This document shows, piece after piece, positions 1-64,000 of a stretch of DNA of 64,000 nucleotides. This DNA is from Candidatus Levybacteria bacterium RIFCSPHIGHO2_01_FULL_41_15. GTDB taxonomy: Bacteria; Patescibacteriota; Microgenomatia; Levybacterales; UBA12049. The DNA lies in the NCBI GenBank assembly GCA_001782165.1, contig MFNV01000009.1:122283-186282 (forward strand). Reading direction: 5' to 3'. How positions within the stretch are numbered: position 1 is the stretch's first letter; every line of letters begins with the position of its first letter. Below the pieces are notes generated by a model. That model was not told where the DNA came from and made no database searches. It was given only the letters and a program-made list of their open reading frames with translations. The position numbers were made by a program, and so were the translations under genes.

Positions 1-335
1 AATCGAATCTTGACTTTCCTTTTTTCTGTAGATACTTTTCAAAAACAAATTGTGTCTCAAACCCTGCGTGATCTGCTCCGGCAAGCCATAAGGTTGGACT
101 GCCTTTCATGCGGTGAAACCTTATAAGAATATCTTCAATAACATACATCGCGTGCCCGAAATGAAGGGGAGCATTTGCATTGGGAGGAGGAAGAATTATG
201 GAAAAAGGTTCTTTTTCTTTATCGATTGTTGACGCAAAATATCCTTTTTCTTCCCAAGTTTTATAAATCTTTTCCTCTGTTTTTTTGTGATTATAAACTT
301 TATCCACGGAGTTATTTTATCACAATTTGTCCTTT
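1..335 (-). CDS. valS: valyl-tRNA synthetase, 5' fragment (gene continues past window start)
   Basis: Minus-strand frame open from the window edge to 341. It translates ...IERTNCDKITPWIKF...LFSIILPPPNANAPLHFGHAMYVIEDILIRFHRMKGSPTLWLAGADHAGFETQFVFEKYLQKKGKSRFD. The PPPN..LHxGHA HIGH block and the G(T/A)DHAG..TQ block are ValRS-like. No in-frame ATG/GTG/TTG lies upstream; the N-terminus aligns with an ATT codon at 333-335. Confidence 0.55.
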
Positions 336-404
336 CAATATTCGAAAATTAGTTGAACAAATATTATAGGTTCGAAAATTCTTTTGAAAATGGCAGAGGA
401 AAAG

Positions 405-3080
405 TTATTTGTTAAAAACGAAATTTAAGCTTTGATCGGTTCTAATATTATCGGAAAATATAATCTCTTTTTCACTCTGTTGCACCTTGGAGGATGAGGA
501 AACAAAATTAAAAGAGGACGGATAGGAAAGCATAAAATTAAAAGGGTACTTTTCTGTTCCGGGCTGTTTAAATATCTTAAGATTGTAATTAATTACGGCT
601 CTATCCTGAGAAACTTTGGCAAGATGAACATAGGACACCTTAATACTTTTAGATTTTCTTAAAGGAACAATAGTTAAAAATCCGTAAATAGTTTTTCCTA
701 ACTCATCTTTTTTTTCTACCTCCAGCGCTTTCGGAGGCTTGAAGTTTTTTGCCTCGTAAAGTAATGGGTCTGTAACAGCGTTCACTATATTTTGAGAAAC
801 CCCATCGATGGCGATTGAGGACAGAGAAATTCCTTGGGGAAGAATTATTCTAAGATAAGTTTTATAGTCTCCTCCGGGCCATGAATCCGATTCGTTTCTA
901 AAATCCAAAGAAAGATCCGATTTAACTATCCCATCACTTTGGATCTGAGTATTTAAACTAACACTTCTTCCTATAAAAGCATTGGCCTTATTTACACCAA
1001 GATTTGCCTCATTAATACCAATAAAATCATTTATAGTCCCTTCCTTTTCTTCTCTTTCTTCCCACAAGGAAGAAGACCATCCATTGACAATTGAAATGTT
1101 CTGAATATTTGGATTCGAAAAAGCAAATATAATATGTTTTTCTTCAATAGAATCTGAAACAGATTTAAAAAGAGAGAAATAAGGAAGATTTTTTCTTTGC
1201 GAAATGTTGTTCTGAAGTGCTTTAAACAACGAATTCAAAAAATCTTTTTTTTGAGCTGAAGAAGGAAAAGAGTTTTTCTCTACATGAGATTCAGTAACTT
1301 TAAAAAAGTTTTCAGAATTGATTGTCTCATTGTAGTCGGCGACTTTAATAGGCCCCAAAACACTTATCAAATTTTTTATAAAAGAGACGTCTACTCCTAT
1401 AACGGCATCTACCTTCTTCCCTGTCTCTTCAAAAAAAAGAAAAGCAGAATCAGAAGCTGCTTTTGGGAAATCTATGTCAAAGTTACTGTCCCTTAAATAC
1501 CAGTGGACCGAAGGAAGGTATCTTCGTATCGGATAGGGGGGTTCGATGTGTCCTTTAAGTTGTCCGTCTGCATCATAAACATCATGAATGGAAAAATCCG
1601 AAAGCTTTCCTTTATCAAAAGACAGTATCCCATAAGATCCTATAAATCCGCCCGTTGGCCTTATTTCCATATTATTTTGAAATAGCACAAGATAATCTTT
1701 TTTACTACCAGGATCAATAAGATAGTAAAAAGCTTCCTGAGAATTAAATACAATATTAAAAATCGAAGAGTAGTTTCTAAGCTTTGTAAGATAATCCTTG
1801 GGGATATTTCTCTCAAGCTCTACCTCTTTAAGGACGCCAGCTGCCCTTCTAATATCCGAGAGCGAGGCTAGCAGCTCATCTTCAGGCAATTGCGATTTAC
1901 CAAGAAGAATCCTTTCCATTCCATCCGCTGCGTCCATAAATTGAGAAATCCCCTCTGATAATTTTCTTACCCCTTTTACATTATCTTTTAAATTTTCTGC
2001 TTTTGCGGAAAGTCCCAGCAATACAGTTTCTTTTTCAAGAATATAGGAACTTCCCTCTGCAAATTTTAGAAAACCACTGGAGATTAAAAGAAACTTCCTC
2101 GCCTGACTAATATTTCCTTGTTCTAAATTATTTATAAAATTGTAAAGCCCCATCCCTCCAAGCAGATAGGAAGACGCTGTTGAGACAAGTGGAAGAAGAA
2201 AAAGAAATATTAAAAGTGTGAAAAAAAATGAATGTTTTTTAAAAGAGAATTTTACTGTTTTTATCGGCAGACTCTCCAGTTGAGCATCTTTGGGAAGATC
2301 TTTTATTGCAAAACTTGCCTTTTTAAATTTTTCTTCAAGATTATATTTTTCATCAATAAGAAATTCTCCGGCTCCGGGAATTTGCGGTTCTTGGTATTTT
2401 CTTTTTTCATCAAAATCTATCGAAAGTCCCGGATCCCTTCTTTTGAGAATTTTGAACAGAGACATGAAGGTTACCGGGTTTTTTGGAAAAAGAAAAAATA
2501 CCTGAGATTTTCTTAACCCAAATATTGCTTCTATTAATCCCTTTATCGTATCCTCAAAATATATCGGGAAAACCTTCCCCAACCCATCACCGGGAATAAC
2601 TAATTTACCAGATTTAATAGTCCTTTTTATAAGCTCCTCAACGGGATTATCAAAAACAAAATTCTGATCTCCGAAGACATCTCCCAACAATACAACTTTT
2701 GCTTTTTTATAGGAATTTTTTATTTTCCCAATCAGTTCTTCGGAAAAACTTGATACATGAGAAGCAAAAATAAGAACCGAATCATCATTTTTTGCCTTCT
2801 TTAAAAAAAGCGGGAAAGATTCTCTTAAAGAAAAGTCTTCATAGTCTATTAATACTATATAAGAATAAATGTTGTCCGGTATTTCGGGAAACTTCTTATT
2901 GTATGGAACATGAATAATATTAAGGTCAGAAGAGATAGCTTGATAATTACTACTGACAAATACTACCAACAAATCCCTGGCAAGTTCTTTGGAAAGAATT
3001 TTACCTATTACGCCCTTCTTATCTACTATCAGAATAGGGTTGTTTTTCTCCTCTGAGGTAATTAGGGCAGACTTTCCCAT
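405..3080 (-). CDS. DUF4012-type membrane protein with N-terminal Rossmann-like domain
   Basis: 891-aa ORF. N-terminus ILIVDKKGVIGKIL is Rossmann-like, a central hydrophobic TM segment follows, and the C-terminal half carries the ...EIRPTGGFIGSYG... motif typical of DUF4012. Confidence 0.45.
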   Translation of the reverse strand: MGKSALITSEEKNNPILIVDKKGVIGKILSKELARDLLVVFVSSNYQAISSDLNIIHVPYNKKFPEIPDNIYSYIVLIDYEDFSLRESFPLFLKKAKNDDSVLIFASHVSSFSEELIGKIKNSYKKAKVVLLGDVFGDQNFVFDNPVEELIKRTIKSGKLVIPGDGLGKVFPIYFEDTIKGLIEAIFGLRKSQVFFLFPKNPVTFMSLFKILKRRDPGLSIDFDEKRKYQEPQIPGAGEFLIDEKYNLEEKFKKASFAIKDLPKDAQLESLPIKTVKFSFKKHSFFFTLLIFLFLLPLVSTASSYLLGGMGLYNFINNLEQGNISQARKFLLISSGFLKFAEGSSYILEKETVLLGLSAKAENLKDNVKGVRKLSEGISQFMDAADGMERILLGKSQLPEDELLASLSDIRRAAGVLKEVELERNIPKDYLTKLRNYSSIFNIVFNSQEAFYYLIDPGSKKDYLVLFQNNMEIRPTGGFIGSYGILSFDKGKLSDFSIHDVYDADGQLKGHIEPPYPIRRYLPSVHWYLRDSNFDIDFPKAASDSAFLFFEETGKKVDAVIGVDVSFIKNLISVLGPIKVADYNETINSENFFKVTESHVEKNSFPSSAQKKDFLNSLFKALQNNISQRKNLPYFSLFKSVSDSIEEKHIIFAFSNPNIQNISIVNGWSSSLWEEREEKEGTINDFIGINEANLGVNKANAFIGRSVSLNTQIQSDGIVKSDLSLDFRNESDSWPGGDYKTYLRIILPQGISLSSIAIDGVSQNIVNAVTDPLLYEAKNFKPPKALEVEKKDELGKTIYGFLTIVPLRKSKSIKVSYVHLAKVSQDRAVINYNLKIFKQPGTEKYPFNFMLSYPSSFNFVSSSSKVQQSEKEIIFSDNIRTDQSLNFVFNK

Positions 3081-3100
3081 TAGACCTATTTTAGGCTAAA

Positions 3101-3526
3101 TTATTCTTTGGTGCAAAGCGCCTTGTTGACCAACTTGTCCGCTTCCTTATTTTTTTCTCGAGGAATATAAGTATAAGCTATAGGTATATCGATTTCTCCT
3201 TCAAGTTGTCTTACAGAAAAGAGATGATCCCGAAGATTAGAATCTTTAATCTTAAAAAGACCGTTTAGCTGGGAGCACACCAAATTTGAATCAAGGAAAA
3301 AATTTATCTTGGAATAAGAGTCAAGAGTATCTAGATTTTTCCTAATCCACCTTAAAGCCTCGATAACGGCTCTGTACTCTGCTCTGTTATTGGTTGTTAT
3401 TTCTATTCTTGTCCCAAATTTTTCAACTACGCGGTTGTCCTTGTCAATAATAACTACACCTATGGCTGAAGGCCCCGGATTTCCTCTTGCGCCACCGTCT
3501 GTGTAAATACTTAAAACATTAGTCAT
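3101..3526 (-). CDS. rnhA: ribonuclease HI
   Basis: 141 aa with YTDGGARGNPGP and the conserved RNase H acidic residues. Confidence 0.85.
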   Translation of the reverse strand: MTNVLSIYTDGGARGNPGPSAIGVVIIDKDNRVVEKFGTRIEITTNNRAEYRAVIEALRWIRKNLDTLDSYSKINFFLDSNLVCSQLNGLFKIKDSNLRDHLFSVRQLEGEIDIPIAYTYIPREKNKEADKLVNKALCTKE

Positions 3527-4850
3527 ATTTTATTTTTGCAAAGTAAAGACTTAAGAAAAAAGTTAACATTAGCTGTCCTTGCTGGAGAGTTAGAAAATAA
3601 TGATCAAAAAATCCAATTATAATAATATAGAAAAAAGTTAATTTTATAAATAAGGGGGTTTTTTTATTAAAATTTTGTATTGTTTTAATAATAAACCAGA
3701 GGGAATATAAAAATCCAATAAGGCCGACCTTAAGAAAAACTAAAACAAAGATATTGTGAACAGGCTGAAGATAAAAAATATTTCCTAAGACTTTGGAATC
3801 AGTAAAATAATTATTAAGTCCGTGTCCGATTATCGGGCTTTCAAGAATTTTTTGAAAAGCTGAAACCAAAAGCTCACTTCTTAAGACAAATGATTCGTCA
3901 AAAAAAGAAGTTTCAAAAAATCTTAGGTAAAATGGTGTATAAAAAATAAAAGAAACAACTATTGAAAGTGCCAAAAGGGAGGAAATAATAATTTTCTTAA
4001 ATTTTTCTTTGTTTTTTTTAAAGGCAAAAATAGCTATAGTTAAAAGCCAAAGGATAAAAGGAAATCTTCCTAAAGACAGAAGAATCCCTAAGGACCCTAA
4101 AATTAAAGAAATTAAATAAATATTTTTTATTAATTTATTTCTTCCCTCCATATTAAATAAAATAAGCGTCATAAAAAGAAGAAGATACCCTGCCAATACA
4201 TTGGGATGGGGGAATGTGCCATAAGGCCGTAAAATTAAATCTCCTCCCAATGAGGCATTGGCTATTCCGGGAGTTTGTCCTGTAAAACTTCTTTCCCCGA
4301 ATAAATAAAAAAATCCCCCGAGTGATTTTTGATTTAGATACTGAAAAATGGAAAGGGAGGATTCAAATATTATTCCAACAGAAAAGGCAGACAAAATCTT
4401 TTCAAAACTTATTTTTTTAAGAATATTTACAGAATAAAATCCCAAGAAAACAAACTCAAAAAACTTAATTTCTCCGTAAAATCCCGCCAATACATTTTCT
4501 GAAAAGACCGAAGTGAGGGCCAAAAAAACAAAAATCAAACAAATATGCAAGATTTTATTTCTGTTTTTCCTCAGAAAATTCCCGAAATTTCTTTTTTTAA
4601 AAAAACAGAAAACAGAGATACAAAAAAGACATAAAATAAATACATCGGTTAAATAAAGAGTGGGCGATAGATAATCAACTCTGATTCCGAATAAATAAGA
4701 GAACCGAGGCCAAAAATGTCTTCCAAGCTGGGTAGGAAGAAAAAGAAGAATAAGAAAAAATAAGATTTTTCTTAGGTTAATTTTTCGGGCGGACAACCAG
4801 AGTTCTTTCTTTCCCTTCCCCGATTGATTCAGAAACAACCTCCTTATCAT
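3519..4850 (-). CDS. polytopic membrane protein, O-antigen ligase / polymerase-like (Wzy_C-like)
   Basis: 443 aa with more than 10 TM helices and a QPVHNIFVLVFLKVGLIGF loop typical of WaaL/Wzy-type proteins. The 5' 74 nt overlap jag, so the true start may be downstream. Confidence 0.4.
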   Translation of the reverse strand: MIRRLFLNQSGKGKKELWLSARKINLRKILFFLILLFLPTQLGRHFWPRFSYLFGIRVDYLSPTLYLTDVFILCLFCISVFCFFKKRNFGNFLRKNRNKILHICLIFVFLALTSVFSENVLAGFYGEIKFFEFVFLGFYSVNILKKISFEKILSAFSVGIIFESSLSIFQYLNQKSLGGFFYLFGERSFTGQTPGIANASLGGDLILRPYGTFPHPNVLAGYLLLFMTLILFNMEGRNKLIKNIYLISLILGSLGILLSLGRFPFILWLLTIAIFAFKKNKEKFKKIIISSLLALSIVVSFIFYTPFYLRFFETSFFDESFVLRSELLVSAFQKILESPIIGHGLNNYFTDSKVLGNIFYLQPVHNIFVLVFLKVGLIGFLYSLWFIIKTIQNFNKKTPLFIKLTFFYIIIIGFFDHYFLTLQQGQLMLTFFLSLYFAKIKYD

Positions 4851-5229
4851 CCTTTAAAAGAAGGTGGATAATTCTTCTTTCCCATGCTTTAAGAGCAGGA
4901 ACAATTATTTCTTTGTTTTCTGAAATAACTTTTTCTTTTGCTTCGTGTGCCATGCTCTTAAGCCATTCCTCTCTATTTTTTTTGTAATCTCCAACCTCAA
5001 GAGAGATTCTAAAAAACTTCCCCAATTTTTGAGAAATACAAAGAGATAAAATTATTTGAAGAGCTTCAAGAATATCTCCGTGTCTACCTATTACAATCCC
5101 TGAGTCCTGGGTCTGAAGGTTAATATTAAAAGACTCGTCATCGGCCTTAACTGAAACCTCTCCTTCGATTCCTAAGAGCTTGATCAGTTCTTCTGCTGTT
5201 TTTTTTACTGTTTTTTCTTCTTTTGCCAT
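4777..5229 (-). CDS. jag: Jag/KhpB RNA-binding protein (KH + R3H)
   Basis: 150 aa with GxxG KH-like IVIGRHGDILEALQ and a C-terminal R3H-like region. It sits immediately downstream of yidC, as in the rpmH-rnpA-yidD-yidC-jag operon. Confidence 0.7.
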   Translation of the reverse strand: MAKEEKTVKKTAEELIKLLGIEGEVSVKADDESFNINLQTQDSGIVIGRHGDILEALQIILSLCISQKLGKFFRISLEVGDYKKNREEWLKSMAHEAKEKVISENKEIIVPALKAWERRIIHLLLKDDKEVVSESIGEGKERTLVVRPKN

Positions 5230-6065
5230 AAACTCTCAAGGCCTCCAAGACCTGAAATTTGATATTGCTGTATGATACCAAAAACAGTAAAGGTATTCCA
5301 ATATAGAGACAGTCCAATAGGAAATTGATAAGAAAAAAAACCTATCATTAAAGGGAATATATATAGAGACTGTGACTGAAATGCAGAAGCAAAATCATCT
5401 TTTTTCTTTTTCTCCTGCCCACCCTGCTCTGCCGGAAGGCGCGTAGTAGGCAGGTTCTTTTCTCCTGAGGGAGGCGACGAGAGTGTCATCATTTTCGACT
5501 GTATAAATTGAAAAAGGGCTGTCAAAAGAGGGACCAAAAGAATCAGTGGTCCTGTCGTTGAAATCAAATGAGCAGGGTTTTGCCCCAAGGGCAGGCCAAA
5601 AAAGGAAGGGTCCCAGGTTGAAGTTAGTTTAAGAAAATCAAAATAAACTACCTTATTTATACTTGAAACAACAGACTGAGGACCAAGGGCTACGATTTGT
5701 GATAAAACCGAATAAAGCCCCCAAATTATAGGTATTTGAACTAGAACTGGAAGGCACCCAGCAGCAGGATTTACTCCGTGTTCTTTATAAAGCTTCATTG
5801 TTTCTTGCTGAAGCATCTTTGCATCATTTTTATGTTTCTCTTTTAATTTTGAAAGGTGGGGGGAAACCTCCTGCATTTTTCTTGATGCTCTAAGCTGGGA
5901 AGCGGTAAGTGGGTAAAGAATAAATCTTATAACTACAGTGAGACCTATTATTGAAAATCCTAAAGCATAGGGGGTATTAAGCAAAAAAAGAATCTTATAA
6001 ATACCTACAAGGGCATTTAAAATTGGCCAAACCAAAACAGTATTAAACAGCGATGGGTCTGTCAT
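5205..6065 (-). CDS. yidC: membrane protein insertase YidC (short form)
   Basis: 286 aa, multi-TM, YidC/Oxa1-like hydrophilic groove residues, and operon context. Confidence 0.8.
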   Translation of the reverse strand: MTDPSLFNTVLVWPILNALVGIYKILFLLNTPYALGFSIIGLTVVIRFILYPLTASQLRASRKMQEVSPHLSKLKEKHKNDAKMLQQETMKLYKEHGVNPAAGCLPVLVQIPIIWGLYSVLSQIVALGPQSVVSSINKVVYFDFLKLTSTWDPSFFGLPLGQNPAHLISTTGPLILLVPLLTALFQFIQSKMMTLSSPPSGEKNLPTTRLPAEQGGQEKKKKDDFASAFQSQSLYIFPLMIGFFSYQFPIGLSLYWNTFTVFGIIQQYQISGLGGLESLWQKKKKQ

Positions 6066-6273
6066 AAGTTTTATAGAAAGGCTGGCATTTCAAAAGTCGT
6101 CTGAGAGAAGATACCGATCCTTTTAAAATTCCTTCTTTCTCAATTGAAATCTTCGCATATTCTGAGCACGAGGGATTAAATCTGCAGGAGGATTTTATTC
6201 CCAAAACATTTTTAATAAAGATAGATAAAACATCCTGATAAAAAGTTATTAAAAAAAGAGTTAAACTCTTCAT
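6043..6273 (-). CDS. yidD: membrane protein insertion efficiency factor YidD
   Basis: 76 aa containing the CRFNPSCSEYA signature. Confidence 0.85.
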   Translation of the reverse strand: MKSLTLFLITFYQDVLSIFIKNVLGIKSSCRFNPSCSEYAKISIEKEGILKGSVSSLRRLLKCQPFYKTYDRPIAV

Positions 6274-6599
6274 TTGATAAGCCCTTCTTTCTTAAAGGAA
6301 TCTAAAACATCATTATAAATTTCACCTGTTGTTTGTCCGATAATATTTTTATTTAAAACAATCAGTAAGTCTTTTCCAGCTTTTATTTTTAGCATGTTTT
6401 TTTCTATACAACTTGCTACTTGCCTTCGTGCCCTATTTCTCAAAACAGCTCTTTTTTCTGTTTTCTTGGAAACTACTATTGAAAACCTGTCTATCTTTTG
6501 ATTGTTGTCTTTTATCTTTAAGACAAAAAAACGGGAAGAACTTTTTTTTGCGCCCTTAAAACTCACGTTCCTTGGGAGCCGGTGACCTCGAGAAAGCAT
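6270..6599 (-). CDS. rnpA: ribonuclease P protein component
   Basis: 109 aa, basic, with the RNR motif ...RNRARRQV... Confidence 0.8.
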   Translation of the reverse strand: MLSRGHRLPRNVSFKGAKKSSSRFFVLKIKDNNQKIDRFSIVVSKKTEKRAVLRNRARRQVASCIEKNMLKIKAGKDLLIVLNKNIIGQTTGEIYNDVLDSFKKEGLIK

Positions 6600-6600
6600 A

Positions 6601-6735
6601 TTATACCGTAATCCTCTTTCTTCCCTTTTTTCTTCTCCTTTTTATTATTTTTTTCCCGGAACGCGTTTTGTTTCTCTTTAAGAATCCATGCTTTCTTTTT
6701 CTCTTTAGTCTTTTTGTCTTTACCATTTTTTCCAT
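6601..6735 (-). CDS. rpmH: 50S ribosomal protein L34 (not in the ORF track, below the size cutoff)
   Basis: Minus-strand translation gives MEKMVKTKRLKRKRKHGFLKRNKTRSGKKIIKRRRKKGRKRITV*. This matches the L34 signature (KRxRxHGFRxRxxTxxGRxxxxxRRxKGRxxL). The listed ORF 6563..6757 is a different, spurious frame. Confidence 0.75.
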   Translation of the reverse strand: MEKMVKTKRLKRKRKHGFLKRNKTRSGKKIIKRRRKKGRKRITV

Positions 6736-6795
6736 ATAGATTTCTAAAGTATACCAAAAGGGAGGAATTTTTAATAGAAGGAAAAGGACATAGTT

Positions 6796-6832
6796 TTATC
6801 CACTTAATGTTCTTGACAAAAAGTTATCCACA
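6796..6832. promoter_or_regulatory. two DnaA boxes upstream of dnaA (TTATCCACT at 6796-6804, perfect TTATCCACA at 6824-6832)
   Basis: Both boxes were read directly in the 126-bp rpmH-dnaA spacer. Confidence 0.5.
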
Positions 6833-6861
6833 TAATTAAACTAGACTCCACCCCTAAATAT

Positions 6862-8208
6862 ATGATGCAGGATAATAATCAACTTTGGAAAATAATTCTT
6901 AATGAAATAGAAACGGAAGTTTCAAAAGCAAATTTTTTAACACTTTTTAAAAATACTTCTCTTTTGTCTTTTGAAGATAATGTTGCCACAATTTCAGCAC
7001 CCTCTACCATGGTGATTGATCTTCTTCAAAAAAGATTTTATCAAGTTATAAAAAAATCCCTTGATAAGCACCTAAAGGGAAATGCCAATATTATTTTTGT
7101 CCCAAAAGCTATAAACAAAAATGAGGACATTGGTATGGGCCCCCTTTTTGTGGAGGTTTCAAAAACTCCTCTTTTAATAGGACATTTACCCAAGGTCCGA
7201 AAAGACTATACTTTCGATACTCTTGCAGTATCATCAAGTAACCAACTTGCCTATGTTTCTGCTCAAAGTGTAGCCAAAAAACCCGGGTCCTCTTACAATC
7301 CTCTTTTTATATATGGTCCGGTGGGGGTTGGCAAGACCCACCTTATGCATGCCATAGCAAACCACATCTACAAAGAAACCCCTGGCAGAAAAATAGTTTA
7401 TATAACAAGCGAGGAATTTACTAACGAAGTCGTTGAGGCAATAAGAACCAATGACACGGCAAGAATGAAAAGGAAATTTAGAAACACTGATATTCTCATC
7501 ATAGACGACGTTCAGTTTCTTGCAGGAAAGGAAAAGATTCAAGAAGAACTTTTCCATACATTCAACACGCTGGTTGATAAGGAATCTCAAATTGTCTTAT
7601 CTTCCGATAGACCCCCCTCTGACATTAAAAAAATGGAGAAACGTTTATCTTCACGGTTTTCTGGAGGACTAACCGTAGACATTGAACCGCCAGACTTTGA
7701 GCTGAGAACAGCAATACTTCTTATTAAAGCAAAAAAATACAACTTTGACCTACCTATCGAAGTTGCAAAAACAATCGCCGAAAAAATTCTTGACACAAGA
7801 AGTCTTGAGGGAAATCTTTTAAGACTTATGACAGAAATGGAGGCACAAGTTTCTCCGATTGATGTGCTTTTAGATAAAATATTAAAAGGCGAAACACAAA
7901 TAGAGCCTTCCTACCATCACCCTGATGAAATTATCAAAAATCTTTGTAATTTTTACAGAATTAAACCGACCCAAATAAAAAGCCAAAAAAGGAGCGCATC
8001 TCTGGTAAGAGTAAGACAGATAGCAATGTACCTTTTAAGAAAAGAGTTGGGTCTTTCTCTTGTTGAGATAGGAAATATCCTAGGAGGAAGAGATCATACT
8101 ACCATAATGTATGGGGTTGACAAAATCGAAAATCTTTTGGTGGGGGAAGGGTTTTCTGATGAAATCAAAAAGGTTGTTCATTTTAGCAAAACAGGTCGCA
8201 CAAATTAA
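6862..8208 (+). CDS. dnaA: chromosomal replication initiator DnaA
   Basis: 448 aa with Walker A GPVGVGKTHL, the DDVQFLAGKE box, and the C-terminal DnaA DNA-binding signature. Confidence 0.95.
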   Translation: MMQDNNQLWKIILNEIETEVSKANFLTLFKNTSLLSFEDNVATISAPSTMVIDLLQKRFYQVIKKSLDKHLKGNANIIFVPKAINKNEDIGMGPLFVEVSKTPLLIGHLPKVRKDYTFDTLAVSSSNQLAYVSAQSVAKKPGSSYNPLFIYGPVGVGKTHLMHAIANHIYKETPGRKIVYITSEEFTNEVVEAIRTNDTARMKRKFRNTDILIIDDVQFLAGKEKIQEELFHTFNTLVDKESQIVLSSDRPPSDIKKMEKRLSSRFSGGLTVDIEPPDFELRTAILLIKAKKYNFDLPIEVAKTIAEKILDTRSLEGNLLRLMTEMEAQVSPIDVLLDKILKGETQIEPSYHHPDEIIKNLCNFYRIKPTQIKSQKRSASLVRVRQIAMYLLRKELGLSLVEIGNILGGRDHTTIMYGVDKIENLLVGEGFSDEIKKVVHFSKTGRTN

Positions 8209-8343
8209 CAGACCTGCGGGTTCTTAACCCTTTATCCCCCTTTTTTTCAACAGTTTTTCCACATTTTTAAACAGTCCCGTCTTGCTTTTTTCCACTTTTC
8301 CATATAGACTACTACAACTACAAATATTAATATAGTTTTAAAA
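8209..8343. promoter_or_regulatory. dnaA-dnaN spacer: candidate oriC segment
   Basis: Two DnaA-box-like 9-mers, TTTTCCACA at 8255-8263 and TTTTCCACT at 8288-8296. They are followed by an AT-rich stretch (catatagactactacaactacaaatattaatatagttttaaaa). A hairpin plus T-run after dnaA looks like a terminator. Confidence 0.4.
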
Positions 8344-9456
8344 ATGAAGGCCTCTTTCCTTTGTGAAAATGTAGACAAAAAACTTTCCTTTGTAAACCAT
8401 GCGGTTTCTCAAAGATCCCAGTTACCAATTCTTTTGAATTTTCATATTCAAGCAAAAAAAGGAAACCTTATAATCAAAGCGACCGACCTTGAAATAGGAA
8501 TTCAAGTGAGTATCCCAGCAAATGTTGAACAAGAAGGAGAAGCAACGGTTCCCGCGAGAGCTTTTTACGATCTTCTTTCAAACGTCCAGAAGGGGATAAT
8601 TTTTCTTGCGACCAAAGACAACAATCTGATTTTTGGGACGGATAAAATAAAAACCGTTTTTCAAACAACGCCCGCCGGAGAATTCCCAAAGATATATGAA
8701 GAAAAAGGGGGGAAAATTGCGACCATACCGGAGGAAACAATCGAAAAAGAATTTTCCTCCGTTGTGTTTGCCGCATCACCCGACCCCGGAAGACCTGCCC
8801 TATCGGGCGTTCTTATTAAAAAGATTAGCGGAGGAAAGGAGGGGTTTTTGATGGTAGCAACGGACGGGTTCCGCCTGTCTTTAAGGGGAACCCAGAATAA
8901 AAACACAGAGAGCGATGGGGGTTTTGTGGTTCCTGCACGAATTATAAAGGAGCTTTCCTTTATGAAAGACAACAAAGACGTAGGGGTTTATGTTTCCAAA
9001 AAAGGCAATCAAATCCTGTTTGAGCAGGAGGGGAGCATTTTGGTGGGAAGACTCATTGAGGCAAAATTCCCAAATTACCAGAAGATAATCCCCCAGGATT
9101 TTTCAACAAGAGCGGAATTTGATAAAACTGAATTTCAGTCGGCTGTTAAAACCTGCGCTGTTTTTGCAAGAGAGGCGGCAAATATTATTAAACTTTCTAT
9201 CTTAAAAAATAAGATAAAAGTCTGGGCAAGCGCACCGTCTCTTGGGGAAACAGAAATTGATGTTGACGCAGAAGTTTTAGGAGAGGAGAATGAGATTGCA
9301 TTTAATGCAAGATATCTTCTTGAATTTTTATCAAACATAGAGGGAGAGGTGATGGTCTTTGAAATGGCAGGGCCACTAAATCCCGGAGTTTTTAAATTAA
9401 AAGACGACCCCAGCTTTCTTCACATCATAATGCCCATTCGTCTGCAGGCACAATAA
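8344..9456 (+). CDS. dnaN: DNA polymerase III beta sliding clamp
   Basis: 370 aa with a three-domain clamp pattern, positioned immediately after dnaA. Confidence 0.9.
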   Translation: MKASFLCENVDKKLSFVNHAVSQRSQLPILLNFHIQAKKGNLIIKATDLEIGIQVSIPANVEQEGEATVPARAFYDLLSNVQKGIIFLATKDNNLIFGTDKIKTVFQTTPAGEFPKIYEEKGGKIATIPEETIEKEFSSVVFAASPDPGRPALSGVLIKKISGGKEGFLMVATDGFRLSLRGTQNKNTESDGGFVVPARIIKELSFMKDNKDVGVYVSKKGNQILFEQEGSILVGRLIEAKFPNYQKIIPQDFSTRAEFDKTEFQSAVKTCAVFAREAANIIKLSILKNKIKVWASAPSLGETEIDVDAEVLGEENEIAFNARYLLEFLSNIEGEVMVFEMAGPLNPGVFKLKDDPSFLHIIMPIRLQAQ

Positions 9457-9461
9457 AAGCA

Positions 9462-9962
9462 TCAGTAATTTTCACAAAAACTTAAAGTTTTCCTGGGTGG
9501 GGCAAGATAGGGGTTTGGGACATATGGAGAGGTTACTTTAACTTCTAGTTGGCAAGCTTCCTCCCTTTTTACTCCAAGCTTTGTAATAAAAGCCATCTCC
9601 GCATTCAGTCTAGTCTGTGAGGAGGAGGTTGATATATTAATTATAAATTGACTAAATCTTGTTAAGTAAGCAATTTGGAAATCTCCTTCTTTGATAAAAA
9701 GCACGTCTCCTTCACTATTGGTTTGTATGGGGCTTTTTAGGAAATTATTTGTTTTGACACCTGAAATAATTATTTTATCTGATTGGGGGATTCTAGTTCT
9801 CTCCTCTATTTTTGTCGGAGTTGGAATCTCCCCCTCTTGTCTTTTGTGTTTTGAAGGAAAGAAGAGGGAGAGGAAAAAATAAATTAACCCTAGAGCAATT
9901 AGGGTTGAAAAAAGAATGATAGCAATTCTCTTCATAGACCTATTTAAAAACTTATACCACAC
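9462..9962 (-). CDS. small bitopic secreted/membrane protein, unknown (possible VirB8-like accessory)
   Basis: 166 aa with an N-terminal TM (IAIILFSTLIALGLIYFFLSLFF) and a ~120-aa ectodomain. It is adjacent to the T4SS-like hydrolase gene. Confidence 0.35.
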   Translation of the reverse strand: MWYKFLNRSMKRIAIILFSTLIALGLIYFFLSLFFPSKHKRQEGEIPTPTKIEERTRIPQSDKIIISGVKTNNFLKSPIQTNSEGDVLFIKEGDFQIAYLTRFSQFIINISTSSSQTRLNAEMAFITKLGVKREEACQLEVKVTSPYVPNPYLAPPRKTLSFCENY

Positions 9963-11752
9963 TTAGTCAATATGTTTTTTACCGAGAGGCGATCTTCCCG
10001 ATCTGTATCCCAGACACCCCATGGTTCCCAGCTGGCCCAGTTTTCGCGTATTTCACTTGCTTTGAGTATGTTTTGGGTGGGGTTTTTCCAGTTGGACTCG
10101 CAGGCATTTCTCAAAGGAAGGCTTAAAATGTTATCGCAGGACTGATCGCCCCAGGCACCTGCCCCATATGCACCCGAGCAGTGGGCGACTGCATTTATTT
10201 GGAAAAGACCGATGCTGTAGTCGTTGGTTTGGCAATTGTCGTTTATTTTAAATGGATAACCTCCGCTCTCCGACTCGCATATCAAAGATGCGGTAAGGGC
10301 CTTTATCGGATCATTTCCAAAATAGGGCAAAAGATTGGCTACCGAGCAATAACCAGTCCCTTCGTATTGTTGTGTGCATGTGTTGCTTGATGTATTGCTT
10401 GATACAATGCACATTCCAAGTTCCTTGTCTGCCGCAACCCATCCTGGCCGTGTGTCCGTGCTTCCTGCGGGAGCAGATTCTGGATTTGGAATGTCTTTTC
10501 CCATAGAGATATGGACATGATCAATTGCGCTTGATCCAACAATTGTCCCTGAGGGATAAGACCTCCCGGGTTGCAAGCCAGTAAATCCGATGTGGCCTAG
10601 AAATAAAGTCCAGTTCTTGTTCCCTTCTAGATAACTGACAAAAACAAACTCCTTACCGCAGCTTCCATTAACTGGTTTTGTACAGTCATTTTTTTTAAGA
10701 TCAAAACGGTTAGCAAAAACCCAGTTTACACTTTTTCCTTCAATTGCTGGTAGAATTATGTTTTTTCCCTCTGTGGGGACGTCAATTGACTTTGCCCGTC
10801 TCGAGTTTGGGTCGCATTCTACTGGATAATTAGTTCCGCAGTGTCCATTCACAGTATCTGCCTGATATGAACCAAAAGAAACTGTTCCACCTGGAACAGG
10901 GCAGCTTGCAATTGATATAGCCGGATTTGGAGTAGTAGCAGGATTTGCCGACCCGCTACCACCGCCGGTTGCCACGATTATTATTATAACAAAGATAACT
11001 ATTATAAGAATAACTGCAGTAATAATCCATCCCACAGGATTTGATTCTGCAGCGACCACTCCGGTTCCGACGGCAGCTACCCCTCCTGTGGCTGCTGCAG
11101 CACCCGCTCCCGCTCCAACAGCTCCTGCTCCTGCGCCGACTGTTCCCACGCCCACAGCGGCAGTCCCTGCGCCAGCACCTGCTGCTCCGGTCCCTACTCC
11201 AGCAGCACCGACTCCTACTCCAGCTCCCATAGCTGCAGCTTCGCCAGCACCAGCGCCCACGCCTGTAGCAGCTGTGAGGCCTGTTCCTGTACCCACTTCC
11301 AAGCCAGCAGCCGCTCCCACCTCAGCACCTGTGCTAATCCCAACGCCTGCAGCTTCAGCTCCTGCACCAGCGCTAATTGCCTCAACTCCCGCTGACTCTG
11401 CTGTTGCAGTCTCAATAATTGAACCTGCCTCGGTTCCTGCAAGCGGAGCTTCCGTAGTAATTTCTGCCCCAGCGGTTTCAGCGCCAACAGAAGGTTCAAT
11501 GGCTGATTCTTCCGCAACGGCAGTTTCCCCAGGAACCGCAGCTGTTTCAGCTTCTGGGGCAGTTCGGATTTCAGAAGGTGTTTCAACTGCGGTCTCAGTG
11601 GTTTCCTTAATTTCTCCTTTGGTTTTGCCTCGCAGGCGTTTGATAAAATCTACGGCCCTTTTTAAAAACCTATATCTGTCATACCACCTGAAGCCCTTTT
11701 CTATACGACTTTCCTGTCTTTCTTCTTTTGGATTTTCCCCTGTTTTCTCCAT
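9944..11752 (-). CDS. membrane-anchored cell-wall hydrolase: M23/LytM-like + GH23 lytic transglycosylase (VirB1-like), with Ala/Gly/Thr-rich cytoplasmic tail
   Basis: 602 aa. The N-terminal ~230 aa are low-complexity (AG/TG/EA repeats), then one TM (WIITAVILIIVIFVIIIIV). An M23-like block follows (SIDVPTEGKNIILPAIEGKSV ... GHIGFTGLQPG ... HVHISM), then the SLT signature ESESGGYP...YSIGLFQIN. Confidence 0.6.
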   Translation of the reverse strand: MEKTGENPKEERQESRIEKGFRWYDRYRFLKRAVDFIKRLRGKTKGEIKETTETAVETPSEIRTAPEAETAAVPGETAVAEESAIEPSVGAETAGAEITTEAPLAGTEAGSIIETATAESAGVEAISAGAGAEAAGVGISTGAEVGAAAGLEVGTGTGLTAATGVGAGAGEAAAMGAGVGVGAAGVGTGAAGAGAGTAAVGVGTVGAGAGAVGAGAGAAAATGGVAAVGTGVVAAESNPVGWIITAVILIIVIFVIIIIVATGGGSGSANPATTPNPAISIASCPVPGGTVSFGSYQADTVNGHCGTNYPVECDPNSRRAKSIDVPTEGKNIILPAIEGKSVNWVFANRFDLKKNDCTKPVNGSCGKEFVFVSYLEGNKNWTLFLGHIGFTGLQPGRSYPSGTIVGSSAIDHVHISMGKDIPNPESAPAGSTDTRPGWVAADKELGMCIVSSNTSSNTCTQQYEGTGYCSVANLLPYFGNDPIKALTASLICESESGGYPFKINDNCQTNDYSIGLFQINAVAHCSGAYGAGAWGDQSCDNILSLPLRNACESNWKNPTQNILKASEIRENWASWEPWGVWDTDREDRLSVKNILTKCGISF

Positions 11753-11768
11753 AAGTCAATAATGTAAA

Positions 11769-13784
11769 TTAAGTTTTATTAAAAACCGGAGGGGCTTGGG
11801 GCTGCGCAGCTTGCGGTGTAGGGGAGGGAGCTTCGGGGAGAGACTCAGGAGGTGGAGGTTGTTGGGATGGCTGGGAAGGAGCTTGCTCAACAGGATTTTC
11901 CGGAGGGGAAGCAGCTTCCGCCTGCTCCTGCGATTCTTTTTGCTGGATCAATTCCTGAGGGTTTGAGGTTATTATTGTGTGCTCAAAGGGTGCTGCAATA
12001 ACTTTTATCACAACATGACTTTGTCCTGCAAAAAACAAACCTTCTCCTACATCTGATGAAAGAAGAAGCTCTTTTTCTCCTTGTGAAAGGTAAAAAACTT
12101 TTGAGATAAGATCTATTTCTGTAGGAGACTGTTTAAGAAGCATCTGTATTGATGAATTTGATAAAACTGCATTTCCGTAGTCGGTCGATAAGAAATCCTG
12201 AACATCCTGAGTTGCGGTTGTTAAAGCAAGATAATATTTTCGAGCACGTTTTGCGATTCCATAAACAAAAGACGCTGAATCTTCATATTTCATTATATAC
12301 CAGGCCTCATCTAAGACAAGAAGTCTTTTTTTAAGGCTTTTTCTGATTCTTGTCCAGACAAAATCCAAAATAATGTGCATGGCAATGGGGCGAAGTTCAT
12401 CCTCCAAAGCCTTAATTGAAAAAACGGTGAATGGGTTTGTAATATCAAAATTAGACTGCTGATTGAAAATTCCGGAGAGGCTCCCCTTTATAAATTTTTC
12501 AAGCCTTAAGGCAAGTCCTTTTGCTGTCTGATCCTCCATACCAATTAGAACTTTATATAAGTCTTCCATCAAAGGAGGCTGATTTTTTTGAGTCGAAGGA
12601 TCTGCAGTTACCCCTTTTTGTCTATAGGTTTCAACAAGAGCGCGGTCCAAGATTGCATCCTCGCCTGCAGACAGCTCTCCCATGACTATCCGCAAAAGCC
12701 CATGAAGGGAGAGTATTTTAAGCCCCAGCTCATTTTCGCCTTCCTCATAAAGGCCCGAGAGGTCAAATGGATTTATCTTAATCGGATCGGATGGAGTAAA
12801 GGATACATGTTCTCCGCCCAGTGTTTTGGAAAGAGCTTCGTATTCCCCTTCAGGGTCTATTATTATAACTTCGGTCCCAAACATAAACTGTCTTATGGCC
12901 TCAAGTTTTATCAAGTATGACTTTCCTGCACCCGATTTGCCTAATACCACTTCATTTGCGTTTTCCAAAGAATATCTGTCAAAAACTATTAGTGATCCAT
13001 TCTGCTCATTTATTCCATACATGATTCCCTTATCTTGAGTAAGAGTTGCAGATGTGAAAGGGAAAGTAGAGGCAAGAGAAGTTGTATCCATGTTCCTTGC
13101 AATGTAAAGCTTGTCAACACTTTGTGGAAGGCAAGATTTGAATCCTTCTTCCATTTGAAGTGTGGCAGGTTTTGTTATAAGAAGAATAGAGGATAAGGTT
13201 GATGTGAGTTTTTTTGAGGCCACATCAAGATCCTGTATCGTTTCTGAAAAAAGTGTTATGTAAAGACCGAACTGGAAGAATCTTTCGACTCCCTTTGCCA
13301 GTTGTTCCTGAAGCGAAAGAGCATCTTCCAAAGCTGCCTGAACCTTGGGATCAACTATCTTTCCCTCCTCTGTCTGTGACGAGATTGTTGCTTCCATCTC
13401 GGCAATCTTTCTTCGGATATCAGAAAGCACGTCATTTGAGGAAGCAGGGTAGCAAAACATCGAAACATTCATTGAATGATCAAAATCAATAAGAGGAGAA
13501 AGCCAATTGGGCGAAACAAATCTTGGATAACCTACAACAAAAAAGGTCCTGTAATAAAAATCACCTACTCTTATAAAGTTGAAATCTACTTCAACCGAAG
13601 GTGGGGCAATAATATCAAGAAGGGAGGATGTCCCCTTTTCAAGAATTTTGATTCCCTTTGCTTCTATTGTTTTTGCACCCTGCCTGTCCATTTGTCCTGA
13701 GCTCAGGGTTGAAGGACCGGCAGGCAGATCCTGCAAAGGAGTTTGATTATTGGTTTTTTGTTTTTTGAAATTTAAGAATTTCAT
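11769..13784 (-). CDS. virB4: VirB4/TrbE/CagE-family type IV secretion ATPase
   Basis: 671 aa with Walker A VVLGKSGAGKSYLIK, Walker B LLVLDEAWYIM, and an upstream CagE_TrbE_VirB-like region (RVGDFYYRTFFVVGYP). The C-terminal tail is Pro/Gln-rich. Confidence 0.85.
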   Translation of the reverse strand: MKFLNFKKQKTNNQTPLQDLPAGPSTLSSGQMDRQGAKTIEAKGIKILEKGTSSLLDIIAPPSVEVDFNFIRVGDFYYRTFFVVGYPRFVSPNWLSPLIDFDHSMNVSMFCYPASSNDVLSDIRRKIAEMEATISSQTEEGKIVDPKVQAALEDALSLQEQLAKGVERFFQFGLYITLFSETIQDLDVASKKLTSTLSSILLITKPATLQMEEGFKSCLPQSVDKLYIARNMDTTSLASTFPFTSATLTQDKGIMYGINEQNGSLIVFDRYSLENANEVVLGKSGAGKSYLIKLEAIRQFMFGTEVIIIDPEGEYEALSKTLGGEHVSFTPSDPIKINPFDLSGLYEEGENELGLKILSLHGLLRIVMGELSAGEDAILDRALVETYRQKGVTADPSTQKNQPPLMEDLYKVLIGMEDQTAKGLALRLEKFIKGSLSGIFNQQSNFDITNPFTVFSIKALEDELRPIAMHIILDFVWTRIRKSLKKRLLVLDEAWYIMKYEDSASFVYGIAKRARKYYLALTTATQDVQDFLSTDYGNAVLSNSSIQMLLKQSPTEIDLISKVFYLSQGEKELLLSSDVGEGLFFAGQSHVVIKVIAAPFEHTIITSNPQELIQQKESQEQAEAASPPENPVEQAPSQPSQQPPPPESLPEAPSPTPQAAQPQAPPVFNKT

Positions 13785-14446
13785 ACCTGACTCCCCATTT
13801 TTATAATAGGGGTTTTAAGCTCATCGGTTATTTGATTAGTTTCGATGAGGGATCCGTTGAAGATCTCATAAAAAAGTTTGACCAGCTCTTCCTTCTGAAG
13901 AGTTTTTGCGCGAAGACCTAATCTTGCAAGCTGTGAGTGAACGGAGTCTCCCTTGGAATGAAGAGCTGCCTTTGCCTCTTCAAAAAAGGAGTCTTCGGAT
14001 ATTTGACCGGGCATAGCTTTTTTGGCTGCCCCAACCCCCTTTTCAAGATAGGAATATGGAATAACAATATAAAATTTTTTGTCAAGTACCGTATTTACTT
14101 TGACCAGCTCTCTTATAAAATCCCGGTAAAGCCTTATCTGGGAAGATAAAAGCTGATTTGTTGACCCCTGAGCCTGCTCTTCCAAAAGTTTTAAATAAGA
14201 GGAGATATCAAGCTTTTTGCTTCTTATAAATATCTGAATCGGGAAAGATAGGGAATTAAGAAGAGAAGCATAGGAAAAAACTTTTGTGTCCTGTTCTTCT
14301 TTTGAAAGAAGAGAGAAATTCGTGGCATTGACCTCAATTATAAAACAGGCATTTTTACCCGATAATATAACTATGTCCTCTTCGATTCCCTCAATTTCTA
14401 TAAATTTTTGCGTTGTTGCTCTCTTTTTTTGGGCAGTTTTAGTCAT
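13781..14446 (-). CDS. cytoplasmic T4SS-associated protein, unknown (resembles a VirB4 N-terminal domain)
   Basis: 221 aa with no TM. It is translationally coupled (4-nt overlaps) between the PrgI-like gene and virB4. The segment IEIEGIEEDIVILSGKNACFIIEVNATNFSLLSKEEQDTKVFSYASLLNSL resembles the N-terminal region of VirB4/TraC proteins. Confidence 0.35.
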   Translation of the reverse strand: MTKTAQKKRATTQKFIEIEGIEEDIVILSGKNACFIIEVNATNFSLLSKEEQDTKVFSYASLLNSLSFPIQIFIRSKKLDISSYLKLLEEQAQGSTNQLLSSQIRLYRDFIRELVKVNTVLDKKFYIVIPYSYLEKGVGAAKKAMPGQISEDSFFEEAKAALHSKGDSVHSQLARLGLRAKTLQKEELVKLFYEIFNGSLIETNQITDELKTPIIKMGSQV

Positions 14447-15654
14447 GATTTTTGAACGGGATTAAATAATTCTCTTCTAAGTTCTTCTCTTTTGTCAATT
14501 GAAATTATTTCAAGAGGCATTAAAACTTCACCTCTGGCTTCTATCTCAATAGTATCAAATTTATGTTCTCCCTTGGGATCTTCAAAAAATATAGTGTAAA
14601 CTCCGTTACCTAAGGGGGTTGCCGAAGCAAATTGACCTAAGACATTTGTTTTGAATGCTCTTACAGGATTTCCTTCCTCGTCTTTCACCTCAACAAGTAT
14701 ATTAGGAAGAGGATTATTTCTTGAGTCTTTTGCTATTCCCATAACCAAGTTTGGAACATCGGGAATAAAAGGGAGTCCTGCAGTTTTACTCAATTCTCTC
14801 GGAATTCTTCTTGCATGTTTTGTTTCAGGCTTGGGAGTTATAGTTGAGGGACTATAAATATTTTTTCCCTGCATCTTAAGTTTTTTTCTAAGCTCTATTA
14901 TTTGATTCTCCAAAATTTGTTTTTGTGAAGTCACCTCGCTTAAGACCTTTTCAATCTCAAGAATTTTTTGGTGGGCCATTTGGTATTGTTCTCCCGTCTC
15001 CTGTTTTTTTTCCAGATCCTTGGCTTCCTCAAGCTCTTTCTTGAGAACATCAGCCTTTTTGTCAAGCTCTTTTTCTTCCTCTTTTTTTTTGCCTTCGTCT
15101 GTTAAATTTACATTCTCTCTGATCTGATCTTCAAATATCTTTTCATAACCTCCCAAATTCTCCGATATGTCAGTTGGGGATCCTTTGCTCAAAGAAAGAA
15201 GAGAATTTAAAAAATTAAGCTCTTTTTCATCCAATTTATCTTTTGGTTTTTGGGGAAGATTTTTTAAAAACTCTTTAAGTTTTTGGGTGGAATCGGATGA
15301 AGTCATAAGCTTAGATACTGTTTGTACTTGACTTTCCTTGGGTGGCTTGGGGAACCACATATGACCACCTATTTTCTGATATATATACTGAGTTGGATTA
15401 AATAAAGCTTTTATGTAATTTGAAATCATAAGATCAAACGGCCGACCCTCAATAGGAACAAACGCCGCTCCCACCCCCAGGCCTACAAAAAGAAGAACGA
15501 GGGGGATTTTTATAAGGATAAAAATCGGGAGCGCAAAAGTTATCCAGCCTAGGACAACTCCTGTCGCAAGATAGGCAAATTGCTTAATGGTCATGTCCCC
15601 TATCAGCTTAAACTGAAAACCTGTAATATCTTGGGGAATAGGATGATTTTCCAT
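14443..15654 (-). CDS. PrgI/VirB3-like membrane protein fused to coiled-coil and C-terminal beta-sandwich domain
   Basis: 403 aa. N-terminal region (MTIKQFAYLATGVVLGWITFALP... then a second TM) resembles PrgI/VirB3-type small T4SS membrane components located directly upstream of VirB4. A K/E-rich coiled coil follows, and the C-terminus looks like a carboxypeptidase-regulatory-like fold. The true start is probably the Met at MTIKQ. Confidence 0.4.
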   Translation of the reverse strand: MENHPIPQDITGFQFKLIGDMTIKQFAYLATGVVLGWITFALPIFILIKIPLVLLFVGLGVGAAFVPIEGRPFDLMISNYIKALFNPTQYIYQKIGGHMWFPKPPKESQVQTVSKLMTSSDSTQKLKEFLKNLPQKPKDKLDEKELNFLNSLLSLSKGSPTDISENLGGYEKIFEDQIRENVNLTDEGKKKEEEKELDKKADVLKKELEEAKDLEKKQETGEQYQMAHQKILEIEKVLSEVTSQKQILENQIIELRKKLKMQGKNIYSPSTITPKPETKHARRIPRELSKTAGLPFIPDVPNLVMGIAKDSRNNPLPNILVEVKDEEGNPVRAFKTNVLGQFASATPLGNGVYTIFFEDPKGEHKFDTIEIEARGEVLMPLEIISIDKREELRRELFNPVQKS

Positions 15655-15964
15655 AATTTGAAAAGCAACTAGTTCCTAACCACTAGCGGCTAGTTGCTAT
15701 TTTTAACAGTGTATAACGTGAAAAAAATGCTTTCAAGACAGTCAAAATAGATCAAAAAAGAAAAAAAAGAGGCTAGTGTGAAAACTGAATAGTAAATCAC
15801 AAACTCTAAATAACAAATCCTAAATAATATTTAATTTCAAATGCTCAAAATCCAAAAAATTATTATATTCGAATTTTATACTTTGAATTTATCCTTCGAC
15901 GCTACTCAGGATGGTGAGCTTGTCGAACCATTTGGAGCTTGTAATTTTGGATTTAAGATTTAGT

Positions 15965-16342
15965 CTAATTGCAGTTTCCGAAGCCGAATTGTTTTATGCA
16001 GGAGACGCCAGTCAAAGCGCTTATAAAGTTTATTATTGCAAATGAAAGGAGAATTACAACAAGACCGATAATCGCATACGTAAGAGTTTCCCTTGCTTCT
16101 TTTACTTTATCCTCTGTTCCGCCTGACCTTATGTATTTGATTCCCGACCAGATGATGAAAAAAAGAGCTACTATTCCTCCTCCGACAAGCGCCCAGTTAA
16201 TAACATTCTGAAACACAGTCGGAATACACTGAAGAGTTGCGACGCTGTCTTTTACGCAATCTCCCCAGTCAACACCGGGAATGGTAATTCCGCCCCCTCC
16301 TCCGCCTGGAGGCGGAGGCAGTTTGGCAAGAAGTTTATCCAT
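15965..16342 (-). CDS. VirB2/TrbC-like T4SS pilin paralog 1
   Basis: 125 aa with two TM helices flanking IWSGIKYIRSGGTEDKVKEARETLTYAIIGL, a motif shared by all four paralogs. The N-terminus has a PPPPGGGGGG run. Confidence 0.6.
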   Translation of the reverse strand: MDKLLAKLPPPPGGGGGGITIPGVDWGDCVKDSVATLQCIPTVFQNVINWALVGGGIVALFFIIWSGIKYIRSGGTEDKVKEARETLTYAIIGLVVILLSFAIINFISALTGVSCIKQFGFGNCN

Positions 16343-16401
16343 AGTTTTAGATTAGCAAGAAAATTTTAAAAAAACAAGGAAAGATAGAGAAACTCTAAAT
16401 T

Positions 16402-16800
16402 TTACTGGAGCTTTAATGTGGGAAGAGTGAAGGTGGTTATGGTTTTACCGAGGAAGAATCCGACGACAAGATTCAAAATGAAGTATGCCAAAAAGACTAT
16501 TACAAGGCCGACGACTGCGGCAACAATCGTGTTTCTTGCAGCTTCGACATTAGTTTTATCTCCACCCGACAGAATCCACTTAATCCCTCCCCAAATTAAG
16601 AACCCTAATGCAATAAGAACCGCAAGTATGAAAAGAAGGGTAATAACATTTCCGACTACGTTCCCAAAATTACTTGATGTGAGTTTGCAAAGACCGGCGA
16701 AGTCGCCTGTGGGACAAGTGTCAACTGTATCAGCAAAAGCCAAAGCTGGGGAGAGAAGATAAGATGAAAATGCGGCTGTTGTAGCAATTAATTTTTTCAT
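16402..16800 (-). CDS. VirB2/TrbC-like T4SS pilin paralog 2 (with signal peptide)
   Basis: 132 aa with signal peptide MKKLIATTAAFSSYLLSPALAFA and the pilin core LIWGGIKWILSGGDKTNVEAARNTIVAAVVGL. Confidence 0.65.
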   Translation of the reverse strand: MKKLIATTAAFSSYLLSPALAFADTVDTCPTGDFAGLCKLTSSNFGNVVGNVITLLFILAVLIALGFLIWGGIKWILSGGDKTNVEAARNTIVAAVVGLVIVFLAYFILNLVVGFFLGKTITTFTLPTLKLQ

Positions 16801-16887
16801 CTTTAATTAAATGCTATATAGATTTTCACAGTTTGTCAAGCCCCGATTTAACAATTGAGCAATGGAACAATAGAGCAATTGGATTTT

Positions 16888-17196
16888 CTAGAAAATCCTT
16901 ATATTAAAGAATCCGAAAATAAAGTTTATCATAAAAAATGAAAAAAAAGCAATAATCAAACCTACAACAGAATAAGTCAGTCTAAGTCTTGCCTGTTCAA
17001 TTCTTTGTTTATCTCCGCCTGATGTTATCCATTGAATTCCTGCCTGAATCATATAAAAAAGAGCAAGAAAAATCGCCGCAAGAAGAAGCAAAGTAACTCC
17101 TCCCTGAATGATTTTTGAAATGTTCCCTCCTGTTGGAACCTCGCTAGGCGGCTCAATTTCCCGCCCTCCTATTGTAATAGCTATTTTATTTAACAT
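16888..17196 (-). CDS. VirB2/TrbC-like T4SS pilin paralog 3
   Basis: 102 aa with core MIQAGIQWITSGGDKQRIEQARLRLTYSVVGL. Confidence 0.6.
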   Translation of the reverse strand: MLNKIAITIGGREIEPPSEVPTGGNISKIIQGGVTLLLLAAIFLALFYMIQAGIQWITSGGDKQRIEQARLRLTYSVVGLIIAFFSFFMINFIFGFFNIRIF

Positions 17197-17250
17197 TTCT
17201 TATTTATCATTGATCATTAAAATCGTAAATTATAAATCATCAATCACGTT

Positions 17251-18180
17251 TTATTTTATAAAGTCTGGAATGCGTAAAATGTTAAATCCGATTACTTGAA
17301 GAATCACAAAGGAGAATATTATAAAAACAAGCCCTATTATCGCGGCAATTAGCTGATCCCGCGCTGCCTCCAAAGCTTCAGGTTTGCCCCGCGCTGCTAT
17401 AAGCTGATATCCCGAATAGATTATGAGAAGAAGTGCCAGTCCTCCTGAAAGAGAAAGAATAATACCAAAGATTGATTTTATAAGACCCGATGGATCTGTG
17501 CCAATATCTATTCCAAGGCCGGTTGTTACAGAAGTGCAGATTTTTATTTGTTTTTCATCTGTGGTTAAATTCCCTTCTTTATCAAATCCCTTGGAACAGG
17601 GTGGAGGAGGGGGGCTGGGATCAGGTTCTTCGGGTTTTGGCTTATCTGACTGAGGAGAGCAAATTGTATCATATTTCTCAATTTCCAACGTCCATGTCTG
17701 CAGAATTGTTTTTTTAAACTTATCCTTATCAAGGTTGGCTACTAACCCGCATGAATAAACCTTACACTCAGAATTAGCTGGATCGCAGAGTTGGGAATAA
17801 AGACATCTGTCATTATCAGTTAAACCAGAATCATCTCCGCATTTGCCATCAGAAGATATAGGAGGAAGACATCTATACACTCCGTCATTTTCCCTGCAGT
17901 TAAATTCCTGACATCCTGCATCTGTGCAGGGCTGGGTTGACAGGCAAAACGGCGAATTTTCATCGTTGCATTCTATAGGGGAGTTATAAGGATTCGTTTG
18001 GGGGGCAGGGCCTCCGCCTGTATCTCCTGTCTCTACTGCCAAAGAGGGCGGGGGTTTGAAAATTAAAATAAGGAGAATTATTACAACAACTCTTAGAATT
18101 TGTCCCACAATTTTATAGTAGACAAGTTGAGAATACTTTGCAAGAGCCGTCAAGCTATGCTTGGAATTTTCAATTTTCAA
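17251..18180 (-). CDS. Cys-rich ectodomain fused to C-terminal VirB2/TrbC-like pilin domain
   Basis: 309 aa. An N-terminal TM anchor is followed by a ~170-aa domain with ~22 Cys and a PPPPP linker. The C-terminal 70 aa are a pilin core (IIYSGYQLIAARGKPEALEAARDQLIAAIIGL). The start is a TTG embedded in a 7-nt x4 tandem repeat, so the 5' boundary is uncertain. Confidence 0.55.
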   Translation of the reverse strand: MKIENSKHSLTALAKYSQLVYYKIVGQILRVVVIILLILIFKPPPSLAVETGDTGGGPAPQTNPYNSPIECNDENSPFCLSTQPCTDAGCQEFNCRENDGVYRCLPPISSDGKCGDDSGLTDNDRCLYSQLCDPANSECKVYSCGLVANLDKDKFKKTILQTWTLEIEKYDTICSPQSDKPKPEEPDPSPPPPPCSKGFDKEGNLTTDEKQIKICTSVTTGLGIDIGTDPSGLIKSIFGIILSLSGGLALLLIIYSGYQLIAARGKPEALEAARDQLIAAIIGLVFIIFSFVILQVIGFNILRIPDFIK

Positions 18181-18266
18181 TTTTCAATTTTCAATGAATT
18201 TTTAATGTTTCAAGCTTTAAATTTTAAAAACTTAGATTTGATTTCAAATTTCAAATTTAAAATTAT

Positions 18267-19619
18267 TTATGGTGTAAATTTTATTCCTCTTCCCTTAATT
18301 GTTTGCAAGTGAGATGGATTATTGGGGTCGTCTTCTATTTTTTTTCGAAGGCGAAAGATTAGCTGATCCAGAGCTTGATCGGTTACTCCTTCTGTTGATT
18401 TTGAATTTTTCCACACGGCGTTTATTACTTCCTCCCTTTCTACAATTTTATCTTTATTCTCAATCAGGAACTTAAGGAGCTTAAATTCGGAAGAGGTCAG
18501 AATATCAGAAAGGATACTATCTCCCTTTTTTATCTCGTTGGTGATAGGGTCAAACGAAATGACTTGATTACCCAATTGTTCGATTACCGTGATGAATTTT
18601 TCAAAAAGGGGAATTGAGATTTTACTGTTTTCTATTAATCCAACGTTTTGTAAATAGCCACTAGAAATTAGTTGGTTAGCAATTAGTGATTTCTGTTCGG
18701 AAGGTGTTAAGGAATACAAAATCTCATAAAGAGAACCTCTTATCGTTTTTTGCTCAAGCAAAAAACTCTGTAACCCTATTCTGGTTGCTAGTTGCCAATT
18801 GCTAGTCGCTAATCTTGTCTCAAGACAAAGCCTTGTTAATTTTCCGTGGCCTGCGGTTAGTGAAATTATTTTGTTAGTTAGTTTTTCGTTTATTCTTTTA
18901 CCGCTTACTTTTTCAAGGTATGAGATTCGGAAATCAAGACCGGGCTTGTCAAATAGCGGTAAATAAACGATGTTTCCTGCCAAAAATTCATAAAAATCCG
19001 AGAAAAGCATTGGTTCTATCAAATCCTCAAGGGGTCTATTAAGAGAAAAAACAACAGAGAATCTGTATTTTGCCCTGTTTCTCAAGATTCTAAGATTGGC
19101 AAAAAATTCAGATGAGAGCATTGGTACATATTCTTCAAATCTGTCAAACAGAAAGACTACTGTAAGTTCTTTCTCAATACAAAGGTAATCAATTGCTTTT
19201 TTAAGGCCCCCAAACAAAACCATCTCGTCATTGGTCAGAAGCGATTCTTTGAAAATCTTATCCATGGTTTCATGTTCCTGCATTTTTCTTTCTCTTAATG
19301 AATCAACAAGTGAAAGGAAGATGAATTTTGTTGCCTCAAATAAGGGCTTTTTTCTAATCTCCGAAAAATTTAAGAGGACAAAATGAAACCATTTCTGGTC
19401 TTCTCCTAAATGTTTTAACCGGACAGTGCGGTTATAAGATAAAAGACCCAAAAGATTTGATCTTCCAACCCCGGGAAGACCAATAAGCTGAGCCGATTTT
19501 CCTTCCTTTGCAAACCTTAAGATTTTTTCTATTTCATCAAATCTTGAATTTTCAGGGTATAATGATTCGAAATGAGCCAGTTCACTACCATCGACCATTG
19601 ATGATTTATTATTTACCAT
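18267..19619 (-). CDS. putative transcriptional regulator: N-terminal P-loop NTPase-like (STAND/AAA-like) + C-terminal OmpR/PhoB-type winged helix
   Basis: 450 aa. A degenerate Walker A (LIGLPGVGRSNLLGLL) and hhhhD (VVFLFDRFEE) sit at the N-terminus. The C-terminal ~95 aa (SSEFKLLKFLIENKDKIVEREEVINAVWKN...ALDQLIFRLRKKIEDDP...LQTIKGRGIKF) is a clear trans_reg_C wHTH. Confidence 0.55.
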   Translation of the reverse strand: MVNNKSSMVDGSELAHFESLYPENSRFDEIEKILRFAKEGKSAQLIGLPGVGRSNLLGLLSYNRTVRLKHLGEDQKWFHFVLLNFSEIRKKPLFEATKFIFLSLVDSLRERKMQEHETMDKIFKESLLTNDEMVLFGGLKKAIDYLCIEKELTVVFLFDRFEEYVPMLSSEFFANLRILRNRAKYRFSVVFSLNRPLEDLIEPMLFSDFYEFLAGNIVYLPLFDKPGLDFRISYLEKVSGKRINEKLTNKIISLTAGHGKLTRLCLETRLATSNWQLATRIGLQSFLLEQKTIRGSLYEILYSLTPSEQKSLIANQLISSGYLQNVGLIENSKISIPLFEKFITVIEQLGNQVISFDPITNEIKKGDSILSDILTSSEFKLLKFLIENKDKIVEREEVINAVWKNSKSTEGVTDQALDQLIFRLRKKIEDDPNNPSHLQTIKGRGIKFTP

Positions 19620-19694
19620 GTTTGTTAAATTACAAATTCAAAATTACAAATAACAAATAATTGCAAAGTTATAAATACAAAATTCAAAACAACT

Positions 19695-20057
19695 TTATCT
19701 ACTTTTTTCTAAGATTGCAGCAAAAATTTTAACAAGCTCGGTAGTTTCTTGCAATAGTGGAGTAATCTTATTCTTGAGTTCCGGGTTTGCCTCTTCGATC
19801 AATTGTAACCAGTAAATTGTTTCTTTTCCTTCTTTTCTGCAGATTCTAATTCTAAATGAGAAATCTTTCTTTGTTTCTGTTTCATTTGCTTCTCGATAGT
19901 TAGCACCCATAGAAGTTCCGGAACGAATAACTTGATCGCACAAATTAAAGTTAATTGTGTTTTTCGGCAAGTCTTTAGCTAAGTGAATAATTTTTTTTCC
20001 AAATTCAAGCGTTCTATCTTCTAAATCGTACTTTTTATTATTTTGGTTATTTGACAT
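19695..20057 (-). CDS. four-helix-bundle protein (23S rRNA intervening-sequence protein family)
   Basis: 120 aa; the motif ...QVIRSGTSMGANYREANETETKKDFSFRIRICRKEGKETIYWLQL... is typical of the PF05635/TIGR02436 family. Confidence 0.6.
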   Translation of the reverse strand: MSNNQNNKKYDLEDRTLEFGKKIIHLAKDLPKNTINFNLCDQVIRSGTSMGANYREANETETKKDFSFRIRICRKEGKETIYWLQLIEEANPELKNKITPLLQETTELVKIFAAILEKSR

Positions 20058-20180
20058 TTTAATTTATTTGGAACTTGTAATTTTGTACTTGTAATTTTCC
20101 TTACTACGTAAGGATATTGTAATCTTCTTGAAAGCTAATTATCAAGCGCTTCGGCTTCGCTAAGTGTAAACTTCCCTCGT

Positions 20181-22961
20181 ATGAAAGAGTTTGATTTGAC
20201 AGGCAGAGCTAATCGCCCTACACTTGAAGTGAAGGGAGATATTTTTATGTCAGAACCCGGACAAAGAGAACAGCCGCCAAAACAGCTCGAACCTGCCTCT
20301 GGAGCTGGTGGAGGATCTCCGCCAGAAAAACCACCAATCACTACATCCGGAGAAGCAAATGGCAATGGGGAAGATTCTGGTGAACAGGCGCCAAATATAA
20401 AGACCGGCCCTGCGAAATGGAAAAACAAAGATAATGATCAGCCTATTGTTGTTACAGAGTATGCAGGTAAAGGTCCAGACGGTAAAGATTATGTCAATAT
20501 TGAAGGAAGCGAAACCAGTGTTCCTCTTGATGAAATAGAATATCCACAAGAAGAAATTCCAGCTGCAGGCGCAGGCGGAGGAGAGCCTCCCGAAGAACCC
20601 CCAGAGGTAGTAACTGCAGAAGAACCTGGGGAGAGTGACGGTGGTGAGGATCGTGGGGAAATTAAAGAATATATAAAGGCATTAAATAAGTTATTGTCAG
20701 ATGAAGAAGTAAGAAGGGTATTGATTTCGGATAACCCAGACTTTGATCAGCTCCCTCAGCTAGAAGAATTTATAAGAAAGTACATGAGTCCTGCAGACAG
20801 GAGCGGAAAGATAGGCCATTTTGCTAGATTTGTTACCGGAAAAGATAATGATTTTTCTTCTACATCAAAGAAGCTTATATTCGAGCGTTTACTTGAAAAA
20901 ATTATAGGCATGACAGATAAAACTCCCGATAGGCCATATCATGCTGATTCGGGCAATATATATGTTTCATCCAACTTACAAGAGCTACTTGAAGTAGCAA
21001 GGGCAAATTTGGCTGAAGATTTTCCATATTTCGGAAACCTTGCTTATGTAAGAGAAGTTGCTCATGAATTGAATAGAAATCTTAAATACGGGGAGCAATA
21101 CAAAAAATATGTAACAGAAAGTTTGCGTACCGGGGGACTTAATTTTATGCATAATAGAATTGCAGGTGTAAGTGCAGTTATAAGAGAGTATGAAAGAATA
21201 AGTTCATACAGAATAAGACAAGTAAAAACCTGGTTTTCAGAAAAGGATATAAGGGCAATAGACAGTGAGGTAGAAGAGATGATAAAAGATCATTCGAGAG
21301 AAGAAATGAAGATAGGTAATAGGAAATTATCAGATTGGGAGATTGAAAGGGCTTTAAAAATAGGTAAAATTCTCTTTGCAGGAAGCCAAAGACTGGCCGC
21401 GTATGCTGCTGCAGGGGATCTTCCTCACGACGCGTTGCTTACTGGACGATTTGGATCTGTTCCCTATGAATATATAGCAAGATCTTTATTTCCATTCAAA
21501 ATGACTTCCCCAAGGTTTTTTGCTGGAGCAGGAGGTTCAAGAAGATACATGGAGAGAATATTTGAAGAACAAAAGAAAGATAGCCCGTGGTTTGATGAGA
21601 AAGAAAAAAAATCAAAGCTTTATTCTCTCTTTGGACTTGATGAAAGAACCATCCTTATGGATAGTTGCGGAGCTATGGATTCTCAGACTCAGGCATGGAG
21701 AGCGGAAATGATGTTTTTGGGAGCCATTACGATGAACATAGACGGAGAACACGTTAACTTACTGGATTACTTGAATGAGTTTGCTGTTCTACACGGTGGA
21801 AAATCAGGAGATCCTAAGGATCAGATTCTGGGTGGAAGGGGCGTTGATGAGAAGGAAAGACCAAATTTTTCAAAAGACGTTAGAAATGTAGTAATGGGTC
21901 AAAGATTATATTTATCTAATCTTGCTCGATACGGAAATTTTGATGACGTCCTAAAAGCGGATATCTGGCAAAAAATTAGTCTTCTTACTCCATCAACAAT
22001 AGCATCTGTGGTTCCCAGAGCCATCGGCAAAGAAGATGAGAAAATATGGGAGCAGATGCGATATAAACTATATGCCGCTGAGAATAAAAGAATAAACAAT
22101 GATTCAGTAAGGTACAGGAAAGGGTTAACAAATGATGATTTAAAGGGCGAAAATGAAAAATTCAGTAAGGTTTTAGAAACTGTAAAAAAAGATGTTTGGA
22201 CAGAAGGAGATTTTGATACAATTTTGGAATATATGGGGATGGGAGAGCTGAAGCTAGAGATAGATGAGAAGAAATTACTGAAAAAAATAATAACAGCTGG
22301 TATAGAAGAGTCAGAGAAGCTTGGTAGGGCAAAACTTCCCTTTGCGTTTGCGATTGTCGATGCGCCTGAAGTAGCATGGTCTAAAACAGAGGATGGGACT
22401 GGAGGACTTGAGGATGAAGATTTGCTAAGGATACTTTTAAGTGATCAGGAATCATTTTCCAAGGCATGGACAGAAATGAACGGTCTAATAGAAAACCCAA
22501 CCGCAGGTTTACGAGAACATACAGCAAAAGCAGTTGAAGGAATAGGAATGGTAATAGGCAGAAAAAGCGCACAGGAAATAATTCGCCCATTTATAATAGC
22601 TTATATTAAGATGGCATCTACTACGCCTTCTTCAGAATGGATAGGCGATTTTCAAAAACTTCTTAGGCAAGCTACGTCAGAAATGGAAAGGTATTATAGA
22701 AATTCCCACATATCGTGGGATGCTAAAGAGAGAGAAATAACTCTTGAAGGAATGTCTCAAGATGGCTCAATCTCTGATGATATTTCTGAAGGAAATATAT
22801 CTGATCTAGATAAAGTTAAGAAGAAAACAAAATCGACCAGAAGAGCAACTTTTCTTAGAATGGCAAGATTAATAATTATGTTACTAGGTCCGGAGGCAGG
22901 TATATCATTTCTTAAACTTTTTGTGCCACAAGATTTACTAAACTCTTTACAAAAAAAATAA
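20181..22961 (+). CDS. large cytoplasmic protein of unknown function with disordered repeat-containing N-terminus
   Basis: 926 aa with no TM and no recognisable catalytic motif. The N-terminal 170 aa are acidic/Pro-Gly rich with a duplicated AGAGGG(S/E)PPE(K/E)PP unit. The start is possibly the downstream Met (MSEPGQ). Confidence 0.45.
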   Translation: MKEFDLTGRANRPTLEVKGDIFMSEPGQREQPPKQLEPASGAGGGSPPEKPPITTSGEANGNGEDSGEQAPNIKTGPAKWKNKDNDQPIVVTEYAGKGPDGKDYVNIEGSETSVPLDEIEYPQEEIPAAGAGGGEPPEEPPEVVTAEEPGESDGGEDRGEIKEYIKALNKLLSDEEVRRVLISDNPDFDQLPQLEEFIRKYMSPADRSGKIGHFARFVTGKDNDFSSTSKKLIFERLLEKIIGMTDKTPDRPYHADSGNIYVSSNLQELLEVARANLAEDFPYFGNLAYVREVAHELNRNLKYGEQYKKYVTESLRTGGLNFMHNRIAGVSAVIREYERISSYRIRQVKTWFSEKDIRAIDSEVEEMIKDHSREEMKIGNRKLSDWEIERALKIGKILFAGSQRLAAYAAAGDLPHDALLTGRFGSVPYEYIARSLFPFKMTSPRFFAGAGGSRRYMERIFEEQKKDSPWFDEKEKKSKLYSLFGLDERTILMDSCGAMDSQTQAWRAEMMFLGAITMNIDGEHVNLLDYLNEFAVLHGGKSGDPKDQILGGRGVDEKERPNFSKDVRNVVMGQRLYLSNLARYGNFDDVLKADIWQKISLLTPSTIASVVPRAIGKEDEKIWEQMRYKLYAAENKRINNDSVRYRKGLTNDDLKGENEKFSKVLETVKKDVWTEGDFDTILEYMGMGELKLEIDEKKLLKKIITAGIEESEKLGRAKLPFAFAIVDAPEVAWSKTEDGTGGLEDEDLLRILLSDQESFSKAWTEMNGLIENPTAGLREHTAKAVEGIGMVIGRKSAQEIIRPFIIAYIKMASTTPSSEWIGDFQKLLRQATSEMERYYRNSHISWDAKEREITLEGMSQDGSISDDISEGNISDLDKVKKKTKSTRRATFLRMARLIIMLLGPEAGISFLKLFVPQDLLNSLQKK

Positions 22962-22963
22962 AA

Positions 22964-24694
22964 TTATCCTACGCCGAATCTTCGACCGAATGCTCGTAGT
23001 TTTCCGACTTTGCCGTAACTTACCCTTCCTGTTGCTTGATCATAACCTGCCAATCTATATTCCTCAGAACCGGCTATAGTTTGACCTACACCCTTAGCTA
23101 CAGAAATTGGGTAACCTGCTCCCGCTCCAACTGCGGCACCGATTGAGGAGAGGTCGATTTTGGGTGCCTTGAGAGCTTCTCTTAATGTTGTTACAATTCT
23201 TGGCGCAGTCAATATGATTCCAAGGGCAATTATTGCGCCGAAACGCTCTCCATTGGGGTTTCCTATAAAAGGCGGCACGAACATGTCTCCCCCTCCTGCA
23301 TCAAAAAGATGCATAAAAGTCTCTCCCAGAAGGAAAAGAACAAGAGTTGCCGGGAAAGCCGCAAGGTTTGAAATAAGACTTCTGAGCCAGGAGGTAAAGC
23401 TGATTGTACTTCCCGGGAAAAGTCCTGCGACAATCCAGAAAGGCGCAAATACTATGTCTATGAGAATCATTATATAGGCCTGAAGAAGGATAAACCAGAG
23501 TCTAAACAGCGCCCAGAGAATTGCAATAAGAATCACCAGAAATGCAATTATACCGGCCAACCCTCCGATTACGATCTTCCCAGCATAGTTTGTAAGGTCG
23601 CACGCTCCTCCTCCAAATAACCCAAAACCAGAAGTTATAAAATTGAGGGCTCCGCTTAAAAAACCTCCCACAACAGGAAGACTTTCAAAAATCGCACAAG
23701 TACTCCCCGCAACCGCACCAATAGGCCCGGCAAGTATGAAACCAAGTACTGCGGTTATAATACTGCCTAAATAAGTAGTAAAAAGACCTGGGGTGAGACT
23801 GGCTATTATATTACCCACACTATAAGAAGCATTAAACGCAACTGTAAAAATATTAAATGTATCATGCGCAACACTAAAAGGAGAAGTATATAGCCGCGGA
23901 ACATCGTGTTCAAAGATATTTAGGATCAAATATAGGGCGACATACATAAGGTCAATAAGAAAAGCTGCAATTGCAAGAGAGAATGTCACAAGAAGTATCC
24001 CTATAATTAATTTGGGTATTTGGTTCTGCAAAGTCATGACAGTTCGCGGATCTATTTTTACCCTAAGCATTATTGCAACTCCTATAATCACAAAGACAAG
24101 GACAAACAGAAGATATACAATGTCTCTGAATTTACTCCAAAGAGGAATAAGAGGAGAGACTCTGGAGACGCCAAGTCCTGTATTCTGGGCATAAGTACTT
24201 TTTGCTATCCCAAAATTTTGAGCAAGATCTTTCATATAGTCTGCCGCGTGAACAGGAGCCGTATAGAGCATACCGATCATGCCTCCCATAAAACCCACTG
24301 CTCCTCCACCGCCTTCAACAAAGCCGATACTTCCGGTCTTAGGATCAACACCGAGGCATTTTTGTGAGACATTTGTCGGATCAATTCCCGAAAGCTGGCA
24401 GACAAGAGCGGACATTACTTCTATCATCACACTTTGGGTATAAGTATGAAGGTTTTTTGGGACATCAGGATTTGTGTTGGGGGCAGCGTAGGGATTGGTT
24501 TGGTTATTTTGGTAATTGGGTAGATTGGAGTTCGGAATGCTTACTGTCTGAGCAAAAGTTGGGGATTTAAAAATTAAGAATGAAAAAATAAAAAATAAAA
24601 AAACCAAAATAAGATACGGGCCCCACTTCGTTAAAACTTCCACCGTCGCTAAGGCTTTGGCGGACAAGTCGCGGGGCAAGGCAGGAAGTCTCAT
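22964..24694 (-). CDS. polytopic membrane protein, VirB6/TrbL-like candidate
   Basis: 576 aa with a signal/TM start and then ~8-10 TM helices with Gly-rich loops. Its size and topology fit the VirB6/PrgH-class channel subunits usually encoded with VirB4 systems. Confidence 0.4.
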   Translation of the reverse strand: MRLPALPRDLSAKALATVEVLTKWGPYLILVFLFFIFSFLIFKSPTFAQTVSIPNSNLPNYQNNQTNPYAAPNTNPDVPKNLHTYTQSVMIEVMSALVCQLSGIDPTNVSQKCLGVDPKTGSIGFVEGGGGAVGFMGGMIGMLYTAPVHAADYMKDLAQNFGIAKSTYAQNTGLGVSRVSPLIPLWSKFRDIVYLLFVLVFVIIGVAIMLRVKIDPRTVMTLQNQIPKLIIGILLVTFSLAIAAFLIDLMYVALYLILNIFEHDVPRLYTSPFSVAHDTFNIFTVAFNASYSVGNIIASLTPGLFTTYLGSIITAVLGFILAGPIGAVAGSTCAIFESLPVVGGFLSGALNFITSGFGLFGGGACDLTNYAGKIVIGGLAGIIAFLVILIAILWALFRLWFILLQAYIMILIDIVFAPFWIVAGLFPGSTISFTSWLRSLISNLAAFPATLVLFLLGETFMHLFDAGGGDMFVPPFIGNPNGERFGAIIALGIILTAPRIVTTLREALKAPKIDLSSIGAAVGAGAGYPISVAKGVGQTIAGSEEYRLAGYDQATGRVSYGKVGKLRAFGRRFGVG

Positions 24695-24773
24695 CTTATT
24701 TGAGTTTGATATATTAATTAAGAATTGTCAAGAAAGGGAAGCAAATTGCTGGATTGTTAGATTGTTGGAGAAG

Positions 24774-24861
24774 TGCGGAGGAGAGGAGATTCGAACTCCT
24801 GATACGGTTGCCCGTAAACCTGCTCTCCAAGCAAGCGCCATAGGCCACTAGGCGACTCCTC
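24774..24861 (-). tRNA. tRNA-Ser (anticodon GGA)
   Basis: Manual fold: acceptor GGAGGAG/CTCCTCC, anticodon loop TTGGAGA, long variable arm, T-loop TTCGAAT. CCA is not encoded. Confidence 0.8.
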
Positions 24862-24965
24862 CAAAATTAAATTCCAAAATTCGAAATCTTGAATCCTAAA
24901 TAAATCCTAAACCCAAAATTACAAATTTCAAACGATTGGACAATTTAGCAGTCCTTATTATATCA

Positions 24966-25382
24966 TCAGATCAATTTTCTTGCGTTTTGCCAAACTTGCC
25001 TGTCAGATTTATATGTAAGTCTTTCTTCAACTTTTTCAAGAGGGATCCATTCAACGTTCTGCATTTCCCAGTCATGCTCTTTGGTGTCTCCTGACCCGTG
25101 CTCCATAAGAAAATAATAAACAGTTTTTTTAATCTTTTGACCTTGAAAATTATACCAGTATGTAACAGGCTGTAAAGCTTTAATTATTTTCCCATTTATC
25201 CCTGTTTCTTCCTTAACTTCTCTTATTGCAGTTTCTTCTTTACTTTCTTTCTTTTTATGGTCACCGATTACCCCTTTAGGAAATACCCATCCGTGATGGC
25301 CTGAATGCTGAGCGACAAGAATAAATATCTTATCTTTAGATTTTTTATATACTATTCCACCGGCAGAGAACTCGAATTTCAT
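24966..25382 (-). CDS. NUDIX hydrolase
   Basis: 138 aa with the Nudix box GWVFPKGVIGDHKKKESKEETAIREVKEETG. Confidence 0.85.
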   Translation of the reverse strand: MKFEFSAGGIVYKKSKDKIFILVAQHSGHHGWVFPKGVIGDHKKKESKEETAIREVKEETGINGKIIKALQPVTYWYNFQGQKIKKTVYYFLMEHGSGDTKEHDWEMQNVEWIPLEKVEERLTYKSDRQVWQNARKLI

Positions 25383-25496
25383 TTCTTACCCCTCTGTTAA
25401 TATTGGTTTAGTCCACGCTTGTCTTCGCTGACGCTTCGCAAGCGAGCTCCGTCGCTTCGCCCCGTACCAGTCTGGTACAGGGCTTCGCTCGTCCGC

Positions 25497-25522
25497 TCCA
25501 CCTGCAGAAAATTCAAACTTCA
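25497..25522. repeat. direct repeat copy 1 (ccacctgcagaaaattcaaacttcat); on the minus strand it encodes MKFEFSAGG
   Basis: 25/26 identical to the copy at 26056-26081. Both re-encode the first 9 residues of the adjacent NUDIX gene with different synonymous codons. Confidence 0.6.
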
Positions 25523-25529
25523 TGATACA

Positions 25530-25763
25530 TTAGTCTTTCAATAATTTAATAAACTCATCTCTGCCCACCCGTAGATCTCTCTTTATTATTTTTGTTAATA
25601 ATCCGATACCGATCACTTGCGCAGGATGGATTGGAATAGTAGTTCTTCTTCCGTCAGGATGCATATAAATTGCGTGGCTTCCGCTTTGATCGCGAAAAGT
25701 AAATCCAAGTCTTAACACTACCTTAACTAATTCTCTTGCTTTGACTTGAGGAAGTTTTGGCAT
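25530..25763 (-). CDS. hicA: HicA mRNA interferase toxin
   Basis: 77 aa; ...GFTFRDQSGSHAIYMHPDGRRTTIPIHP... matches the HicA/YcfA family. Confidence 0.75.
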   Translation of the reverse strand: MPKLPQVKARELVKVVLRLGFTFRDQSGSHAIYMHPDGRRTTIPIHPAQVIGIGLLTKIIKRDLRVGRDEFIKLLKD

Positions 25764-26014
25764 TAGATAGATACTTCAAGCGAAGTCATACTTACGGGTT
25801 CAACTTTTGGAATATCCTGATGTTCTTTGCGAAGAACCTTTAAATGCAGTTTGATTGCGTCGCGAATATTAGTAATTGCCTGTTCAAGTGTTTTTCCTTG
25901 CGTATGACATCCTGCAAGATCTGGGCAGTCTGCCACAAAAAATCCATCCTCATCCTTTTCAATGATAACCGGAAATTTATAGGTAGTAGTTTTTATTTTT
26001 TGCATTTTTCCCAT
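25763..26014 (-). CDS. hicB: HicB antitoxin (UPF0150 family)
   Basis: 83 aa; KFPVIIEKDEDGFFVADCPDLAGCHTQGKTLEQAITNIRDAIKLHL. Its stop overlaps the hicA start. Confidence 0.7.
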   Translation of the reverse strand: MGKMQKIKTTTYKFPVIIEKDEDGFFVADCPDLAGCHTQGKTLEQAITNIRDAIKLHLKVLRKEHQDIPKVEPVSMTSLEVSI

Positions 26015-26055
26015 ATACTTATTATAACATTTTTAGTTCTTTCCTGCCGACAACT

Positions 26056-26081
26056 CCGCCTGCAGAAAATTCAAACTTCAT
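26056..26081. repeat. direct repeat copy 2 (ccgcctgcagaaaattcaaacttcat), abutting the 3' end of tRNA-Ser(CGA)
   Basis: Read directly; on the minus strand it opens a 19-codon mini-ORF MKFEFSAGGVVGRKELKML*. Confidence 0.6.
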
Positions 26082-26082
26082 G

Positions 26083-26166
26083 CGGAGGGTACAGGATTCG
26101 AACCTGTGAGGGATTACTCCCACGAGTTTTCGAAACTCGCGCCTTAAACCGCTCGGCCAACCCTCC
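26083..26166 (-). tRNA. tRNA-Ser (anticodon CGA)
   Basis: Acceptor GGAGGGT/ACCCTCC, anticodon loop TTCGAAA, long variable arm, T-loop TTCGAAT, discriminator G. Confidence 0.8.
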
Positions 26167-26181
26167 AATTTTATTAAATTG

Positions 26182-26255
26182 CACCCTCGAAAGGATTCGA
26201 ACCTTCGACCTCGACGTCCGCAACGTCGCGCTCTATCCAACTGAGCTACGAGGGC
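26182..26255 (-). tRNA. tRNA-Arg (anticodon GCG)
   Basis: Manual fold: acceptor GCCCTCG/CGAGGGT (G1-U72), D-arm GCTCAGTTGGATAGAGC, anticodon stem-loop CGACG-TTGCGGA-CGTCG, 5-nt variable loop, T-loop TTCGAAT. Confidence 0.6.
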
Positions 26256-26341
26256 ATCCTCTAACCGTCCCGCCAGAGGCGGGATGCTACTATCCGTTGA
26301 ACTACGGGCACAAAGTGGTTTTTATTCTATCTAATTTTAGA

Positions 26342-26953
26342 TTATGAAGCAACTTTTGTGTTCTCAAGAGGAAAATTTTTGGAAAGAAAATTTCCTGCAT
26401 TTTCCATAAAAGTAGGTTTTATCACCTCTCTATAGGGAAGATACGGTAGGAGAACAGATCTTACGTGCTCTACGTCAAGGTTGCCAAGCGGAACAGTCAA
26501 AACACCCGGAATAAAAGCATGCGTTCTCACATGAAGAACTTCTATTCCTTCCACCCTTTTAAAATAAAAATCATAAAGCTCCTGCCATAAAAAGAAATGA
26601 TCTTCAATTGTTATGCCCTCTGTTGAGATCCGATAATGAAAATTATGAGGGGGGACAATGGCAAGTGCAAAGGCAACAAAAACAAGAGACAGGACTACAA
26701 GCATCAAAAGATATTGGGAGAATAAAAATAAAATAACTTGGACAAGAAGCATTATAAGAAGGCTAGTTAGAAAGTATTGCTTAGTTCTTTTCTTGTACGG
26801 TCTTCCGGGAGCGGTCCAGGACAAAAGGGTTTTTATATGGGGATATTGCGTTTCCGCCTGAAGTTCTAAAGGCTCTTTGGGAAGGTCTGCCTTGCCGGCA
26901 GGCAGGTCTCTGGCTTCTTTGGGAAATAATTTTTCCTCTTTTTGGGCAGCCAT
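26342..26953 (-). CDS. membrane protein of unknown function
   Basis: 203 aa with two central TM helices and a ~100-aa C-terminal domain. Confidence 0.4.
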   Translation of the reverse strand: MAAQKEEKLFPKEARDLPAGKADLPKEPLELQAETQYPHIKTLLSWTAPGRPYKKRTKQYFLTSLLIMLLVQVILFLFSQYLLMLVVLSLVFVAFALAIVPPHNFHYRISTEGITIEDHFFLWQELYDFYFKRVEGIEVLHVRTHAFIPGVLTVPLGNLDVEHVRSVLLPYLPYREVIKPTFMENAGNFLSKNFPLENTKVAS

Positions 26954-27000
26954 AAGTTTAATTTATAGGATTAGGAGGAATTAGTCAATGGCGAATAGAA

Positions 27001-27327
27001 CTAGATTCTGGCAGCGTAATTGAAGGCGTAAAAGTATTTTTTAAAAGAGCTATCAGTGGAAAGATATTGATTGTCTAAATACCAGTCAACAAGAACCTCT
27101 CGCATACGGCATAGTTCTTTGAGCCGCATGCGGTTTTTTGGGTCTTTTAGAGTTAGATCAATTAGCTCCAATGCCCGCTCGAATGCCAATTTTTGATATT
27201 GTTTATTACCTTTATTCTTCCAGATTATAGTCCGCTCAACTTCACTACCTATATTAGCCATTTGTTCTACGAGCCTCATATTAAACCAGTGTTTTTTGGA
27301 TAAATTTTTATGATAGATAAGATTCAT
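27001..27327 (-). CDS. small hypothetical protein (downstream member of an overlapping two-gene module)
   Basis: 108 aa, predicted helical. Its start overlaps the upstream 113-aa ORF by 4 nt (ATGA). Confidence 0.35.
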   Translation of the reverse strand: MNLIYHKNLSKKHWFNMRLVEQMANIGSEVERTIIWKNKGNKQYQKLAFERALELIDLTLKDPKNRMRLKELCRMREVLVDWYLDNQYLSTDSSFKKYFYAFNYAARI

Positions 27328-27665
27328 CTTTGAACTAACTTATTTATTATTTGAATTATTTTTTTTTGAATTTTCGGATCATCAACACCACGAGAGTAAT
27401 TGTCTTGTGATGGCTTAAGATTGATCATTGAATCAAATTCGATAAAATCATCGCCCTTTTTTTCTGGATAGAGATTAATACCCCATAAATCTTCCTGCTT
27501 AGATCCACGCTGCAATAAATATTGCTCTTCGTCGGCATGCAGTTCGGCGTTGATCACCATTATTTCTTTTTTAACATCAATAACTGCCTTGACCAAAATA
27601 CCAAACATTCTTTTGGCCATTCTTTTAATTTCTAGAATACTGATTTTTTTTTCAACAACTTTCAT
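27324..27665 (-). CDS. small hypothetical protein (upstream member of an overlapping two-gene module)
   Basis: 113 aa, translationally coupled to the 108-aa ORF. Architecture is toxin-antitoxin-like, but no family was recognised. Confidence 0.35.
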   Translation of the reverse strand: MKVVEKKISILEIKRMAKRMFGILVKAVIDVKKEIMVINAELHADEEQYLLQRGSKQEDLWGINLYPEKKGDDFIEFDSMINLKPSQDNYSRGVDDPKIQKKIIQIINKLVQR

Positions 27666-27892
27666 AAAACCATTCTAACATGCCAAAGATATTGCTTCAA
27701 TGATTTGATCCCGGGGATCATGGCAGAGGAGTATTATTTTCTGTTGGAGTTTAAGATTTTTTCTAGTCGATTTCTTATGTTTACCAACTGGCGGTGGGAG
27801 TGAGATTCACTTCGGCTCCGCTCAGTGTAAACTTCTCATCCCATTTACACTTCGCCAATCTCAGAACATAAAGTCCTGAGCTTGTCGAAGGG

Positions 27893-27979
27893 CGGTGGGA
27901 GTGAGATTCGAACTCACGGCGGCATTGCTGCCACAATGGTTTTCAAGACCATCCGGATAAACCACTCCCGCATCCCACC
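27893..27979 (-). tRNA. tRNA-Ser (anticodon TGA)
   Basis: Acceptor GGTGGGA/TCCCACC, anticodon stem-loop ATGGT-CTTGAAA-ACCAT, long variable arm, T-loop TTCGAAT. Confidence 0.8.
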
Positions 27980-27984
27980 AAATG

Positions 27985-28072
27985 CGGAGAGGGTGGGATT
28001 CGAACCCACGCGAGCCTTGCGGCTCAGGGGATTAGCAATCCCCCGCAATGGACCAAACTATGCGACCTCTCC
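27985..28072 (-). tRNA. tRNA-Ser (anticodon GCT)
   Basis: Acceptor GGAGAGG/CCTCTCC, anticodon stem-loop GGGGA-TTGCTAA-TCCCC, long variable arm, T-loop TTCGAAT. Confidence 0.8.
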
Positions 28073-28152
28073 AAAATCAGCCGTTAGCAATTAGCCACTA
28101 GCTGTTAGCAGTATTATACCATCAAAACTCTAATTTTTGCTACACTGATATT

Positions 28153-28848
28153 GTGGATTTCTTAGATATCTTTTTCCCAAAATATTGCGTAAATTGTAAA
28201 AAATTGGGCGATTATATTTGCTCTGACTGTTTTTCCTTTCTGTCTTTTGATGTGGAGAAGATTTGCGCTGTTTGTAACCTCCCTACTTTTAATAACCTGA
28301 CTCACCCAAGGTGCAGGAAAAGATATACGATTGACGGAGTTTTTTCAAGTATTTCCTATAAGGGGACAGCCAAAAAACTGATCTATAACTTCAAATATAA
28401 CCCCTATGTTTCGGATTTGGAAAAACTTTTGACGGACATTTTTTACGAAGGACTTATCCAAAAAGAGGAGTTTCACAAAGTTTTAAATTCTCAAAAAGTA
28501 GTTTTGGTGCCAATTCCGCTCTATCATTTAAGAGAAAGAAAAAGGGGATACAACCATGCTTCTATTTTAGCTGAGCAAATTTCAAAGAAATTAAATATCC
28601 CTGTTTGTAAAGTTTTAGAGCGCATAAAAAACACAAAAACACAAGTAAATTTAGACAAGGAGGAGAGGAAAAAAAATTTAAAAAATGCTTTTGTGATTGC
28701 CCCTGAGTTCAAAAATAAACTTAAAGGCAGAGAGGTTTTTCTAGTGGATGATGTATTTACCACTGGCTCAACCCTTTTGGAGGCGGCAAATACTTTAAAA
28801 AGAAGCGGAGTAAAAAAGGTCTTCGGTTTGACTTTAGCGAGGGGTTGA
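28153..28848 (+). CDS. comFC: ComF-family protein (double zinc-ribbon + phosphoribosyltransferase domain)
   Basis: 231 aa with an N-terminal CxxC...CxxC pair and C-terminal PRTase motif VFLVDDVFTTGSTL. Confidence 0.75.
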   Translation: MDFLDIFFPKYCVNCKKLGDYICSDCFSFLSFDVEKICAVCNLPTFNNLTHPRCRKRYTIDGVFSSISYKGTAKKLIYNFKYNPYVSDLEKLLTDIFYEGLIQKEEFHKVLNSQKVVLVPIPLYHLRERKRGYNHASILAEQISKKLNIPVCKVLERIKNTKTQVNLDKEERKKNLKNAFVIAPEFKNKLKGREVFLVDDVFTTGSTLLEAANTLKRSGVKKVFGLTLARG

Positions 28849-28866
28849 GATATAATACGCCTACTT

Positions 28867-29266
28867 GGGGATGCATTGCATCGACAGGAAAGCACATTAA
28901 AAACTGCAAGCCGACTTTGATGACAGTCGTCCCGCTGATAGTTTTCAGTCGGGATCCCGCCATCGGCGGTGATAAAACAGGGTCAAAAAATAAATGCTAA
29001 CGATCAAAAGTTAGCGTACGCATTTGCTTATAATTAAGTAATTTCGTACTGTTCATTAAATCTTTTCTCAACGAGATTTTATGGGCATAAATAAAGTTGA
29101 GATATAAATAAAAAGTTGGTTGGCTTTTTATCCGAAAATTTCAACCTTTGCTTTGTTTGTTTCCTTCCGATTTGGAGAAAATAAAGCGAGACTTAAAAAT
29201 CGGATAAGCTTGTAGATGTTTTTGGTTCGGCTTTCTTGGACTCGAGCTCACAGCTCGACATCTCCA
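28867..29266 (+). ncRNA. ssrA: tmRNA (transfer-messenger RNA)
   Basis: 5' GGGGAUG...AUCGACAGG tRNA-like start. 3' T-stem-loop TCGAG-CTCACAG-CTCGA, then CATCTCC-A, giving a G3-U70 wobble and A73 discriminator (tRNA-Ala identity). The internal AAAAAAUAAAU-GCU AAC GAU... block parallels E. coli AAAAAAUAGUC-GCA AAC GAC. Predicted tag reading frame 28996-29037 encodes (A)NDQKLAYAFAYN*. The element sits in a 490-bp ORF-free gap 1.0 kb from smpB. Confidence 0.65.
28931..28978 (+). repeat. 48-nt double-hairpin element, copy A (inside the tmRNA pseudoknot-1 region)
   Basis: gtcccgctgatagttttcagtcgggatcccgccatcggcggtgat has two stem-loops. A second copy lies at 53656-53703 with compensatory changes. 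Confidence 0.5.
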
Positions 29267-29341
29267 CACTACGCCCACGATTTCATAGGGGCTCCGCGTG
29301 GTAAACCACACTTTAATCTTTTGTTCCCATTCTTTTAATGC

Positions 29342-29626
29342 ATGCGAAGTGTGTGCCGCGAAACTTCAGTGAAGTGGTACAATTTATCTGTGTATTACGT
29401 TTACATTCTAAGACTCAACGACAGATCATATTATCATGGTTACTCTACGGATCTTAAAAAAAGACTAAAGTACCACAGACAAGGGTTAATTCCATCAACA
29501 AAGAACTTCCGTCCAGTAAAACTAATTTTTTATTCTGCTTTTGAATCAAAAACTAAAGCTCTTGAGTTTGAAAAATACTTAAAATCCAGCTCGGGTTTTG
29601 CTTTTCGAAACAAACATCTAATTTAA
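29342..29626 (+). CDS. GIY-YIG nuclease-domain protein (YhbQ/UPF0213-like)
   Basis: 94 aa; YYVYILRLNDRSYYHGYSTDLKKRLKYHRQG...TKNFRPVKLIFYSAFESKTKALEFEKYLKSSSG. Confidence 0.7.
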   Translation: MRSVCRETSVKWYNLSVYYVYILRLNDRSYYHGYSTDLKKRLKYHRQGLIPSTKNFRPVKLIFYSAFESKTKALEFEKYLKSSSGFAFRNKHLI

Positions 29627-29696
29627 ATATTTCATCATATCCACAAATTAACCTATAATAATTGCTTTTAACTTCTATTTTTGATACAATTCCGCA

Positions 29697-30251
29697 ATGG
29701 TAACAACTGAGCTCCAAAGAAAGTTGCATGCGAACGACTATCCTCATGCTGAAGAATTGAGGGGAAGATTGGTCCCAGTTTATCACATAACTGACAAGGA
29801 CGCCTTACCTTCCATAATGCAAACTGGATTATCTGCCTCTAGAGACAAGAGCAGAAGCGCAAAAATGTATAAGGAAGAGAGAAGAATAGTCGATGGGATA
29901 ATTGATAGGTTCGTTTTTAAACTTTGGCCGGGATTCTCAAGAACCGATGCTATTTACGCTGATCTTGAACCAGCAATCCGCATTGTGCCTTTTAGATGGC
30001 AAACAACAAATTTAGAAGTGATGGTTGACCCCAGTAAAGTTTTGGTTGTTGATCAATGGTATTATGATGAGACAAGAGGAGCTCTTCAACGGCATAAATT
30101 AAGGGAAGTAGTTTGGAATGCAAGGCAATACTGGAAGACAGCAGTAACGCTTCAAGAATATAGAGCTCGGGGTGGGGGATTATTTGCTATACCAGAAGTT
30201 ATTATACCCAACCCGGTTGGCATAGGAAGACTAAGAGTATTAAATGATTGA
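29697..30251 (+). CDS. hypothetical protein with ADP-ribosyltransferase-fold-like N-terminus (DarT/DUF4433-like or Tpt1-like), orphan
   Basis: 184 aa. VPVYHITDKDALPSIMQTGLSAS ... ERR ... IDRFVFKLWPGFSR resembles the YHITH..NL.SIL..G.L / ...VPFYFCP blocks of DarT-type ARTs. No DarG/macrodomain partner is nearby. This is a memory-based motif match only. Confidence 0.3.
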   Translation: MVTTELQRKLHANDYPHAEELRGRLVPVYHITDKDALPSIMQTGLSASRDKSRSAKMYKEERRIVDGIIDRFVFKLWPGFSRTDAIYADLEPAIRIVPFRWQTTNLEVMVDPSKVLVVDQWYYDETRGALQRHKLREVVWNARQYWKTAVTLQEYRARGGGLFAIPEVIIPNPVGIGRLRVLND

Positions 30252-30257
30252 AGAAGA

Positions 30258-30689
30258 TTAGGCTAACTCCCGCTCGACATCGCGCTCTATATCCTTCTTC
30301 TTCTTTGCTTCTTTTTTCTCAAATTCTTTCTTTCCTTTTCCCAAACCAAGCGCTACTTTTATAAAATTTTTGGTTGTGTAAATCGAAAGAGGGATAATGG
30401 ATAGATTGGAACCTTCAGTTCTGCCTTTTAGAGCTATTATCTCTTTTTTGTGAAGAAGTAGTTTTCTTGTTCTTCTTTCATCATACCCCTCCGGTCTTGC
30501 GTATTGATAGGGGAAAATTTTCGCATTTATTAAATACGCCTCGCTTCCAATTATTTTAACAAAACTTCCTTTTAAATCTGCCATCCCAAGTCTTACAGCT
30601 TTTACTTCTGCGCCTATCAGATTTATACCGGCCTCAACTTTTTCAAGAACTTGATAATCAAAAAATGCTTTTTTATTTACTATTTTCAT
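30258..30689 (-). CDS. smpB: SsrA-binding protein SmpB
   Basis: 143 aa; KKAFFDYQVLEKVEAGINLIGAEVKAVRLG... and a basic C-terminal tail. Confidence 0.9.
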   Translation of the reverse strand: MKIVNKKAFFDYQVLEKVEAGINLIGAEVKAVRLGMADLKGSFVKIIGSEAYLINAKIFPYQYARPEGYDERRTRKLLLHKKEIIALKGRTEGSNLSIIPLSIYTTKNFIKVALGLGKGKKEFEKKEAKKKKDIERDVERELA

Positions 30690-30763
30690 CCTTCGGCGAG
30701 CTCAGGACAAGTTACTTCGCTTTGCTCAGTTCAATAATAGAGGATAAGAAAGTAAAAGTAAAT

Positions 30764-32500
30764 TTACTTTAAATCTATTTGGTAGATTTTATTGCCAGAT
30801 AATATATAGATTTTTTTGCCAGCTTCTTTTACTTCAAAATCTTTTGCATTTTTTAAGAGATTTGTTTGATATTGCGACTTGTAGCCGCCGTTTTTATCAG
30901 ACACTACAATCCGCAAGTTTCCGTTATCAAGTATATAAACATTATCAGAATCAGCATCTGTAAAAATTCTTGAAGGATTTGAGAGGGGCTTATCGAGTCC
31001 TGAAATATTCAGGTTGTCTGATTTGCCCTTCGTGTATTTACTTATTGATCCATCAGAAGAAAGAATCCAAATCGAGCCGTCAATTGCAATACTTTGAGCT
31101 TTCGAAAGATTAGGAGATGAATCTTTTGGGAAATAATTAGTTTTGGAATATTCCTCCTCAGATTCAACGAACTTATAAATTTGACCACTATCTTTATCAA
31201 GAATATAGAAATTCCCAAAATATACACCAAAGCCCCCAATATTTTTGGGAAGCTCTGAGATTTTTATTAATATTTCCTGGTTTTCTCCATTAAGATCTTC
31301 CGAAACTACCCCATCTTTTTTAAGAAAATAAATTTTCTCGTCACTCTTTACAAAGTAAGAAGAGCTGGGGTTTTTAAGCTCTGAGGAGAGCAGGGGACTT
31401 GAGGATTCATTTACTTCTTTGGCCTCTGCTGATTCTATTCCCGATGCTTGCAAAAGTGCCTTAGAGGTTTTATCAAAAAGAGAAAGAATTTGTTTTTCCT
31501 CTTTTGAGTCTTTTGGAAATTTTGATTTATTTTCATTTAAAGTATTGTAAGCCTCCTTGAAGCTGTCTCTTGCAAGATTTTTGTTAAGAGATAAAAGACT
31601 TTGTCCTTCATCATATTTCTTAGAAGCGTTTGGATAGACGCTTTCAAAAAGAGCTCGTACTTTGGCATCGTTTCTGCTTTTAATAGAAAGATAAATTGTT
31701 GATATTAAAACTAGGGCAACAACAATTGTTATAGTCAAAAATAACCTTCTTGTATGGGGAATTTTCCTGAAGCTTGATATATTAATCCTGCTTCTGATAG
31801 ACGCCAGAAAGTTTTTAAGATTAATTGAAAATCTCTTTTGGGAAGATAAAGAGGTGCCATCCGTTATTTTTTCCAAGATCAAGGGCTCCTCTTCAGCAAA
31901 TTTAAGCTCAAAAATTATTGCAGAAGCACCTCCTTGTCCTTCCTCCCCATGGATAATAGGAGCAATAGTTTCAGCAATATCGGAGGCAGATTGGTGGTCC
32001 AAAGATGAAATAAGAATTTTTGAGGAAACAAGATCCTTAAATCCTCGTGTCTGAAGTATCAATAAATCTTCGTTTTTTATCATTCCCGATATCGCAGAAA
32101 TTTTGCCTTCCTCGTCTTCTTCAAGAAGTGTTCCCAATTCATCTGCTCTTTTGATATTTACTCGGCAGGGACCTTGGGAAAAAATATAAATTACATTTTT
32201 GACAATGGAGGCAACTACAAATGAGATAGATAGATCCTCTGGGATTTTCTTAGTTGTCGCTTCGAAGGCAGTTTTTATAGAAGGGAGATCCTTTGTTTCA
32301 AGAGTAAAAAATTCCTGTTCAAGACCCTCAATTATTTCTTTACCCTGCGTACTTAAATAATCCTCTCTTTTTTCTTCGGGAGATTTTTTTTCAAGAGACA
32401 AAACTGCAAATAGTTTGCCTGCATTGTAGGCCTGCGACCAGGAGGACGCGGTTGGGTTGGCAACGACCTTTGCAACAGAGATACTTATCTCATCGGCCAT
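30764..32500 (-). CDS. bitopic membrane protein: cytoplasmic N-terminal domain, one TM, extracellular repeat-rich domain; unknown function
   Basis: 578 aa with TM at LFLTITIVVALVLISTIYL. The ectodomain has repeated YIL/WIL beta-strand-like units (possibly a propeller). The N-domain vaguely resembles a degenerate PP2C-like fold. Confidence 0.35.
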   Translation of the reverse strand: MADEISISVAKVVANPTASSWSQAYNAGKLFAVLSLEKKSPEEKREDYLSTQGKEIIEGLEQEFFTLETKDLPSIKTAFEATTKKIPEDLSISFVVASIVKNVIYIFSQGPCRVNIKRADELGTLLEEDEEGKISAISGMIKNEDLLILQTRGFKDLVSSKILISSLDHQSASDIAETIAPIIHGEEGQGGASAIIFELKFAEEEPLILEKITDGTSLSSQKRFSINLKNFLASIRSRINISSFRKIPHTRRLFLTITIVVALVLISTIYLSIKSRNDAKVRALFESVYPNASKKYDEGQSLLSLNKNLARDSFKEAYNTLNENKSKFPKDSKEEKQILSLFDKTSKALLQASGIESAEAKEVNESSSPLLSSELKNPSSSYFVKSDEKIYFLKKDGVVSEDLNGENQEILIKISELPKNIGGFGVYFGNFYILDKDSGQIYKFVESEEEYSKTNYFPKDSSPNLSKAQSIAIDGSIWILSSDGSISKYTKGKSDNLNISGLDKPLSNPSRIFTDADSDNVYILDNGNLRIVVSDKNGGYKSQYQTNLLKNAKDFEVKEAGKKIYILSGNKIYQIDLK

Positions 32501-32503
32501 AAT

Positions 32504-32728
32504 TTATAGTATAACAACTGCTGCAATAAAAAGCGAAATCGCCAAAAGAAGATTGATAACTGTAACGCCTGTCAATACTTGCGAGGAGGGAGGAATGTGA
32601 ATTATTTTATTCATTGTTATTGTTTGAATTAATATAACAACCGTAAAGATAATATAACCGAAAATAAGAATAAGACCTGAAATCTTTATGAAAAAGGCAA
32701 GATTTGGAAGTTGAACAATGTTATCCAC
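32504..32728 (-). CDS. small two-TM membrane protein
   Basis: 74 aa with two hydrophobic helices. Confidence 0.3.
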   Translation of the reverse strand: MDNIVQLPNLAFFIKISGLILIFGYIIFTVVILIQTITMNKIIHIPPSSQVLTGVTVINLLLAISLFIAAVVIL

Positions 32729-33356
32729 TTGTGCCCCCTTTTCCTATACTCTCGCCAATGATTCTTGCGGCTTCTGCGGGATTAGGCACGGCCAATGCCT
32801 CAAGATTCTCTTTTCCTCCTGCCGTTTGAACGAAGAGATCGCCGTAGTTTAAAAGCGATCTTATGAAACCTACTTTGGTATAATTTACGTCCTCGATTAA
32901 ATTCAAATTTGTCATTGCTACATCGTGATAAACAATGTTTGAATAATCAATGTCAACAACCCCCCTATCAGTAATAAGAGTTATATTATAAAACCAGTCC
33001 ATAAAACTGATTAATATATAGGAGAGAATAATAAGATAATAAAAAAGGGCTGAAAAAAATAGAAGTCCATTGGGCAAAAATGGGAAAAGATTGGCAAAAT
33101 CGTTTGAGACAGATATAAAGATAGGAAAGGCAATAATGAGAACTGCAGATATTAATAACCAACTTAAATTGGTTATGAAATGCCGTCTTAAGAGAAGAAT
33201 TATCTTTTCATCCTGTTTCTGATGCTGAAAAGTTATTTTTTCTGGGTCCCTTGTGAATCTCAAATGTAGCCGATTAATCTTCCTTATTCCATCGGACTTT
33301 TTATCTATATGTGTCTGCGTTTTGACTTTGCTATTTGCAATAAAAATGTCAGGCAT
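32721..33356 (-). CDS. membrane-flanked bacterial PH-domain protein (YdbS/YdbT-like, bPH_2)
   Basis: 211 aa with two TMs then ITDRGVVDIDYSNIVYHD...DLFVQTAGG...EALAVPNPAEAARIIGE. Confidence 0.5.
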   Translation of the reverse strand: MPDIFIANSKVKTQTHIDKKSDGIRKINRLHLRFTRDPEKITFQHQKQDEKIILLLRRHFITNLSWLLISAVLIIAFPIFISVSNDFANLFPFLPNGLLFFSALFYYLIILSYILISFMDWFYNITLITDRGVVDIDYSNIVYHDVAMTNLNLIEDVNYTKVGFIRSLLNYGDLFVQTAGGKENLEALAVPNPAEAARIIGESIGKGGTSG

Positions 33357-33408
33357 GATAATAAATTAAAAATTAAAAGTGAAAATTTAAAAATTTACGA
33401 AACTTAGA

Positions 33409-35136
33409 TTAGTTCCGCTCTACATTATATAACGGACCGACAATTTGGATATTTGCAGGAGCTCTCAAATTGAACCAGTCTTTAAATTCTGCTCCTTGGA
33501 AGGTAACTGTCCCGGCATCCCCGGACAGATTTATTGATGTTGTTCTTCCTGACCCAAAGTCTGCTCCAATAGAAACGCTTGATATCCTGCCATAAGGAGT
33601 TATATTTCTTGATTGAAGCTCACTTTTTACACGATCCTCATTCCAAATTTCTCCTCCATAAGGATGAGGCTTGTCTGTCTGGTAAAGTTTTTCCTTTGTC
33701 GAAGAATCTGCCCGCGCTAAAAGAATTATGTTTACAATATCTGCAATTTCCTCCTCTTTTAGCCAAGCTGTTTTATTGTATTGTGTTCTTGATCCCCAAT
33801 CGCAATAGAACCACGGAGAATCACGATCATATGCGCTTCCATTAAGATCGCTAAAGCTTCCTGCATTTCCCGTTGTTGTGTCGGTTGCATGTTTTGTCCA
33901 GGAAGTTTCGGACCATCCGGGTAGTTCACTTGTTGCTAAGATATATCCTCCATGAGTCGATGAATACCATGCCTTAATTGGTGATCCGCCTTGAATCATA
34001 ACCCAACCTCTTGTATCATTTACAGCCTGTTCCCAAGCTCCTCCTTTAGGATCGGGTTTAAAGACCTGACATTTTTCGGTTGTACAAATAGAATTCGCGC
34101 CGTTATTGGTATACGAAAGTGCATACGATCTTGCAGCTATTGCTTGAGCCTTTAAGGCTTCTGGGTGGAAACTATTGGGCATCTCATAAATCCTTTTAAC
34201 GTAGTCTTCAATGTTATACCCGCCATAACCCTCAACGTTTATTGTAATTGCGGTATCATAATCTTTTTTAAGTTCATAATTTGTATAGTAAGCTAATAAA
34301 ATCTGTTCCGCATTCTGTGCTGCGTTTGCTCTTCCATTTGCCCCATACTGGTTGAGTCCAGTTCTGTTTGGGACTCCGTAGGTAAAAAAGGCAAACCTTG
34401 GCCCAAAACCCGGATCTTTACCTCTGTCATCAACGCAGGCTGGCGCTCCGGTTCCTGCAGATCTTGGAATTCCTAAGGCAGAAAGTCTTTGGCCTAAAAT
34501 TTCCTGTTGTCTTTGGGAAAGCTGGGCTATCTGGCTTGATAGACTTGCCTGATAAGACTTTGCTCCTTTGACGACTTGGTCAAGTTTTTCAGATTGAAGG
34601 TCAAGGTCTGCCTTTAGCATTGCTAGCTGTTTTTTCTCCTTCTCAAGATTCTTCTTTTTTGTCTCAAGGTCATTAATAGATAAAGCAATGTTTGTAATAA
34701 TAGCCTTATCTTGATCTGTTGCCGCTTTCTGATATGCAAGAATCTGGGTAATATCAGAGACAGAGGAAGAGGAAAGAAAAACCAAAAAAGGAGTATTATA
34801 ATAAGATTTAATATAGAAATCCCTAATCGTCTGGTTTAAAATTTTCTCTTGTTTTTCAAGATTTTTATACCCCTCATTTATACTTTTTTCTTTATTTTCG
34901 ATGTCATTTTCAATAATGGTCAGTCTAGTTTTGATCCCGAGAACCTGGTTCTGAAGATTTGTAAGCTGTGATTCAAGAGGCTGTGTAGCTTTGATTGAGT
35001 CGTTGAGGGCAGAAGTTAAGTCCTGAATTTGACGGGTAATATCGGAAAGCTCATCAGATAATGTTTTGGGAGCAAAAACAAAAAAAACCCCAAATAGCAA
35101 ATAAAAAATGAGAAAACAAGAGAGGATCTTTTTCAT
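33409..35136 (-). CDS. SpoIID/LytB-domain protein with N-terminal coiled coil
   Basis: 575 aa with a signal/TM and a ~230-aa coiled coil. The C-terminal PEALKAQAIAARSYALSYTNNG...CTTEKCQVFK is the SpoIID/LytB signature. Confidence 0.65.
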   Translation of the reverse strand: MKKILSCFLIFYLLFGVFFVFAPKTLSDELSDITRQIQDLTSALNDSIKATQPLESQLTNLQNQVLGIKTRLTIIENDIENKEKSINEGYKNLEKQEKILNQTIRDFYIKSYYNTPFLVFLSSSSVSDITQILAYQKAATDQDKAIITNIALSINDLETKKKNLEKEKKQLAMLKADLDLQSEKLDQVVKGAKSYQASLSSQIAQLSQRQQEILGQRLSALGIPRSAGTGAPACVDDRGKDPGFGPRFAFFTYGVPNRTGLNQYGANGRANAAQNAEQILLAYYTNYELKKDYDTAITINVEGYGGYNIEDYVKRIYEMPNSFHPEALKAQAIAARSYALSYTNNGANSICTTEKCQVFKPDPKGGAWEQAVNDTRGWVMIQGGSPIKAWYSSTHGGYILATSELPGWSETSWTKHATDTTTGNAGSFSDLNGSAYDRDSPWFYCDWGSRTQYNKTAWLKEEEIADIVNIILLARADSSTKEKLYQTDKPHPYGGEIWNEDRVKSELQSRNITPYGRISSVSIGADFGSGRTTSINLSGDAGTVTFQGAEFKDWFNLRAPANIQIVGPLYNVERN

Positions 35137-35182
35137 GCAATTGTTATTATATCAAATTGAACCTTGCTAAATTGAAACTTAT

Positions 35183-35788
35183 GTGATAATATTCGGCTTA
35201 AGATTTATGGAAGAGAATCCATTTCCGACCCCAGCGATAAATAAATCTGCCCGAAACCCCAAAAGATTCCTGTTTTTGCTAGCCGGATTTGCTCTTCTTT
35301 TAATAATTATTTTTGCAGGGACAAGGCTTATTGGGGGAGATAAGGAAAAAAATATAGCTCCTACCCCCACCCCAACCGAGTTTTTAATCCCCACTGATAC
35401 TCCTGTCCCTTCGGAGGAGGAAGCGACTCCTACCCCAAAACCTAAGAGTACTTCCACTCCCACCCCGAAGGCTTCTGTATCACCAATCGATCCTGCAACA
35501 GGTCTTGATAGAAGCAAGTTATCTGTTGAGGTGCAAAATGGAAGCGGTGTGGAGGGAGTTGCGGGAAAAGCAGCGGATCTTCTGAAAAATTTAGGTTATA
35601 GTATAGCTTCTACGGGAAATGCGGATAATTTCGACTACTCAAATGCTACGATCCAAGTAAAAAGTTCGAAAGCATCGTATCTTCCTCTTCTTAAAACTGA
35701 TTTGAGTTCTGACTATAATATTGGAGCAAGTTCTTCTGATCTCTCTGCAACTTCCTCTGCCGACGCCCTGGTTATTATCGGCAAGTAA
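35183..35788 (+). CDS. LytR_C (cell-envelope-related attenuator C-terminal) domain membrane protein
   Basis: 201 aa with a TM, a Pro/Thr-rich linker, then LSVEVQNGSGVEGVAGKAADLLKNLGY...IQVK (LytR_C). The start is likely the Met at 35207. Confidence 0.55.
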   Translation: MIIFGLRFMEENPFPTPAINKSARNPKRFLFLLAGFALLLIIIFAGTRLIGGDKEKNIAPTPTPTEFLIPTDTPVPSEEEATPTPKPKSTSTPTPKASVSPIDPATGLDRSKLSVEVQNGSGVEGVAGKAADLLKNLGYSIASTGNADNFDYSNATIQVKSSKASYLPLLKTDLSSDYNIGASSSDLSATSSADALVIIGK

Positions 35789-35833
35789 TTGACCCCGATT
35801 GACCCTCTAGCCCCTTTCCTGTAGTATATTTTT

Positions 35834-36781
35834 ATGGACTTCTTCGATGTGGTAACAGTCGGAAAAGCGACCCTCGATATCTTTCTTTTTTCAAAGGAGT
35901 CAAACAAACATTTTCGCCTAGACAGGGAGACGCATGAGATTTGTATTAAGTCAGGAGATAAGGCTATCGTAGACAGTTCTTACTTTCTTACCGGAGGAAA
36001 CGCAAATAATGTTGCGATTGGACTCTCAAGAATGGGTTTTAAGGCAGCTATAATTGCCGAGATTGGCGCTGACGAGTTCTCTCAGAAAATCATAAATACT
36101 CTAAAGAAAGAGGGAGTTTCTACCTCTTTTCTTAAGCAAACGCCTCATCAGCCTTCTTCTTTTTCTGTAATCTTAAATGTTCAAGGCGATAGAACGATTT
36201 TTGAGGAAAATATAGTAAGAGAACATGATTTTTCTTTTGAAGGAGTTAATACTAAATGGATATATCTTACATCGATGGAAAATAAATGGCAGAAAGCTTA
36301 CGAGAAAACTTTAGATTTTGTAAAGAAAAATAATGTTAAGCTTGCCTTTAATCCCGGTACGACTCAATTGGATGATGATTTAAGTCAAATAGAAGAGACA
36401 ATTGCACTTTCTGAAATTCTTTTTGTAAATAAAGAAGAGGCGGCAAGAATCTGCGGGTTTGAAATTACAAATGATGAAAGTTTTGTCCCCCATCTTTTGT
36501 CTCAAGTTAAAAGTAAAGGTGCAAAGACGGTCGTTATAACAGACGGAGCAAGAGGAGCTTTTATGATTGACAGTCTAGGGACTGTCCATTTTGGTGAACC
36601 TTCGGAGGCCTCCGTTCTCGAGAGAACTGGTGCTGGGGATGCTTTTGCAAGCGGATTTTTAAGCGCAGTTTTGGCAAGTTTGTCAGGAGAAGATGCCATG
36701 AAGTGGGGTTCTAAGAATGCAAGTTCGGTTATAGGTAAAATCGGGGCCCAGGAAGGTTTGTTAAAAAAAGATAGTATTTAA
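35834..36781 (+). CDS. PfkB-family carbohydrate kinase
   Basis: 315 aa with N-terminal GG motif (FLTGGNANNVAIGLSRMGF) and C-terminal TGAGDAFASGFL. Confidence 0.8.
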   Translation: MDFFDVVTVGKATLDIFLFSKESNKHFRLDRETHEICIKSGDKAIVDSSYFLTGGNANNVAIGLSRMGFKAAIIAEIGADEFSQKIINTLKKEGVSTSFLKQTPHQPSSFSVILNVQGDRTIFEENIVREHDFSFEGVNTKWIYLTSMENKWQKAYEKTLDFVKKNNVKLAFNPGTTQLDDDLSQIEETIALSEILFVNKEEAARICGFEITNDESFVPHLLSQVKSKGAKTVVITDGARGAFMIDSLGTVHFGEPSEASVLERTGAGDAFASGFLSAVLASLSGEDAMKWGSKNASSVIGKIGAQEGLLKKDSI

Positions 36782-36782
36782 T

Positions 36783-37709
36783 ATGACTAAAGATCTTGGA
36801 TATAATAAATTTCTTTTTATTCTTCCCTTTGATCATAGGTCTTCATTTGAAAAAGGGATGTTCGGAGTTGAGGAACAAGGCTTGACTCCTGAGATTATCG
36901 AAAAAATTAAAGAGGAAAAACAAATAATCTATGCAGGATTTAAAAAGGCAGTTTCAGAAAAGATTCCAAAAGGACTTGCAGCAATTTTGGTGGATGAACA
37001 ATTCGGAGATGAAATATTAAAAAATGCGATAAAAGAAAGTTATGTTACTTTACTGACAACAGAAAAAAGTGGGCAAGATGAATTTGTTTTTGAATATGGT
37101 GATCAATTTGGTGAACATATTAAAAAATACAATCCTGTTTTTGCCAAGGCATTAGTGCGTTATAACCCAGAAGATAAGCAAGATTTAAAAAATAGACAGA
37201 GAGCAAGCCTTAAGAAGTTGAGTGATTTTTGTCATAGTAACGATTATAAGTTTTTACTCGAGGTGTTAATTGAGGCTCTGGAAAATCAGCTCTTAAGAGT
37301 CAATGGAAATAAAAAAAGATACGATAAAGAATTAAGACCTCATCTTGCAGTCGAGGTCGTAAAAGAGCTTCAAGAAGAGGCAATTGAACCAGACGTTTGG
37401 AAAATGGAGGGAATGGAAACAGAAGAAGATTATAAAGCGCTTGTCAATCAAGCAAGAACTAATGGGCGGAAAGGTGTTGGCGTTGTGGTCTTAGGACGTG
37501 GAGCTGAAAAAGAAGAAGTTGAAAAGTGGATAGTAAATGGAGCAAAAGTTGAAGGAGTCATAGGTTTTGCGGTAGGAAGAACAATATTTTGGAATCCCTT
37601 GGCCGATTTTACAAACGGAAAAACAACAGAGGATGACGCGGTAGACCGGATAAGCAAAAATTATGAATATTACTGTGATTTATTTTTAAGACAAAAAGGG
37701 ATCTTATGA
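36783..37709 (+). CDS. DUF2090-like protein (putative sugar-phosphate aldolase partner of the PfkB kinase)
   Basis: 308 aa; FILPFDHRSSFEKGMFG N-terminus. The family is frequently fused or adjacent to PfkB kinases in inositol/sugar pathways. Confidence 0.4.
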   Translation: MTKDLGYNKFLFILPFDHRSSFEKGMFGVEEQGLTPEIIEKIKEEKQIIYAGFKKAVSEKIPKGLAAILVDEQFGDEILKNAIKESYVTLLTTEKSGQDEFVFEYGDQFGEHIKKYNPVFAKALVRYNPEDKQDLKNRQRASLKKLSDFCHSNDYKFLLEVLIEALENQLLRVNGNKKRYDKELRPHLAVEVVKELQEEAIEPDVWKMEGMETEEDYKALVNQARTNGRKGVGVVVLGRGAEKEEVEKWIVNGAKVEGVIGFAVGRTIFWNPLADFTNGKTTEDDAVDRISKNYEYYCDLFLRQKGIL

Positions 37710-38170
37710 AGGTTTATTTGGGAGCTGACCATAGGGGGTTTAATCTTAAAGGAAAAATTAAGAATTGGCTTTCAGAAAATAAATTTTCAACAGATGACTT
37801 AGGCGCATTTTCTTACGATCCAAATGACGATTACCCTCTCTTTGCAGAAAAAGTCGCAAATTCTGTTTCCTCTGATATTAATAAGGGGCTTGAATCAAGG
37901 GGAATTGTAATTTGTGGATCCGGAGTCGGAGTTGATATTGTCGCAAATAAATTTAAACATATCAGAAGCGGCCTCGCCTTAAACCTAAAACAGGTCGCGC
38001 AAGCGCGAAAAGATGATGACATCAATGTGCTTTCAATTCCCTCCGACTTTATGTCAGAAGAAGCAAAAGAGATTGTCAAAATTTTTCTTGCGACCCCTTT
38101 TTCCAAAGAAGAGAAAAAGATTAGAAGACTCAAGGAAATTGACGAAATAGAAAATGCAAAAAAGTTTTAA
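37706..38170 (+). CDS. rpiB: ribose-5-phosphate isomerase B (RpiB/LacA/LacB family)
   Basis: 154 aa; GADHRGF...IVICGSGVGVDIVANK. Confidence 0.85.
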   Translation: MKVYLGADHRGFNLKGKIKNWLSENKFSTDDLGAFSYDPNDDYPLFAEKVANSVSSDINKGLESRGIVICGSGVGVDIVANKFKHIRSGLALNLKQVAQARKDDDINVLSIPSDFMSEEAKEIVKIFLATPFSKEEKKIRRLKEIDEIENAKKF

Positions 38171-38807
38171 TCTCATAATTCCAGGGATTCTTGAAAAGGA
38201 TTGGGAAGAAATTGAGAAAAAAATTCAACTTGTTCTTCCTTTTGCAAAAGCAATACATATAGATATTATTGACGGGAAATTTGCTCCAAACTCTACCTTC
38301 ATGGATCCCGGCCCTTTTAAAAAATACACAAAAGATATTCAATTTGAACTTCATATGATGGTCGAGGAGCCAATAAACTTTTTAAAGCCTTGGGCTGATG
38401 CTGGATTTGTGAGATTTATCGGACAGATTGAGAAGATGTCCGATCAGATAAAGTTTGTTGCTAAGGCTCAATTATTAGGAGAAGTAGGACTTGCAATTGA
38501 TGGTCCAACCGAGATAGAAAAAATAGAAGCTCCATTTGATGATTTAGATGTAATACTTTTTATGACTATTAAGGCAGGAGCCTCTGGCCAACAATTTGTT
38601 CCAGAGAATTTGGAAAAAGTGAGAAAAATTAGAGGAAAGACGTCTATTCCTATTGAGGTTGATGGTGGAATTAATGATCCAACAATTATTCAAGCCAAAG
38701 AATGTGGCGTGAATCGTTTTGTCACCACATCGTTTCTTTTTAATGGGGATCCCTCGGAAAATTATAGAAAGCTTAAGGCTCTTATTGATTGGGAGGTGAT
38801 AATATGA
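38154..38807 (+). CDS. rpe: ribulose-phosphate 3-epimerase
   Basis: 217 aa; IHIDIIDGKFAPN...HMMV...VDGGIN. Confidence 0.85.
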   Translation: MQKSFNLIIPGILEKDWEEIEKKIQLVLPFAKAIHIDIIDGKFAPNSTFMDPGPFKKYTKDIQFELHMMVEEPINFLKPWADAGFVRFIGQIEKMSDQIKFVAKAQLLGEVGLAIDGPTEIEKIEAPFDDLDVILFMTIKAGASGQQFVPENLEKVRKIRGKTSIPIEVDGGINDPTIIQAKECGVNRFVTTSFLFNGDPSENYRKLKALIDWEVII

Positions 38808-38983
38808 CTGATGGAAAAGGAGGAAAAGAAAAACTTTTGGAGGTTTCAGGAATCATTGCTATTGTGTATGGAATAGGAACTTATCTTGTTGAAAGTTTGA
38901 GCTGGCCAGTTTATGGAGCTTTTATAGCAGGCGGGATGATCCTTGTTTTTTTAGCATGGGCAAAAAGATCGATGCAAGAATAA
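38789..38983 (+). CDS. small membrane protein
   Basis: 64 aa with two hydrophobic helices, overlapping the rpe stop. Confidence 0.3.
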   Translation: MGGDNMTDGKGGKEKLLEVSGIIAIVYGIGTYLVESLSWPVYGAFIAGGMILVFLAWAKRSMQE

Positions 38984-38986
38984 TAA

Positions 38987-41197
38987 TTAAGGCGTCTTTT
39001 GTGGTGATGGGGATGGTCTTTTGAAAGCACAGTTTACAAAATTTTCCGTCCCTTTTATGAAATATTCATTACGACTAAGACACTGTTTCTGGACAATATC
39101 AGATGGGATAGAATACTTTTCATCCTTCTTGGAAGACAAAAGATTTTCCATTATCCTATGCCAAATCGGAGCGGCACCTGTAATTCCCGATGCTAAACTC
39201 TGATTCATCGGACTATTGTCGTTGTTTCCCACCCAGACAGCCACCAGATAGGAAGGAGTGTATCCGATTGTCCAATTGTCTCTCTTATTATCAGAGGTTC
39301 CTGTCTTTACTGAAACCGTTCGACCCTTAATGACAAGAGGAGAATTTGTGCCAAATTCCATTTCTCTTGCCTTATTGTCCGATAAAATATCTGAAATCAT
39401 AAATGTTACTCCCTCGTCCAATACTTTTATTTTTTCATTCCCTTTTTTCTCAAGAGCGTGACCCTTGGAGTCGGTTACCTCCAAGATAGGATTTAGATCA
39501 ACTCTATACCCCTGATTTGCAAGTACCCCATAAACAGTTGCCATATCAATCATTCGGACTTCTGCTCCGCCGAGTGTTATTGAGAGTCCATAGTCTTTTG
39601 GATCTTTCCATGTAGTTATTCCCATTTTCTTTCCCAGCTCAAGCATAGCCGGGATTCCTATTGCATTTAAGATTTTAACAGCAGGAATATTTACAGAATT
39701 CGAAAGAGCCTGTCTTATTGTCAAAGGTCCATGGAATCTCCCGTCATAATTAACCGGTGAGTAGGAGGGGCCACCATTTTGGGTAAAAGTTATAGGAGCG
39801 TCTTCTACAATTGTTGCTGCTGTAAAGCCTTTTTGAAGAGCGGCTGAATAAGTGACTGCTTTAATACTTGATCCAGGCTGTCTTAAAGCAAGCGTTACAT
39901 TATAGTTTCCGCCTTCTAGGTCCGAGTAGTCCTTGCTTCCTACCATTGCCAAGACATCTCCCGTCAAGGGTGCAGTTACCAGAGACGCACCGTTTGTGAG
40001 GGCAAGATATAAAGATTTTTCAATCTCCTCCTTTGTAATTTTTTCTGCCATTCCCTGTATTTTTAAGTCAAGAGATGTCCTGACCATGAGGCCACCTTTT
40101 TCTACAATGGGCAGTCCGTACTTCTTAATTAGAAGATCTTTAATATACATCACGAAGTGGGGAGCACGAATAGGATCTAAAGTTCTTTGAAAATTAAATT
40201 CAATTTTATTTGCTTCATCTGCTTGCTTCTTACTTATGAATTTCTGCTCAACCATTTTTTTGAGTACCTCTTCTCTTCTTTTTTTCCAAAGATTCGGATT
40301 GTTTCCATAAGGAGAGTAAACAGTTGGAGCATTGGGAAGGCCGGCTAAAAAGGCTGACTCGGACAAATTAAGATCTTTTGCACGCTTTCCAAAATATGTT
40401 TGCGAAGCCGCTTCAACTCCCCAGGCGGTCCCTCCATAAGGAATCTGATTAAGATACATCTCAAAAATTTCTTCCTTTTTGTAAATTTTTTCAGCCCAGA
40501 AAGCCAATATTATCTCCTTTATTTTTCTGGTAATACTTTTTTCAGGATTAAGAAGTTTTGATTTAATAAGCTGTTGTGTGATGGTTGATCCTCCCTGAAG
40601 AGGTTTTCCCGAAAGGTTTGAGAGTAAGGACCGTGCAATTGCTTCTATATTAAATCCGGGATTTGAATAAAAATCATTATCCTCGATTGCAATCGTTGCC
40701 TCCCTAAGATATTTGGGCGTATCTGATAGCGGAATTTGGGTTCTGTTTTCTGTTGCATAAATCTGGTACAAAAGATTTCCGTTCCTGTCATAAATTTTAG
40801 TTGTTAGTGCATTATCTGACAAAGCGAGAATTTTTGGATTGGGAAGGTCCTGGATAAAAATGAAAGAAAGAAGAGGGATGAATATAAAGATAGACGAGAA
40901 TAAGAATCCAACAAGGAAAAATTTCATTTTTACAGACAATGGAACAGGGAAAATTGAGATTTTCTTGGTCTTTGTTTTTGGGTAAAATCTTAATGTTCTT
41001 ATAAAGAATGAAAATCGATTGCCAAAAACTCTAAGAGAGTCTTTAACGGAAGACAGAAGAGCAGAAGATCCTGAAGGAACCCATTCCGAAGTTTTTCTTA
41101 TAAATTTTATAATTTTTTCAAAAAGGAATAGAGTTATATCTCCTATCCTGATAAGAATTTTTACAATCAGAATGACGATGCTTGATAAGACTTTCAT
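38987..41197 (-). CDS. class A penicillin-binding protein (glycosyltransferase GT51 + transpeptidase), paralog 1
   Basis: 736 aa with GT51 motifs EDNDFYSNPGFN, GGSTITQQLIK and transpeptidase SxxK/SxN/KTG blocks. The likely true start is the Met at 40927 (MKFFLVGFLF). Confidence 0.85.
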   Translation of the reverse strand: MKVLSSIVILIVKILIRIGDITLFLFEKIIKFIRKTSEWVPSGSSALLSSVKDSLRVFGNRFSFFIRTLRFYPKTKTKKISIFPVPLSVKMKFFLVGFLFSSIFIFIPLLSFIFIQDLPNPKILALSDNALTTKIYDRNGNLLYQIYATENRTQIPLSDTPKYLREATIAIEDNDFYSNPGFNIEAIARSLLSNLSGKPLQGGSTITQQLIKSKLLNPEKSITRKIKEIILAFWAEKIYKKEEIFEMYLNQIPYGGTAWGVEAASQTYFGKRAKDLNLSESAFLAGLPNAPTVYSPYGNNPNLWKKRREEVLKKMVEQKFISKKQADEANKIEFNFQRTLDPIRAPHFVMYIKDLLIKKYGLPIVEKGGLMVRTSLDLKIQGMAEKITKEEIEKSLYLALTNGASLVTAPLTGDVLAMVGSKDYSDLEGGNYNVTLALRQPGSSIKAVTYSAALQKGFTAATIVEDAPITFTQNGGPSYSPVNYDGRFHGPLTIRQALSNSVNIPAVKILNAIGIPAMLELGKKMGITTWKDPKDYGLSITLGGAEVRMIDMATVYGVLANQGYRVDLNPILEVTDSKGHALEKKGNEKIKVLDEGVTFMISDILSDNKAREMEFGTNSPLVIKGRTVSVKTGTSDNKRDNWTIGYTPSYLVAVWVGNNDNSPMNQSLASGITGAAPIWHRIMENLLSSKKDEKYSIPSDIVQKQCLSRNEYFIKGTENFVNCAFKRPSPSPQKTP

Positions 41198-41261
41198 ATC
41201 CTAAGAGCAGAGAAAAGCAGAGGAATTATACTATAGGCGATAGCTATTTTAAAGAGGCATT

Positions 41262-43433
41262 TTAAGGACTGGGGGACGGAGAAGGAGATGGATGTGCGCA
41301 ACTCAGGCAATAAGCGTCTCCGGTTGGGTCTTTAATAATAGTTTGTTTTTTAACTTCTGTATTGGCGTCTCCCTCCTTTGCCATCTCCTGAGTATCTTTA
41401 TTTACCCATACATCTTGATTGGTGATACTTATGCCTCCCTTAAACTCCGTTCCAAGGATGAAATACTCAAACCGGGTCTTACAAGAGTTTCCCTTCCCTG
41501 GAATAGAGCCGGTATCTTCACATACTGCTTTTTGTATTATTCCTCCCGGTCTTTGGAATGGTTCAGGAGGTTTTCCCTTAAGAAGATTTTCCATTATATC
41601 ATGCCAGATTGGCGCTGCTCCAGTTATTCCTGATACAAGGCCGCCCATGGGGCTCCCGTCATTATTTCCAACCCATATGGCAACAACATAGGAAGGAGTA
41701 AAACCTATTGTCCAGTTGTCTTTGAAATCATTTGTGGTTCCAGTTTTTACAGCAACGGGAAGGTTACCGATCCTAAGAGGTGAATTTGCACCAAATGCCA
41801 TTTCTCTTGCCCTATTGTCGGAGAGAATGTCGGATATTATAAATGCTACCCCTTCAGGAATTACCTTTTTGCCAAAGATTGGCGAAGAAGGAGGTTTATA
41901 TTCCTCAAGAACTTTCCCTTTCCCATCAACGACCTTAAGAATTGGATGCAAAGGAATTTTGTATCCTCCGTTTGCAAAAACTCCAAAAGCCTGTGCCATA
42001 TCAACCATGGTAACTTCTCCCCCCCCCAACGTTAGAGAAAGACCATATCTGTCAGGACTTTCAAATGTACTAATTCCCATAGCAGATGCTGTTTCTATCA
42101 TTGTCTCAAGTCCGTTGAGCTTAAGCATTTTAACGGCAGGTATATTTATAGAATTTGCAAGAGCAAATCTCATTTGCATTACACCATGAAATCTTCCGTC
42201 ATAATTAACAGGACAATAAGGACGCTGTCCCGGATTAGGGAAACATATCCTCTGATCAATAAAAGGAGTTGCGGCAGTGTACCCCTTTATAAGTCCTGTT
42301 GCGTAATTTATTGGTTTAATACTTGATCCAGGCTGTCTTTCCGCCAAAGTTACATTAACATTTCCGTCATTTTCGGTATCAAAATAATCTCGGCTTCCAA
42401 CCATTGCGAGTATTTCTCCTGTTCCTGGTCTTGTAACCAAACCTGCCCCGTTATTCGCATTTGCATATTTTATTCTTTTCACTTCCGCAGAAATAGTTGC
42501 TTGTGCCATTGCCTGAATCTTTAGGTCAAGACTTGTTGTAACCTTAAGCCCTCCCTCCTCAACAGTCTTTTCCCCATACTTTTTGACCAGAAGATCCTTG
42601 ACATAGAGAACAAAGTGAGGAGCTTTTATAGTATTTGACAGATTTTTATATTTCAGAGGTTCTCTTAAAGCTTTATCAAACTCCCTTTTGCTGATATGTT
42701 TCTGCTCATACGTCCTTCTTAAAACTTCCTCCTGTCTTTTTTTGGCAAGTTCAGGATGGGCTCCAAAAGGAGAATAAGTGGTCGGAGCCTCAGGGAGCGC
42801 AGCAAGAAGAGAACTCTCTGAGAGAGTAAGATCTTTTGCACGCTTTCCAAAATATGTTTGCGAAGCCGCTTCAACTCCCCAGGCGGTCCCTCCATATGGG
42901 GTTTGGTTAAGATACATTTCAAGTATTTTGTTCTTAGGATAAAGAGCTTCTGTTGCAAAAGAAAGAAGAACTTCCTTGACTTTCCTTTTGATAGTTCTTT
43001 CCTGAGTAAGAAGGCTGTTTTTCACAAGCTGCTGAGTGATGGTTGATCCTCCTTGGAGCCTGCCATAAAAAATTATAGAAATTGCCGATCTGACAATCCC
43101 TTTTATATCAATAGGCCCATGCTCATAGAAATCCTTATCCTCTATTGCTATTGTGGCTTCTTGCATGTGTTTGGGAATAGAAGAAAGAGGCACAAAGGTT
43201 TGGTTTTTCTTTCCGTAAATTGTAAAGAGAAGCTCCCCGTTCCTGTCATAAATTTGGGACGAGTAAGATGCGCTGTTTACCGAAAGGCGGGTTGGAGAAG
43301 GGAGGTCTTTTAATATAGATATGTAAAACATAACGAACCCCAAAAAGATAAAAATAATCGGGAGGGCATATCTTTTTTTAATAAGTTTCTTAACAAAATC
43401 TTTAACTTTCTTGGTATACTTATCTTCTGGCAT
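41262..43433 (-). CDS. class A penicillin-binding protein, paralog 2
   Basis: 723 aa; EDKDFYEHGPID, GGSTITQQLVK, transpeptidase motifs, and a C-terminal PSPSPSP tail. Confidence 0.85.
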   Translation of the reverse strand: MPEDKYTKKVKDFVKKLIKKRYALPIIFIFLGFVMFYISILKDLPSPTRLSVNSASYSSQIYDRNGELLFTIYGKKNQTFVPLSSIPKHMQEATIAIEDKDFYEHGPIDIKGIVRSAISIIFYGRLQGGSTITQQLVKNSLLTQERTIKRKVKEVLLSFATEALYPKNKILEMYLNQTPYGGTAWGVEAASQTYFGKRAKDLTLSESSLLAALPEAPTTYSPFGAHPELAKKRQEEVLRRTYEQKHISKREFDKALREPLKYKNLSNTIKAPHFVLYVKDLLVKKYGEKTVEEGGLKVTTSLDLKIQAMAQATISAEVKRIKYANANNGAGLVTRPGTGEILAMVGSRDYFDTENDGNVNVTLAERQPGSSIKPINYATGLIKGYTAATPFIDQRICFPNPGQRPYCPVNYDGRFHGVMQMRFALANSINIPAVKMLKLNGLETMIETASAMGISTFESPDRYGLSLTLGGGEVTMVDMAQAFGVFANGGYKIPLHPILKVVDGKGKVLEEYKPPSSPIFGKKVIPEGVAFIISDILSDNRAREMAFGANSPLRIGNLPVAVKTGTTNDFKDNWTIGFTPSYVVAIWVGNNDGSPMGGLVSGITGAAPIWHDIMENLLKGKPPEPFQRPGGIIQKAVCEDTGSIPGKGNSCKTRFEYFILGTEFKGGISITNQDVWVNKDTQEMAKEGDANTEVKKQTIIKDPTGDAYCLSCAHPSPSPSPSP

Positions 43434-43481
43434 AGCCTATATGATACCATTTAAAATAATACCAATACAATTGTTCTCTGT

Positions 43482-44516
43482 ATGAATTTTGCAAATTTTT
43501 TAGAATCTTTCTTAAACACCTTTTCTCTTTCGGGTCTTAATCTAAACTGGGTTGATTTTGCCATCATTGTCGGGCTTATATTTTACGCAGTTGAGGGATA
43601 TTCCTTGGGTTTTGCGGCAGCTGCCCTTGATCTTATTAGTTTTGTAATTTCATTTGTTTTCGGACTTAAAACCTATTCAATAGTAGGAAATTTTCTTAAA
43701 ACAACTTTTTCTATATCTTCGGGATTTTCAAATGCATTGGGTTTTTTAATAGCAGCCTCTTTTTTGGAAATAATCCTTGGGATTGCCTTAAGAAAAATTG
43801 TTTACGGAAAATACTTTGACAGATTTACCTTAAAAGGGAGTTTTTTTAAAAATTCAGATAAGGCACTCGGCACTTTTTTTGGCCTTCTTTCAGGTCTTAT
43901 TCTTTTTGCGTTTCTTCTTACAGTAGTAATTGCCCTTCCCGTATCCCCTTTTCTTAAACATTCAGTTTCAGACTCAAGAATCGGAAGCTTATTGGTTTCA
44001 CGGACTCAGGGTTTTGAAAAAGAATTCAATAATATTTTTGGGGGAGCGGTAAATGAAACACTGAACTTTCTGACAGTTGAACCGAGGGGAAATGAGAAAG
44101 TTGATTTAAGATTCAGAACCCAAAAACTTTCGATTGATGGAAAAGCAGAGACAGAAATGCTTAATTTAGTAAACAAAGAAAGAACATCGAGGGGTTTAAG
44201 ACCTGTTTTGGCGGATAATCTCTTAAGAGAGGTTGGGAGAAACCACTGCAAAGACATGTTTGAAAGGGGATATTTTTCGCACTACACCCCGGAAGGATTA
44301 TCGCCTTTTGATAGAATGGCAGAGGCTGATGTAATCTTTAATTATGCGGGGGAAAATTTAGCGCTTGCCCCAAACGTTACTGTTGCAATGCAGGGATTAA
44401 TGCAAAGTCCTGGGCATAAAGCAAATATTTTATCTCCGAATTTTGGTAGAATTGGAGTCGGAGTAATCGATGGAGGAATTTATGGAGAAATGTTCTGTCA
44501 GGAGTTCGCGAACTAA
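43482..44516 (+). CDS. CvpA-family membrane domain fused to secreted CAP/SCP (PR-1-like, YkwD-like) domain
   Basis: 344 aa with an N-terminal 4-TM CvpA-like region and a C-terminal NHCKDMFERGYFSHYTPEG...GENLA...SPGHKANIL CAP signature. Confidence 0.6.
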   Translation: MNFANFLESFLNTFSLSGLNLNWVDFAIIVGLIFYAVEGYSLGFAAAALDLISFVISFVFGLKTYSIVGNFLKTTFSISSGFSNALGFLIAASFLEIILGIALRKIVYGKYFDRFTLKGSFFKNSDKALGTFFGLLSGLILFAFLLTVVIALPVSPFLKHSVSDSRIGSLLVSRTQGFEKEFNNIFGGAVNETLNFLTVEPRGNEKVDLRFRTQKLSIDGKAETEMLNLVNKERTSRGLRPVLADNLLREVGRNHCKDMFERGYFSHYTPEGLSPFDRMAEADVIFNYAGENLALAPNVTVAMQGLMQSPGHKANILSPNFGRIGVGVIDGGIYGEMFCQEFAN

Positions 44517-44596
44517 AGAAGTTAGTTCGAAGTTTGGTTATTGGTTATTCGTAAAAAAACGAAGAGCGAACTAGCAAACTAACTAATAACTGTCAA

Positions 44597-45739
44597 ATGA
44601 TTAAACTTCCGAATTTAAGAAATGCAGATGTAAAAGGTAAGAGAGTATTTCTCCGATTGGATTTAGATGTTCCACTCACGCAACACTTAACAATTGCAGA
44701 TGATACAAGGCTTAAGGATAGCCTTGAGACGCTGAACTTTCTTCTTGAAAATGGAGCAACTGTAATTATTGGAGGTCATCTTGGGAGACCTGATCATAAA
44801 TTCAAAAGTCAAAAGTCAAAATTCAAAATTGAAGAAAACAAATTTTCTTTAAAACCTGTTGCACAGTGGTTTGGAAAAGAATTTAAAATTGAGAATTTAA
44901 AATTGAAAATTGAAAATTTTGAAGGGCTAAGGGGTTGGAGAATTACAGACAGTTTATTTTTGCTCGAAAATCTAAGGTTTGATCCGGGAGAGGAGGCAAA
45001 CCCTTCGACAAGTCCTTTGACCATGAGCTCAGGGTTGAATGACTCAGGGCAAGTTTTTGCAAAAAAACTTGCAAGCCTTGCGGATATTTATGTTAATGAT
45101 GCTTTTGCATCTTCACATCGTGCCCATGCATCAATTGTTGGAACTGCAAAACTTCTGCCTCATTTTGCCGGTTTACAACTTGCACGAGAAATAGAAACCC
45201 TCTCTTATCTTTTGGAAAACCCAAAAAGACCATTGGTTGTGATAATAGGTGGCGCAAAAATAGAAACAAAACTTCCCTTAGTTTCGAAGATGCATAAGTT
45301 CGCAGACTATGTTTTGGTCGGGGGAAAAATTGCGGAAGAGACTCGAGTTTTGCTTAAAGTTCAACACGAAAAAGTGGAAAACCGAAAATCAGCTCTTTTG
45401 GTTGCGGATTTGAATAATGAGCAAACTGATGTTACCCCAAAAGACGTTGAGAATTTTGTACAGATAGTTAATCTTTCCCAAACTGTAGTTTGGAATGGTC
45501 CAATCGGGGTTACTGAAGGAAAAGAGGGCAATTATGAAATAGCATCTTACAAACTTGCGAAAGGAATCATCGACGTAGGAGCTTATTCTGTAGTCGGAGG
45601 AGGGGATACCATTGGATACCTTAAAAAGGTGGGATTATTAAACAAATTTTCTTTTGTTTCAACAGGCGGCGGCGCCATGCTCGAATTTCTTTCAGGAGAA
45701 AATTTACCGGGGATCGAAGCTCTGATTGAAAAAAGTTAA
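44597..45739 (+). CDS. pgk: phosphoglycerate kinase
   Basis: 380 aa with PGK N- and C-domain motifs (RLDLDVPL, ...GGGA.LE). It contains a low-complexity insert KFKSQKSKFKIEENKF...KIENLKLKIENFEG, which is encoded by the genome-wide aaattcaaaat repeat. Confidence 0.85.
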   Translation: MIKLPNLRNADVKGKRVFLRLDLDVPLTQHLTIADDTRLKDSLETLNFLLENGATVIIGGHLGRPDHKFKSQKSKFKIEENKFSLKPVAQWFGKEFKIENLKLKIENFEGLRGWRITDSLFLLENLRFDPGEEANPSTSPLTMSSGLNDSGQVFAKKLASLADIYVNDAFASSHRAHASIVGTAKLLPHFAGLQLAREIETLSYLLENPKRPLVVIIGGAKIETKLPLVSKMHKFADYVLVGGKIAEETRVLLKVQHEKVENRKSALLVADLNNEQTDVTPKDVENFVQIVNLSQTVVWNGPIGVTEGKEGNYEIASYKLAKGIIDVGAYSVVGGGDTIGYLKKVGLLNKFSFVSTGGGAMLEFLSGENLPGIEALIEKS

Positions 45740-46248
45740 TCTCTAAGTTTATCTTCGATGTGTCCGACAGAAACTTGAATGCTCGGATATTTGGTCCCGT
45801 ACATCTCAGTAAACGCACCTTCTACAAATCTTACATCCCCGATTGCTACAGGAAGCTCGTCGTGAGAGAATCCAAATAAATATGCCGCAACATCTATAGC
45901 CATAAGTCCTTCGCTTTTGGGATCTTTAATTCCTAACACATTTTGACCAGTCTGCTTAAATCCATAAGAATCAGTTACCTTTCTATCGAACTGAACCCAT
46001 ACATCCCCAAATTTCAAAGGCGCATATACTGGCTCAAATCTCCTCCACAAATCCACAGCCTCAAAGCATGCAAGGGGTCTAAGACTCATTAATGTGAATC
46101 GAACCAGATCTAAACCAGTGATAAAATACCTGTACGCTTTAAGATAAGTATCTTTTTCGCCTAATGAAAGCCTTTGTGACAAGTGAACATTTACAGGAAT
46201 ATCAAATGTCGGAAGAGATCTTCCACCTTCTAGTTTTCTGTTCGGCAT
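45736..46248 (-). CDS. hypothetical protein
   Basis: 170 aa with no recognised motif. Its start overlaps the pgk stop on the opposite strand. Confidence 0.35.
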   Translation of the reverse strand: MPNRKLEGGRSLPTFDIPVNVHLSQRLSLGEKDTYLKAYRYFITGLDLVRFTLMSLRPLACFEAVDLWRRFEPVYAPLKFGDVWVQFDRKVTDSYGFKQTGQNVLGIKDPKSEGLMAIDVAAYLFGFSHDELPVAIGDVRFVEGAFTEMYGTKYPSIQVSVGHIEDKLRD

Positions 46249-46293
46249 AATCCGAGTATTATAGGATAAAAAAAAGAGGAAATCAAGATATGA

Positions 46294-47979
46294 TTACCAG
46301 CTTGTCCTAAGGTGGTTCATGGCGTAGTTTAGGTCGCCGGAGACTTTTTTGCGGGGGTTGAAGATATTTTGGGGGTCGAAGATTTTTTTTGTTTCCTCAA
46401 AAAGCTTTACAATTTCTTCTCCATACATTTGCTTAAGATACGGAGTTCGTATCAATCCATCATTGTGCTCTCCGGTTGTTGACCCCTTATACTTTGCGAC
46501 AATTTTATAAACCTGGTTTGAAATCTGGGGAATTGCTTCTCGGACATTTGGATTATTAATATCAACCAGAGGAATGATATGAAAGTTTCCATCTCCCACA
46601 TGCCCTGCGACAGTGAAGATGAATTCCGGATGTTTTTTCAGGATATCAGTCACTTGGGGTACTACTTCTGTAATATATTCAGGTTTAATAACAAAGTCAT
46701 CTATAAAAGGTGCTGTGTGTTTATCTCGAATTTTCTTGCGAAGCAGATTGAAACTCTCGCGCCGGACAAGCCAATATCTTTTCTCCTGTCCTTCCAAAGC
46801 TGTCTGGGTTGTGGGATGAAGCGGTTTGAGTTTTTCCCGAAGTGTCGCCACTTTTCCCTTAACCTCCGAAAGATCGTCGCTTGTAAAATCAACTTGAAGA
46901 ACCAGTTTGGGAAGACTTCTTCCGGTAAACAAATCAAAAAAAGCTGGCAAAAATGCAATGCCTGCTTCAATTGATCCTAGAAAACCTAATTGTTTTGTAA
47001 ATTCCGGAAAATATTTAAGCGCGAGTTTTAATGTATTGTCATCATACGATTCAAAACTTTCCGGCTCAAGATCAAGAACCTCTTTTATAATCTGTCCAAG
47101 GGCAGACATGTCATGAAGAAAAATTATTAACATATCACGATGCTTATGAATGGGTACAAGTCCCAAGTCTCCTTCTAAAAACATTCCCAGAGTTCCTTGC
47201 GCTCCGACAAAAAGTCTAGTAAGATCAAATATTTTTTTGTCTTTGTCCCATACATTCCAAAGATAGTAGCCTGCGGAGTTTTTTGAAACCTGTGGCTTTG
47301 CTTTCAATAACAGTTCGTAGTTATTAGTTATTAGTTCATAGATTTTTTTATAGATTTCTCCTTCGTAATCTTTTTGTTTTAATTTTTGCTCGAGTTCCTT
47401 TTCATTTAGCGGCCTAAACTCGTATTCGTTTCCATCAGATAGAACAACTTTTAATCTTCTTACATAATTTTCGGTCTTTCCATACTTAAGGGATTTTTCT
47501 CCTCCCGCATTGTTGTTGAAGATTCCTCCCATTGCGCATAATTCCCTAGATGCAGGATATGAGGGGAAAATTAGATTATATTTAAGAGTCTCCTTTTCAA
47601 AATCCCTGTAAAAAACTCCCGGTTGAGTTGTCGCTATATTTCCGTTTACGGCCGGGGTTTTATTAAAGTATTTGCCAAAAGCAACGATAATAGATTCATT
47701 AATTGATCCGCCTCCCATGTCTGTCCCTGCGGCGCGTGCGGTAAGGGAAAGAGTGGGATTATTTTTTTTATTATCATTAACAAACTTAACCAGAGCTTTC
47801 ACATCTTCGTCATCTTTTGGGAAAACTACAGCTTGAGGCTTTACTTCAAAAAGCGAAGCATCGTGGGAGTAGTCGGAGAGGGTTTGATTATCGGTTATAA
47901 CGTCACCTTTAATCAATGTCTTAAGTTTATCGAGTAATTCTTGATCCATAAATTCCAAATCCAAAATCTCAAATAACAA
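46294..47979 (-). CDS. FAD-linked oxidase (GlcD / D-lactate dehydrogenase-like)
   Basis: 561 aa with FAD_binding_4 (ARAAGTDMGGGS) and a C-terminal HVGDGNFHI block. Confidence 0.75.
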   Translation of the reverse strand: MLFEILDLEFMDQELLDKLKTLIKGDVITDNQTLSDYSHDASLFEVKPQAVVFPKDDEDVKALVKFVNDNKKNNPTLSLTARAAGTDMGGGSINESIIVAFGKYFNKTPAVNGNIATTQPGVFYRDFEKETLKYNLIFPSYPASRELCAMGGIFNNNAGGEKSLKYGKTENYVRRLKVVLSDGNEYEFRPLNEKELEQKLKQKDYEGEIYKKIYELITNNYELLLKAKPQVSKNSAGYYLWNVWDKDKKIFDLTRLFVGAQGTLGMFLEGDLGLVPIHKHRDMLIIFLHDMSALGQIIKEVLDLEPESFESYDDNTLKLALKYFPEFTKQLGFLGSIEAGIAFLPAFFDLFTGRSLPKLVLQVDFTSDDLSEVKGKVATLREKLKPLHPTTQTALEGQEKRYWLVRRESFNLLRKKIRDKHTAPFIDDFVIKPEYITEVVPQVTDILKKHPEFIFTVAGHVGDGNFHIIPLVDINNPNVREAIPQISNQVYKIVAKYKGSTTGEHNDGLIRTPYLKQMYGEEIVKLFEETKKIFDPQNIFNPRKKVSGDLNYAMNHLRTSW

Positions 47980-48078
47980 ATAAATTCAAAGCTACAATTT
48001 CCAAAATCGAAAACGATCTTGAATTTTGAGATTAGAATTTAGATATTATTTAGGATTTGGTGCTTTGAATTTGTAATT

Positions 48079-49068
48079 TTATTTCCTTGCTATCACTTTT
48101 TTCACAGCCTCAATTATTGAGGGTGCGTCCATTTTGTATTTTGCCATGAGTTCTTTTGGAGTTCCGGATTCTGCAAAAGTATCCTGAAGGCCGACAAATT
48201 CCATAGGAGTAGGATTATTTTTTGCCAGAACTTCTGCGATTGCACCTCCCAAGCCTCCCATAACTTGATGATCTTCAACTGTTACGATAGTTCCGGTTTT
48301 TTTTGAAAGCTCAATAATCGATTTTTCATCGATTGGTTTAACTGTTGAAACATTTGCGACTAGAACATGGACATTTTCTTTTTCGAGTTCTTTTGCCGCC
48401 AAGAGAGCATTATAAAGAATATGCCCTGTTGCAAAAATAACTGTTTGAGGATTCTCAGAGTCCCAAAATGTTTGGATTTTTCCTACTTCAAAATGAGTTT
48501 CGTCGGTGGTAATTACAGGTGTCTTATCTCTCGTAAATCTCAAATAAACAGGACCTTCAATTTCGGCAGATTTAATTGTTGCTTTTTTTGCCTCAATTGC
48601 ATCACAGGGAACAAAAATTGTAAGACCCGGCCAGGCGCGAGTTATTGCAATATCCTCTGTTGCCTGATGAGTTGCTCCGTCAGGACCAGTCACGACTCCG
48701 GAGTGATGTCCTGCGATTTTTACATTAGACTGGTTATATATAATAGTAGTGCGAATCGTTTCCCAGTTTTTGCCGGGAGAAAAAGTTGCGTAAGAAGATA
48801 TGAAAGGAATTTTGCCGCTTATTCCAAGCCCTGCTGCAATAGCCGCCATGTTTTGCTCGGCGACTCCACATTCAAAAAATCTATCAGGAAATTTTTTCTC
48901 AAATTTTTCTGTCTGTGTTGATTCTGACAAGTCTGCTGTTAAAACCACAACATTTGGATTTTTTTCTCCAAGTTCAACCAAACCCTCCCCATAACCTGTC
49001 CTTGTTGCCTTCTGCTCTACATTTTCATCAAATATTTTTGGGCTTAGCTTAAGGTATAGATTTAACAT
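48079..49068 (-). CDS. transketolase, C-terminal subunit (pyrimidine-binding + C-terminal domain)
   Basis: 329 aa, split-transketolase architecture. Confidence 0.85.
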   Translation of the reverse strand: MLNLYLKLSPKIFDENVEQKATRTGYGEGLVELGEKNPNVVVLTADLSESTQTEKFEKKFPDRFFECGVAEQNMAAIAAGLGISGKIPFISSYATFSPGKNWETIRTTIIYNQSNVKIAGHHSGVVTGPDGATHQATEDIAITRAWPGLTIFVPCDAIEAKKATIKSAEIEGPVYLRFTRDKTPVITTDETHFEVGKIQTFWDSENPQTVIFATGHILYNALLAAKELEKENVHVLVANVSTVKPIDEKSIIELSKKTGTIVTVEDHQVMGGLGGAIAEVLAKNNPTPMEFVGLQDTFAESGTPKELMAKYKMDAPSIIEAVKKVIARK

Positions 49069-49160
49069 AACAATTCAAAATTCATAATTTAGAGTTCAGA
49101 ATTTAAATTTAAAGTTTAGGATTCTCTTAATTCTTAATTCTGCATTCTAGATTCTAAATT

Positions 49161-50024
49161 CTATTGGTGTTCGCTTCTTATTTTTCCCTGTAAAGTCCTA
49201 AGTTCGTCGAGGGCTTTTTTTGCCTCCTCTTTGTTCGGCGGTTTTCCGTGCCAGTGAAAGTCTTTTTCCATAAAATCAACACCTTTTCCCGGAATTGTGT
49301 GGGCAATAATAACTGTTGGTTTTTCAAAGACAGCCCGAGCTTCTTTTACGGAATCTATAAAAGCTCTGATATTATTTCCATCAACTTCTAGGACTTTCCA
49401 ATTAAATGTTTCATACTTTTGCCTTAAAGGTTCAAGAGGCATTACATCTTCTGTGAAGCCATCGATCTGGATGTTATTTCTGTCTATTACAACTGTTAAA
49501 TTATTTAACCTATGTTTTCCTGCAAACATTGCCGCCTCCCAAGCGTTTCCTTCCTGATGTTCGCCGTCTGATGTTATGCAATAAATATGATACTTTTTAT
49601 TATCAAGACTTGCGGCAAGTGCCATACCGATTGACTGAGAAATACCTTCTCCCAAAGGACCTGATGTCGTCTCGACTCCGGGAAGTGAGGTTCTATGAGG
49701 ATGTCCCTGAAGACGGGAATTTATTTTTCTTAAGGTTTTTAATTCCTCCAATGGAAAATAACCAGCAAGTGCCATGGTGACATAGCGAACCGGACAAATA
49801 TGTCCGTTTGAGAGAATTAGTCTGTCACGATCTTCCCAGTCGGGATTTTTCGGATCGTGATTTAGAATATGAAAATAAAAGGCTGTGAAGATATCCGCCA
49901 TTCCTAAAGGGCCTGCAGAATGTCCGGAGCCTGCTTCCAAGAGAGTTTCTATTATAAGCTCCCGGGTCCGGACTGCTTTTAATTCAAGTTCTTTAAGTTT
50001 TTTTTCGTGAAGTTCGGGAATCAT
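49161..50024 (-). CDS. transketolase, N-terminal subunit (TPP-binding)
   Basis: 287 aa; GHSAGPLGMADI... and GDGE..EG motifs. Confidence 0.85.
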   Translation of the reverse strand: MIPELHEKKLKELELKAVRTRELIIETLLEAGSGHSAGPLGMADIFTAFYFHILNHDPKNPDWEDRDRLILSNGHICPVRYVTMALAGYFPLEELKTLRKINSRLQGHPHRTSLPGVETTSGPLGEGISQSIGMALAASLDNKKYHIYCITSDGEHQEGNAWEAAMFAGKHRLNNLTVVIDRNNIQIDGFTEDVMPLEPLRQKYETFNWKVLEVDGNNIRAFIDSVKEARAVFEKPTVIIAHTIPGKGVDFMEKDFHWHGKPPNKEEAKKALDELRTLQGKIRSEHQ

Positions 50025-50281
50025 CCTAATTCTATATTACAGTTTATTTATTAGGCTTTGCAAACAGTTTCATCTTCTTTTCTGCCGAGAAAGCCTATTC
50101 TGTACTTTTGTACCGGCAAAAGTACCAAAAACTCTCGACAAGCCTCCTCTCGTGCTTTCAGATTAAAACTCACTTAACGTGGGAACCCTCCCGTTAGGGA
50201 ATCCCACAGTTGCGCTCATTTAATCCTTCATGCACTCGACGCCAGATTGTCAATTAATAACTGTGGAATGGCAAAATAAAA

Positions 50282-51556
50282 CTAGTCTTTTAAAACAATC
50301 ATGAGGTCCGAGACGTTTGAGGGAAGGCGGCCGGTTTCAATTCCGTCTCCTGTTTTTTGGAAAAATTCTAAACTATTGTTATTGTCCAAAAATTCTTGCG
50401 GATTTAAGTTTAATTTTTTTGCTTTTTCTAAGGTCTCAATGTCTCCGATAGCTCCGGCAAAAGGAGAGTTATCCCAACCATCTGAGTCAAAAGAGCAAAT
50501 TACAGTTTTGTCATCTATATTTGAAAGTGCGCCGAGAACTACTTCCTGATTTCTACCGCCTTTTCCAGAACCTGTTACCTTTACAGTTGTCTCGCCCCCA
50601 ATAAGAAGAATAGAGCTTGGAGTAGTTTTACTTACAAGGTCCGACCCTGTATTTCTTGCTTCACCCTGGAATTTATCGCTTAGAATTTCTGCTTTAAAAC
50701 CTAGCTCTTCCGCTTTTTTCTTCATTGCCTCAAGAGCTGTTAAATTGCTTAAAATTAAAATATTTGAAATTTTTTCAAAATATTTATCCTCCTTAGGAGT
50801 TTCTGTTAAATAGTCCTTGGTAACAAGGTCCGACCTTGTTAAGCTTGTTGAGATTGAAAGAGCGTCATCAATAGTTGTCGGGTCTTTAACAGTTGGTCCT
50901 GAAGATATGACAGAAAGATCATTGCCGGGGACATCAGATGCGATTATACTTACAATGGTTGCGGGGTAAAGATGCTTAGCAAGTCCTCCTCCTTTTACAC
51001 TTGATAAATGTTTTCTTACTGTATTCATTTCTTTGATATTTGCACCTGATTTAAGAAGGGCATCATTAATTTGTATTAGTTTTTCAAGATCAACACGGTA
51101 TGGTTTTTCAAATAGGGCAGAACCTCCTCCTGTTATTACTACTATTACCAAGTCTTTTCTTGTAGGATTAATTTCAGTAAATCTCTTTATCAAACTGTCG
51201 GTAAAATCAACATTAGTTTGTGAGGGGAGGGGATGGGTGCCTTGGGTAAATTTTATTTTTTTAAAATCTTCAGAGTTTGTGTCTATAACATAACTCTCAA
51301 CCAGTCTGTTCCCTAACTTTTCCTTAATTAGTCTTGAGTTTTTCGCCGACCCTTTCCCAAAACCTATTAAAAATATTCTCTCAAAGCCTCCTAAGTCAAA
51401 TGACTTATCACTAATTCCTAAAATATTGTTTTCTAATTTAATACTATTATTAATAACATTTTCCGGCTGAATTGATGAAAGAGCAGTTTCTACAAGCTCC
51501 AAGACAATCTTCCTCTGTGGTCTTGTCGCAATCTTCTCAAAATTCCTAATAAACAT
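50282..51556 (-). CDS. glycerate kinase (MOFRL family)
   Basis: 424 aa with MOFRL family domain architecture (DUF4147-like N, MOFRL C). Confidence 0.65.
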   Translation of the reverse strand: MFIRNFEKIATRPQRKIVLELVETALSSIQPENVINNSIKLENNILGISDKSFDLGGFERIFLIGFGKGSAKNSRLIKEKLGNRLVESYVIDTNSEDFKKIKFTQGTHPLPSQTNVDFTDSLIKRFTEINPTRKDLVIVVITGGGSALFEKPYRVDLEKLIQINDALLKSGANIKEMNTVRKHLSSVKGGGLAKHLYPATIVSIIASDVPGNDLSVISSGPTVKDPTTIDDALSISTSLTRSDLVTKDYLTETPKEDKYFEKISNILILSNLTALEAMKKKAEELGFKAEILSDKFQGEARNTGSDLVSKTTPSSILLIGGETTVKVTGSGKGGRNQEVVLGALSNIDDKTVICSFDSDGWDNSPFAGAIGDIETLEKAKKLNLNPQEFLDNNNSLEFFQKTGDGIETGRLPSNVSDLMIVLKD

Positions 51557-51728
51557 TTGATTTTAGTTTATATTTATCCCAAGCTATTGACAACAGCTTA
51601 TAGTTATGAAAATTCTTGTCATTATACCAATGTTATAACGTTGTTATAACATAATATTCTTGACAGGAATTTATAATGGGCATACTATATTTATATAATA
51701 GTTTTTATATAGTCTTGGCAGACATCCT

Positions 51729-52436
51729 ATGAGCGTTGAAGGCGCCCGGGTTCTTCATTTCTTTGATAGATACAGGAGGTTTAGCCCCCAAGTCCCCCCT
51801 CCCGCAAAAGCAGAAATAGTTTCCATCTCTGATATAAGAATCAAAAGAGAGGAAAGAGTTTTAAAAGAACAGATAGCAAGATTTGTAGAGGAGTTTGGCT
51901 TTCATAGAGAGTTGGATATGTCAGAGGAGGATTACTGCGCCTCTTTCCCAAAACCAGCCCAAAAGCCAGAGGAATATAGTGCTAGATTTGATATTACTCT
52001 TCCTATTGACCCTAGAATTCCGCTACAAACCTTGCATAGACTTGCGGGAATTTATGACTATTATTTTGAAGCACTAAATGTTGTAGACCTAAAACACCCT
52101 CCTACTAGAAAACCTTATATTATTTATCTTAGAAGCGAGACTCATGCCCTCAATTCAATAGAAGAGGGAATGGCAAGTCTTAAAGAAGATGAGGGAGATC
52201 CCACGTGGCGTGAAGTTGTCCTTTTCTATCTATTGCATTATAGAGAGCATCCTGAACCTCATTCTATTGTCCGATCGTTTAGGGCAGCAAGTTCGCGTCT
52301 TATAATTGAGGACGGAGAATTAGTACCCGTTCTTGAAATGTACCACGATAAGCCAATAGCCCGAGGCAGGACTATTGATTCTTTCTATCCACATAGGGCT
52401 TTAATTCGTGGAAATATAATAAATGTTGCTGCTTAA
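51729..52436 (+). CDS. hypothetical protein
   Basis: 235 aa with no recognised motif. Its GC content appears higher than surrounding genes. Confidence 0.35.
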   Translation: MSVEGARVLHFFDRYRRFSPQVPPPAKAEIVSISDIRIKREERVLKEQIARFVEEFGFHRELDMSEEDYCASFPKPAQKPEEYSARFDITLPIDPRIPLQTLHRLAGIYDYYFEALNVVDLKHPPTRKPYIIYLRSETHALNSIEEGMASLKEDEGDPTWREVVLFYLLHYREHPEPHSIVRSFRAASSRLIIEDGELVPVLEMYHDKPIARGRTIDSFYPHRALIRGNIINVAA

Positions 52437-52489
52437 GTTTCTTCTTTCTGCCTCTTGATGTAATTTTTCCTGTCTCCTATACTAATTGT

Positions 52490-53569
52490 ATGATTCGCGT
52501 TGCTATAAATGGATATGGAAGAATAGGGAGAGTAGCTCATAGAGTAATTCTTGAGAAATATCTTTCGGAGATCGATGTTGTTGCGATAAATGCAGGCTCT
52601 TCAACTGATATAAAAGGGTGGATGTACCTGCTAAAGTACGATTCTTCATATGGACCATTAAGTTCAGAGTTCAGAGTTCAGAGTTCAGAGTTGAATGATT
52701 CAGAAAAAACAGGAATACTAAAAGATTGCATCGGTTATTTAATTATTAATGATAAAGAAATTCCGGTTTTTTCCCAGAAGGATCCAAGTCTTTTGCCATG
52801 GAAAGACTTAAATGTTGATGTAGTTATTGAATCAACAGGAGCTTTTACAAAAGAGGAAAAACTTAAGCATCATCTTGATGCAGGTGCAAAATCAGTAGTT
52901 TTATCAGCTCCTGCCAAAGATGGTGACGTTCCCACATATGTAATTTCAGTAAATTCCAAAGATTACAAAGGCGAAAAACTTATAAATAACGCTTCTTGCA
53001 CAACTAATTGCATAACACCGGTTGCAAAAGTAATTGTTGATAATTTTGGCGTCGAGAAGGCTATGATGACGACAATCCACGGATATACATCTGATCAGAG
53101 ACTTCAGGATGGCGGACATAAAGATTATAGACGCGCCCGAGCGGCAGCAGAAAATATAGTGCCAACATCAACCGGTGCCACAATTGCCGCTTCGCAAGCT
53201 CTGCCAGAACTTCAAGGATTATTCAGCGGACTTGCAATAAGAGTTCCTGTTGCGGTTGGGTCTTTATCGGATTTCACTTTTCTTTTAAAAAGGGAGACTT
53301 CAAAAGAAGAAGTAAATGAGATTTTTAGAAAGGCATCAACGGATCCCATATATAAAGGTATACTAGAGGTGACAGAAGATCCTATTGTATCATCTGATAT
53401 TATTGGGAATCCCCATTCCGCAATTGTAGATTTATCTCTGACGCAGGTAGTAGGAGGAAACATGCTTAAGGTAATTGCCTGGTACGACAATGAATACGGA
53501 TATTGCAATCGACTCGTTGAAGAAGTACTACTCGTTGGAAAATCACAAATACAAAGCACCAAATCCTAA
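52490..53569 (+). CDS. gap: glyceraldehyde-3-phosphate dehydrogenase, type I
   Basis: 359 aa with NGYGRIGR and ASCTTNC active site. A 7-nt (agttcag) x4 tandem repeat at 52661-52688 encodes the atypical insert SEFRVQSSEL. Confidence 0.9.
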   Translation: MIRVAINGYGRIGRVAHRVILEKYLSEIDVVAINAGSSTDIKGWMYLLKYDSSYGPLSSEFRVQSSELNDSEKTGILKDCIGYLIINDKEIPVFSQKDPSLLPWKDLNVDVVIESTGAFTKEEKLKHHLDAGAKSVVLSAPAKDGDVPTYVISVNSKDYKGEKLINNASCTTNCITPVAKVIVDNFGVEKAMMTTIHGYTSDQRLQDGGHKDYRRARAAAENIVPTSTGATIAASQALPELQGLFSGLAIRVPVAVGSLSDFTFLLKRETSKEEVNEIFRKASTDPIYKGILEVTEDPIVSSDIIGNPHSAIVDLSLTQVVGGNMLKVIAWYDNEYGYCNRLVEEVLLVGKSQIQSTKS

Positions 53570-53655
53570 ATAATAATTTAATTAAGTCCAAATGTCCAAA
53601 ATCCAAAACAGTTTTGGTATTAGAATTTTTTATTTTGTATTTATTTGTGATTTGT

Positions 53656-53703
53656 CCCGCTGGTAGTTTCCAGCCGGGATCCCGCAATTGCGGTGAGAAT
53701 TTT
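53656..53703 (+). repeat. 48-nt double-hairpin element, copy B
   Basis: gtcccgctggtagtttccagccgggatcccgcaattgcggtgag. Same two stem-loops as copy A with compensatory substitutions (ctga/tcag to ctgg/ccag; ccgcc/ggcgg to ccgca/tgcgg). It lies 87 nt after the gap stop; copy A lies 83 nt after the comF stop. Confidence 0.5.
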
Positions 53704-53758
53704 AGATTTAGAATTTGATTAAATTAATTAGTTTAATTAGAATAATTAGAAATTCACA

Positions 53759-54334
53759 ATGGTTGGTCTGCTAAATATTAAAAATATCACAATCTCGGGG
53801 AGAATTGGGTCTGGTGCAACAACTCTTGCTAAAAAACTTTCAAAAATTCTGGGTTGGGAGATGATTGAGGGAGGAGCGATAATGAGACGTACTCAACAGG
53901 AAGTAGGAGCCAGCATAATTGAGACAGACAAAAGACCGGATCATTTCGACCTTGAATACGAGGAAATGGTAAGGAAAATTTTAAAAGAAGAAGAGCACCG
54001 GATTGTCCAAAGCCATCTTGCAGGATTTGATGCAAAGAGGATAGATGGAGTTTTTAAAATCCTTCTTGTTTGTGATGATGAAAAAGGGCGTGATAAAAAA
54101 GAAATCCGTGTAGATAGACTCGTAAATAGAGATGGTATATCAGTTAAGAATGCAAAATTTGAAATTAACGAGCGGGAAAAAAGAAATTTGGATAAATGGA
54201 GAAGACTTTATGCGCAGGGCGATGAGGCTTGGGTTTACTGGGACAAAAAATACTATGATTTAGTCATTAACACATATTCTCACAATAAGGACGAAACACT
54301 AAGGATCGCATTAGATGCTATCGGATACAGATAA
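53759..54334 (+). CDS. cytidylate kinase-like family P-loop NMP kinase
   Basis: 191 aa with P-loop ISGRIGSGATTLAKKL, resembling the CMP-kinase-like family PF13189. Confidence 0.55.
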   Translation: MVGLLNIKNITISGRIGSGATTLAKKLSKILGWEMIEGGAIMRRTQQEVGASIIETDKRPDHFDLEYEEMVRKILKEEEHRIVQSHLAGFDAKRIDGVFKILLVCDDEKGRDKKEIRVDRLVNRDGISVKNAKFEINEREKRNLDKWRRLYAQGDEAWVYWDKKYYDLVINTYSHNKDETLRIALDAIGYR

Positions 54335-54428
54335 ATTTATTATTTTCTTCTTACCCCTACGCCCTATTGACTTTTAAAATCGAATAATATAAGATTATGT
54401 CCATTTACTAGAAACTCAGGTATAAGTA

Positions 54429-55220
54429 TTGTTTAAATATATCGAGTTTATTATATATATGGGAGGTCTAGAATTAAGAGTCGAAGGAAAGCATGGAGTG
54501 CCCAACGGTGTCAACGCCAAAGGGGAAAAACTTAGAAACGGCAATATTGAGGTAAGATTTGCTGATCTAGAGAAAGATGCTAAGGGTATCGTAGAGATTT
54601 GGAATCAGCCTTCTGTAATAGAGCATCTTGCAGGGGTCGGTCCTGCGAAAACTCCTCCAGAAGTTGATCTTAAAAGATATAGAAGACATCATCCATCTCC
54701 ACCTAATACACCTATTCTTATTGCAGTGCCGGATGAGATTAGAGGATCTTTCGAAAACAACCCCAGTATCACAACTATTGTAGCAATAGATAAGTCCTCA
54801 AATAGACTAGTTGGAACTATTCAGGTGGGGTTTGCCACAGGGCGGGGTATTACTGTGGCTTCTGTAGAAAGATTAGCTGTTTCCGAGGAAGCTCGGGGGA
54901 AAGGTATTGGCAAGAGGCTTTTAAGAACAGCTCATGCACTTATTTATACAGTAACAGATAAAGAAAAGCAGTACGTCTATACAGGTATTCGTGCAGGAAT
55001 TATAAATAATGCAAAAGGAGCAGATGCAGCATGGATGTTGTTTAAGGGTGCTGGATATGATCTTATCGGACAGCAAAAAAGTATTTGCGTAAGTTGGGAT
55101 AATGATGAGAGAAGGTTTGTTGCAAGAGATACATGGATAGTAGGAACAGGAAATATCCCTCCCTGGCGCAGAGTAGAGTTGCTTAAGTTTCTTCCCAAAG
55201 AGACTTCCCAGACCTCGTAA
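54429..55220 (+). CDS. GNAT-family N-acetyltransferase
   Basis: 263 aa with motif A RLAVSEEARGKGIGKRLL. The start is possibly the Met at 54459. Confidence 0.55.
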   Translation: MFKYIEFIIYMGGLELRVEGKHGVPNGVNAKGEKLRNGNIEVRFADLEKDAKGIVEIWNQPSVIEHLAGVGPAKTPPEVDLKRYRRHHPSPPNTPILIAVPDEIRGSFENNPSITTIVAIDKSSNRLVGTIQVGFATGRGITVASVERLAVSEEARGKGIGKRLLRTAHALIYTVTDKEKQYVYTGIRAGIINNAKGADAAWMLFKGAGYDLIGQQKSICVSWDNDERRFVARDTWIVGTGNIPPWRRVELLKFLPKETSQTS

Positions 55221-55264
55221 AACCTATTGATATTTACCAAACTTAGTGTTAAAGTAAAGGCGCT

Positions 55265-55852
55265 TTGGCAATGAGTAAATATTTGGACTTCTTTAAAACT
55301 GTCGGAAAATCGAAAAAACTTCCTCGTACCGGGTGGATTAGAGAAAAAATCAAAAACCCCGAAAGTGCTGCGGAACATTCCTTTAGAGTCGGAGTATTAT
55401 CTATGATTCTTGCAGAAAAACTGGAAGTTGAAAAAGATAAGCTTATGAAAATGGCCCTAATCCATGATTTGGGAGAAGCAGTTACAGGAGATCTAGTATG
55501 GATAAGATGGGGCGTGGTGGATTTAAAAGCAAGAGGAAAGAAAGAGGAGCAAGAAATAAGAGGAGTTATAAAACTTTTTAGCGGCATCGAAGAAGGAAAA
55601 AAATATATAAAGATTTTTGAAGAAATGATTCTCCGTTCTACAAAAGAGGCAAGACTTTTCTGGCAAATTGATAAATTAGAAATGGCTCTACAGGCTTTGG
55701 AGTATGAAGAGGAGCAAGGGAAAAATCTGGATGAGTTCTTTGCTACAGCTGATTTGTATGTTAAGCATCCGGTTTTAAGAGAAATATTTGATGAAATTTT
55801 AAGCCAGAGACCTGCTGCTAAGCAGAGGAAGATAGGATATGAAAGTAGCTGA
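55265..55852 (+). CDS. HD-domain phosphohydrolase (YfbR-like 5'-deoxynucleotidase family)
   Basis: 195 aa; AEHSFRVGVL...IHDLGEAVTGD. Confidence 0.7.
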   Translation: MAMSKYLDFFKTVGKSKKLPRTGWIREKIKNPESAAEHSFRVGVLSMILAEKLEVEKDKLMKMALIHDLGEAVTGDLVWIRWGVVDLKARGKKEEQEIRGVIKLFSGIEEGKKYIKIFEEMILRSTKEARLFWQIDKLEMALQALEYEEEQGKNLDEFFATADLYVKHPVLREIFDEILSQRPAAKQRKIGYESS

Positions 55853-57089
55853 TGTGATGTCAACAACCTTGGATTGGGTGGCTACGGATACAAAAATTAG
55901 AGAGGTTTCAAGACTTATTTTTGGCCGAGGCATCAACGGAGTACCTGTCTGTAGAGGAAGAAAAGTAATAGGCTTTATTTCAGAAAAAGACATTCTCTCC
56001 AAGTTTTACCCCTCAATGAGGGAATATACGGAGGACCCTTTTCGTGAAGGAAATTTTGAGGAAATGGAGGAGAAAGTCGATCAAATATTTGCTCTCACGG
56101 CAGAAAAGATAATGAGCAGAAATCCGACAACTGTTACCCCTGACACCCCTCTTCTTAAAGCCCAGTCCTTAATGTTTATTCATAAAGTCGGAAGACTTCC
56201 GGTTGTGGATAAAAGTGGGAACTTAATTGGAATGATAACTAAAGGGGATATCTTTAGAGCATCAGTAGGAGATAGGCTGCCCTTAACAGATGAAGAAGAG
56301 TATCACGACTGGCAGGCAAAACACTACGATATAATAACTGACTGGAAACAAAGACTCCAAAACGAAATCCCGGATTTATCGGCTCTTTTTAGGAAACATA
56401 AAGTAAAAGATGTGATAGATATTGGTTTCGGCACAGGCGAACATGATATTGCTCTGGCAAAAGAAGGATTTAATGTTTTGGGAATTGAAAGCAGCCAATT
56501 AATGGCCAGAGAGGCCAAGAAAAAGGCAGATAAACTACCGCAGGATGTTAAAAAGAGATTAAACTTTATTTTCGGGGACTATTCAAAAATACTTTCGCAG
56601 GAAGAAAAAAAGTACAGAGCAGCAATTTTTATGGGAAACGCGTTTCTTCATCTTGTCCCACAGTACAAAAAAGTCCTAGATGCGATTTCCAACTCTCTTT
56701 TATCTCACGGGTCTGTTATTGTTCTTCAGATTACAAATCTTGAGAGAATTTTCAAAGTCAAAAACAGGGTTTTTGATGTTACCTTCGGACGTTCTAAGCA
56801 TGGAGTTCCTTCGGAACACGCATTCTTCAGATTTTATGATCCGAAAGACAAGAATGGTTACCTTACCCTTAATACCGCAATCTTTGATCATGACGAGAGA
56901 AGATGGAAGTTTAGGACAATGAACTCCGCACCAATTGTTAATCTTAATAAAAATAGTGTAAGAAATTTGCTTAAAAAGAAGGGGTTTGGTAAAATTTCAT
57001 TTTATGGAGGGAAATTTCTTGGGAGGCTTTTTAGAGAACCATTTAAGCCCTCTGAGAGCGATTGGCTAAATGTAATTGCCGTAAGATAA
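55839..57089 (+). CDS. CBS-pair domain fused to class I SAM-dependent methyltransferase
   Basis: 416 aa with two CBS repeats at the N-terminus, then VIDIGFGTGEHDIALAKEGFNVLGIE. Confidence 0.6.
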   Translation: MKVADVMSTTLDWVATDTKIREVSRLIFGRGINGVPVCRGRKVIGFISEKDILSKFYPSMREYTEDPFREGNFEEMEEKVDQIFALTAEKIMSRNPTTVTPDTPLLKAQSLMFIHKVGRLPVVDKSGNLIGMITKGDIFRASVGDRLPLTDEEEYHDWQAKHYDIITDWKQRLQNEIPDLSALFRKHKVKDVIDIGFGTGEHDIALAKEGFNVLGIESSQLMAREAKKKADKLPQDVKKRLNFIFGDYSKILSQEEKKYRAAIFMGNAFLHLVPQYKKVLDAISNSLLSHGSVIVLQITNLERIFKVKNRVFDVTFGRSKHGVPSEHAFFRFYDPKDKNGYLTLNTAIFDHDERRWKFRTMNSAPIVNLNKNSVRNLLKKKGFGKISFYGGKFLGRLFREPFKPSESDWLNVIAVR

Positions 57090-57092
57090 GTT

Positions 57093-57641
57093 ATGAAAAA
57101 ATTATTATTTGCGGTTTTAATTTTTCTTTTTGTCTTAAATCCGAATTCCTCTTTTGCTCAGGATTCTTCCGCAACCTCCTCAGGAAAAAGCAAAAAAGTT
57201 GAGTATACTCTTCCTTATCCCGGAATTCTTCCAGATAGTCCTCTTTATCCTTTTAAGGCCCTGCGAGACAGAATTGTTTCATTTCTTATGTCAGATCCTG
57301 CAAAGAAAGCCGAGTTTAATCTGCTTTCGGCAGACAAACGTTTAAATGCGGGAGTATACTTGTTTGCAAAAGGGGAGAGTAAACAAAAGCTTGCACACTC
57401 TACCATTTCAAAAGGAGCAAATTACTTTGAGCAGGGAATTTCCCAGCTTGAACTTTTAAAAAAGCAAAACTACCCCTTGGATAGTTTGATACAGAAATAT
57501 CAACTGGCTTCGTATAAACATCAGGAGGTACTAAGAGAGCTGATAAGAAAATCAAAGGGGGATATTCAAAAGGGCCTCTCCGCCACAGAAGAAAGGATTG
57601 AAAATTTTCAAAATAGGCTAAATAAGCTTAGATCTCCATAA
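57093..57641 (+). CDS. secreted DUF5667-like protein
   Basis: 182 aa with a signal peptide, then LPYPGILPDSPLYPFKALRDR, typical of a family common in CPR genomes. Confidence 0.4.
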   Translation: MKKLLFAVLIFLFVLNPNSSFAQDSSATSSGKSKKVEYTLPYPGILPDSPLYPFKALRDRIVSFLMSDPAKKAEFNLLSADKRLNAGVYLFAKGESKQKLAHSTISKGANYFEQGISQLELLKKQNYPLDSLIQKYQLASYKHQEVLRELIRKSKGDIQKGLSATEERIENFQNRLNKLRSP

Positions 57642-57848
57642 TAAGATAAACAAAATATAACGAGTAAATTTTGTCAGTTCCTCTAAATTTGCTTTTTTAT
57701 CCTTTCAAAAATTAGCAGAATTTTTTTACCCGTTTTAAACTCCAAATTTTGCCTTTTGCAAAACCCGAGGCTAAAAAAAGGCTTGACACTATTTGATATT
57801 GTTATTGATAGTTGACACGGCAGATTTAGTGTAATACCATCCTTCTTA

Positions 57849-57864
57849 GCACTATTAGTAGTGT
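57849..57864. promoter_or_regulatory. candidate NrdR box (gCACTAttagTAGTGt) in the nrdR leader
   Basis: Palindromic arms CACTA/TAGTG match the 16-bp NrdR operator consensus (acaCwAtATaTwGtgt) at 12/16. A weaker half-match lies at 57786-57801, and two TTGACA -35-like hexamers at 57784 and 57819. Confidence 0.35.
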
Positions 57865-57996
57865 TTCTGTCTGTCGGCAGACAGGTTCCGCCAGAGACGG
57901 ATTAAGTACATTGATAATTTGCCAAGACCCCTGTCCGAACGTGCAAGTTGATGTGAAGCAAATTAAAATGAATTTATCTAATGCAAGAATTTATTT

Positions 57997-58446
57997 ATGA
58001 AGTGTCCATACTGCGGATCCAAAGAAACTGAAGTTGTAGAAACAAGGGACAGCGAGGATCTTGAGACTATCAGAAGAAGAAGATCTTGTTTGACTTGTGA
58101 CAAGAGATTCACGACATATGAAAGAGTAGAGAATATAAGCTTGGTAGTAATTAAAAAAGACGGCAGACGGGAACAGTTTAACAGAGACAAATTAAGGTCA
58201 GGAATAATAAGGTCATGTGAGAAAACAAAAGTATCGATGGAGGACATCGAAAGAATAGTTACGGAGACGGAAAGAGAATTGAGAAATGCCGATTCGGTTG
58301 AGGTAGATAGCAAAAAAATAGGACAGATGGTTGCAGCAAGACTTAAAAAAATTGACAAGGTTGCTTATATAAGATTTTCAAGTGTATTTAAGAGATTTGT
58401 AGATGTTGAAGACTTCGAAAAAGAAGTCAAAAGATTAATAAAATGA
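57997..58446 (+). CDS. nrdR: transcriptional repressor NrdR
   Basis: 149 aa with an N-terminal zinc ribbon CPYCGS...CLTCDKRF and an ATP-cone. Confidence 0.9.
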   Translation: MKCPYCGSKETEVVETRDSEDLETIRRRRSCLTCDKRFTTYERVENISLVVIKKDGRREQFNRDKLRSGIIRSCEKTKVSMEDIERIVTETERELRNADSVEVDSKKIGQMVAARLKKIDKVAYIRFSSVFKRFVDVEDFEKEVKRLIK

Positions 58447-58862
58447 AACAATTAAAAACAGAAATTATCGCACTTTGCGATTACGCAAGTATTTCGAGAG
58501 AAGGAAAACTAAATATTAATGGAATTTTTGATGAATTAAGAGTTCAACAATTTCCCGGCGGTTTAGCGCGTGCGTTTTTTGTTGCAACTATTTCTGGTAC
58601 ACCAAACACCTCTTATAAATTAAATCTAAAAATAGAACCATCCGAGGGATTTGCAGGTGAAAAAAGCAGCTTTGATCTTGATACTTCTACCGGGCCTAAT
58701 GGCAAAAATAATTTGGTAGTAGAGCTTATGGGCCTAGCTTTTAAAGAGGAGGGGGACTATAAATTCATATTAAATGAGAAGAAGAAAGAAGTTGGATCAA
58801 CAACACTGAAGGTTTTAGATCAAAGAAAATATAGCATTAAGGACACAAAATTACCAAATTAA
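58443..58862 (+). CDS. hypothetical protein in the nrdR-nrdJ operon
   Basis: 139 aa, translationally coupled to the nrdR stop (ATGA overlap). Confidence 0.4.
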   Translation: MKQLKTEIIALCDYASISREGKLNINGIFDELRVQQFPGGLARAFFVATISGTPNTSYKLNLKIEPSEGFAGEKSSFDLDTSTGPNGKNNLVVELMGLAFKEEGDYKFILNEKKKEVGSTTLKVLDQRKYSIKDTKLPN

Positions 58863-58864
58863 AT

Positions 58865-59410
58865 ATGAATAAAGATTTTGCTAATAATTTAGTTAATACC
58901 CCAGATTACGAGCATGAACCTTTCGATATGAGTGAACTAAAACCTTTAACTGTTTATCCTAATGCAATGAATTCTGGCGCAGCTATTTATCCAGCAACTA
59001 TAGTTGAAGGACCGATAGATAATTTCGGAACAGCAGTTGCTCAAGGCAATATGGGTCAAGATTTTTATCCTACTACGGTTAGCGGGACTACCTCTGTTTA
59101 TTCAAATTCTAATATTAATTCATGCACTTCGGTCTCGTTAAGGACTATTTCAGAGGGCTTTCATAAAGGAGATGGACATAATCTAGGAGAATTGTCGGGG
59201 TCAACCTTTCTAGCTAAGCCCACCACAGAGCAATATCAAACCAAAGATAAAAGCTGTACAAATAGTAAATCTAATTTTTATAAAATAGAAATTAAATATG
59301 ACCTTGCCAAAAAGCCTAACTACAAAAACGCAGATCAAATTGCAAAAGTGGATTTACACAAATTTCTTAGATACAGCCACGTGCAGTTTCTAGCTGAATA
59401 TTATTTATGA
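58865..59410 (+). CDS. hypothetical protein in the nrdR-nrdJ operon
   Basis: 181 aa, rich in Ser/Thr/Asn; its stop overlaps the nrdJ start. Confidence 0.4.
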   Translation: MNKDFANNLVNTPDYEHEPFDMSELKPLTVYPNAMNSGAAIYPATIVEGPIDNFGTAVAQGNMGQDFYPTTVSGTTSVYSNSNINSCTSVSLRTISEGFHKGDGHNLGELSGSTFLAKPTTEQYQTKDKSCTNSKSNFYKIEIKYDLAKKPNYKNADQIAKVDLHKFLRYSHVQFLAEYYL

Positions 59411-61959
59411 AACTTGATGGAATAAGAAATAAAGTGTTTTTGGACAGATATGCTTTAAAGGGCGAAAAGGGCGAACTTCTTGAACAAACCCCAGAGCAAA
59501 TGTGGACAAGAGTTGCCCATGGCATTGCAGGCAATGAGAAGACCAAAGACAGAAAGCATTGGGAGAAAAAATTCTACGATGTAATGAAGGATTTTAAATT
59601 TGTTCCCGGAGGAAGAATCTTATCAGGAGGAGGAACAGACTATCAAGTAACCTACTTTAATTGTTTTGTAATACCGTCTCCAAAGGATTCAAGAGAAGGA
59701 ATCTTAGAATCCTTAAAACAGCTTGTTGAAATTCAATCAAGATCAGGTGGAGTAGGTCTTAGTCTTTCTTCTTTAAGACCTCGGGGAGCAAGAGTTAAGA
59801 AAGTAAACGGAACATCCTCAGGCCCTGTTACGTGGGCAGGACTCTTTTCCTATGCAACTCATGATGTGGTTCAGCAGGGAGGAACCCGACGCGGTGCGAC
59901 AATGCTCATGCTTTGGGATTGGCATCCTGATATCGAAGAGTTTATTACCGTAAAACAGGACCTTTCCAGGATAAATGGGGCAAACCTTTCGGTATGTATT
60001 TCAGACGCCTTTATGGAAGCAGTCAAAAAAGATGCAGATTGGGATTTGGTTTATCCTGACCTTGATGACCTAAGATATGATGAAAAATGGAACGGAGAGA
60101 TAGATCAATGGAAAAAAATGGGCGGCAAAGTGAAAATCTACAAAACCGTAAAGGCAAGGTATCTATGGAATCTTATTTGTGAAGCCGCCTGGGGATCTGC
60201 TGAGCCGGGGTTGCATTTTCTTGAGCGGAGCAACAAAAGAAGCAACACTTGGTATTTTGAAAGGCTTGTTGCGACAAACCCTTGCGGAGAGCAGCCTTTG
60301 GGACCATGGGCGGTATGCAACCTTGGGGCAATGAATTTGGCATCTTATGTAAAAGTGGATAGCCAGTTTGATTACAAACAGTTAGGAGAAGATGTAAAGG
60401 TTGCGATAAGATTTTTAGACAATGTTATTGATAAGACTTATTACTTTTTCAAAGAGAACAAAAAATGTGCCAAAGATATAAGAAGGACAGGTCTTGGGAT
60501 AATGGGACTTGGAGACGCTCTTATAAAGATGAAAGTTCGTTATGGTTTGGATGAATCTCTTAAAATTATTGATAAAATATTCGAGACCCTTAGAAACAGC
60601 GCCTATGAGGCATCCTCAGAAATTGCCAAAGAGAAAGGCCCTTTCCCTAAATTTGATAAAACTAAATATCTTAAGGGGTATCATATAAAAGAATTGCCCG
60701 CCGCTATCCGAAAAAAGATAAGTCGGTACGGGATAAGAAATGCCGTTCTTCTTACAATTGCTCCAACAGGTACTACTTCTCTTCTTGCGGGAGTGACCTC
60801 GGGAATCGAACCCGTGTATGAATTTACATTTATAAGAAGGGACAGGACAGGCGAGCATGTTATGTATCATCCACTCTTTGAGGAATGGAAAAAAGAAAAC
60901 GCTGGCAAAGAAAAATCCTTCGACTCCGCTCAGGACAGGCCTGATTACTTCGTTTCGGCAAATGATCTGACTCCTCTTGAGCATGCCCAAGTTCAGGCAG
61001 TTGCCCAAAAATATATTGATGCATCAATTTCAAAAACAGTGAATGCACCAAGCTCCCATACAGTCGAGGATGTAAAAACCCTGTACATGGCAGCATATGA
61101 CTTAGGACTTAAAGGAGTAACATACATGAGAGAGGGGTCAAGAGAAGGAGTTTTATCAAGAGTGGATGAAAAGAAAGATAAAGAAAAGGTTGATAAATCA
61201 CAAAGACCAACTGCTCCACGACCCATACAGCTTGAAGGAGTAACTTACAGGGTAGAAACTCCTTTAGGCAAGACTTACATAACTATAAATCATGATGAAA
61301 ATAGAGAACCGTTTGAAGTGTTCATTACTATAGGAAAAACCGGATCAGATATTTCCGCAATGGCAGATGCCTTGGGTAGATTAATTTCCGTAAATTTAAG
61401 ACTCTCAGGCGGACTCTCTCCAAGAGAAAGAATAAGACAGATAGTTGCTCAGCTTGCGGGGATTGGAGGAGCAAGAAGTGTCGGATTTGGAAAAGATAGG
61501 GTAAGATCTTTGCCCGATGCGGTCTCAAAAATTCTTGCAATGCATTTTGGTTTTGCAGTTAATGGTCTTGTAGAGGATAAAAACCTGTCTTTGGGCCCGC
61601 TTCGCAGCGAGGCGAGCAAGGCAGAAATTGAACAGAATGGACAATTGAGTGGAGTTTTGGCAAATGGAGTAGACGGAAGAGTCCGCCTGCCCTCTGATCC
61701 TCATCTTACTGCCGAAGGACTTGGCAGGGATAGGGAAATAGCAAATGGGGAAATCGAAGTAAGAAAGGACGAGGAAAAAGAGGAAGAGGTAATTAAGATG
61801 CAGCAACTTGCCCTGGTAGGTAAAGCCTCAGGAGTTAATCAAGAATTTTCTGATTCCGGAACAGGGCTTTATGATATTTGCCCTGAGTGTGGAGGAGGAA
61901 GCTTAGCGTACGAAGAAGGCTGCCGCAAATGTTATAGCTGCGGTTATGCCGAATGCTAA
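59407..61959 (+). CDS. nrdJ: adenosylcobalamin-dependent ribonucleotide reductase (class II)
   Basis: 850 aa with class II RNR motifs (GGTRRGATM, NPCGEQPL, thiyl-radical Cys) and a C-terminal Zn-ribbon CPECGG...CRKCYSCG. Confidence 0.85.
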   Translation: MKLDGIRNKVFLDRYALKGEKGELLEQTPEQMWTRVAHGIAGNEKTKDRKHWEKKFYDVMKDFKFVPGGRILSGGGTDYQVTYFNCFVIPSPKDSREGILESLKQLVEIQSRSGGVGLSLSSLRPRGARVKKVNGTSSGPVTWAGLFSYATHDVVQQGGTRRGATMLMLWDWHPDIEEFITVKQDLSRINGANLSVCISDAFMEAVKKDADWDLVYPDLDDLRYDEKWNGEIDQWKKMGGKVKIYKTVKARYLWNLICEAAWGSAEPGLHFLERSNKRSNTWYFERLVATNPCGEQPLGPWAVCNLGAMNLASYVKVDSQFDYKQLGEDVKVAIRFLDNVIDKTYYFFKENKKCAKDIRRTGLGIMGLGDALIKMKVRYGLDESLKIIDKIFETLRNSAYEASSEIAKEKGPFPKFDKTKYLKGYHIKELPAAIRKKISRYGIRNAVLLTIAPTGTTSLLAGVTSGIEPVYEFTFIRRDRTGEHVMYHPLFEEWKKENAGKEKSFDSAQDRPDYFVSANDLTPLEHAQVQAVAQKYIDASISKTVNAPSSHTVEDVKTLYMAAYDLGLKGVTYMREGSREGVLSRVDEKKDKEKVDKSQRPTAPRPIQLEGVTYRVETPLGKTYITINHDENREPFEVFITIGKTGSDISAMADALGRLISVNLRLSGGLSPRERIRQIVAQLAGIGGARSVGFGKDRVRSLPDAVSKILAMHFGFAVNGLVEDKNLSLGPLRSEASKAEIEQNGQLSGVLANGVDGRVRLPSDPHLTAEGLGRDREIANGEIEVRKDEEKEEEVIKMQQLALVGKASGVNQEFSDSGTGLYDICPECGGGSLAYEEGCRKCYSCGYAEC

Positions 61960-62147
61960 ATTAAATAATTGTGTAATGGGCAATCGCCGTGAAAATCGGT
62001 GGCAGTGCCGCTACTGTTAAAGTCAGAAAACCATTACATACTAAATTTCCCGAGCAGGAAAATTTTATCCTTCTAGGGAAACCAGAAGGATTTTTATATA
62101 AATCTTTATTTTTTTATTTTTTACATTTAATTTTTTGTTTTACTACC

Positions 62148-62681
62148 ATGCCGATTTATACCAAAACAGGAGACAAAGGACAAACAGGACTTTTTTCTGG
62201 AAAAAGAGTTTCAAAAGCAAGCCTTCGGATAGAGGCAATTGGTACTGTTGACGAGTTAAATAGCGTAATAGGGCTCGTGATCTCGCAAATTCAAAATTCA
62301 AAATCACAAATTACAAATGAATTGATTGAGATTCAAAAAGATTTATTTGAAATAGGCGCTGCACTGGCAAATCCCCGCCAAGCATTGAATCTTTCAAAAA
62401 GGGTAAAGGAATTTGAGAAAACAATTGATAAAATGACCAAAGAATTGCCGCCGCTTTTTAACTTTATTCTTCCCGGAGGAGGAGTGGCGGGTTCAACTTT
62501 GCATATTGCAAGAACAGTTTGCCGGCGAACTGAAAGAAGAATAGTTGAGCTTTCAAAAAAGGAAAAAGTTCAAAGCGACGTCATCGTTTATATAAACAGA
62601 CTCTCAGATCTTTTTTTAACTGTGTCGCGTTTTATAAATCAAAAAGAAAAACAAAAAGAAGTTATTTGGACCAGTAAGTAA
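62148..62681 (+). CDS. PduO-type ATP:cob(I)alamin adenosyltransferase
   Basis: Starts at MPIYTKTGDKGQTGL...RIEAIGTVDELNS. It contains a low-complexity insert QIQNSKSQITNE encoded by the caaaattcaaaat repeat. The ORF track entry begins earlier at 61989. Confidence 0.75.
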   Translation: MPIYTKTGDKGQTGLFSGKRVSKASLRIEAIGTVDELNSVIGLVISQIQNSKSQITNELIEIQKDLFEIGAALANPRQALNLSKRVKEFEKTIDKMTKELPPLFNFILPGGGVAGSTLHIARTVCRRTERRIVELSKKEKVQSDVIVYINRLSDLFLTVSRFINQKEKQKEVIWTSK

Positions 62682-62691
62682 CAAGTTTTTT

Positions 62692-63813
62692 ATGAGAATA
62701 GAAGCATATACAGTAGGTTTTGATCCACGAAATTATCATGCGCCAATTCCTAGTGGTTATTCAAAAGACGAAATTACTCGAAGAAGAGAGGGAAATATTA
62801 GGGATAATATAATTAGATATTTAGGGGAATATAGGTTGGGAGTTAAATTTGATGAGATTCGTTATTCAGTTAAAACAAATAATGCCGGAGAAACTTATCT
62901 AGAATCCCCCCATGCCGATCCAGGCCCCATATTAAATGTTTACAAAAAAGCAATTGCCTATAGGCAAGAAAGAGGACTTTCTGTACATAGAGAGGTTGCA
63001 GAATGCCTGGGATTTCAAAAATTGCAGGATAAACTCGTCAATGCACCAGTAGGAACAATGGCAATGTGGGTTAGTCGTCCAGGATCTAAGGAGGACGGGT
63101 ATGGAACGCATAGTTTTACATTCCTTATCCAAGTTGTGGAAGATCCAGGAGAAGGAAAAAGTTTAAGAGTAATCCCTTACAGAAACGAGCAGAGTATAGA
63201 AGAACAGAAAAGCAATTTAATATACTTTGATAAGAACGCCCAAAACTACAATACAGATGTAGATTTATTAGCAAATCCATCTATCATAAATCAGTCCGAC
63301 GCTTTTCAAACACTTGATGACATAATTTCTTTTATAGGAGAAACTGAAAAGTTTAATATCCAGTGGCGTAATAAGCTTACCCCTTTAATAATGCCTTTGA
63401 TAGGAGGATTTATACAGCTTGTTAGAGAAAAAGCATCAGACGAAAATTTACAAAAAGCAAGATATGCAATTGAAAATTTTCTATTAGCGAAGAAAGATTA
63501 CATTTTGGGAAAGGATAGAAACCCTCAGTTAGTTTTTGAAAACCAACCTCGGGTAATTTTTGAAAGATATGGAAATACTACTCCACCAATTGTTGGCGGA
63601 AGCTGTGGGGCTAGCGCAAACGGAGAGAGCAGCAACACATTTAATAATGTTTTTCTTGAAGATAAGTATGGATCAAGAATTTTTAGTTGTCCGGAATGTG
63701 GAAAGACCAATATAAGACCCGAAAACGAACTCCTTTCCAACTGTCAGCATTGCGGCAGCGATAAGGTTTCCTGCTGTGATGTTGATAGATCTTCTTTTGT
63801 TCTTGTTGCATAA
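62692..63813 (+). CDS. hypothetical protein with C-terminal zinc ribbon
   Basis: 373 aa with no recognised catalytic motif. The C-terminus has CPECGKTN...CQHCGS...CC. Confidence 0.4.
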   Translation: MRIEAYTVGFDPRNYHAPIPSGYSKDEITRRREGNIRDNIIRYLGEYRLGVKFDEIRYSVKTNNAGETYLESPHADPGPILNVYKKAIAYRQERGLSVHREVAECLGFQKLQDKLVNAPVGTMAMWVSRPGSKEDGYGTHSFTFLIQVVEDPGEGKSLRVIPYRNEQSIEEQKSNLIYFDKNAQNYNTDVDLLANPSIINQSDAFQTLDDIISFIGETEKFNIQWRNKLTPLIMPLIGGFIQLVREKASDENLQKARYAIENFLLAKKDYILGKDRNPQLVFENQPRVIFERYGNTTPPIVGGSCGASANGESSNTFNNVFLEDKYGSRIFSCPECGKTNIRPENELLSNCQHCGSDKVSCCDVDRSSFVLVA

Positions 63814-64000
63814 AGAACTTGTTAGGCAAATATAATGACACGCCTTACATTTCATGGTATCATGAATCTGATATGGATTTGAATAAAGATCAAAAAACAA
63901 CCGGACAAACATCTACAGGACAACAGGATGCAAATCCTTTAGCTCCTGTGGGTGGTGTTCAAAAAGAACAGGAACCCTCCGGTGCTTCTTTGATGAGATC

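Follow-up and report, generated by a model that had tools for sequence, protein, structure and literature searches.

What do two small protein genes do between ssrA and smpB, and how did they come to be there? The original prediction, made from the DNA letters, regarded the pair as cargo-like genes inserted beside a tmRNA gene, a common kind of integration target, and saw in the second gene a resemblance to the DNA ADP-ribosyltransferase DarT, possibly as an orphan or inactivated toxin or as an ADP-ribosyltransferase with a different role. We analyzed this locus within its 64-kb surroundings (64,000 nucleotides, hereafter the window) and in related genomes, asking what the second gene encodes, whether it has a partner, and whether the interval looks like an island.

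Gene content of the ssrA-smpB interval

Two genes do separate ssrA from smpB, and Rfam, Pfam and NCBIfam confirm both their coordinates and the gene content (Table 1). The tmRNA (RF00023) and SmpB (PF01668, TIGR00086) are both full length and score above curated thresholds; for smpB, the NCBIfam models reach equivalog level (NF003843, 157 bits; TIGR00086, 149.6 bits against a cut-off of 119.1). Read from the sequence, the tmRNA acceptor stem GGGGAUG/CAUCUCC is unbroken and the CCA is not encoded; ARAGORN made no call for this tmRNA. The smpB gene converges on the ADP-ribosyltransferase-fold (ART) gene, with 6 nt between their stop codons. The order ssrA - GIY-YIG - ART - smpB recurs in three Levybacteria/Patescibacteria lineages, with 63-95% identity among their ART proteins: the window with locus L001; L009-L011 with L017 and L018; and L003. 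Genome and metagenome scans for related loci by close-homologue alignment added no lineages to these.

Table 1. Features of the ssrA-smpB interval and its edges, in window coordinates.
Feature	Position	Strand	Evidence or remark
Promoter-like site TTGACT-17-TATAAT, just 5' of the tmRNA start	28828..28856	+	Consensus scan, 11/12 matches; pattern match alone
tmRNA gene (ssrA), full length	28867-29269	+	Rfam RF00023, 113.4 bits against a cut-off of 47, model positions 1-374
Segment without detectable DNA similarity to sister lineage L009	29268..29640	.	blastn: matches stop at 29267 and restart at 29641
94-aa stand-alone GIY-YIG protein, UPF0213/YhbQ type	29342-29626	+	Pfam PF01541, 57.9 bits, E 1.3e-15
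Tract recently exchanged between lineages	29641..30390	.	88-99% nucleotide identity to L009; flanks about 72% and 77-81%
Candidate ART promoter TTGCTT, 17 nt, TG-n-TACAAT (extended -10)	29662..29690	+	Sequence read; inferred, not a mapped start
184-aa ART-fold protein (ORF184), DarT/BC2332-like family	29697-30251	+	Predicted active site H30, R82, Y87, E167
102-bp gene-conversion patch	29772..29873	+	Holds all 12 differences from the otherwise identical 12.5-kb L001
smpB	30258-30689	-	Pfam PF01668, 155.5 bits against a cut-off of 27, E 1e-45

The first of the two genes was predicted to encode a GIY-YIG nuclease, and it does belong to that family: its Pfam match lies well above the cut-off of 22.6 bits and covers profile positions 2-73 of 78. 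The protein aligns over most of its length with the UPF0213 structures BH0048 (PDB 1zg2, E 7e-9) and EF2693 (1ywl, E 4.6e-6), from which it differs in nothing of note, and is an ordinary member of the UPF0213/YhbQ group.

ORF184 family and predicted active site

An exhaustive HMMER search with ORF184 returned 120 cluster representatives at E <= 1e-3, of which 19 reach E <= 1e-10, so the gene is not a chance reading frame. A word-indexed protein search with a 54-sequence profile added just three further proteins. Neither Pfam nor NCBIfam has a model for this family, whose members are therefore annotated only as "hypothetical protein". Almost no member has a signal peptide or transmembrane segment.

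The AlphaFold2 model of ORF184 (pLDDT 87, pTM 0.81) needed the alignment of 54 diverse relatives from the HMMER search; with four close homologues only, the pLDDT was 34. Its elements follow the order beta1-alpha-alpha-beta2-beta3-beta4-helical insert-beta5-beta6, which fits the ART fold, with a His on beta1 (H30) and the predicted catalytic Glu (E167) on beta5. E167 is invariant in the 54-sequence alignment. R82 is kept in 53 of the 54 relatives, position 87 is Tyr or Phe in equally many, and H30 is present in 38 and replaced in 16. Beyond these positions, the family shares the elements GFSR82..(I/V)(Y/F)87A, LExxVDP, YW145-146 and PE167V(L/I)IP. The predicted catalytic residues are the most conserved positions of the family, and for this reason ORF184 does not look like the inactivated toxin that had been considered.

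We put a probability of about 60% on the following reading: ORF184 is a cytoplasmic, stand-alone, catalytically competent NAD+-dependent mono-ADP-ribosyltransferase, part of the H-Y-E (PARP/DarT/Tpt1-like) ART superfamily, which is neither a DarT nor the toxin of a toxin-antitoxin pair, is expressed from its own promoter and resides in the ssrA-smpB interval. Included in the same estimate is that the family is previously undescribed and, so far, seen mainly in Patescibacteria. Catalysis would proceed as follows. H30 on beta1 (VYHxT), together with the next helix (L37..I40..G44L45), would bind the ADP-ribose part of NAD+, and the beta2 aromatic at position 87 would stack on the nicotinamide. 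E167 at the start of beta5, aided by R82, may then activate NAD+ for transfer. The conserved helical insert (residues 120-160, with YW145-146, L152 and Y155), which would occupy the site of the ARTT loop of other ARTs, is the putative binding surface for the acceptor.

Relation to DarT and other ADP-ribosyltransferases

The closest known system is DarT (DarT1/DarT2; PF14487, formerly DUF4433), the toxin of DarTG and DarT-NADAR that ADP-ribosylates single-stranded DNA bases. DarT enzymes are the closest characterized structures: the top ten Foldseek matches of the ORF184 model are DarT and Tpt1, and searches of the viral BFVD library gave only weak matches to uncharacterized jumbo-phage proteins. 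Both proteins carry the beta1-alpha1 motif (Y/F)H(I/F)T..(N)L.SI...GL and a Glu that opens beta5 and leads into a hydrophobic strand (PEVLIP in ORF184, QAEVLV in DarT); the beta2 aromatic of ORF184 resembles Y71 of DarT2, and the size is similar at ~180-210 aa. The catalytic Glu for which the original prediction called has its candidate in E167, which pairs with the Glu of the DarT QAE(V/I)L strand in the extended and global modes of hhalign.

The sequence links to known ARTs are nonetheless weak and confined to ~30 N-terminal residues and the Glu-bearing strand. In its default mode, hhalign aligned only 29 N-terminal columns with DarT1-like domains, which we had taken from plasmids, at 45% probability; the family HMM matches one plasmid DarT protein with 20.9 bits. 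Conversely, ORF184 misses every DarT model: it scores 13.0 bits against a Pfam threshold of 22.5 (E 0.087) and 12.2 bits against an NCBIfam threshold of 150 (E 0.11), the PADLOC match (E 0.011) is weak and the only one that PADLOC gave, and all of them cover residues 27-54 only. The proposed likeness therefore stops short of membership in DarT. As for the N-terminal pattern on which the likeness had been based, YHIT..LPSI..GL holds, being the sole part recognized by sequence models, whereas FVFKLWP (residues 72-78) lacks conservation across the family.

The central 100 residues of ORF184 cannot be aligned with DarT, and its helical insert with the YW motif is unlike that of the toxin. The segment around R82 does not align reliably either. 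It is in the middle of the protein that DarT holds a Met, its essential Arg (R51 in DarT2, R52 in DarT1) and the residue that coordinates the base (H119 or N104) (PMC9967889, PMC11543638; these papers are also our source for the roles of the DarT residues).

Three other relationships were considered. First, the best Pfam match of ORF184 is DUF7002 (PF22531; residues 28-65, 16 bits against a cut-off of 27, E 0.009), which 3 of the 54 family members match at E <= 0.01. A DarT1 fragment has precomputed matches to both DarT and DUF7002, so DUF7002 has the same N-terminal motif; a literature search on it found nothing. Second, BC2332 (PDB 2aua, SCOP d.166.1.6) is 16% identical to ORF184 in a structural alignment, is not detected by the family profile at the sequence level, and adds no mechanism. 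Third, Tpt1/KptA (PF01885) is the best PDB match of the family profile (KptA, E 0.002; DarT1, E 0.018), although the Pfam scan of ORF184 gave no match to it and only 71-73 residues superpose. Tpt1/KptA has an N-terminal winged-helix, RNA-binding lobe where ORF184 has ~25 residues before beta1, and an H-H-h motif that lacks a catalytic Glu (PMC9967889), in contrast to the invariant E167.

A gene without a partner

As the original prediction had it, no DarG macrodomain gene adjoins ORF184, whose neighbors are the GIY-YIG gene and smpB, and Pfam scans of the larger ORFs of the 64-kb window revealed no macro, NADAR or ARH domain. Beside the relatives that we examined, there is likewise no reversal enzyme (DarG macrodomain, NADAR or ARH). 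Distant relatives have unrelated neighbors, none of which recurs, and the family as a whole has no conserved partner gene; the locus thus lacks the conserved same-operon partner of a type II toxin-antitoxin system.

We considered the GIY-YIG gene as an antitoxin or functional partner and rejected it, since it has had a different history from the ART gene, is apparently transcribed separately and is missing beside distant relatives. No functional link between the two genes is evident. The window's GIY-YIG protein shares only 40-43% identity with its positional counterparts in L009 and L003 (80% between those two), and its gene tree disagrees with that of smpB. The segment without detectable DNA similarity to L009 (Table 1) holds this GIY-YIG cassette, which was replaced or strongly diverged; the limits of the segment are the tmRNA 3' end and the region upstream of the ART gene.

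The ART gene is probably transcribed alone. Its candidate promoter is kept in L009 and L003 in the alignment and stops 6 nt short of the ATG; the mRNA would accordingly have no leader or almost none, a further difference from DarT. In L003, a GC-rich hairpin and a T-run separate the GIY-YIG gene from the promoter of the ART gene, for which the scan gave TTGAAT-17-TATAAT with TG, again 6 nt before the ATG.

ORF184 could still be an orphan DarT, a true DNA-base ADP-ribosylating toxin whose antitoxin, a DarG macrodomain or NADAR, lies elsewhere or was lost. We regard this as unlikely, even though the beta1 motif, the aligned Glu and the basic character of ORF184 (pI 9.5) speak for it. Against it stand the failure of the Pfam, NCBIfam and PADLOC models, the unalignable middle of the protein and the lack of a reversal enzyme in the window and beside the relatives examined; moreover, all five DarT1-like plasmid loci with intact flanks that we retrieved have a gene directly 3' of DarT. 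We instead place ORF184 in a new family of ARTs; it is probably an active enzyme and no DarTG-type toxin.

Recombination and the origin of the interval

The ssrA-smpB locus is a recombination hot spot. Between the window and L009, the ART gene has a dS of 0.084, compared with 1.08 for its neighbor smpB, which shows a recent exchange of the ART allele across lineages, within the tract given in Table 1. On a smaller scale, the 12 differences from L001 all fall into one patch that matches the L009-type allele and is therefore ascribed to gene conversion. The 12 population alleles of the ART gene are strictly two-state mosaics. A diversity-generating retroelement or hypermutation was rejected as the source of the patch: the window contains no template copy, the alleles have two states, and the patch is of L009 type. 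Close alleles of the ART gene give omega values of 0.34-0.55 (and 1.4 in the smallest of the comparisons), which indicates weaker constraint than on smpB. As a small case, the locus cleanly illustrates gene-specific exchange among co-occurring CPR populations.

Could the two genes then be the cargo of a degraded mobile element integrated at the ssrA 3' end, as first proposed? Several observations are in keeping with an island. The stretch that runs from the tmRNA 3' end up to 29640 shows no DNA similarity to the sister lineage, the GIY-YIG gene departs from the smpB tree, the ART allele is a recent exchange, and other family members lie just 3' of tRNA genes. L012 has two additional copies of the tRNA-His 3' end, both located between that tRNA and the ART gene, and in L015 a tRNA-Arg stops 8 nt before the ART start codon. 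Overall, a same-strand tRNA or tmRNA gene lies <=1 kb from the ART gene in four of six independent long contexts (a tRNA in three of the five besides the window), a count that is small (n=6) and was defined post hoc. At the locus itself, however, there is no integrase or recombinase between 29270 and 30257, the tmRNA 3' end is present once in the window with no att repeat, and the GC content is unremarkable, with no break in composition. In all related lineages that we found, the GIY-YIG and ART genes sit at this same place, and no relatives turned up among phages and plasmids (tblastn) or in three scans of viral contigs. Since integrase and att repeat are lacking and three lineages have the same order, an island at ssrA is not supported, and we consider it quite improbable. 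The ART gene is more plausibly a resident of the interval whose alleles would have been swapped between co-occurring lineages by homologous recombination.

Possible acceptors and roles

Our best guess at the acceptor, going by the identity of the nearest relatives only, would be nucleic acid, modified at a DNA base or at an RNA end. The charge of the family does not favor such an acceptor, because most members are acidic (37 of 54, pI < 6.2); the Levybacteria proteins are basic (pI 9.5).

The position beside ssrA and the tRNA genes in three of the five other contexts leave room for an origin at an integration hot spot or for a function related to RNA. An ART directed at RNA, modifying tmRNA, tRNA or an RNA end by Tpt1-like or RhsP2-like chemistry, would explain the ssrA-smpB position, which is conserved in three lineages, and would suit both the tRNA-Arg of L015 and the rank of KptA in the profile search. 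This is a long shot. No relative at <= 44% identity is linked to ssrA or smpB, the ART gene has its own candidate promoter, and the protein lacks the N-terminal domain of Tpt1 and has the catalytic Glu that Tpt1 does not; integration hot spots explain the post hoc tRNA proximity equally well.

A broader version, to which we give similarly slim odds, is that these proteins form a new class of partner-less ARTs of Patescibacteria, related to DarT and with a biology tied to tRNA-like genes. Its members might ADP-ribosylate tmRNA, tRNA or another ribosome-rescue component, or might be minimal cargo that moves without an integrase between sites adjacent to tRNA or tmRNA genes. Either version would explain the four tRNA- or tmRNA-near contexts and the allele sweep between Levybacteria lineages.

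The rifamycin-inactivating enzyme Arr is a small stand-alone ART of the H-Y type. ORF184 might similarly detoxify an antibiotic or metabolite by ADP-ribosylating a small molecule, an idea that accords with a small, cytoplasmic, partner-less protein, with the absence of a conserved genomic context in the family, and with a recent spread of alleles between co-occurring lineages as seen with resistance genes; we give it little credence. Least probable, and very unlikely, is an abortive-infection effector that degrades NAD+ (an NADase or RES-like NAD+ phosphorylase) and is no transferase, given that DarT and BC2332 are matched far better than RES proteins, that family members have no conserved Xre-type antitoxin beside them, and that PADLOC offers nothing but the weak DarT match.

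[quoted passage not shown] To our knowledge, the DarT-type enzymes described so far are toxins paired with a reversing enzyme. If the preferred reading of ORF184 as a stand-alone, active ART is correct, a partner-less DarT-related family with intact predicted catalytic residues, in the reduced genomes of Patescibacteria, would depart from them; an active enzyme of this kind would have to lack toxicity, act on a target that is foreign or highly specific, or be kept in check by some novel means. In practical terms the yield is small: a signature that defines the family, a structural model of good quality and obvious residues to mutate (H30, R82, Y87 and E167).

The ORF184 locus

The reading to which we commit is that ORF184, the 184-aa protein encoded beside smpB in this Candidatus Levybacteria (Patescibacteria) genome, is predicted to be a stand-alone, active mono-ADP-ribosyltransferase in a new family of the DarT/BC2332 type (BC2332 being the protein of structure 2aua). 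The coordinates and gene calls of the original prediction proved correct in ORF, Pfam and Rfam searches. OGH21425.1 and OGH34682.1 are the identical 184-aa protein, annotated "hypothetical protein" in Levybacteria metagenome-assembled genomes. The adjacent GIY-YIG gene encodes an unremarkable protein of the UPF0213 type.

Features of the window between comF and smpB
Feature	Coordinates	Strand	Remark
ComF-like phosphoribosyltransferase	28153-28848	+	
Promoter-like site	28828-28856	+	sequence pattern
tmRNA gene (ssrA), full length	28867-29269	+	Rfam 113 bits
GIY-YIG ORF, 94 aa	29342-29626	+	Pfam 1.3e-15; UPF0213 structures 1zg2, 1ywl
ORF184, 184 aa	29697-30251	+	
smpB, convergent with ORF184	30258-30689	-	6 nt between the two stop codons

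A TTG...-17-TGnTA(C/T)AAT element, conserved in the window and in the related loci L009 and L003, ends 6 nt before the ATG of ORF184, which thus appears to have its own predicted promoter. This spacing implies a leaderless mRNA, in agreement with the absence of a Shine-Dalgarno sequence. The GIY-YIG gene and ORF184 look like separate transcription units because in L003 a GC-rich hairpin and then a T-run follow GIY-YIG. ARAGORN reports no tmRNA in the window or in L009 and seems to miss these Levybacteria tmRNAs, which Rfam detects at full length, and the ComF-like protein matches the PADLOC models PsyrT (9.8e-17) and ShosT (3.6e-12), probably only through the common PRTase domain.

An undescribed family with an ART fold

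ORF184 is a real gene of an undescribed family. A word-indexed search returned only three relatives (95%, 63% and 44% identity); an HMMER profile search run exhaustively against 1.84 billion cluster representatives returned 120 at E <= 1e-3, 19 of them at E <= 1e-10. Every relative with a source name comes from Patescibacteria, and none was found in phage records, plasmid records or IMG/VR viral contigs. No family member reaches a Pfam cut-off, the weak matches being to DUF7002 (three members) and Tpt1 (one). The majority are stand-alone proteins of 165-235 aa with neither signal peptide nor membrane segment. The ART domain is also the C-terminal module of three very large proteins, P0009 (3794 aa), P0010 (1497 aa) and P0011 (1813 aa), and lies mid-protein (residues 704-814) in P0095 (1339 aa, with a signal peptide). 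P0009 has a polymorphic-toxin layout, with Peptidase_C25 and CARDB domains as well as a signal peptide. Some family members may therefore be exported effectors.

The ART fold of ORF184 is well supported. AlphaFold2 gave a pLDDT of 34 from a 4-sequence alignment, and a pLDDT of 87 with a pTM of 0.81 from 54 diverse relatives. Nearly all of the best 60 structure matches of the model are ART-fold proteins; Rhs ART toxins, the pertussis/cholera group, PARPs and diphtheria toxin rank below the closest of them. A Foldseek search put DarT and Tpt1 at the top, at weak E-values of about 0.04. BC2332, which the model resembles, belongs to the ADP-ribosylation superfamily (SCOP d.166.1.6; PMC3000352), and its function is not known (PMC3024214).

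All 54 aligned sequences have E167; 53 have R82, and 53 carry Y or F at position 87. G44, Y145, W146, V117 and P112 are each kept in at least 50 of the 54, and H30 in 38. Going by the order of secondary-structure elements in the model, H30 would lie on beta1, Y87 on beta2, and E167 where beta5 begins, which suggests an H-Y-E arrangement, and a conserved helical insert (residues 120-160) would occupy the position of the ARTT loop. ORF184 is likely to be catalytically competent, since no positions in the family are more conserved than its predicted catalytic residues. The same conservation speaks against the proposal that ORF184 is an inactivated toxin: it is not a decayed gene.

Relation to DarT and its relatives

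ORF184 is a superfamily-level relative of DarT and not a DarT. Three observations uphold the likeness to DarT that had been proposed: the ART fold, the N-terminal motif and the alignment of the catalytic Glu. Against the PDB, the family profile matched KptA (Tpt1) at E 0.002 and DarT1 at E 0.018, in both cases through the beta1-alpha1 motif. With DarT1-like domains, aligned from five plasmid DarT genes, default hhalign paired 29 N-terminal columns only (45% probability, E 2e-4). Extended and global hhalign paired PE167V(L/I)IP..I with DarT QAE(V/I)LV..I at high per-column confidence, so that E167, the candidate in all 54 sequences, falls on the DarT catalytic Glu (E152 in DarT1, E160 in DarT2; PMC11543638). 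What did not stand is membership: ORF184 misses all DarT HMM cut-offs (Pfam, 13.0 versus 22.5 bits; NCBIfam, 12.2 versus 150 bits; PADLOC, E 0.011), and the two families do not align in the middle region, where the essential DarT residues R51/R52, a Met, and H119 or N104 lie (PMC9967889, PMC11543638). R82, a possible counterpart of the DarT Arg, falls in this unaligned part of ORF184. ORF184 also falls below the DUF7002 model (16 versus 27 bits). Since a DarT1 fragment has precomputed matches to DarT and DUF7002 alike, the DUF7002 match of ORF184 reflects the same common N-terminal motif.

As acceptor, nucleic acid is our best guess at roughly one chance in three, made solely because of the identity of the nearest relatives; it is disfavoured because family members are mostly acidic.

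Gene partners

The lack of an adjacent DarG macrodomain was borne out. ORF184 is flanked by GIY-YIG and smpB, and no macrodomain, NADAR or ARH domain was found in the precomputed Pfam tables for 0-24 kb and 23.7-36.2 kb of the window, or among the ORFs of 130 aa or more that were scanned between 22.9 and 64 kb. A NUDIX hydrolase gene (24966-25382) lies about 4 kb from ORF184, where a HicA/HicB toxin-antitoxin pair (25530-26014) adjoins a tRNA cluster (24775-28072). In the contexts examined, the genes next to distant relatives are unrelated, and no partner recurs. By contrast, in each of the five DarT1-like plasmid loci whose flanks were intact a gene stands directly 3' of DarT, encoding about 228 aa in four cases and 101 aa in one; a sixth locus has an IS3 transposase there. 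ORF184, whose family shows no conserved partner in the contexts examined, is not read as an orphan DarTG toxin. It adds to a large, well-known superfamily a variant that is unusual in having no partner and whose locus shows clear signs of recombination.

The context of one family member, P0007, is an odd operon in L014 (1-9921). Its co-directional neighbours encode five paralogous proteins with PEP-utilizer (PF00391) domains, a low-molecular-weight phosphatase-like protein and a histidine phosphatase, and a TrmB regulator adjoins.

A probable resident gene with local recombination

The proposal that the two genes are cargo inserted at the tmRNA site is unsupported, because the ssrA-smpB interval lacks an integrase, the tmRNA 3' end is not repeated in the window, GC content at the locus is ordinary, and the order ssrA, GIY-YIG, ART, smpB is common to three lineages. 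One is the window together with L001 and L002, which are nearly identical to it; another is L009-L011, L017 and L018, where ComF is 60% and a 578-aa protein 57% identical to the window counterparts; the last is the Patescibacteria genome bin L003, with an ART protein 63% identical to that of the window. Separately, a block upstream of comF in L009 (148-3588), L010 and L011, where the window's genes differ, is likely an integrated element: it holds an HTH_36 protein, several genes that match no family and a large serine recombinase, and ends beside a tRNA-Ser.

Protein identity (%) between the three lineages
Protein	Window-L009	Window-L003	L009-L003
SmpB	87	83	79
ART	90	63	63
GIY-YIG	40	43	80

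Between the window and L009, DNA identity is 72% over the comF-tmRNA segment, similarity is not detectable across GIY-YIG (29268-29640), and identity is 89-99% from 29641 through ORF184, falling to about 77% within smpB. The dS is 0.084 for ORF184 versus 1.08 for smpB, and dN/dS (omega) 0.55 versus 0.07. Of the three GIY-YIG copies (window 29268-29640, L009 5573-5944, L003 29-316) the window's is the odd one out, and the likeness of the other two contradicts the smpB tree; the window's cassette was either replaced or subject to very rapid divergence.

Within the window's own lineage, comparison with L001, an 87-kb contig, shows 12 differences in 12,555 bp, all inside 102 bp of the ART gene (29772-29873). 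The 12 substitutions, with nine amino-acid changes and one synonymous, match the L009-type allele, and each of the 12 alleles in the cluster at 90% identity is a two-state mosaic of the two parental types. The patch is gene conversion from an L009-type allele among co-occurring populations. Hypermutation was rejected, given the two-state mosaics and the lack of a template repeat in the window.

Proximity to tRNA genes

A same-strand tRNA or tmRNA lies less than 1 kb from the ART gene in four of six independent long contexts: the tmRNA about 430 nt upstream in the window and L009, tRNA-Arg ending 8 nt before the start codon in L015 (4920-5001), tRNA-His 945 nt upstream in L012 (3984-5001), and, in L019 (9494-9702), tRNA-Pro 130 nt downstream of the gene for the 1497-aa protein, whose ART domain is C-terminal. 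L008 and L014 have no tRNA near the ART gene. With an assumed density of about 46 tRNA genes in each megabase, a rough, after-the-fact estimate puts the chance probability at 1e-5 to 3e-3; in this small sample (n=6) the proximity may reflect integration hot spots or an RNA-related function.

L012 (4041-4388) also carries three tandem copies of the tRNA-His 3' end (ATCCCGTCAGTCAC...). One belongs to the tRNA gene itself; the other two, at about 4228 and about 4353, are partial. An OmdA-domain gene and the ART gene follow shortly downstream, and the copies resemble att-site remnants left by repeated integration. Elsewhere in the window, a type IV secretion-like cluster (about 9944-18180; L020 5677-13841) with PrgI, TraC-like, VirB4/TraG-type ATPase and four T4SS_pilin genes adjoins dnaA-dnaN (6862-9456), and an AdoCbl-II riboswitch (61961-62041, 55.5 bits) sits in a 29-nt-wider gap between ribonucleotide reductase (59407-61959) and cobalamin adenosyltransferase (61989-62681).

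What the first reader, a model, noticed from the sequence alone, without database searches (positions are those of the whole stretch)
57642..62681. Self-contained B12-dependent dNTP module: NrdR operator, nrdR, two unknown coupled ORFs, class II RNR and PduO-type adenosyltransferase
This is an operon-like arrangement with 4-nt overlaps. Two uncharacterised proteins (139 and 181 aa) are inserted between nrdR and nrdJ. The adenosyltransferase that makes the AdoCbl cofactor lies immediately downstream. A 355-nt leader carries a candidate NrdR box and promoter hexamers. The two unknown ORFs may be RNR accessory factors, for example cobalamin handling or a reductant.
Basis: partly seen in the sequence, partly recalled or inferred. 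Interest (0 to 1): 0.5.

Follow-up and report, generated by a model that had tools for sequence, protein, structure and literature searches.

The report
B12 reductase operon with unknown partner
A Levybacteria (candidate-phylum) genome has a self-repressed operon for its vitamin-B12-dependent DNA-precursor enzyme, followed by a B12-sensing RNA switch that gates the B12-activating enzyme; these parts are ordinary, and the new piece is one small conserved protein between repressor and enzyme whose relatives sit inside the dnaK heat-shock operon.

Summary
nrdR, a 139-aa ORF, a 181-aa ORF, nrdJ and a PduO-type adenosyltransferase are all present and tightly packed. The leader carries a conserved NrdR operator: two 16-bp boxes with a 16-bp linker, over a TTGACA promoter.

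The true pduO start is therefore 62148. The riboswitch-gated unit also includes a conserved gene with no detectable fold relative, ORF373 (62692-63813).

The two unknown ORFs differ sharply:
- **ORF139** belongs to Pfam DUF6941. It lies between nrdR and nrdJ in every Levybacteria-like locus examined (59 non-redundant) and has dN/dS of about 0.05. It is an Ig-like beta-sandwich with a disordered tail ending in Asn. It has no redox or cobalamin motif. Its sister subfamily lies between dnaK and dnaJ in Curtissbacteria and Chisholmbacteria.
- **ORF181** is a fast-evolving, mosaic occupant of a variable slot. It has four relatives and dN/dS of about 0.4.

My best reading is a known kind of operon (nrdRJ plus riboswitch-controlled B12 salvage) carrying a new, probably protein-binding accessory. 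The accessory's function is inferred, not shown.

The parts
57812..57840 (+). Sigma-70-like promoter (TTGACA, 17 nt, TACCAT) of the nrd operon. A second TTGACA site lies at 57783-57812.
   Evidence: 10 of 12 matches. NrdR box 1 fills the spacer. This is a consensus match only and the transcription start is not mapped.
57817..57864 (+). NrdR operator: box 1 at 57817-57832 (ACGGCAGATTTAGTGT), a 16-bp linker, and box 2 at 57849-57864 (GCACTATTAGTAGTGT).
   Evidence: It is the only box pair in the window, and the same 32-bp offset occurs in L001, L002, L004-L008 and L019. The box definition is from PMC13584703.
57997..58446 (+). nrdR, the ATP-cone/Zn-ribbon repressor (149 aa).
   Evidence: TIGR00244, 190 bits.
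58443..58862 (+). ORF139, a DUF6941 family protein of the nrd-type subfamily. It has a nine-strand beta-sandwich and a disordered tail ending KLPN. Its ATG overlaps the nrdR stop (ATGA).
   Evidence: PF22091, 68 bits; dN/dS 0.04-0.055.
58865..59410 (+). ORF181, a lineage-restricted, S/T/N/G-rich, mosaic protein in the variable slot between DUF6941 and nrdJ.
   Evidence: 3 homologues; dN/dS 0.37; third-codon positions most variable.
59407..61959 (+). nrdJ, class II (B12-dependent) ribonucleotide reductase (850 aa). It has the NPCGE active-site motif, a TSCPD domain and a C-terminal Cys4 finger.
   Evidence: TIGR02504, 593 bits.
61961..62041 (+). Class-II cobalamin riboswitch aptamer (Rfam RF01689). 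It starts 2 nt after the nrdJ stop.
   Evidence: 55.5 bits, GA 36.5, E 6e-12; 15 GA-level hits in 13 related loci; compensatory changes in the stem.
62043..62099 (+). Expression platform. A hairpin at 62046-62061 has the invariant loop CGAGCA (candidate L13). A second hairpin at 62067-62091 (ATCCTTCT/AGAAGGAT) is followed by a T-run and acts as terminator or SD-sequestering stem.
   Evidence: The loop is invariant, with covarying stems, in 15 of 16 platforms. The mechanism is inferred.
62148..62681 (+). pduO-type ATP:cob(I)alamin adenosyltransferase (177 aa), with corrected start.
   Evidence: (TIGR00636, 205 bits, residues 4-175).
62692..63813 (+). ORF373, a conserved protein with no detectable fold relative and a C-terminal Cys4 zinc ribbon. 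It lies 10 nt after pduO. Its relatives have their own cobalamin riboswitch in other lineages.

Best explanation
**Shown.** The stretch is an NrdR-autoregulated class II RNR operon, nrdR-DUF6941-ORF181-nrdJ. It is transcribed from a promoter that the two NrdR boxes overlap. No terminator or promoter was detected between nrdJ and the class-II cobalamin riboswitch that follows it.

**Inferred: the riboswitch.** Transcription runs on from nrdJ into the riboswitch. When the riboswitch binds cobalamin, a hairpin with the invariant loop CGAGCA is held by a kissing contact with the invariant aptamer loop UGCCGC. This frees the next hairpin to terminate transcription; in most relatives that hairpin also hides the Shine-Dalgarno sequence. 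The result is that pduO and ORF373 are switched off. The adenosyltransferase would then be made only when the nrd operon is derepressed and cobalamin cofactor is short.

**Inferred: ORF139.** ORF139 is a fixed member of this operon. It is a non-enzymatic, protein-binding accessory made in step with NrdR, as start/stop overlap suggests. It would use its beta-sandwich and its conserved C-terminal tail (hydrophobic residue, any residue, Asn) to dock onto NrdR or NrdJ as an assembly, holding or regulatory subunit. The sister subfamily encoded between dnaK and dnaJ presumably does the same for the Hsp70 system.

**Inferred: ORF181.** ORF181 is a real but dispensable, fast-evolving gene in a variable slot. 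It is not a core RNR factor.
For: **Architecture.** ORFs, overlaps and family scores come.

**Operator.** The box pair is unique in the window, overlaps the promoter and is conserved with identical spacing. This matches the published definition of two 16-bp boxes with a 15-16 bp linker, and the nrdRJ precedent in Streptomyces (PMC13584703).

**Riboswitch.**
- The score is above the Rfam threshold.
- The same element lies at the same place in 9 related loci, and upstream of ORF373-family genes in 5.
- Four stem pairs carry compensatory changes.
- The platform hairpins are conserved, and the 3' arm carries the SD 7-8 nt before the ATG in most loci.
- The minimum-free-energy fold shows a competing pairing that consumes the terminator's 5' arm.

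**ORF139.**
- PF22091 match.
- 242 close homologues with 69% mean column identity.
- nrdR-X-nrdJ order in 22 of 22 genome loci and 59 non-redundant loci, including a divergent Levyibacteriota copy.
- dN/dS of 0.04-0.055.
- Its start lies within 5 nt of the nrdR stop in 45 of 63 loci, and within 5 nt of the dnaK stop in 9 of 13 loci.
- The AF2 model is confident, an Ig-like sandwich with a disordered tail.
- A C-terminal Asn is kept across both subfamilies.
- The sister clade lies in hrcA-grpE-dnaK-X-dnaJ.

**ORF181.**
Against: - No interaction, expression or ligand data exist. The partner of ORF139 (NrdR, NrdJ, DnaK or something else) is undetermined.
- The Ig-like fold is generic and gives no functional lead.
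- Family members also occur in other contexts: next to a phage terminase, and between leuS-like and comEA-like genes. Operon position may therefore not dictate the partner.
- I could not establish whether Levybacteria also keep a dnaK-type copy. The nrd-type could be a relocated general factor rather than an RNR-specific paralogue.
- NrdR box 1 has G instead of the critical C at position 4, and box 2 has TA instead of AT at the centre.
- In the window, a 56-nt AT-rich stretch separates the platform hairpin from the pduO ATG, so only termination and not SD masking can apply there.
- Class-II riboswitches differ in AdoCbl versus MeCbl preference. Whether product or precursor is sensed is unknown.
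- The promoter scan found fewer promoter-like sites than in shuffled sequence.
Confidence: 0.5

Rival explanations
1. ORF139 is a general stress or Hsp70-linked factor, for example a holdase or a DnaK/DnaJ cofactor. In Levybacteria it was simply moved into the nrd operon for co-expression and has no RNR-specific role.
For: The sister subfamily lies between dnaK and dnaJ behind hrcA-grpE in Curtissbacteria, Chisholmbacteria and more distant lineages. The C-terminal Asn tail is shared by both subfamilies. No dnaK-type copy from a Levybacteria genome was seen here.
Against: The nrd-type forms its own clade with subfamily-specific invariant motifs such as FPGG..RAF and NGKNN. It has kept the nrdR-X-nrdJ position across lineages whose NrdR is only 52-64% identical. 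A general factor would not need NrdR-controlled expression. There was no match to HSP20 or any other chaperone family.
Confidence: 0.2
2. One reading: ORF139 and/or ORF181 handle cobalamin (chaperone or delivery) or supply reducing equivalents to NrdJ.
For: Position inside a B12-dependent RNR operon next to pduO. One Cys (C12) is invariant in the nrd-type.
Against: - There is no CxxC pair, no thioredoxin, flavodoxin or B12-binding family hit, and the beta-sandwich is not a redox or Rossmann fold.
- The same Cys and fold occur in dnaK-operon relatives, which have no B12 link.
- ORF139 lies upstream of the riboswitch, whereas the genes with a clear B12 signature (pduO, ORF373, DUF4430, DUF6580) lie behind riboswitches.
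- ORF181 is absent from most relatives.
Confidence: 0.08
3. DUF6941 plus the variable downstream ORF is a semi-mobile two-gene cassette, of selfish or phage origin, that lodges between co-transcribed essential genes (nrdR|nrdJ, dnaK|dnaJ). The variable ORF would be its cargo.
For: - A variable, compositionally similar small ORF follows DUF6941 in both contexts.
- One nrd-like copy sits beside a phage terminase.
- ORF181 has lower synonymous divergence than the adjacent ORF139 in the same genome pair (dS 0.53 against 2.4), which suggests exchange.
- RNR genes here are known targets of selfish inteins.
Against: DUF6941 itself is under strong purifying selection and is vertically stable in one position across the whole clade. 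The slot is empty in 35 of 59 loci. There were no repeats, integrase or endonuclease, and no PADLOC or PHROG hits. It is almost absent from IMG/VR.
Confidence: 0.07

Closest known systems
Streptomyces coelicolor nrdRJ operon with its NrdR-box pair
   Same: nrdR is co-transcribed with nrdJ. Two 16-bp boxes with a 15-16 bp linker lie in the promoter, giving autoregulation by an ATP-cone repressor (PMC13584703).
   Different: Here one conserved gene (DUF6941) and one variable gene lie between nrdR and nrdJ. Box 1 has G at the critical C4 position.
Lactobacillus delbrueckii nrdJ-cbrS-cbrT-pduO cluster
   Same: A B12 auxotroph clusters nrdJ with the PduO adenosyltransferase and, in Levybacteria relatives, with putative uptake genes between them (PMC5997447).
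   Different: The window itself has no uptake genes. The putative uptake genes of relatives belong to DUF4430 and DUF6580, and their equivalence to CbrS and CbrT was not tested. A riboswitch is placed inside the cluster, and ORF373 is added.
Class-II cobalamin riboswitches (env8 type, Rfam RF01689)
   Same: The aptamer scores above threshold and has a downstream regulatory hairpin. The regulated gene is B12-related (PMC6158498).
   Different: It is located within an operon directly after a coding gene, rather than in a 5' leader. The platform combines a candidate L13 hairpin with a separate terminator/SD hairpin. Ligand form is unknown.
Thermus thermophilus DafA, the DnaK-DnaJ assembly factor
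   Same: A small lineage-specific protein that is known to assemble a DnaK3-DnaJ3-DafA3 complex (PMC3727329). That dafA is encoded in the dnaK operon is from my own knowledge, not from a tool result. It serves as a model for what the dnaK-type DUF6941 may do.
   Different: No sequence or fold relationship was tested or is claimed. By my recollection DafA is about 8 kDa and not a beta-sandwich. DafA has no RNR connection.
Yeast Sml1 and Hug1, small RNR-binding inhibitor proteins
   Same: Small non-enzymatic proteins that modulate RNR by direct binding (PMC4245953). They are a precedent for a protein-level RNR modulator.
   Different: They are eukaryotic, intrinsically disordered, act on class I RNR and are unrelated in sequence. 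No bacterial class II counterpart is known to me.

Membership tests
NrdR operator/regulon | Repressor with an N-terminal Zn-ribbon and an ATP-cone | tested here: met
   PF22811 plus PF03477; TIGR00244, 190 bits against 125.
NrdR operator/regulon | Two 16-bp partially palindromic boxes separated by 15-16 bp, in the promoter region | tested here: met
   Boxes at 57817-57832 and 57849-57864 with a 16-bp linker, overlapping the TTGACA/TACCAT promoter. The same spacing occurs in 8 related loci.
NrdR operator/regulon | Highly conserved box positions C4, A6, A8, T9, T11, G13 (PMC13584703) | tested here: inconclusive
   Box 1 matches 5 of 6 (G at position 4; orthologues L001, L007 and L008 have C). 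Box 2 matches 4 of 6 (central TA instead of AT, which the paper reports as tolerated).
NrdR operator/regulon | NrdR binds the site in a nucleotide-dependent way | not testable with these tools
   Needs EMSA or MST with purified protein.
Class II RNR (NrdJ) | NrdJ-specific profile above cut-off; ten-stranded barrel domain with the active-site Cys motif | tested here: met
   TIGR02504, 593 bits against 400. PF02867 E 2e-128. The NPCGE motif is present in the translation.
Class II RNR (NrdJ) | AdoCbl-dependent activity | not testable with these tools
   Inferred from family membership and from the adjacent pduO and riboswitch.
PduO-type adenosyltransferase | PduO N-terminal domain profile above cut-off over the full length | tested here: met
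   TIGR00636, 205 bits against 108, residues 4-175 of the 177-aa product starting at 62148.
Class-II cobalamin riboswitch (RF01689) | Covariance-model score at or above the gathering threshold | tested here: met
   55.5 bits against 36.5, full-length match 1-81. There are 15 further GA-level hits in related loci.
Class-II cobalamin riboswitch (RF01689) | Base-paired stems supported by compensatory change | tested here: met
   Four pairs of the main hairpin have both-side changes in 5-7 of 13 sequences. P1 also differs compensatorily, by inspection only.
Class-II cobalamin riboswitch (RF01689) | Regulatory hairpin (P13/L13) able to form a kissing loop with L5 | tested here: inconclusive
   A hairpin with loop CGAGCA and covarying stems follows 15 of 16 aptamers (one has CGCGC), and the aptamer loop UGCCG is invariant. 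Pairing is plausible (with one bulged A), but neither loop varies, so there is no covariation test.
Class-II cobalamin riboswitch (RF01689) | Binds cobalamin; selectivity for AdoCbl or MeCbl/HyCbl | not testable with these tools
   The class spans both selectivities (PMC6158498).
DUF6941 (PF22091) | Profile match above the gathering score over the full domain | tested here: met
   68.1 bits against 27, model positions 1-124 of 125.
Thioredoxin/glutaredoxin/NrdH-type reductant (considered for ORF139 and ORF181) | CxxC active site on a thioredoxin fold | tested here: not met
   No CxxC and only one conserved Cys in ORF139. The fold is a beta-sandwich. No family hit for either ORF.
Small heat-shock protein (alpha-crystallin) (considered for ORF139) | HSP20 domain profile or ACD fold, with a C-terminal I-x-I motif | tested here: not met
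   [not shown]
Known cobalamin-binding or trafficking proteins (considered for ORF139 and ORF373) | B12-binding domain, CblC, BtuF or transcobalamin-like profile or fold | tested here: not met
   [not shown]

The most novel reading that the evidence does not exclude
DUF6941 proteins are a previously unrecognised class of small tail-bearing adaptor subunits for nucleotide-switch machines. One subfamily serves DnaK/DnaJ. The Levybacteria subfamily is a dedicated partner of the NrdR-NrdJ system, which would make it the first protein-level modulator or assembly factor of a class II ribonucleotide reductase or of NrdR in bacteria. In addition, ORF373 would be a new riboswitch-controlled cobalamin-salvage protein with no detectable fold relative.
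Probability: 0.25. Interest if true: 0.75.

Novelty: new variant of a known kind. Interest (0 to 1): 0.5.

Why it matters
Class II RNRs and NrdR are thought to work without dedicated protein partners apart from general reductants. Here a small protein is fixed between nrdR and nrdJ across a whole candidate-phylum lineage, under strong purifying selection. Its sister subfamily is wedged between dnaK and dnaJ. Together these give a concrete, testable candidate for such a partner, and a first functional handle on Pfam DUF6941, which has about a thousand 50%-identity clusters.

The riboswitch placement shows how a genome-reduced B12 auxotroph could couple dNTP demand (through NrdR) with cofactor status (through the riboswitch). 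It also flags ORF373, and in relatives DUF4430/DUF6580, as candidate missing steps of cobalamin salvage in CPR bacteria.

Tried and rejected
**Searches that found nothing useful**
- PHROGs, PADLOC and PDB sequence searches for ORF139 and ORF181, and NCBIfam for ORF139, gave no hits; NCBIfam gave ORF181 only a far-sub-threshold chance match (blaVEB, 14 bits against a cut-off of 670) and the PDB search gave ORF139 only two non-significant matches (E 0.36 and 0.81).
- tblastn of ORF139 against 50,697 phage genomes gave no match. IMG/VR gave only one phage, plus one high-GC fragment.
- A full-text search for 'DUF6941' returned 0 papers.

**Technical failures**
- A broad 60-sequence DUF6941 alignment was too diverse to seed a locus search. 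I replaced it with a 10-sequence alignment.

**Ideas tested and dropped**
- One fast-evolving family filling the slot: rejected. phmmer clustering gives four small families and 11 singletons.
- A riboswitch or other Rfam element in the 355-nt leader: none found.
- The 230-aa pduO ORF: rejected in favour of the 177-aa product.

**Left open**
- I tried to decide paralogy against relocation (whether Levybacteria also have a dnaK-type copy) using cluster names and contig look-ups. The one Levyibacteriota-labelled divergent copy was again nrd-type, so the question stays open.
- No structure was predicted for ORF181.

Full report
**Source and observation.** ORF373 is 100% identical to a protein of Candidatus Levybacteria bacterium RIFCSPLOWO2_01_FULL_38 on a 224-kb contig. 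The window therefore comes from a CPR (Microgenomates) genome.
- nrdR 57997-58446
- ORF139 58443-58862
- ORF181 58865-59410
- nrdJ 59407-61959

There are ATGA-type 4-nt overlaps at nrdR/ORF139 and ORF181/nrdJ, and a 2-nt spacer between the two unknown ORFs. The profile matches are unambiguous. NrdR matches TIGR00244 at 190 bits. NrdJ matches TIGR02504 at 593 bits, with a TSCPD domain and a C-terminal Cys-rich finger. PduO matches TIGR00636 at 205 bits.

**NrdR operator.** I scored 16-mers against the published NrdR-box consensus. This gives one pair in the whole window with the canonical 31-32 bp offset: 57817-57832 (ACGGCAGATTTAGTGT) and 57849-57864 (GCACTATTAGTAGTGT). Such a pair arises in 28 of 100 random 64-kb sequences, so the match alone is weak. 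What supports it:
- It lies in the 355-nt leader.
- Box 1 fills the spacer of a TTGACA-17-TACCAT promoter.
- The same two boxes with the same 32-bp offset recur upstream of nrdR in L001, L002, L004-L008 and L019.

This fits the experimentally defined site: two 16-bp boxes, a 15-16 bp linker, and key positions C4, A6, A8, T9, T11 and G13 (PMC13584703). Two deviations remain. Box 1 has G at position 4, and box 2 has a central TA. The distance from box 2 to the nrdR ATG varies from 38 to 167 nt among relatives. No Rfam family matches the leader. The leader therefore holds no riboswitch.

Rfam finds a full-length class-II cobalamin riboswitch (RF01689, 55.5 bits against a gathering score of 36.5, E 6e-12). 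It lies at 61961-62041 and starts 2 nt after the nrdJ stop. It is the only riboswitch in the window. The 230-aa 'pduO' ORF starting at GTG 61989 runs through it. The real pduO starts at ATG 62148 (MPIYTKTG), where the family match and all orthologues begin.

The element is conserved:
- GA-level hits lie between nrdJ and pduO, or before the genes that precede pduO, in L001, L002, L004, L005, L006, L009, L010, L018, L021 and L108.
- Further copies lie after pduO, in front of ORF373-family genes, in L010, L012, L013, L017 and L021.
- Sub-threshold AdoCbl-riboswitch (RF01482) matches occur at the nrdJ-pduO position in L007, and after pduO in front of the ORF373-family gene in L011 and L016.
- Four pairs of the main hairpin show compensatory changes in 5-7 of 13 sequences.

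Downstream of every aptamer lies a hairpin whose stem covaries while its loop, CGAGCA, is invariant in 15 of 16 cases. A second hairpin follows, whose 3' arm (AGAAGGA or GAGGAG) is a Shine-Dalgarno sequence. It is followed by a U-run and, in most loci, by the ATG 7-8 nt later. The unconstrained fold of the window RNA pairs UUUCCC..GCAGG with UCCUUC..GGGAAA. This consumes the 5' arm of the second hairpin.

From this I infer an OFF switch. Ligand-stabilised contact between the aptamer loop UGCCG and the CGAGCA loop fixes the first hairpin, so the terminator/SD-masking hairpin can form. In the window an AT-rich 56-nt insert separates that hairpin from the ATG, so termination is the likely mode there. 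Which cobalamin form is sensed cannot be read from the class (PMC6158498).

I saw no promoter or terminator between nrdJ and the aptamer. pduO expression therefore probably depends on read-through from the NrdR-controlled operon. This step is inferred.

**ORF139.** It matches Pfam DUF6941 at 68 bits. No paper in the library mentions this family.
- It has 242 close homologues, with 69% mean column identity across 23 diverse ones.
- dN/dS is 0.04-0.055 against two relatives.
- In 22 of 22 GTDB species-representative loci the order is DUF5667 gene, nrdR, DUF6941, nrdJ, pduO.
- In a metagenome scan seeded with distant family members, every copy at least 43% identical to ORF139 that had readable flanks lay next to nrdR or nrdJ, except L070 (48%), which sits beside a phage terminase. 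This gives 59 non-redundant nrdR-X-nrdJ loci.
- A divergent copy from a Levyibacteriota MAG lies in the same context.
- The AF2 model is confident (pLDDT 85.7, pTM 0.78). It is a nine-strand beta-sandwich with a disordered C-terminal tail.
- There is no CxxC, no cofactor motif and no hit in the defence, phage or structure libraries.

**The wider DUF6941 family.** A full HMM search finds 1,066 50%-identity clusters at E of 1e-3 or better. All of the 150 best-scoring proteins listed are at most 158 aa (most 120-158), consistent with a single domain. Copies at or below 42% identity to ORF139 are not near RNR genes. Seventeen complete and three partial loci show hrcA-grpE-dnaK-DUF6941-dnaJ. Pfam confirms this for L037, and two much more distant members show the same context. 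Named examples come from Curtissbacteria and Chisholmbacteria.

A neighbour-joining tree separates an nrd-type clade (59 sequences plus one phage copy) from a dnaK-type clade.

Two features are shared by both clades:
- A C-terminal motif of hydrophobic residue, any residue, Asn at the end of the disordered tail. It reads KLPN in 53 of 71 nrd-type copies.
- A start codon within 5 nt of the stop of the upstream gene, in 45 of 63 cases for nrdR and 9 of 13 for dnaK. The downstream spacing is the variable one.

Other contexts exist. One copy lies between an HD-domain gene and a phage terminase. One high-GC copy lies between leuS-like and comEA-like genes.

I read this as a family of small protein-binding accessories. 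In Levybacteria one lineage is dedicated to, or at least expressed with, the NrdR/NrdJ system. DafA of Thermus (PMC3727329) and yeast Sml1 and Hug1 (PMC4245953) are functional precedents only. No homology is implied. I could not determine whether Levybacteria also retain a dnaK-type copy.

**ORF181.** It has three homologues in 5.8 billion proteins, at 99%, 68% and 66% identity. There are also partial relatives. L002/L073 shares only the N-terminal part. L092 shares only the C-terminal ~45 residues, including the motif FLRYSHxQFL.

Against L104, dN/dS is 0.37 and third codon positions change most (49 mismatches against 33 and 26). It is therefore a real gene under relaxed constraint. Its dS (0.53) is well below that of the adjacent ORF139 (2.4) in the same genome pair.

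The slot between DUF6941 and nrdJ is 40 nt or shorter in 35 of 59 loci. In 18 loci it holds an ORF of at least 60 aa. These ORFs fall into four small families and many singletons. All are enriched in S/T/N/Q/G/P, at 0.32-0.54 against 0.31 for a background of seven neighbouring window proteins. Similar variable ORFs follow some dnaK-type copies. ORF181 is therefore not a conserved RNR factor.

In relatives the riboswitch also controls a DUF4430 gene and a DUF6580 membrane protein. In some it controls a protein combining DUF4430 with an alpha/alpha-toroid domain. The window has none of these. The arrangement parallels nrdJ-cbrS-cbrT-pduO of Lactobacillus delbrueckii (PMC5997447).

**Verdict.** The operon, the operator, the RNR, the adenosyltransferase and the riboswitch are members of known kinds. 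Three things are new:
- the fixed DUF6941 gene between nrdR and nrdJ, with its dnaK-operon sister family;
- the intra-operon placement of the riboswitch;
- ORF373, a conserved gene with no detectable fold relative.

All functional statements about ORF139, ORF181 and ORF373 are inferences from context, conservation and predicted structure.

Noticed in passing
[not shown]
   Followed up: partly
L009 11189-12127; L010 3240-4186; L012 11157-14148; L013, L017, L020, L042, L049, L076, L081, L085: Behind the same riboswitch class, relatives encode a DUF4430 protein plus a DUF6580 membrane protein. In L012, L017 and L081 there is also a 530-aa protein combining DUF4430 with an alpha/alpha-toroid domain (my reading: transcobalamin-like). 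These are probable cobalamin capture and uptake genes and are absent from the window.
   Followed up: partly
L051 about 7302-8402; L086 about 7570-8718 (also L069 and L099, unclear): nrdJ is interrupted in frame at the active-site NPCGE motif by a ~380-aa insert. In L051 the insert has intein hallmarks (Cys start, ...VHN|C end). Both inserts carry LAGLIDADG-like motifs.
   Followed up: partly
L070 532-5941, identical to L109 (IMGVR_UViG_3300031671_000090): A phage contig carries a DUF6941 gene that clusters with the nrd-type. It lies between an HD-domain gene and the terminase large subunit.
   Followed up: partly
window 58865-59410 against L104 465-1016: ORF181 has much lower synonymous divergence (dS 0.53) than the adjacent ORF139 (dS 2.4) in the same pair of genomes. 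This hints at recent exchange of the slot gene or at constraint on its DNA.
   Followed up: no
window 62092-62147; also L002, L006, L021 (first riboswitch): An AT-rich insert of about 50 nt or more separates the riboswitch terminator/SD hairpin from the pduO ATG. In most relatives the ATG follows the hairpin within 7-8 nt. No obvious SD precedes the window's pduO start.
   Followed up: no
window 57865-57996: The 5' UTR between NrdR box 2 and the nrdR ATG is 132 nt in the window, against 22-63 nt in L001, L004, L007 and L008 (box 2 starts 148 nt before the ATG here, 38-79 nt there). It contains a perfect hairpin, CTGTCTG-TCGG-CAGACAG, at about 57869-57886. Its function is unknown.
   Followed up: no
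window 55839-57641: A CBS-domain/methyltransferase fusion gene and a secreted DUF5667 gene are syntenic upstream of nrdR in the close relatives; more distant loci keep only the DUF5667 gene.
   Followed up: no
window 28867-29269 and 24776-28072: A tmRNA gene (113 bits) and five tRNA genes lie in the window. In L108 the tmRNA and smpB lie just downstream of the nrd/pduO cluster.
   Followed up: no
L105 213-623: A 71% GC contig carries a DUF6941 gene between a leuS-like 3' end and a comEA-like gene (both named by eye from the translated fragments, no profile search). The family therefore extends beyond the low-GC CPR loci seen here and beyond the nrd and dnaK contexts.
   Followed up: no
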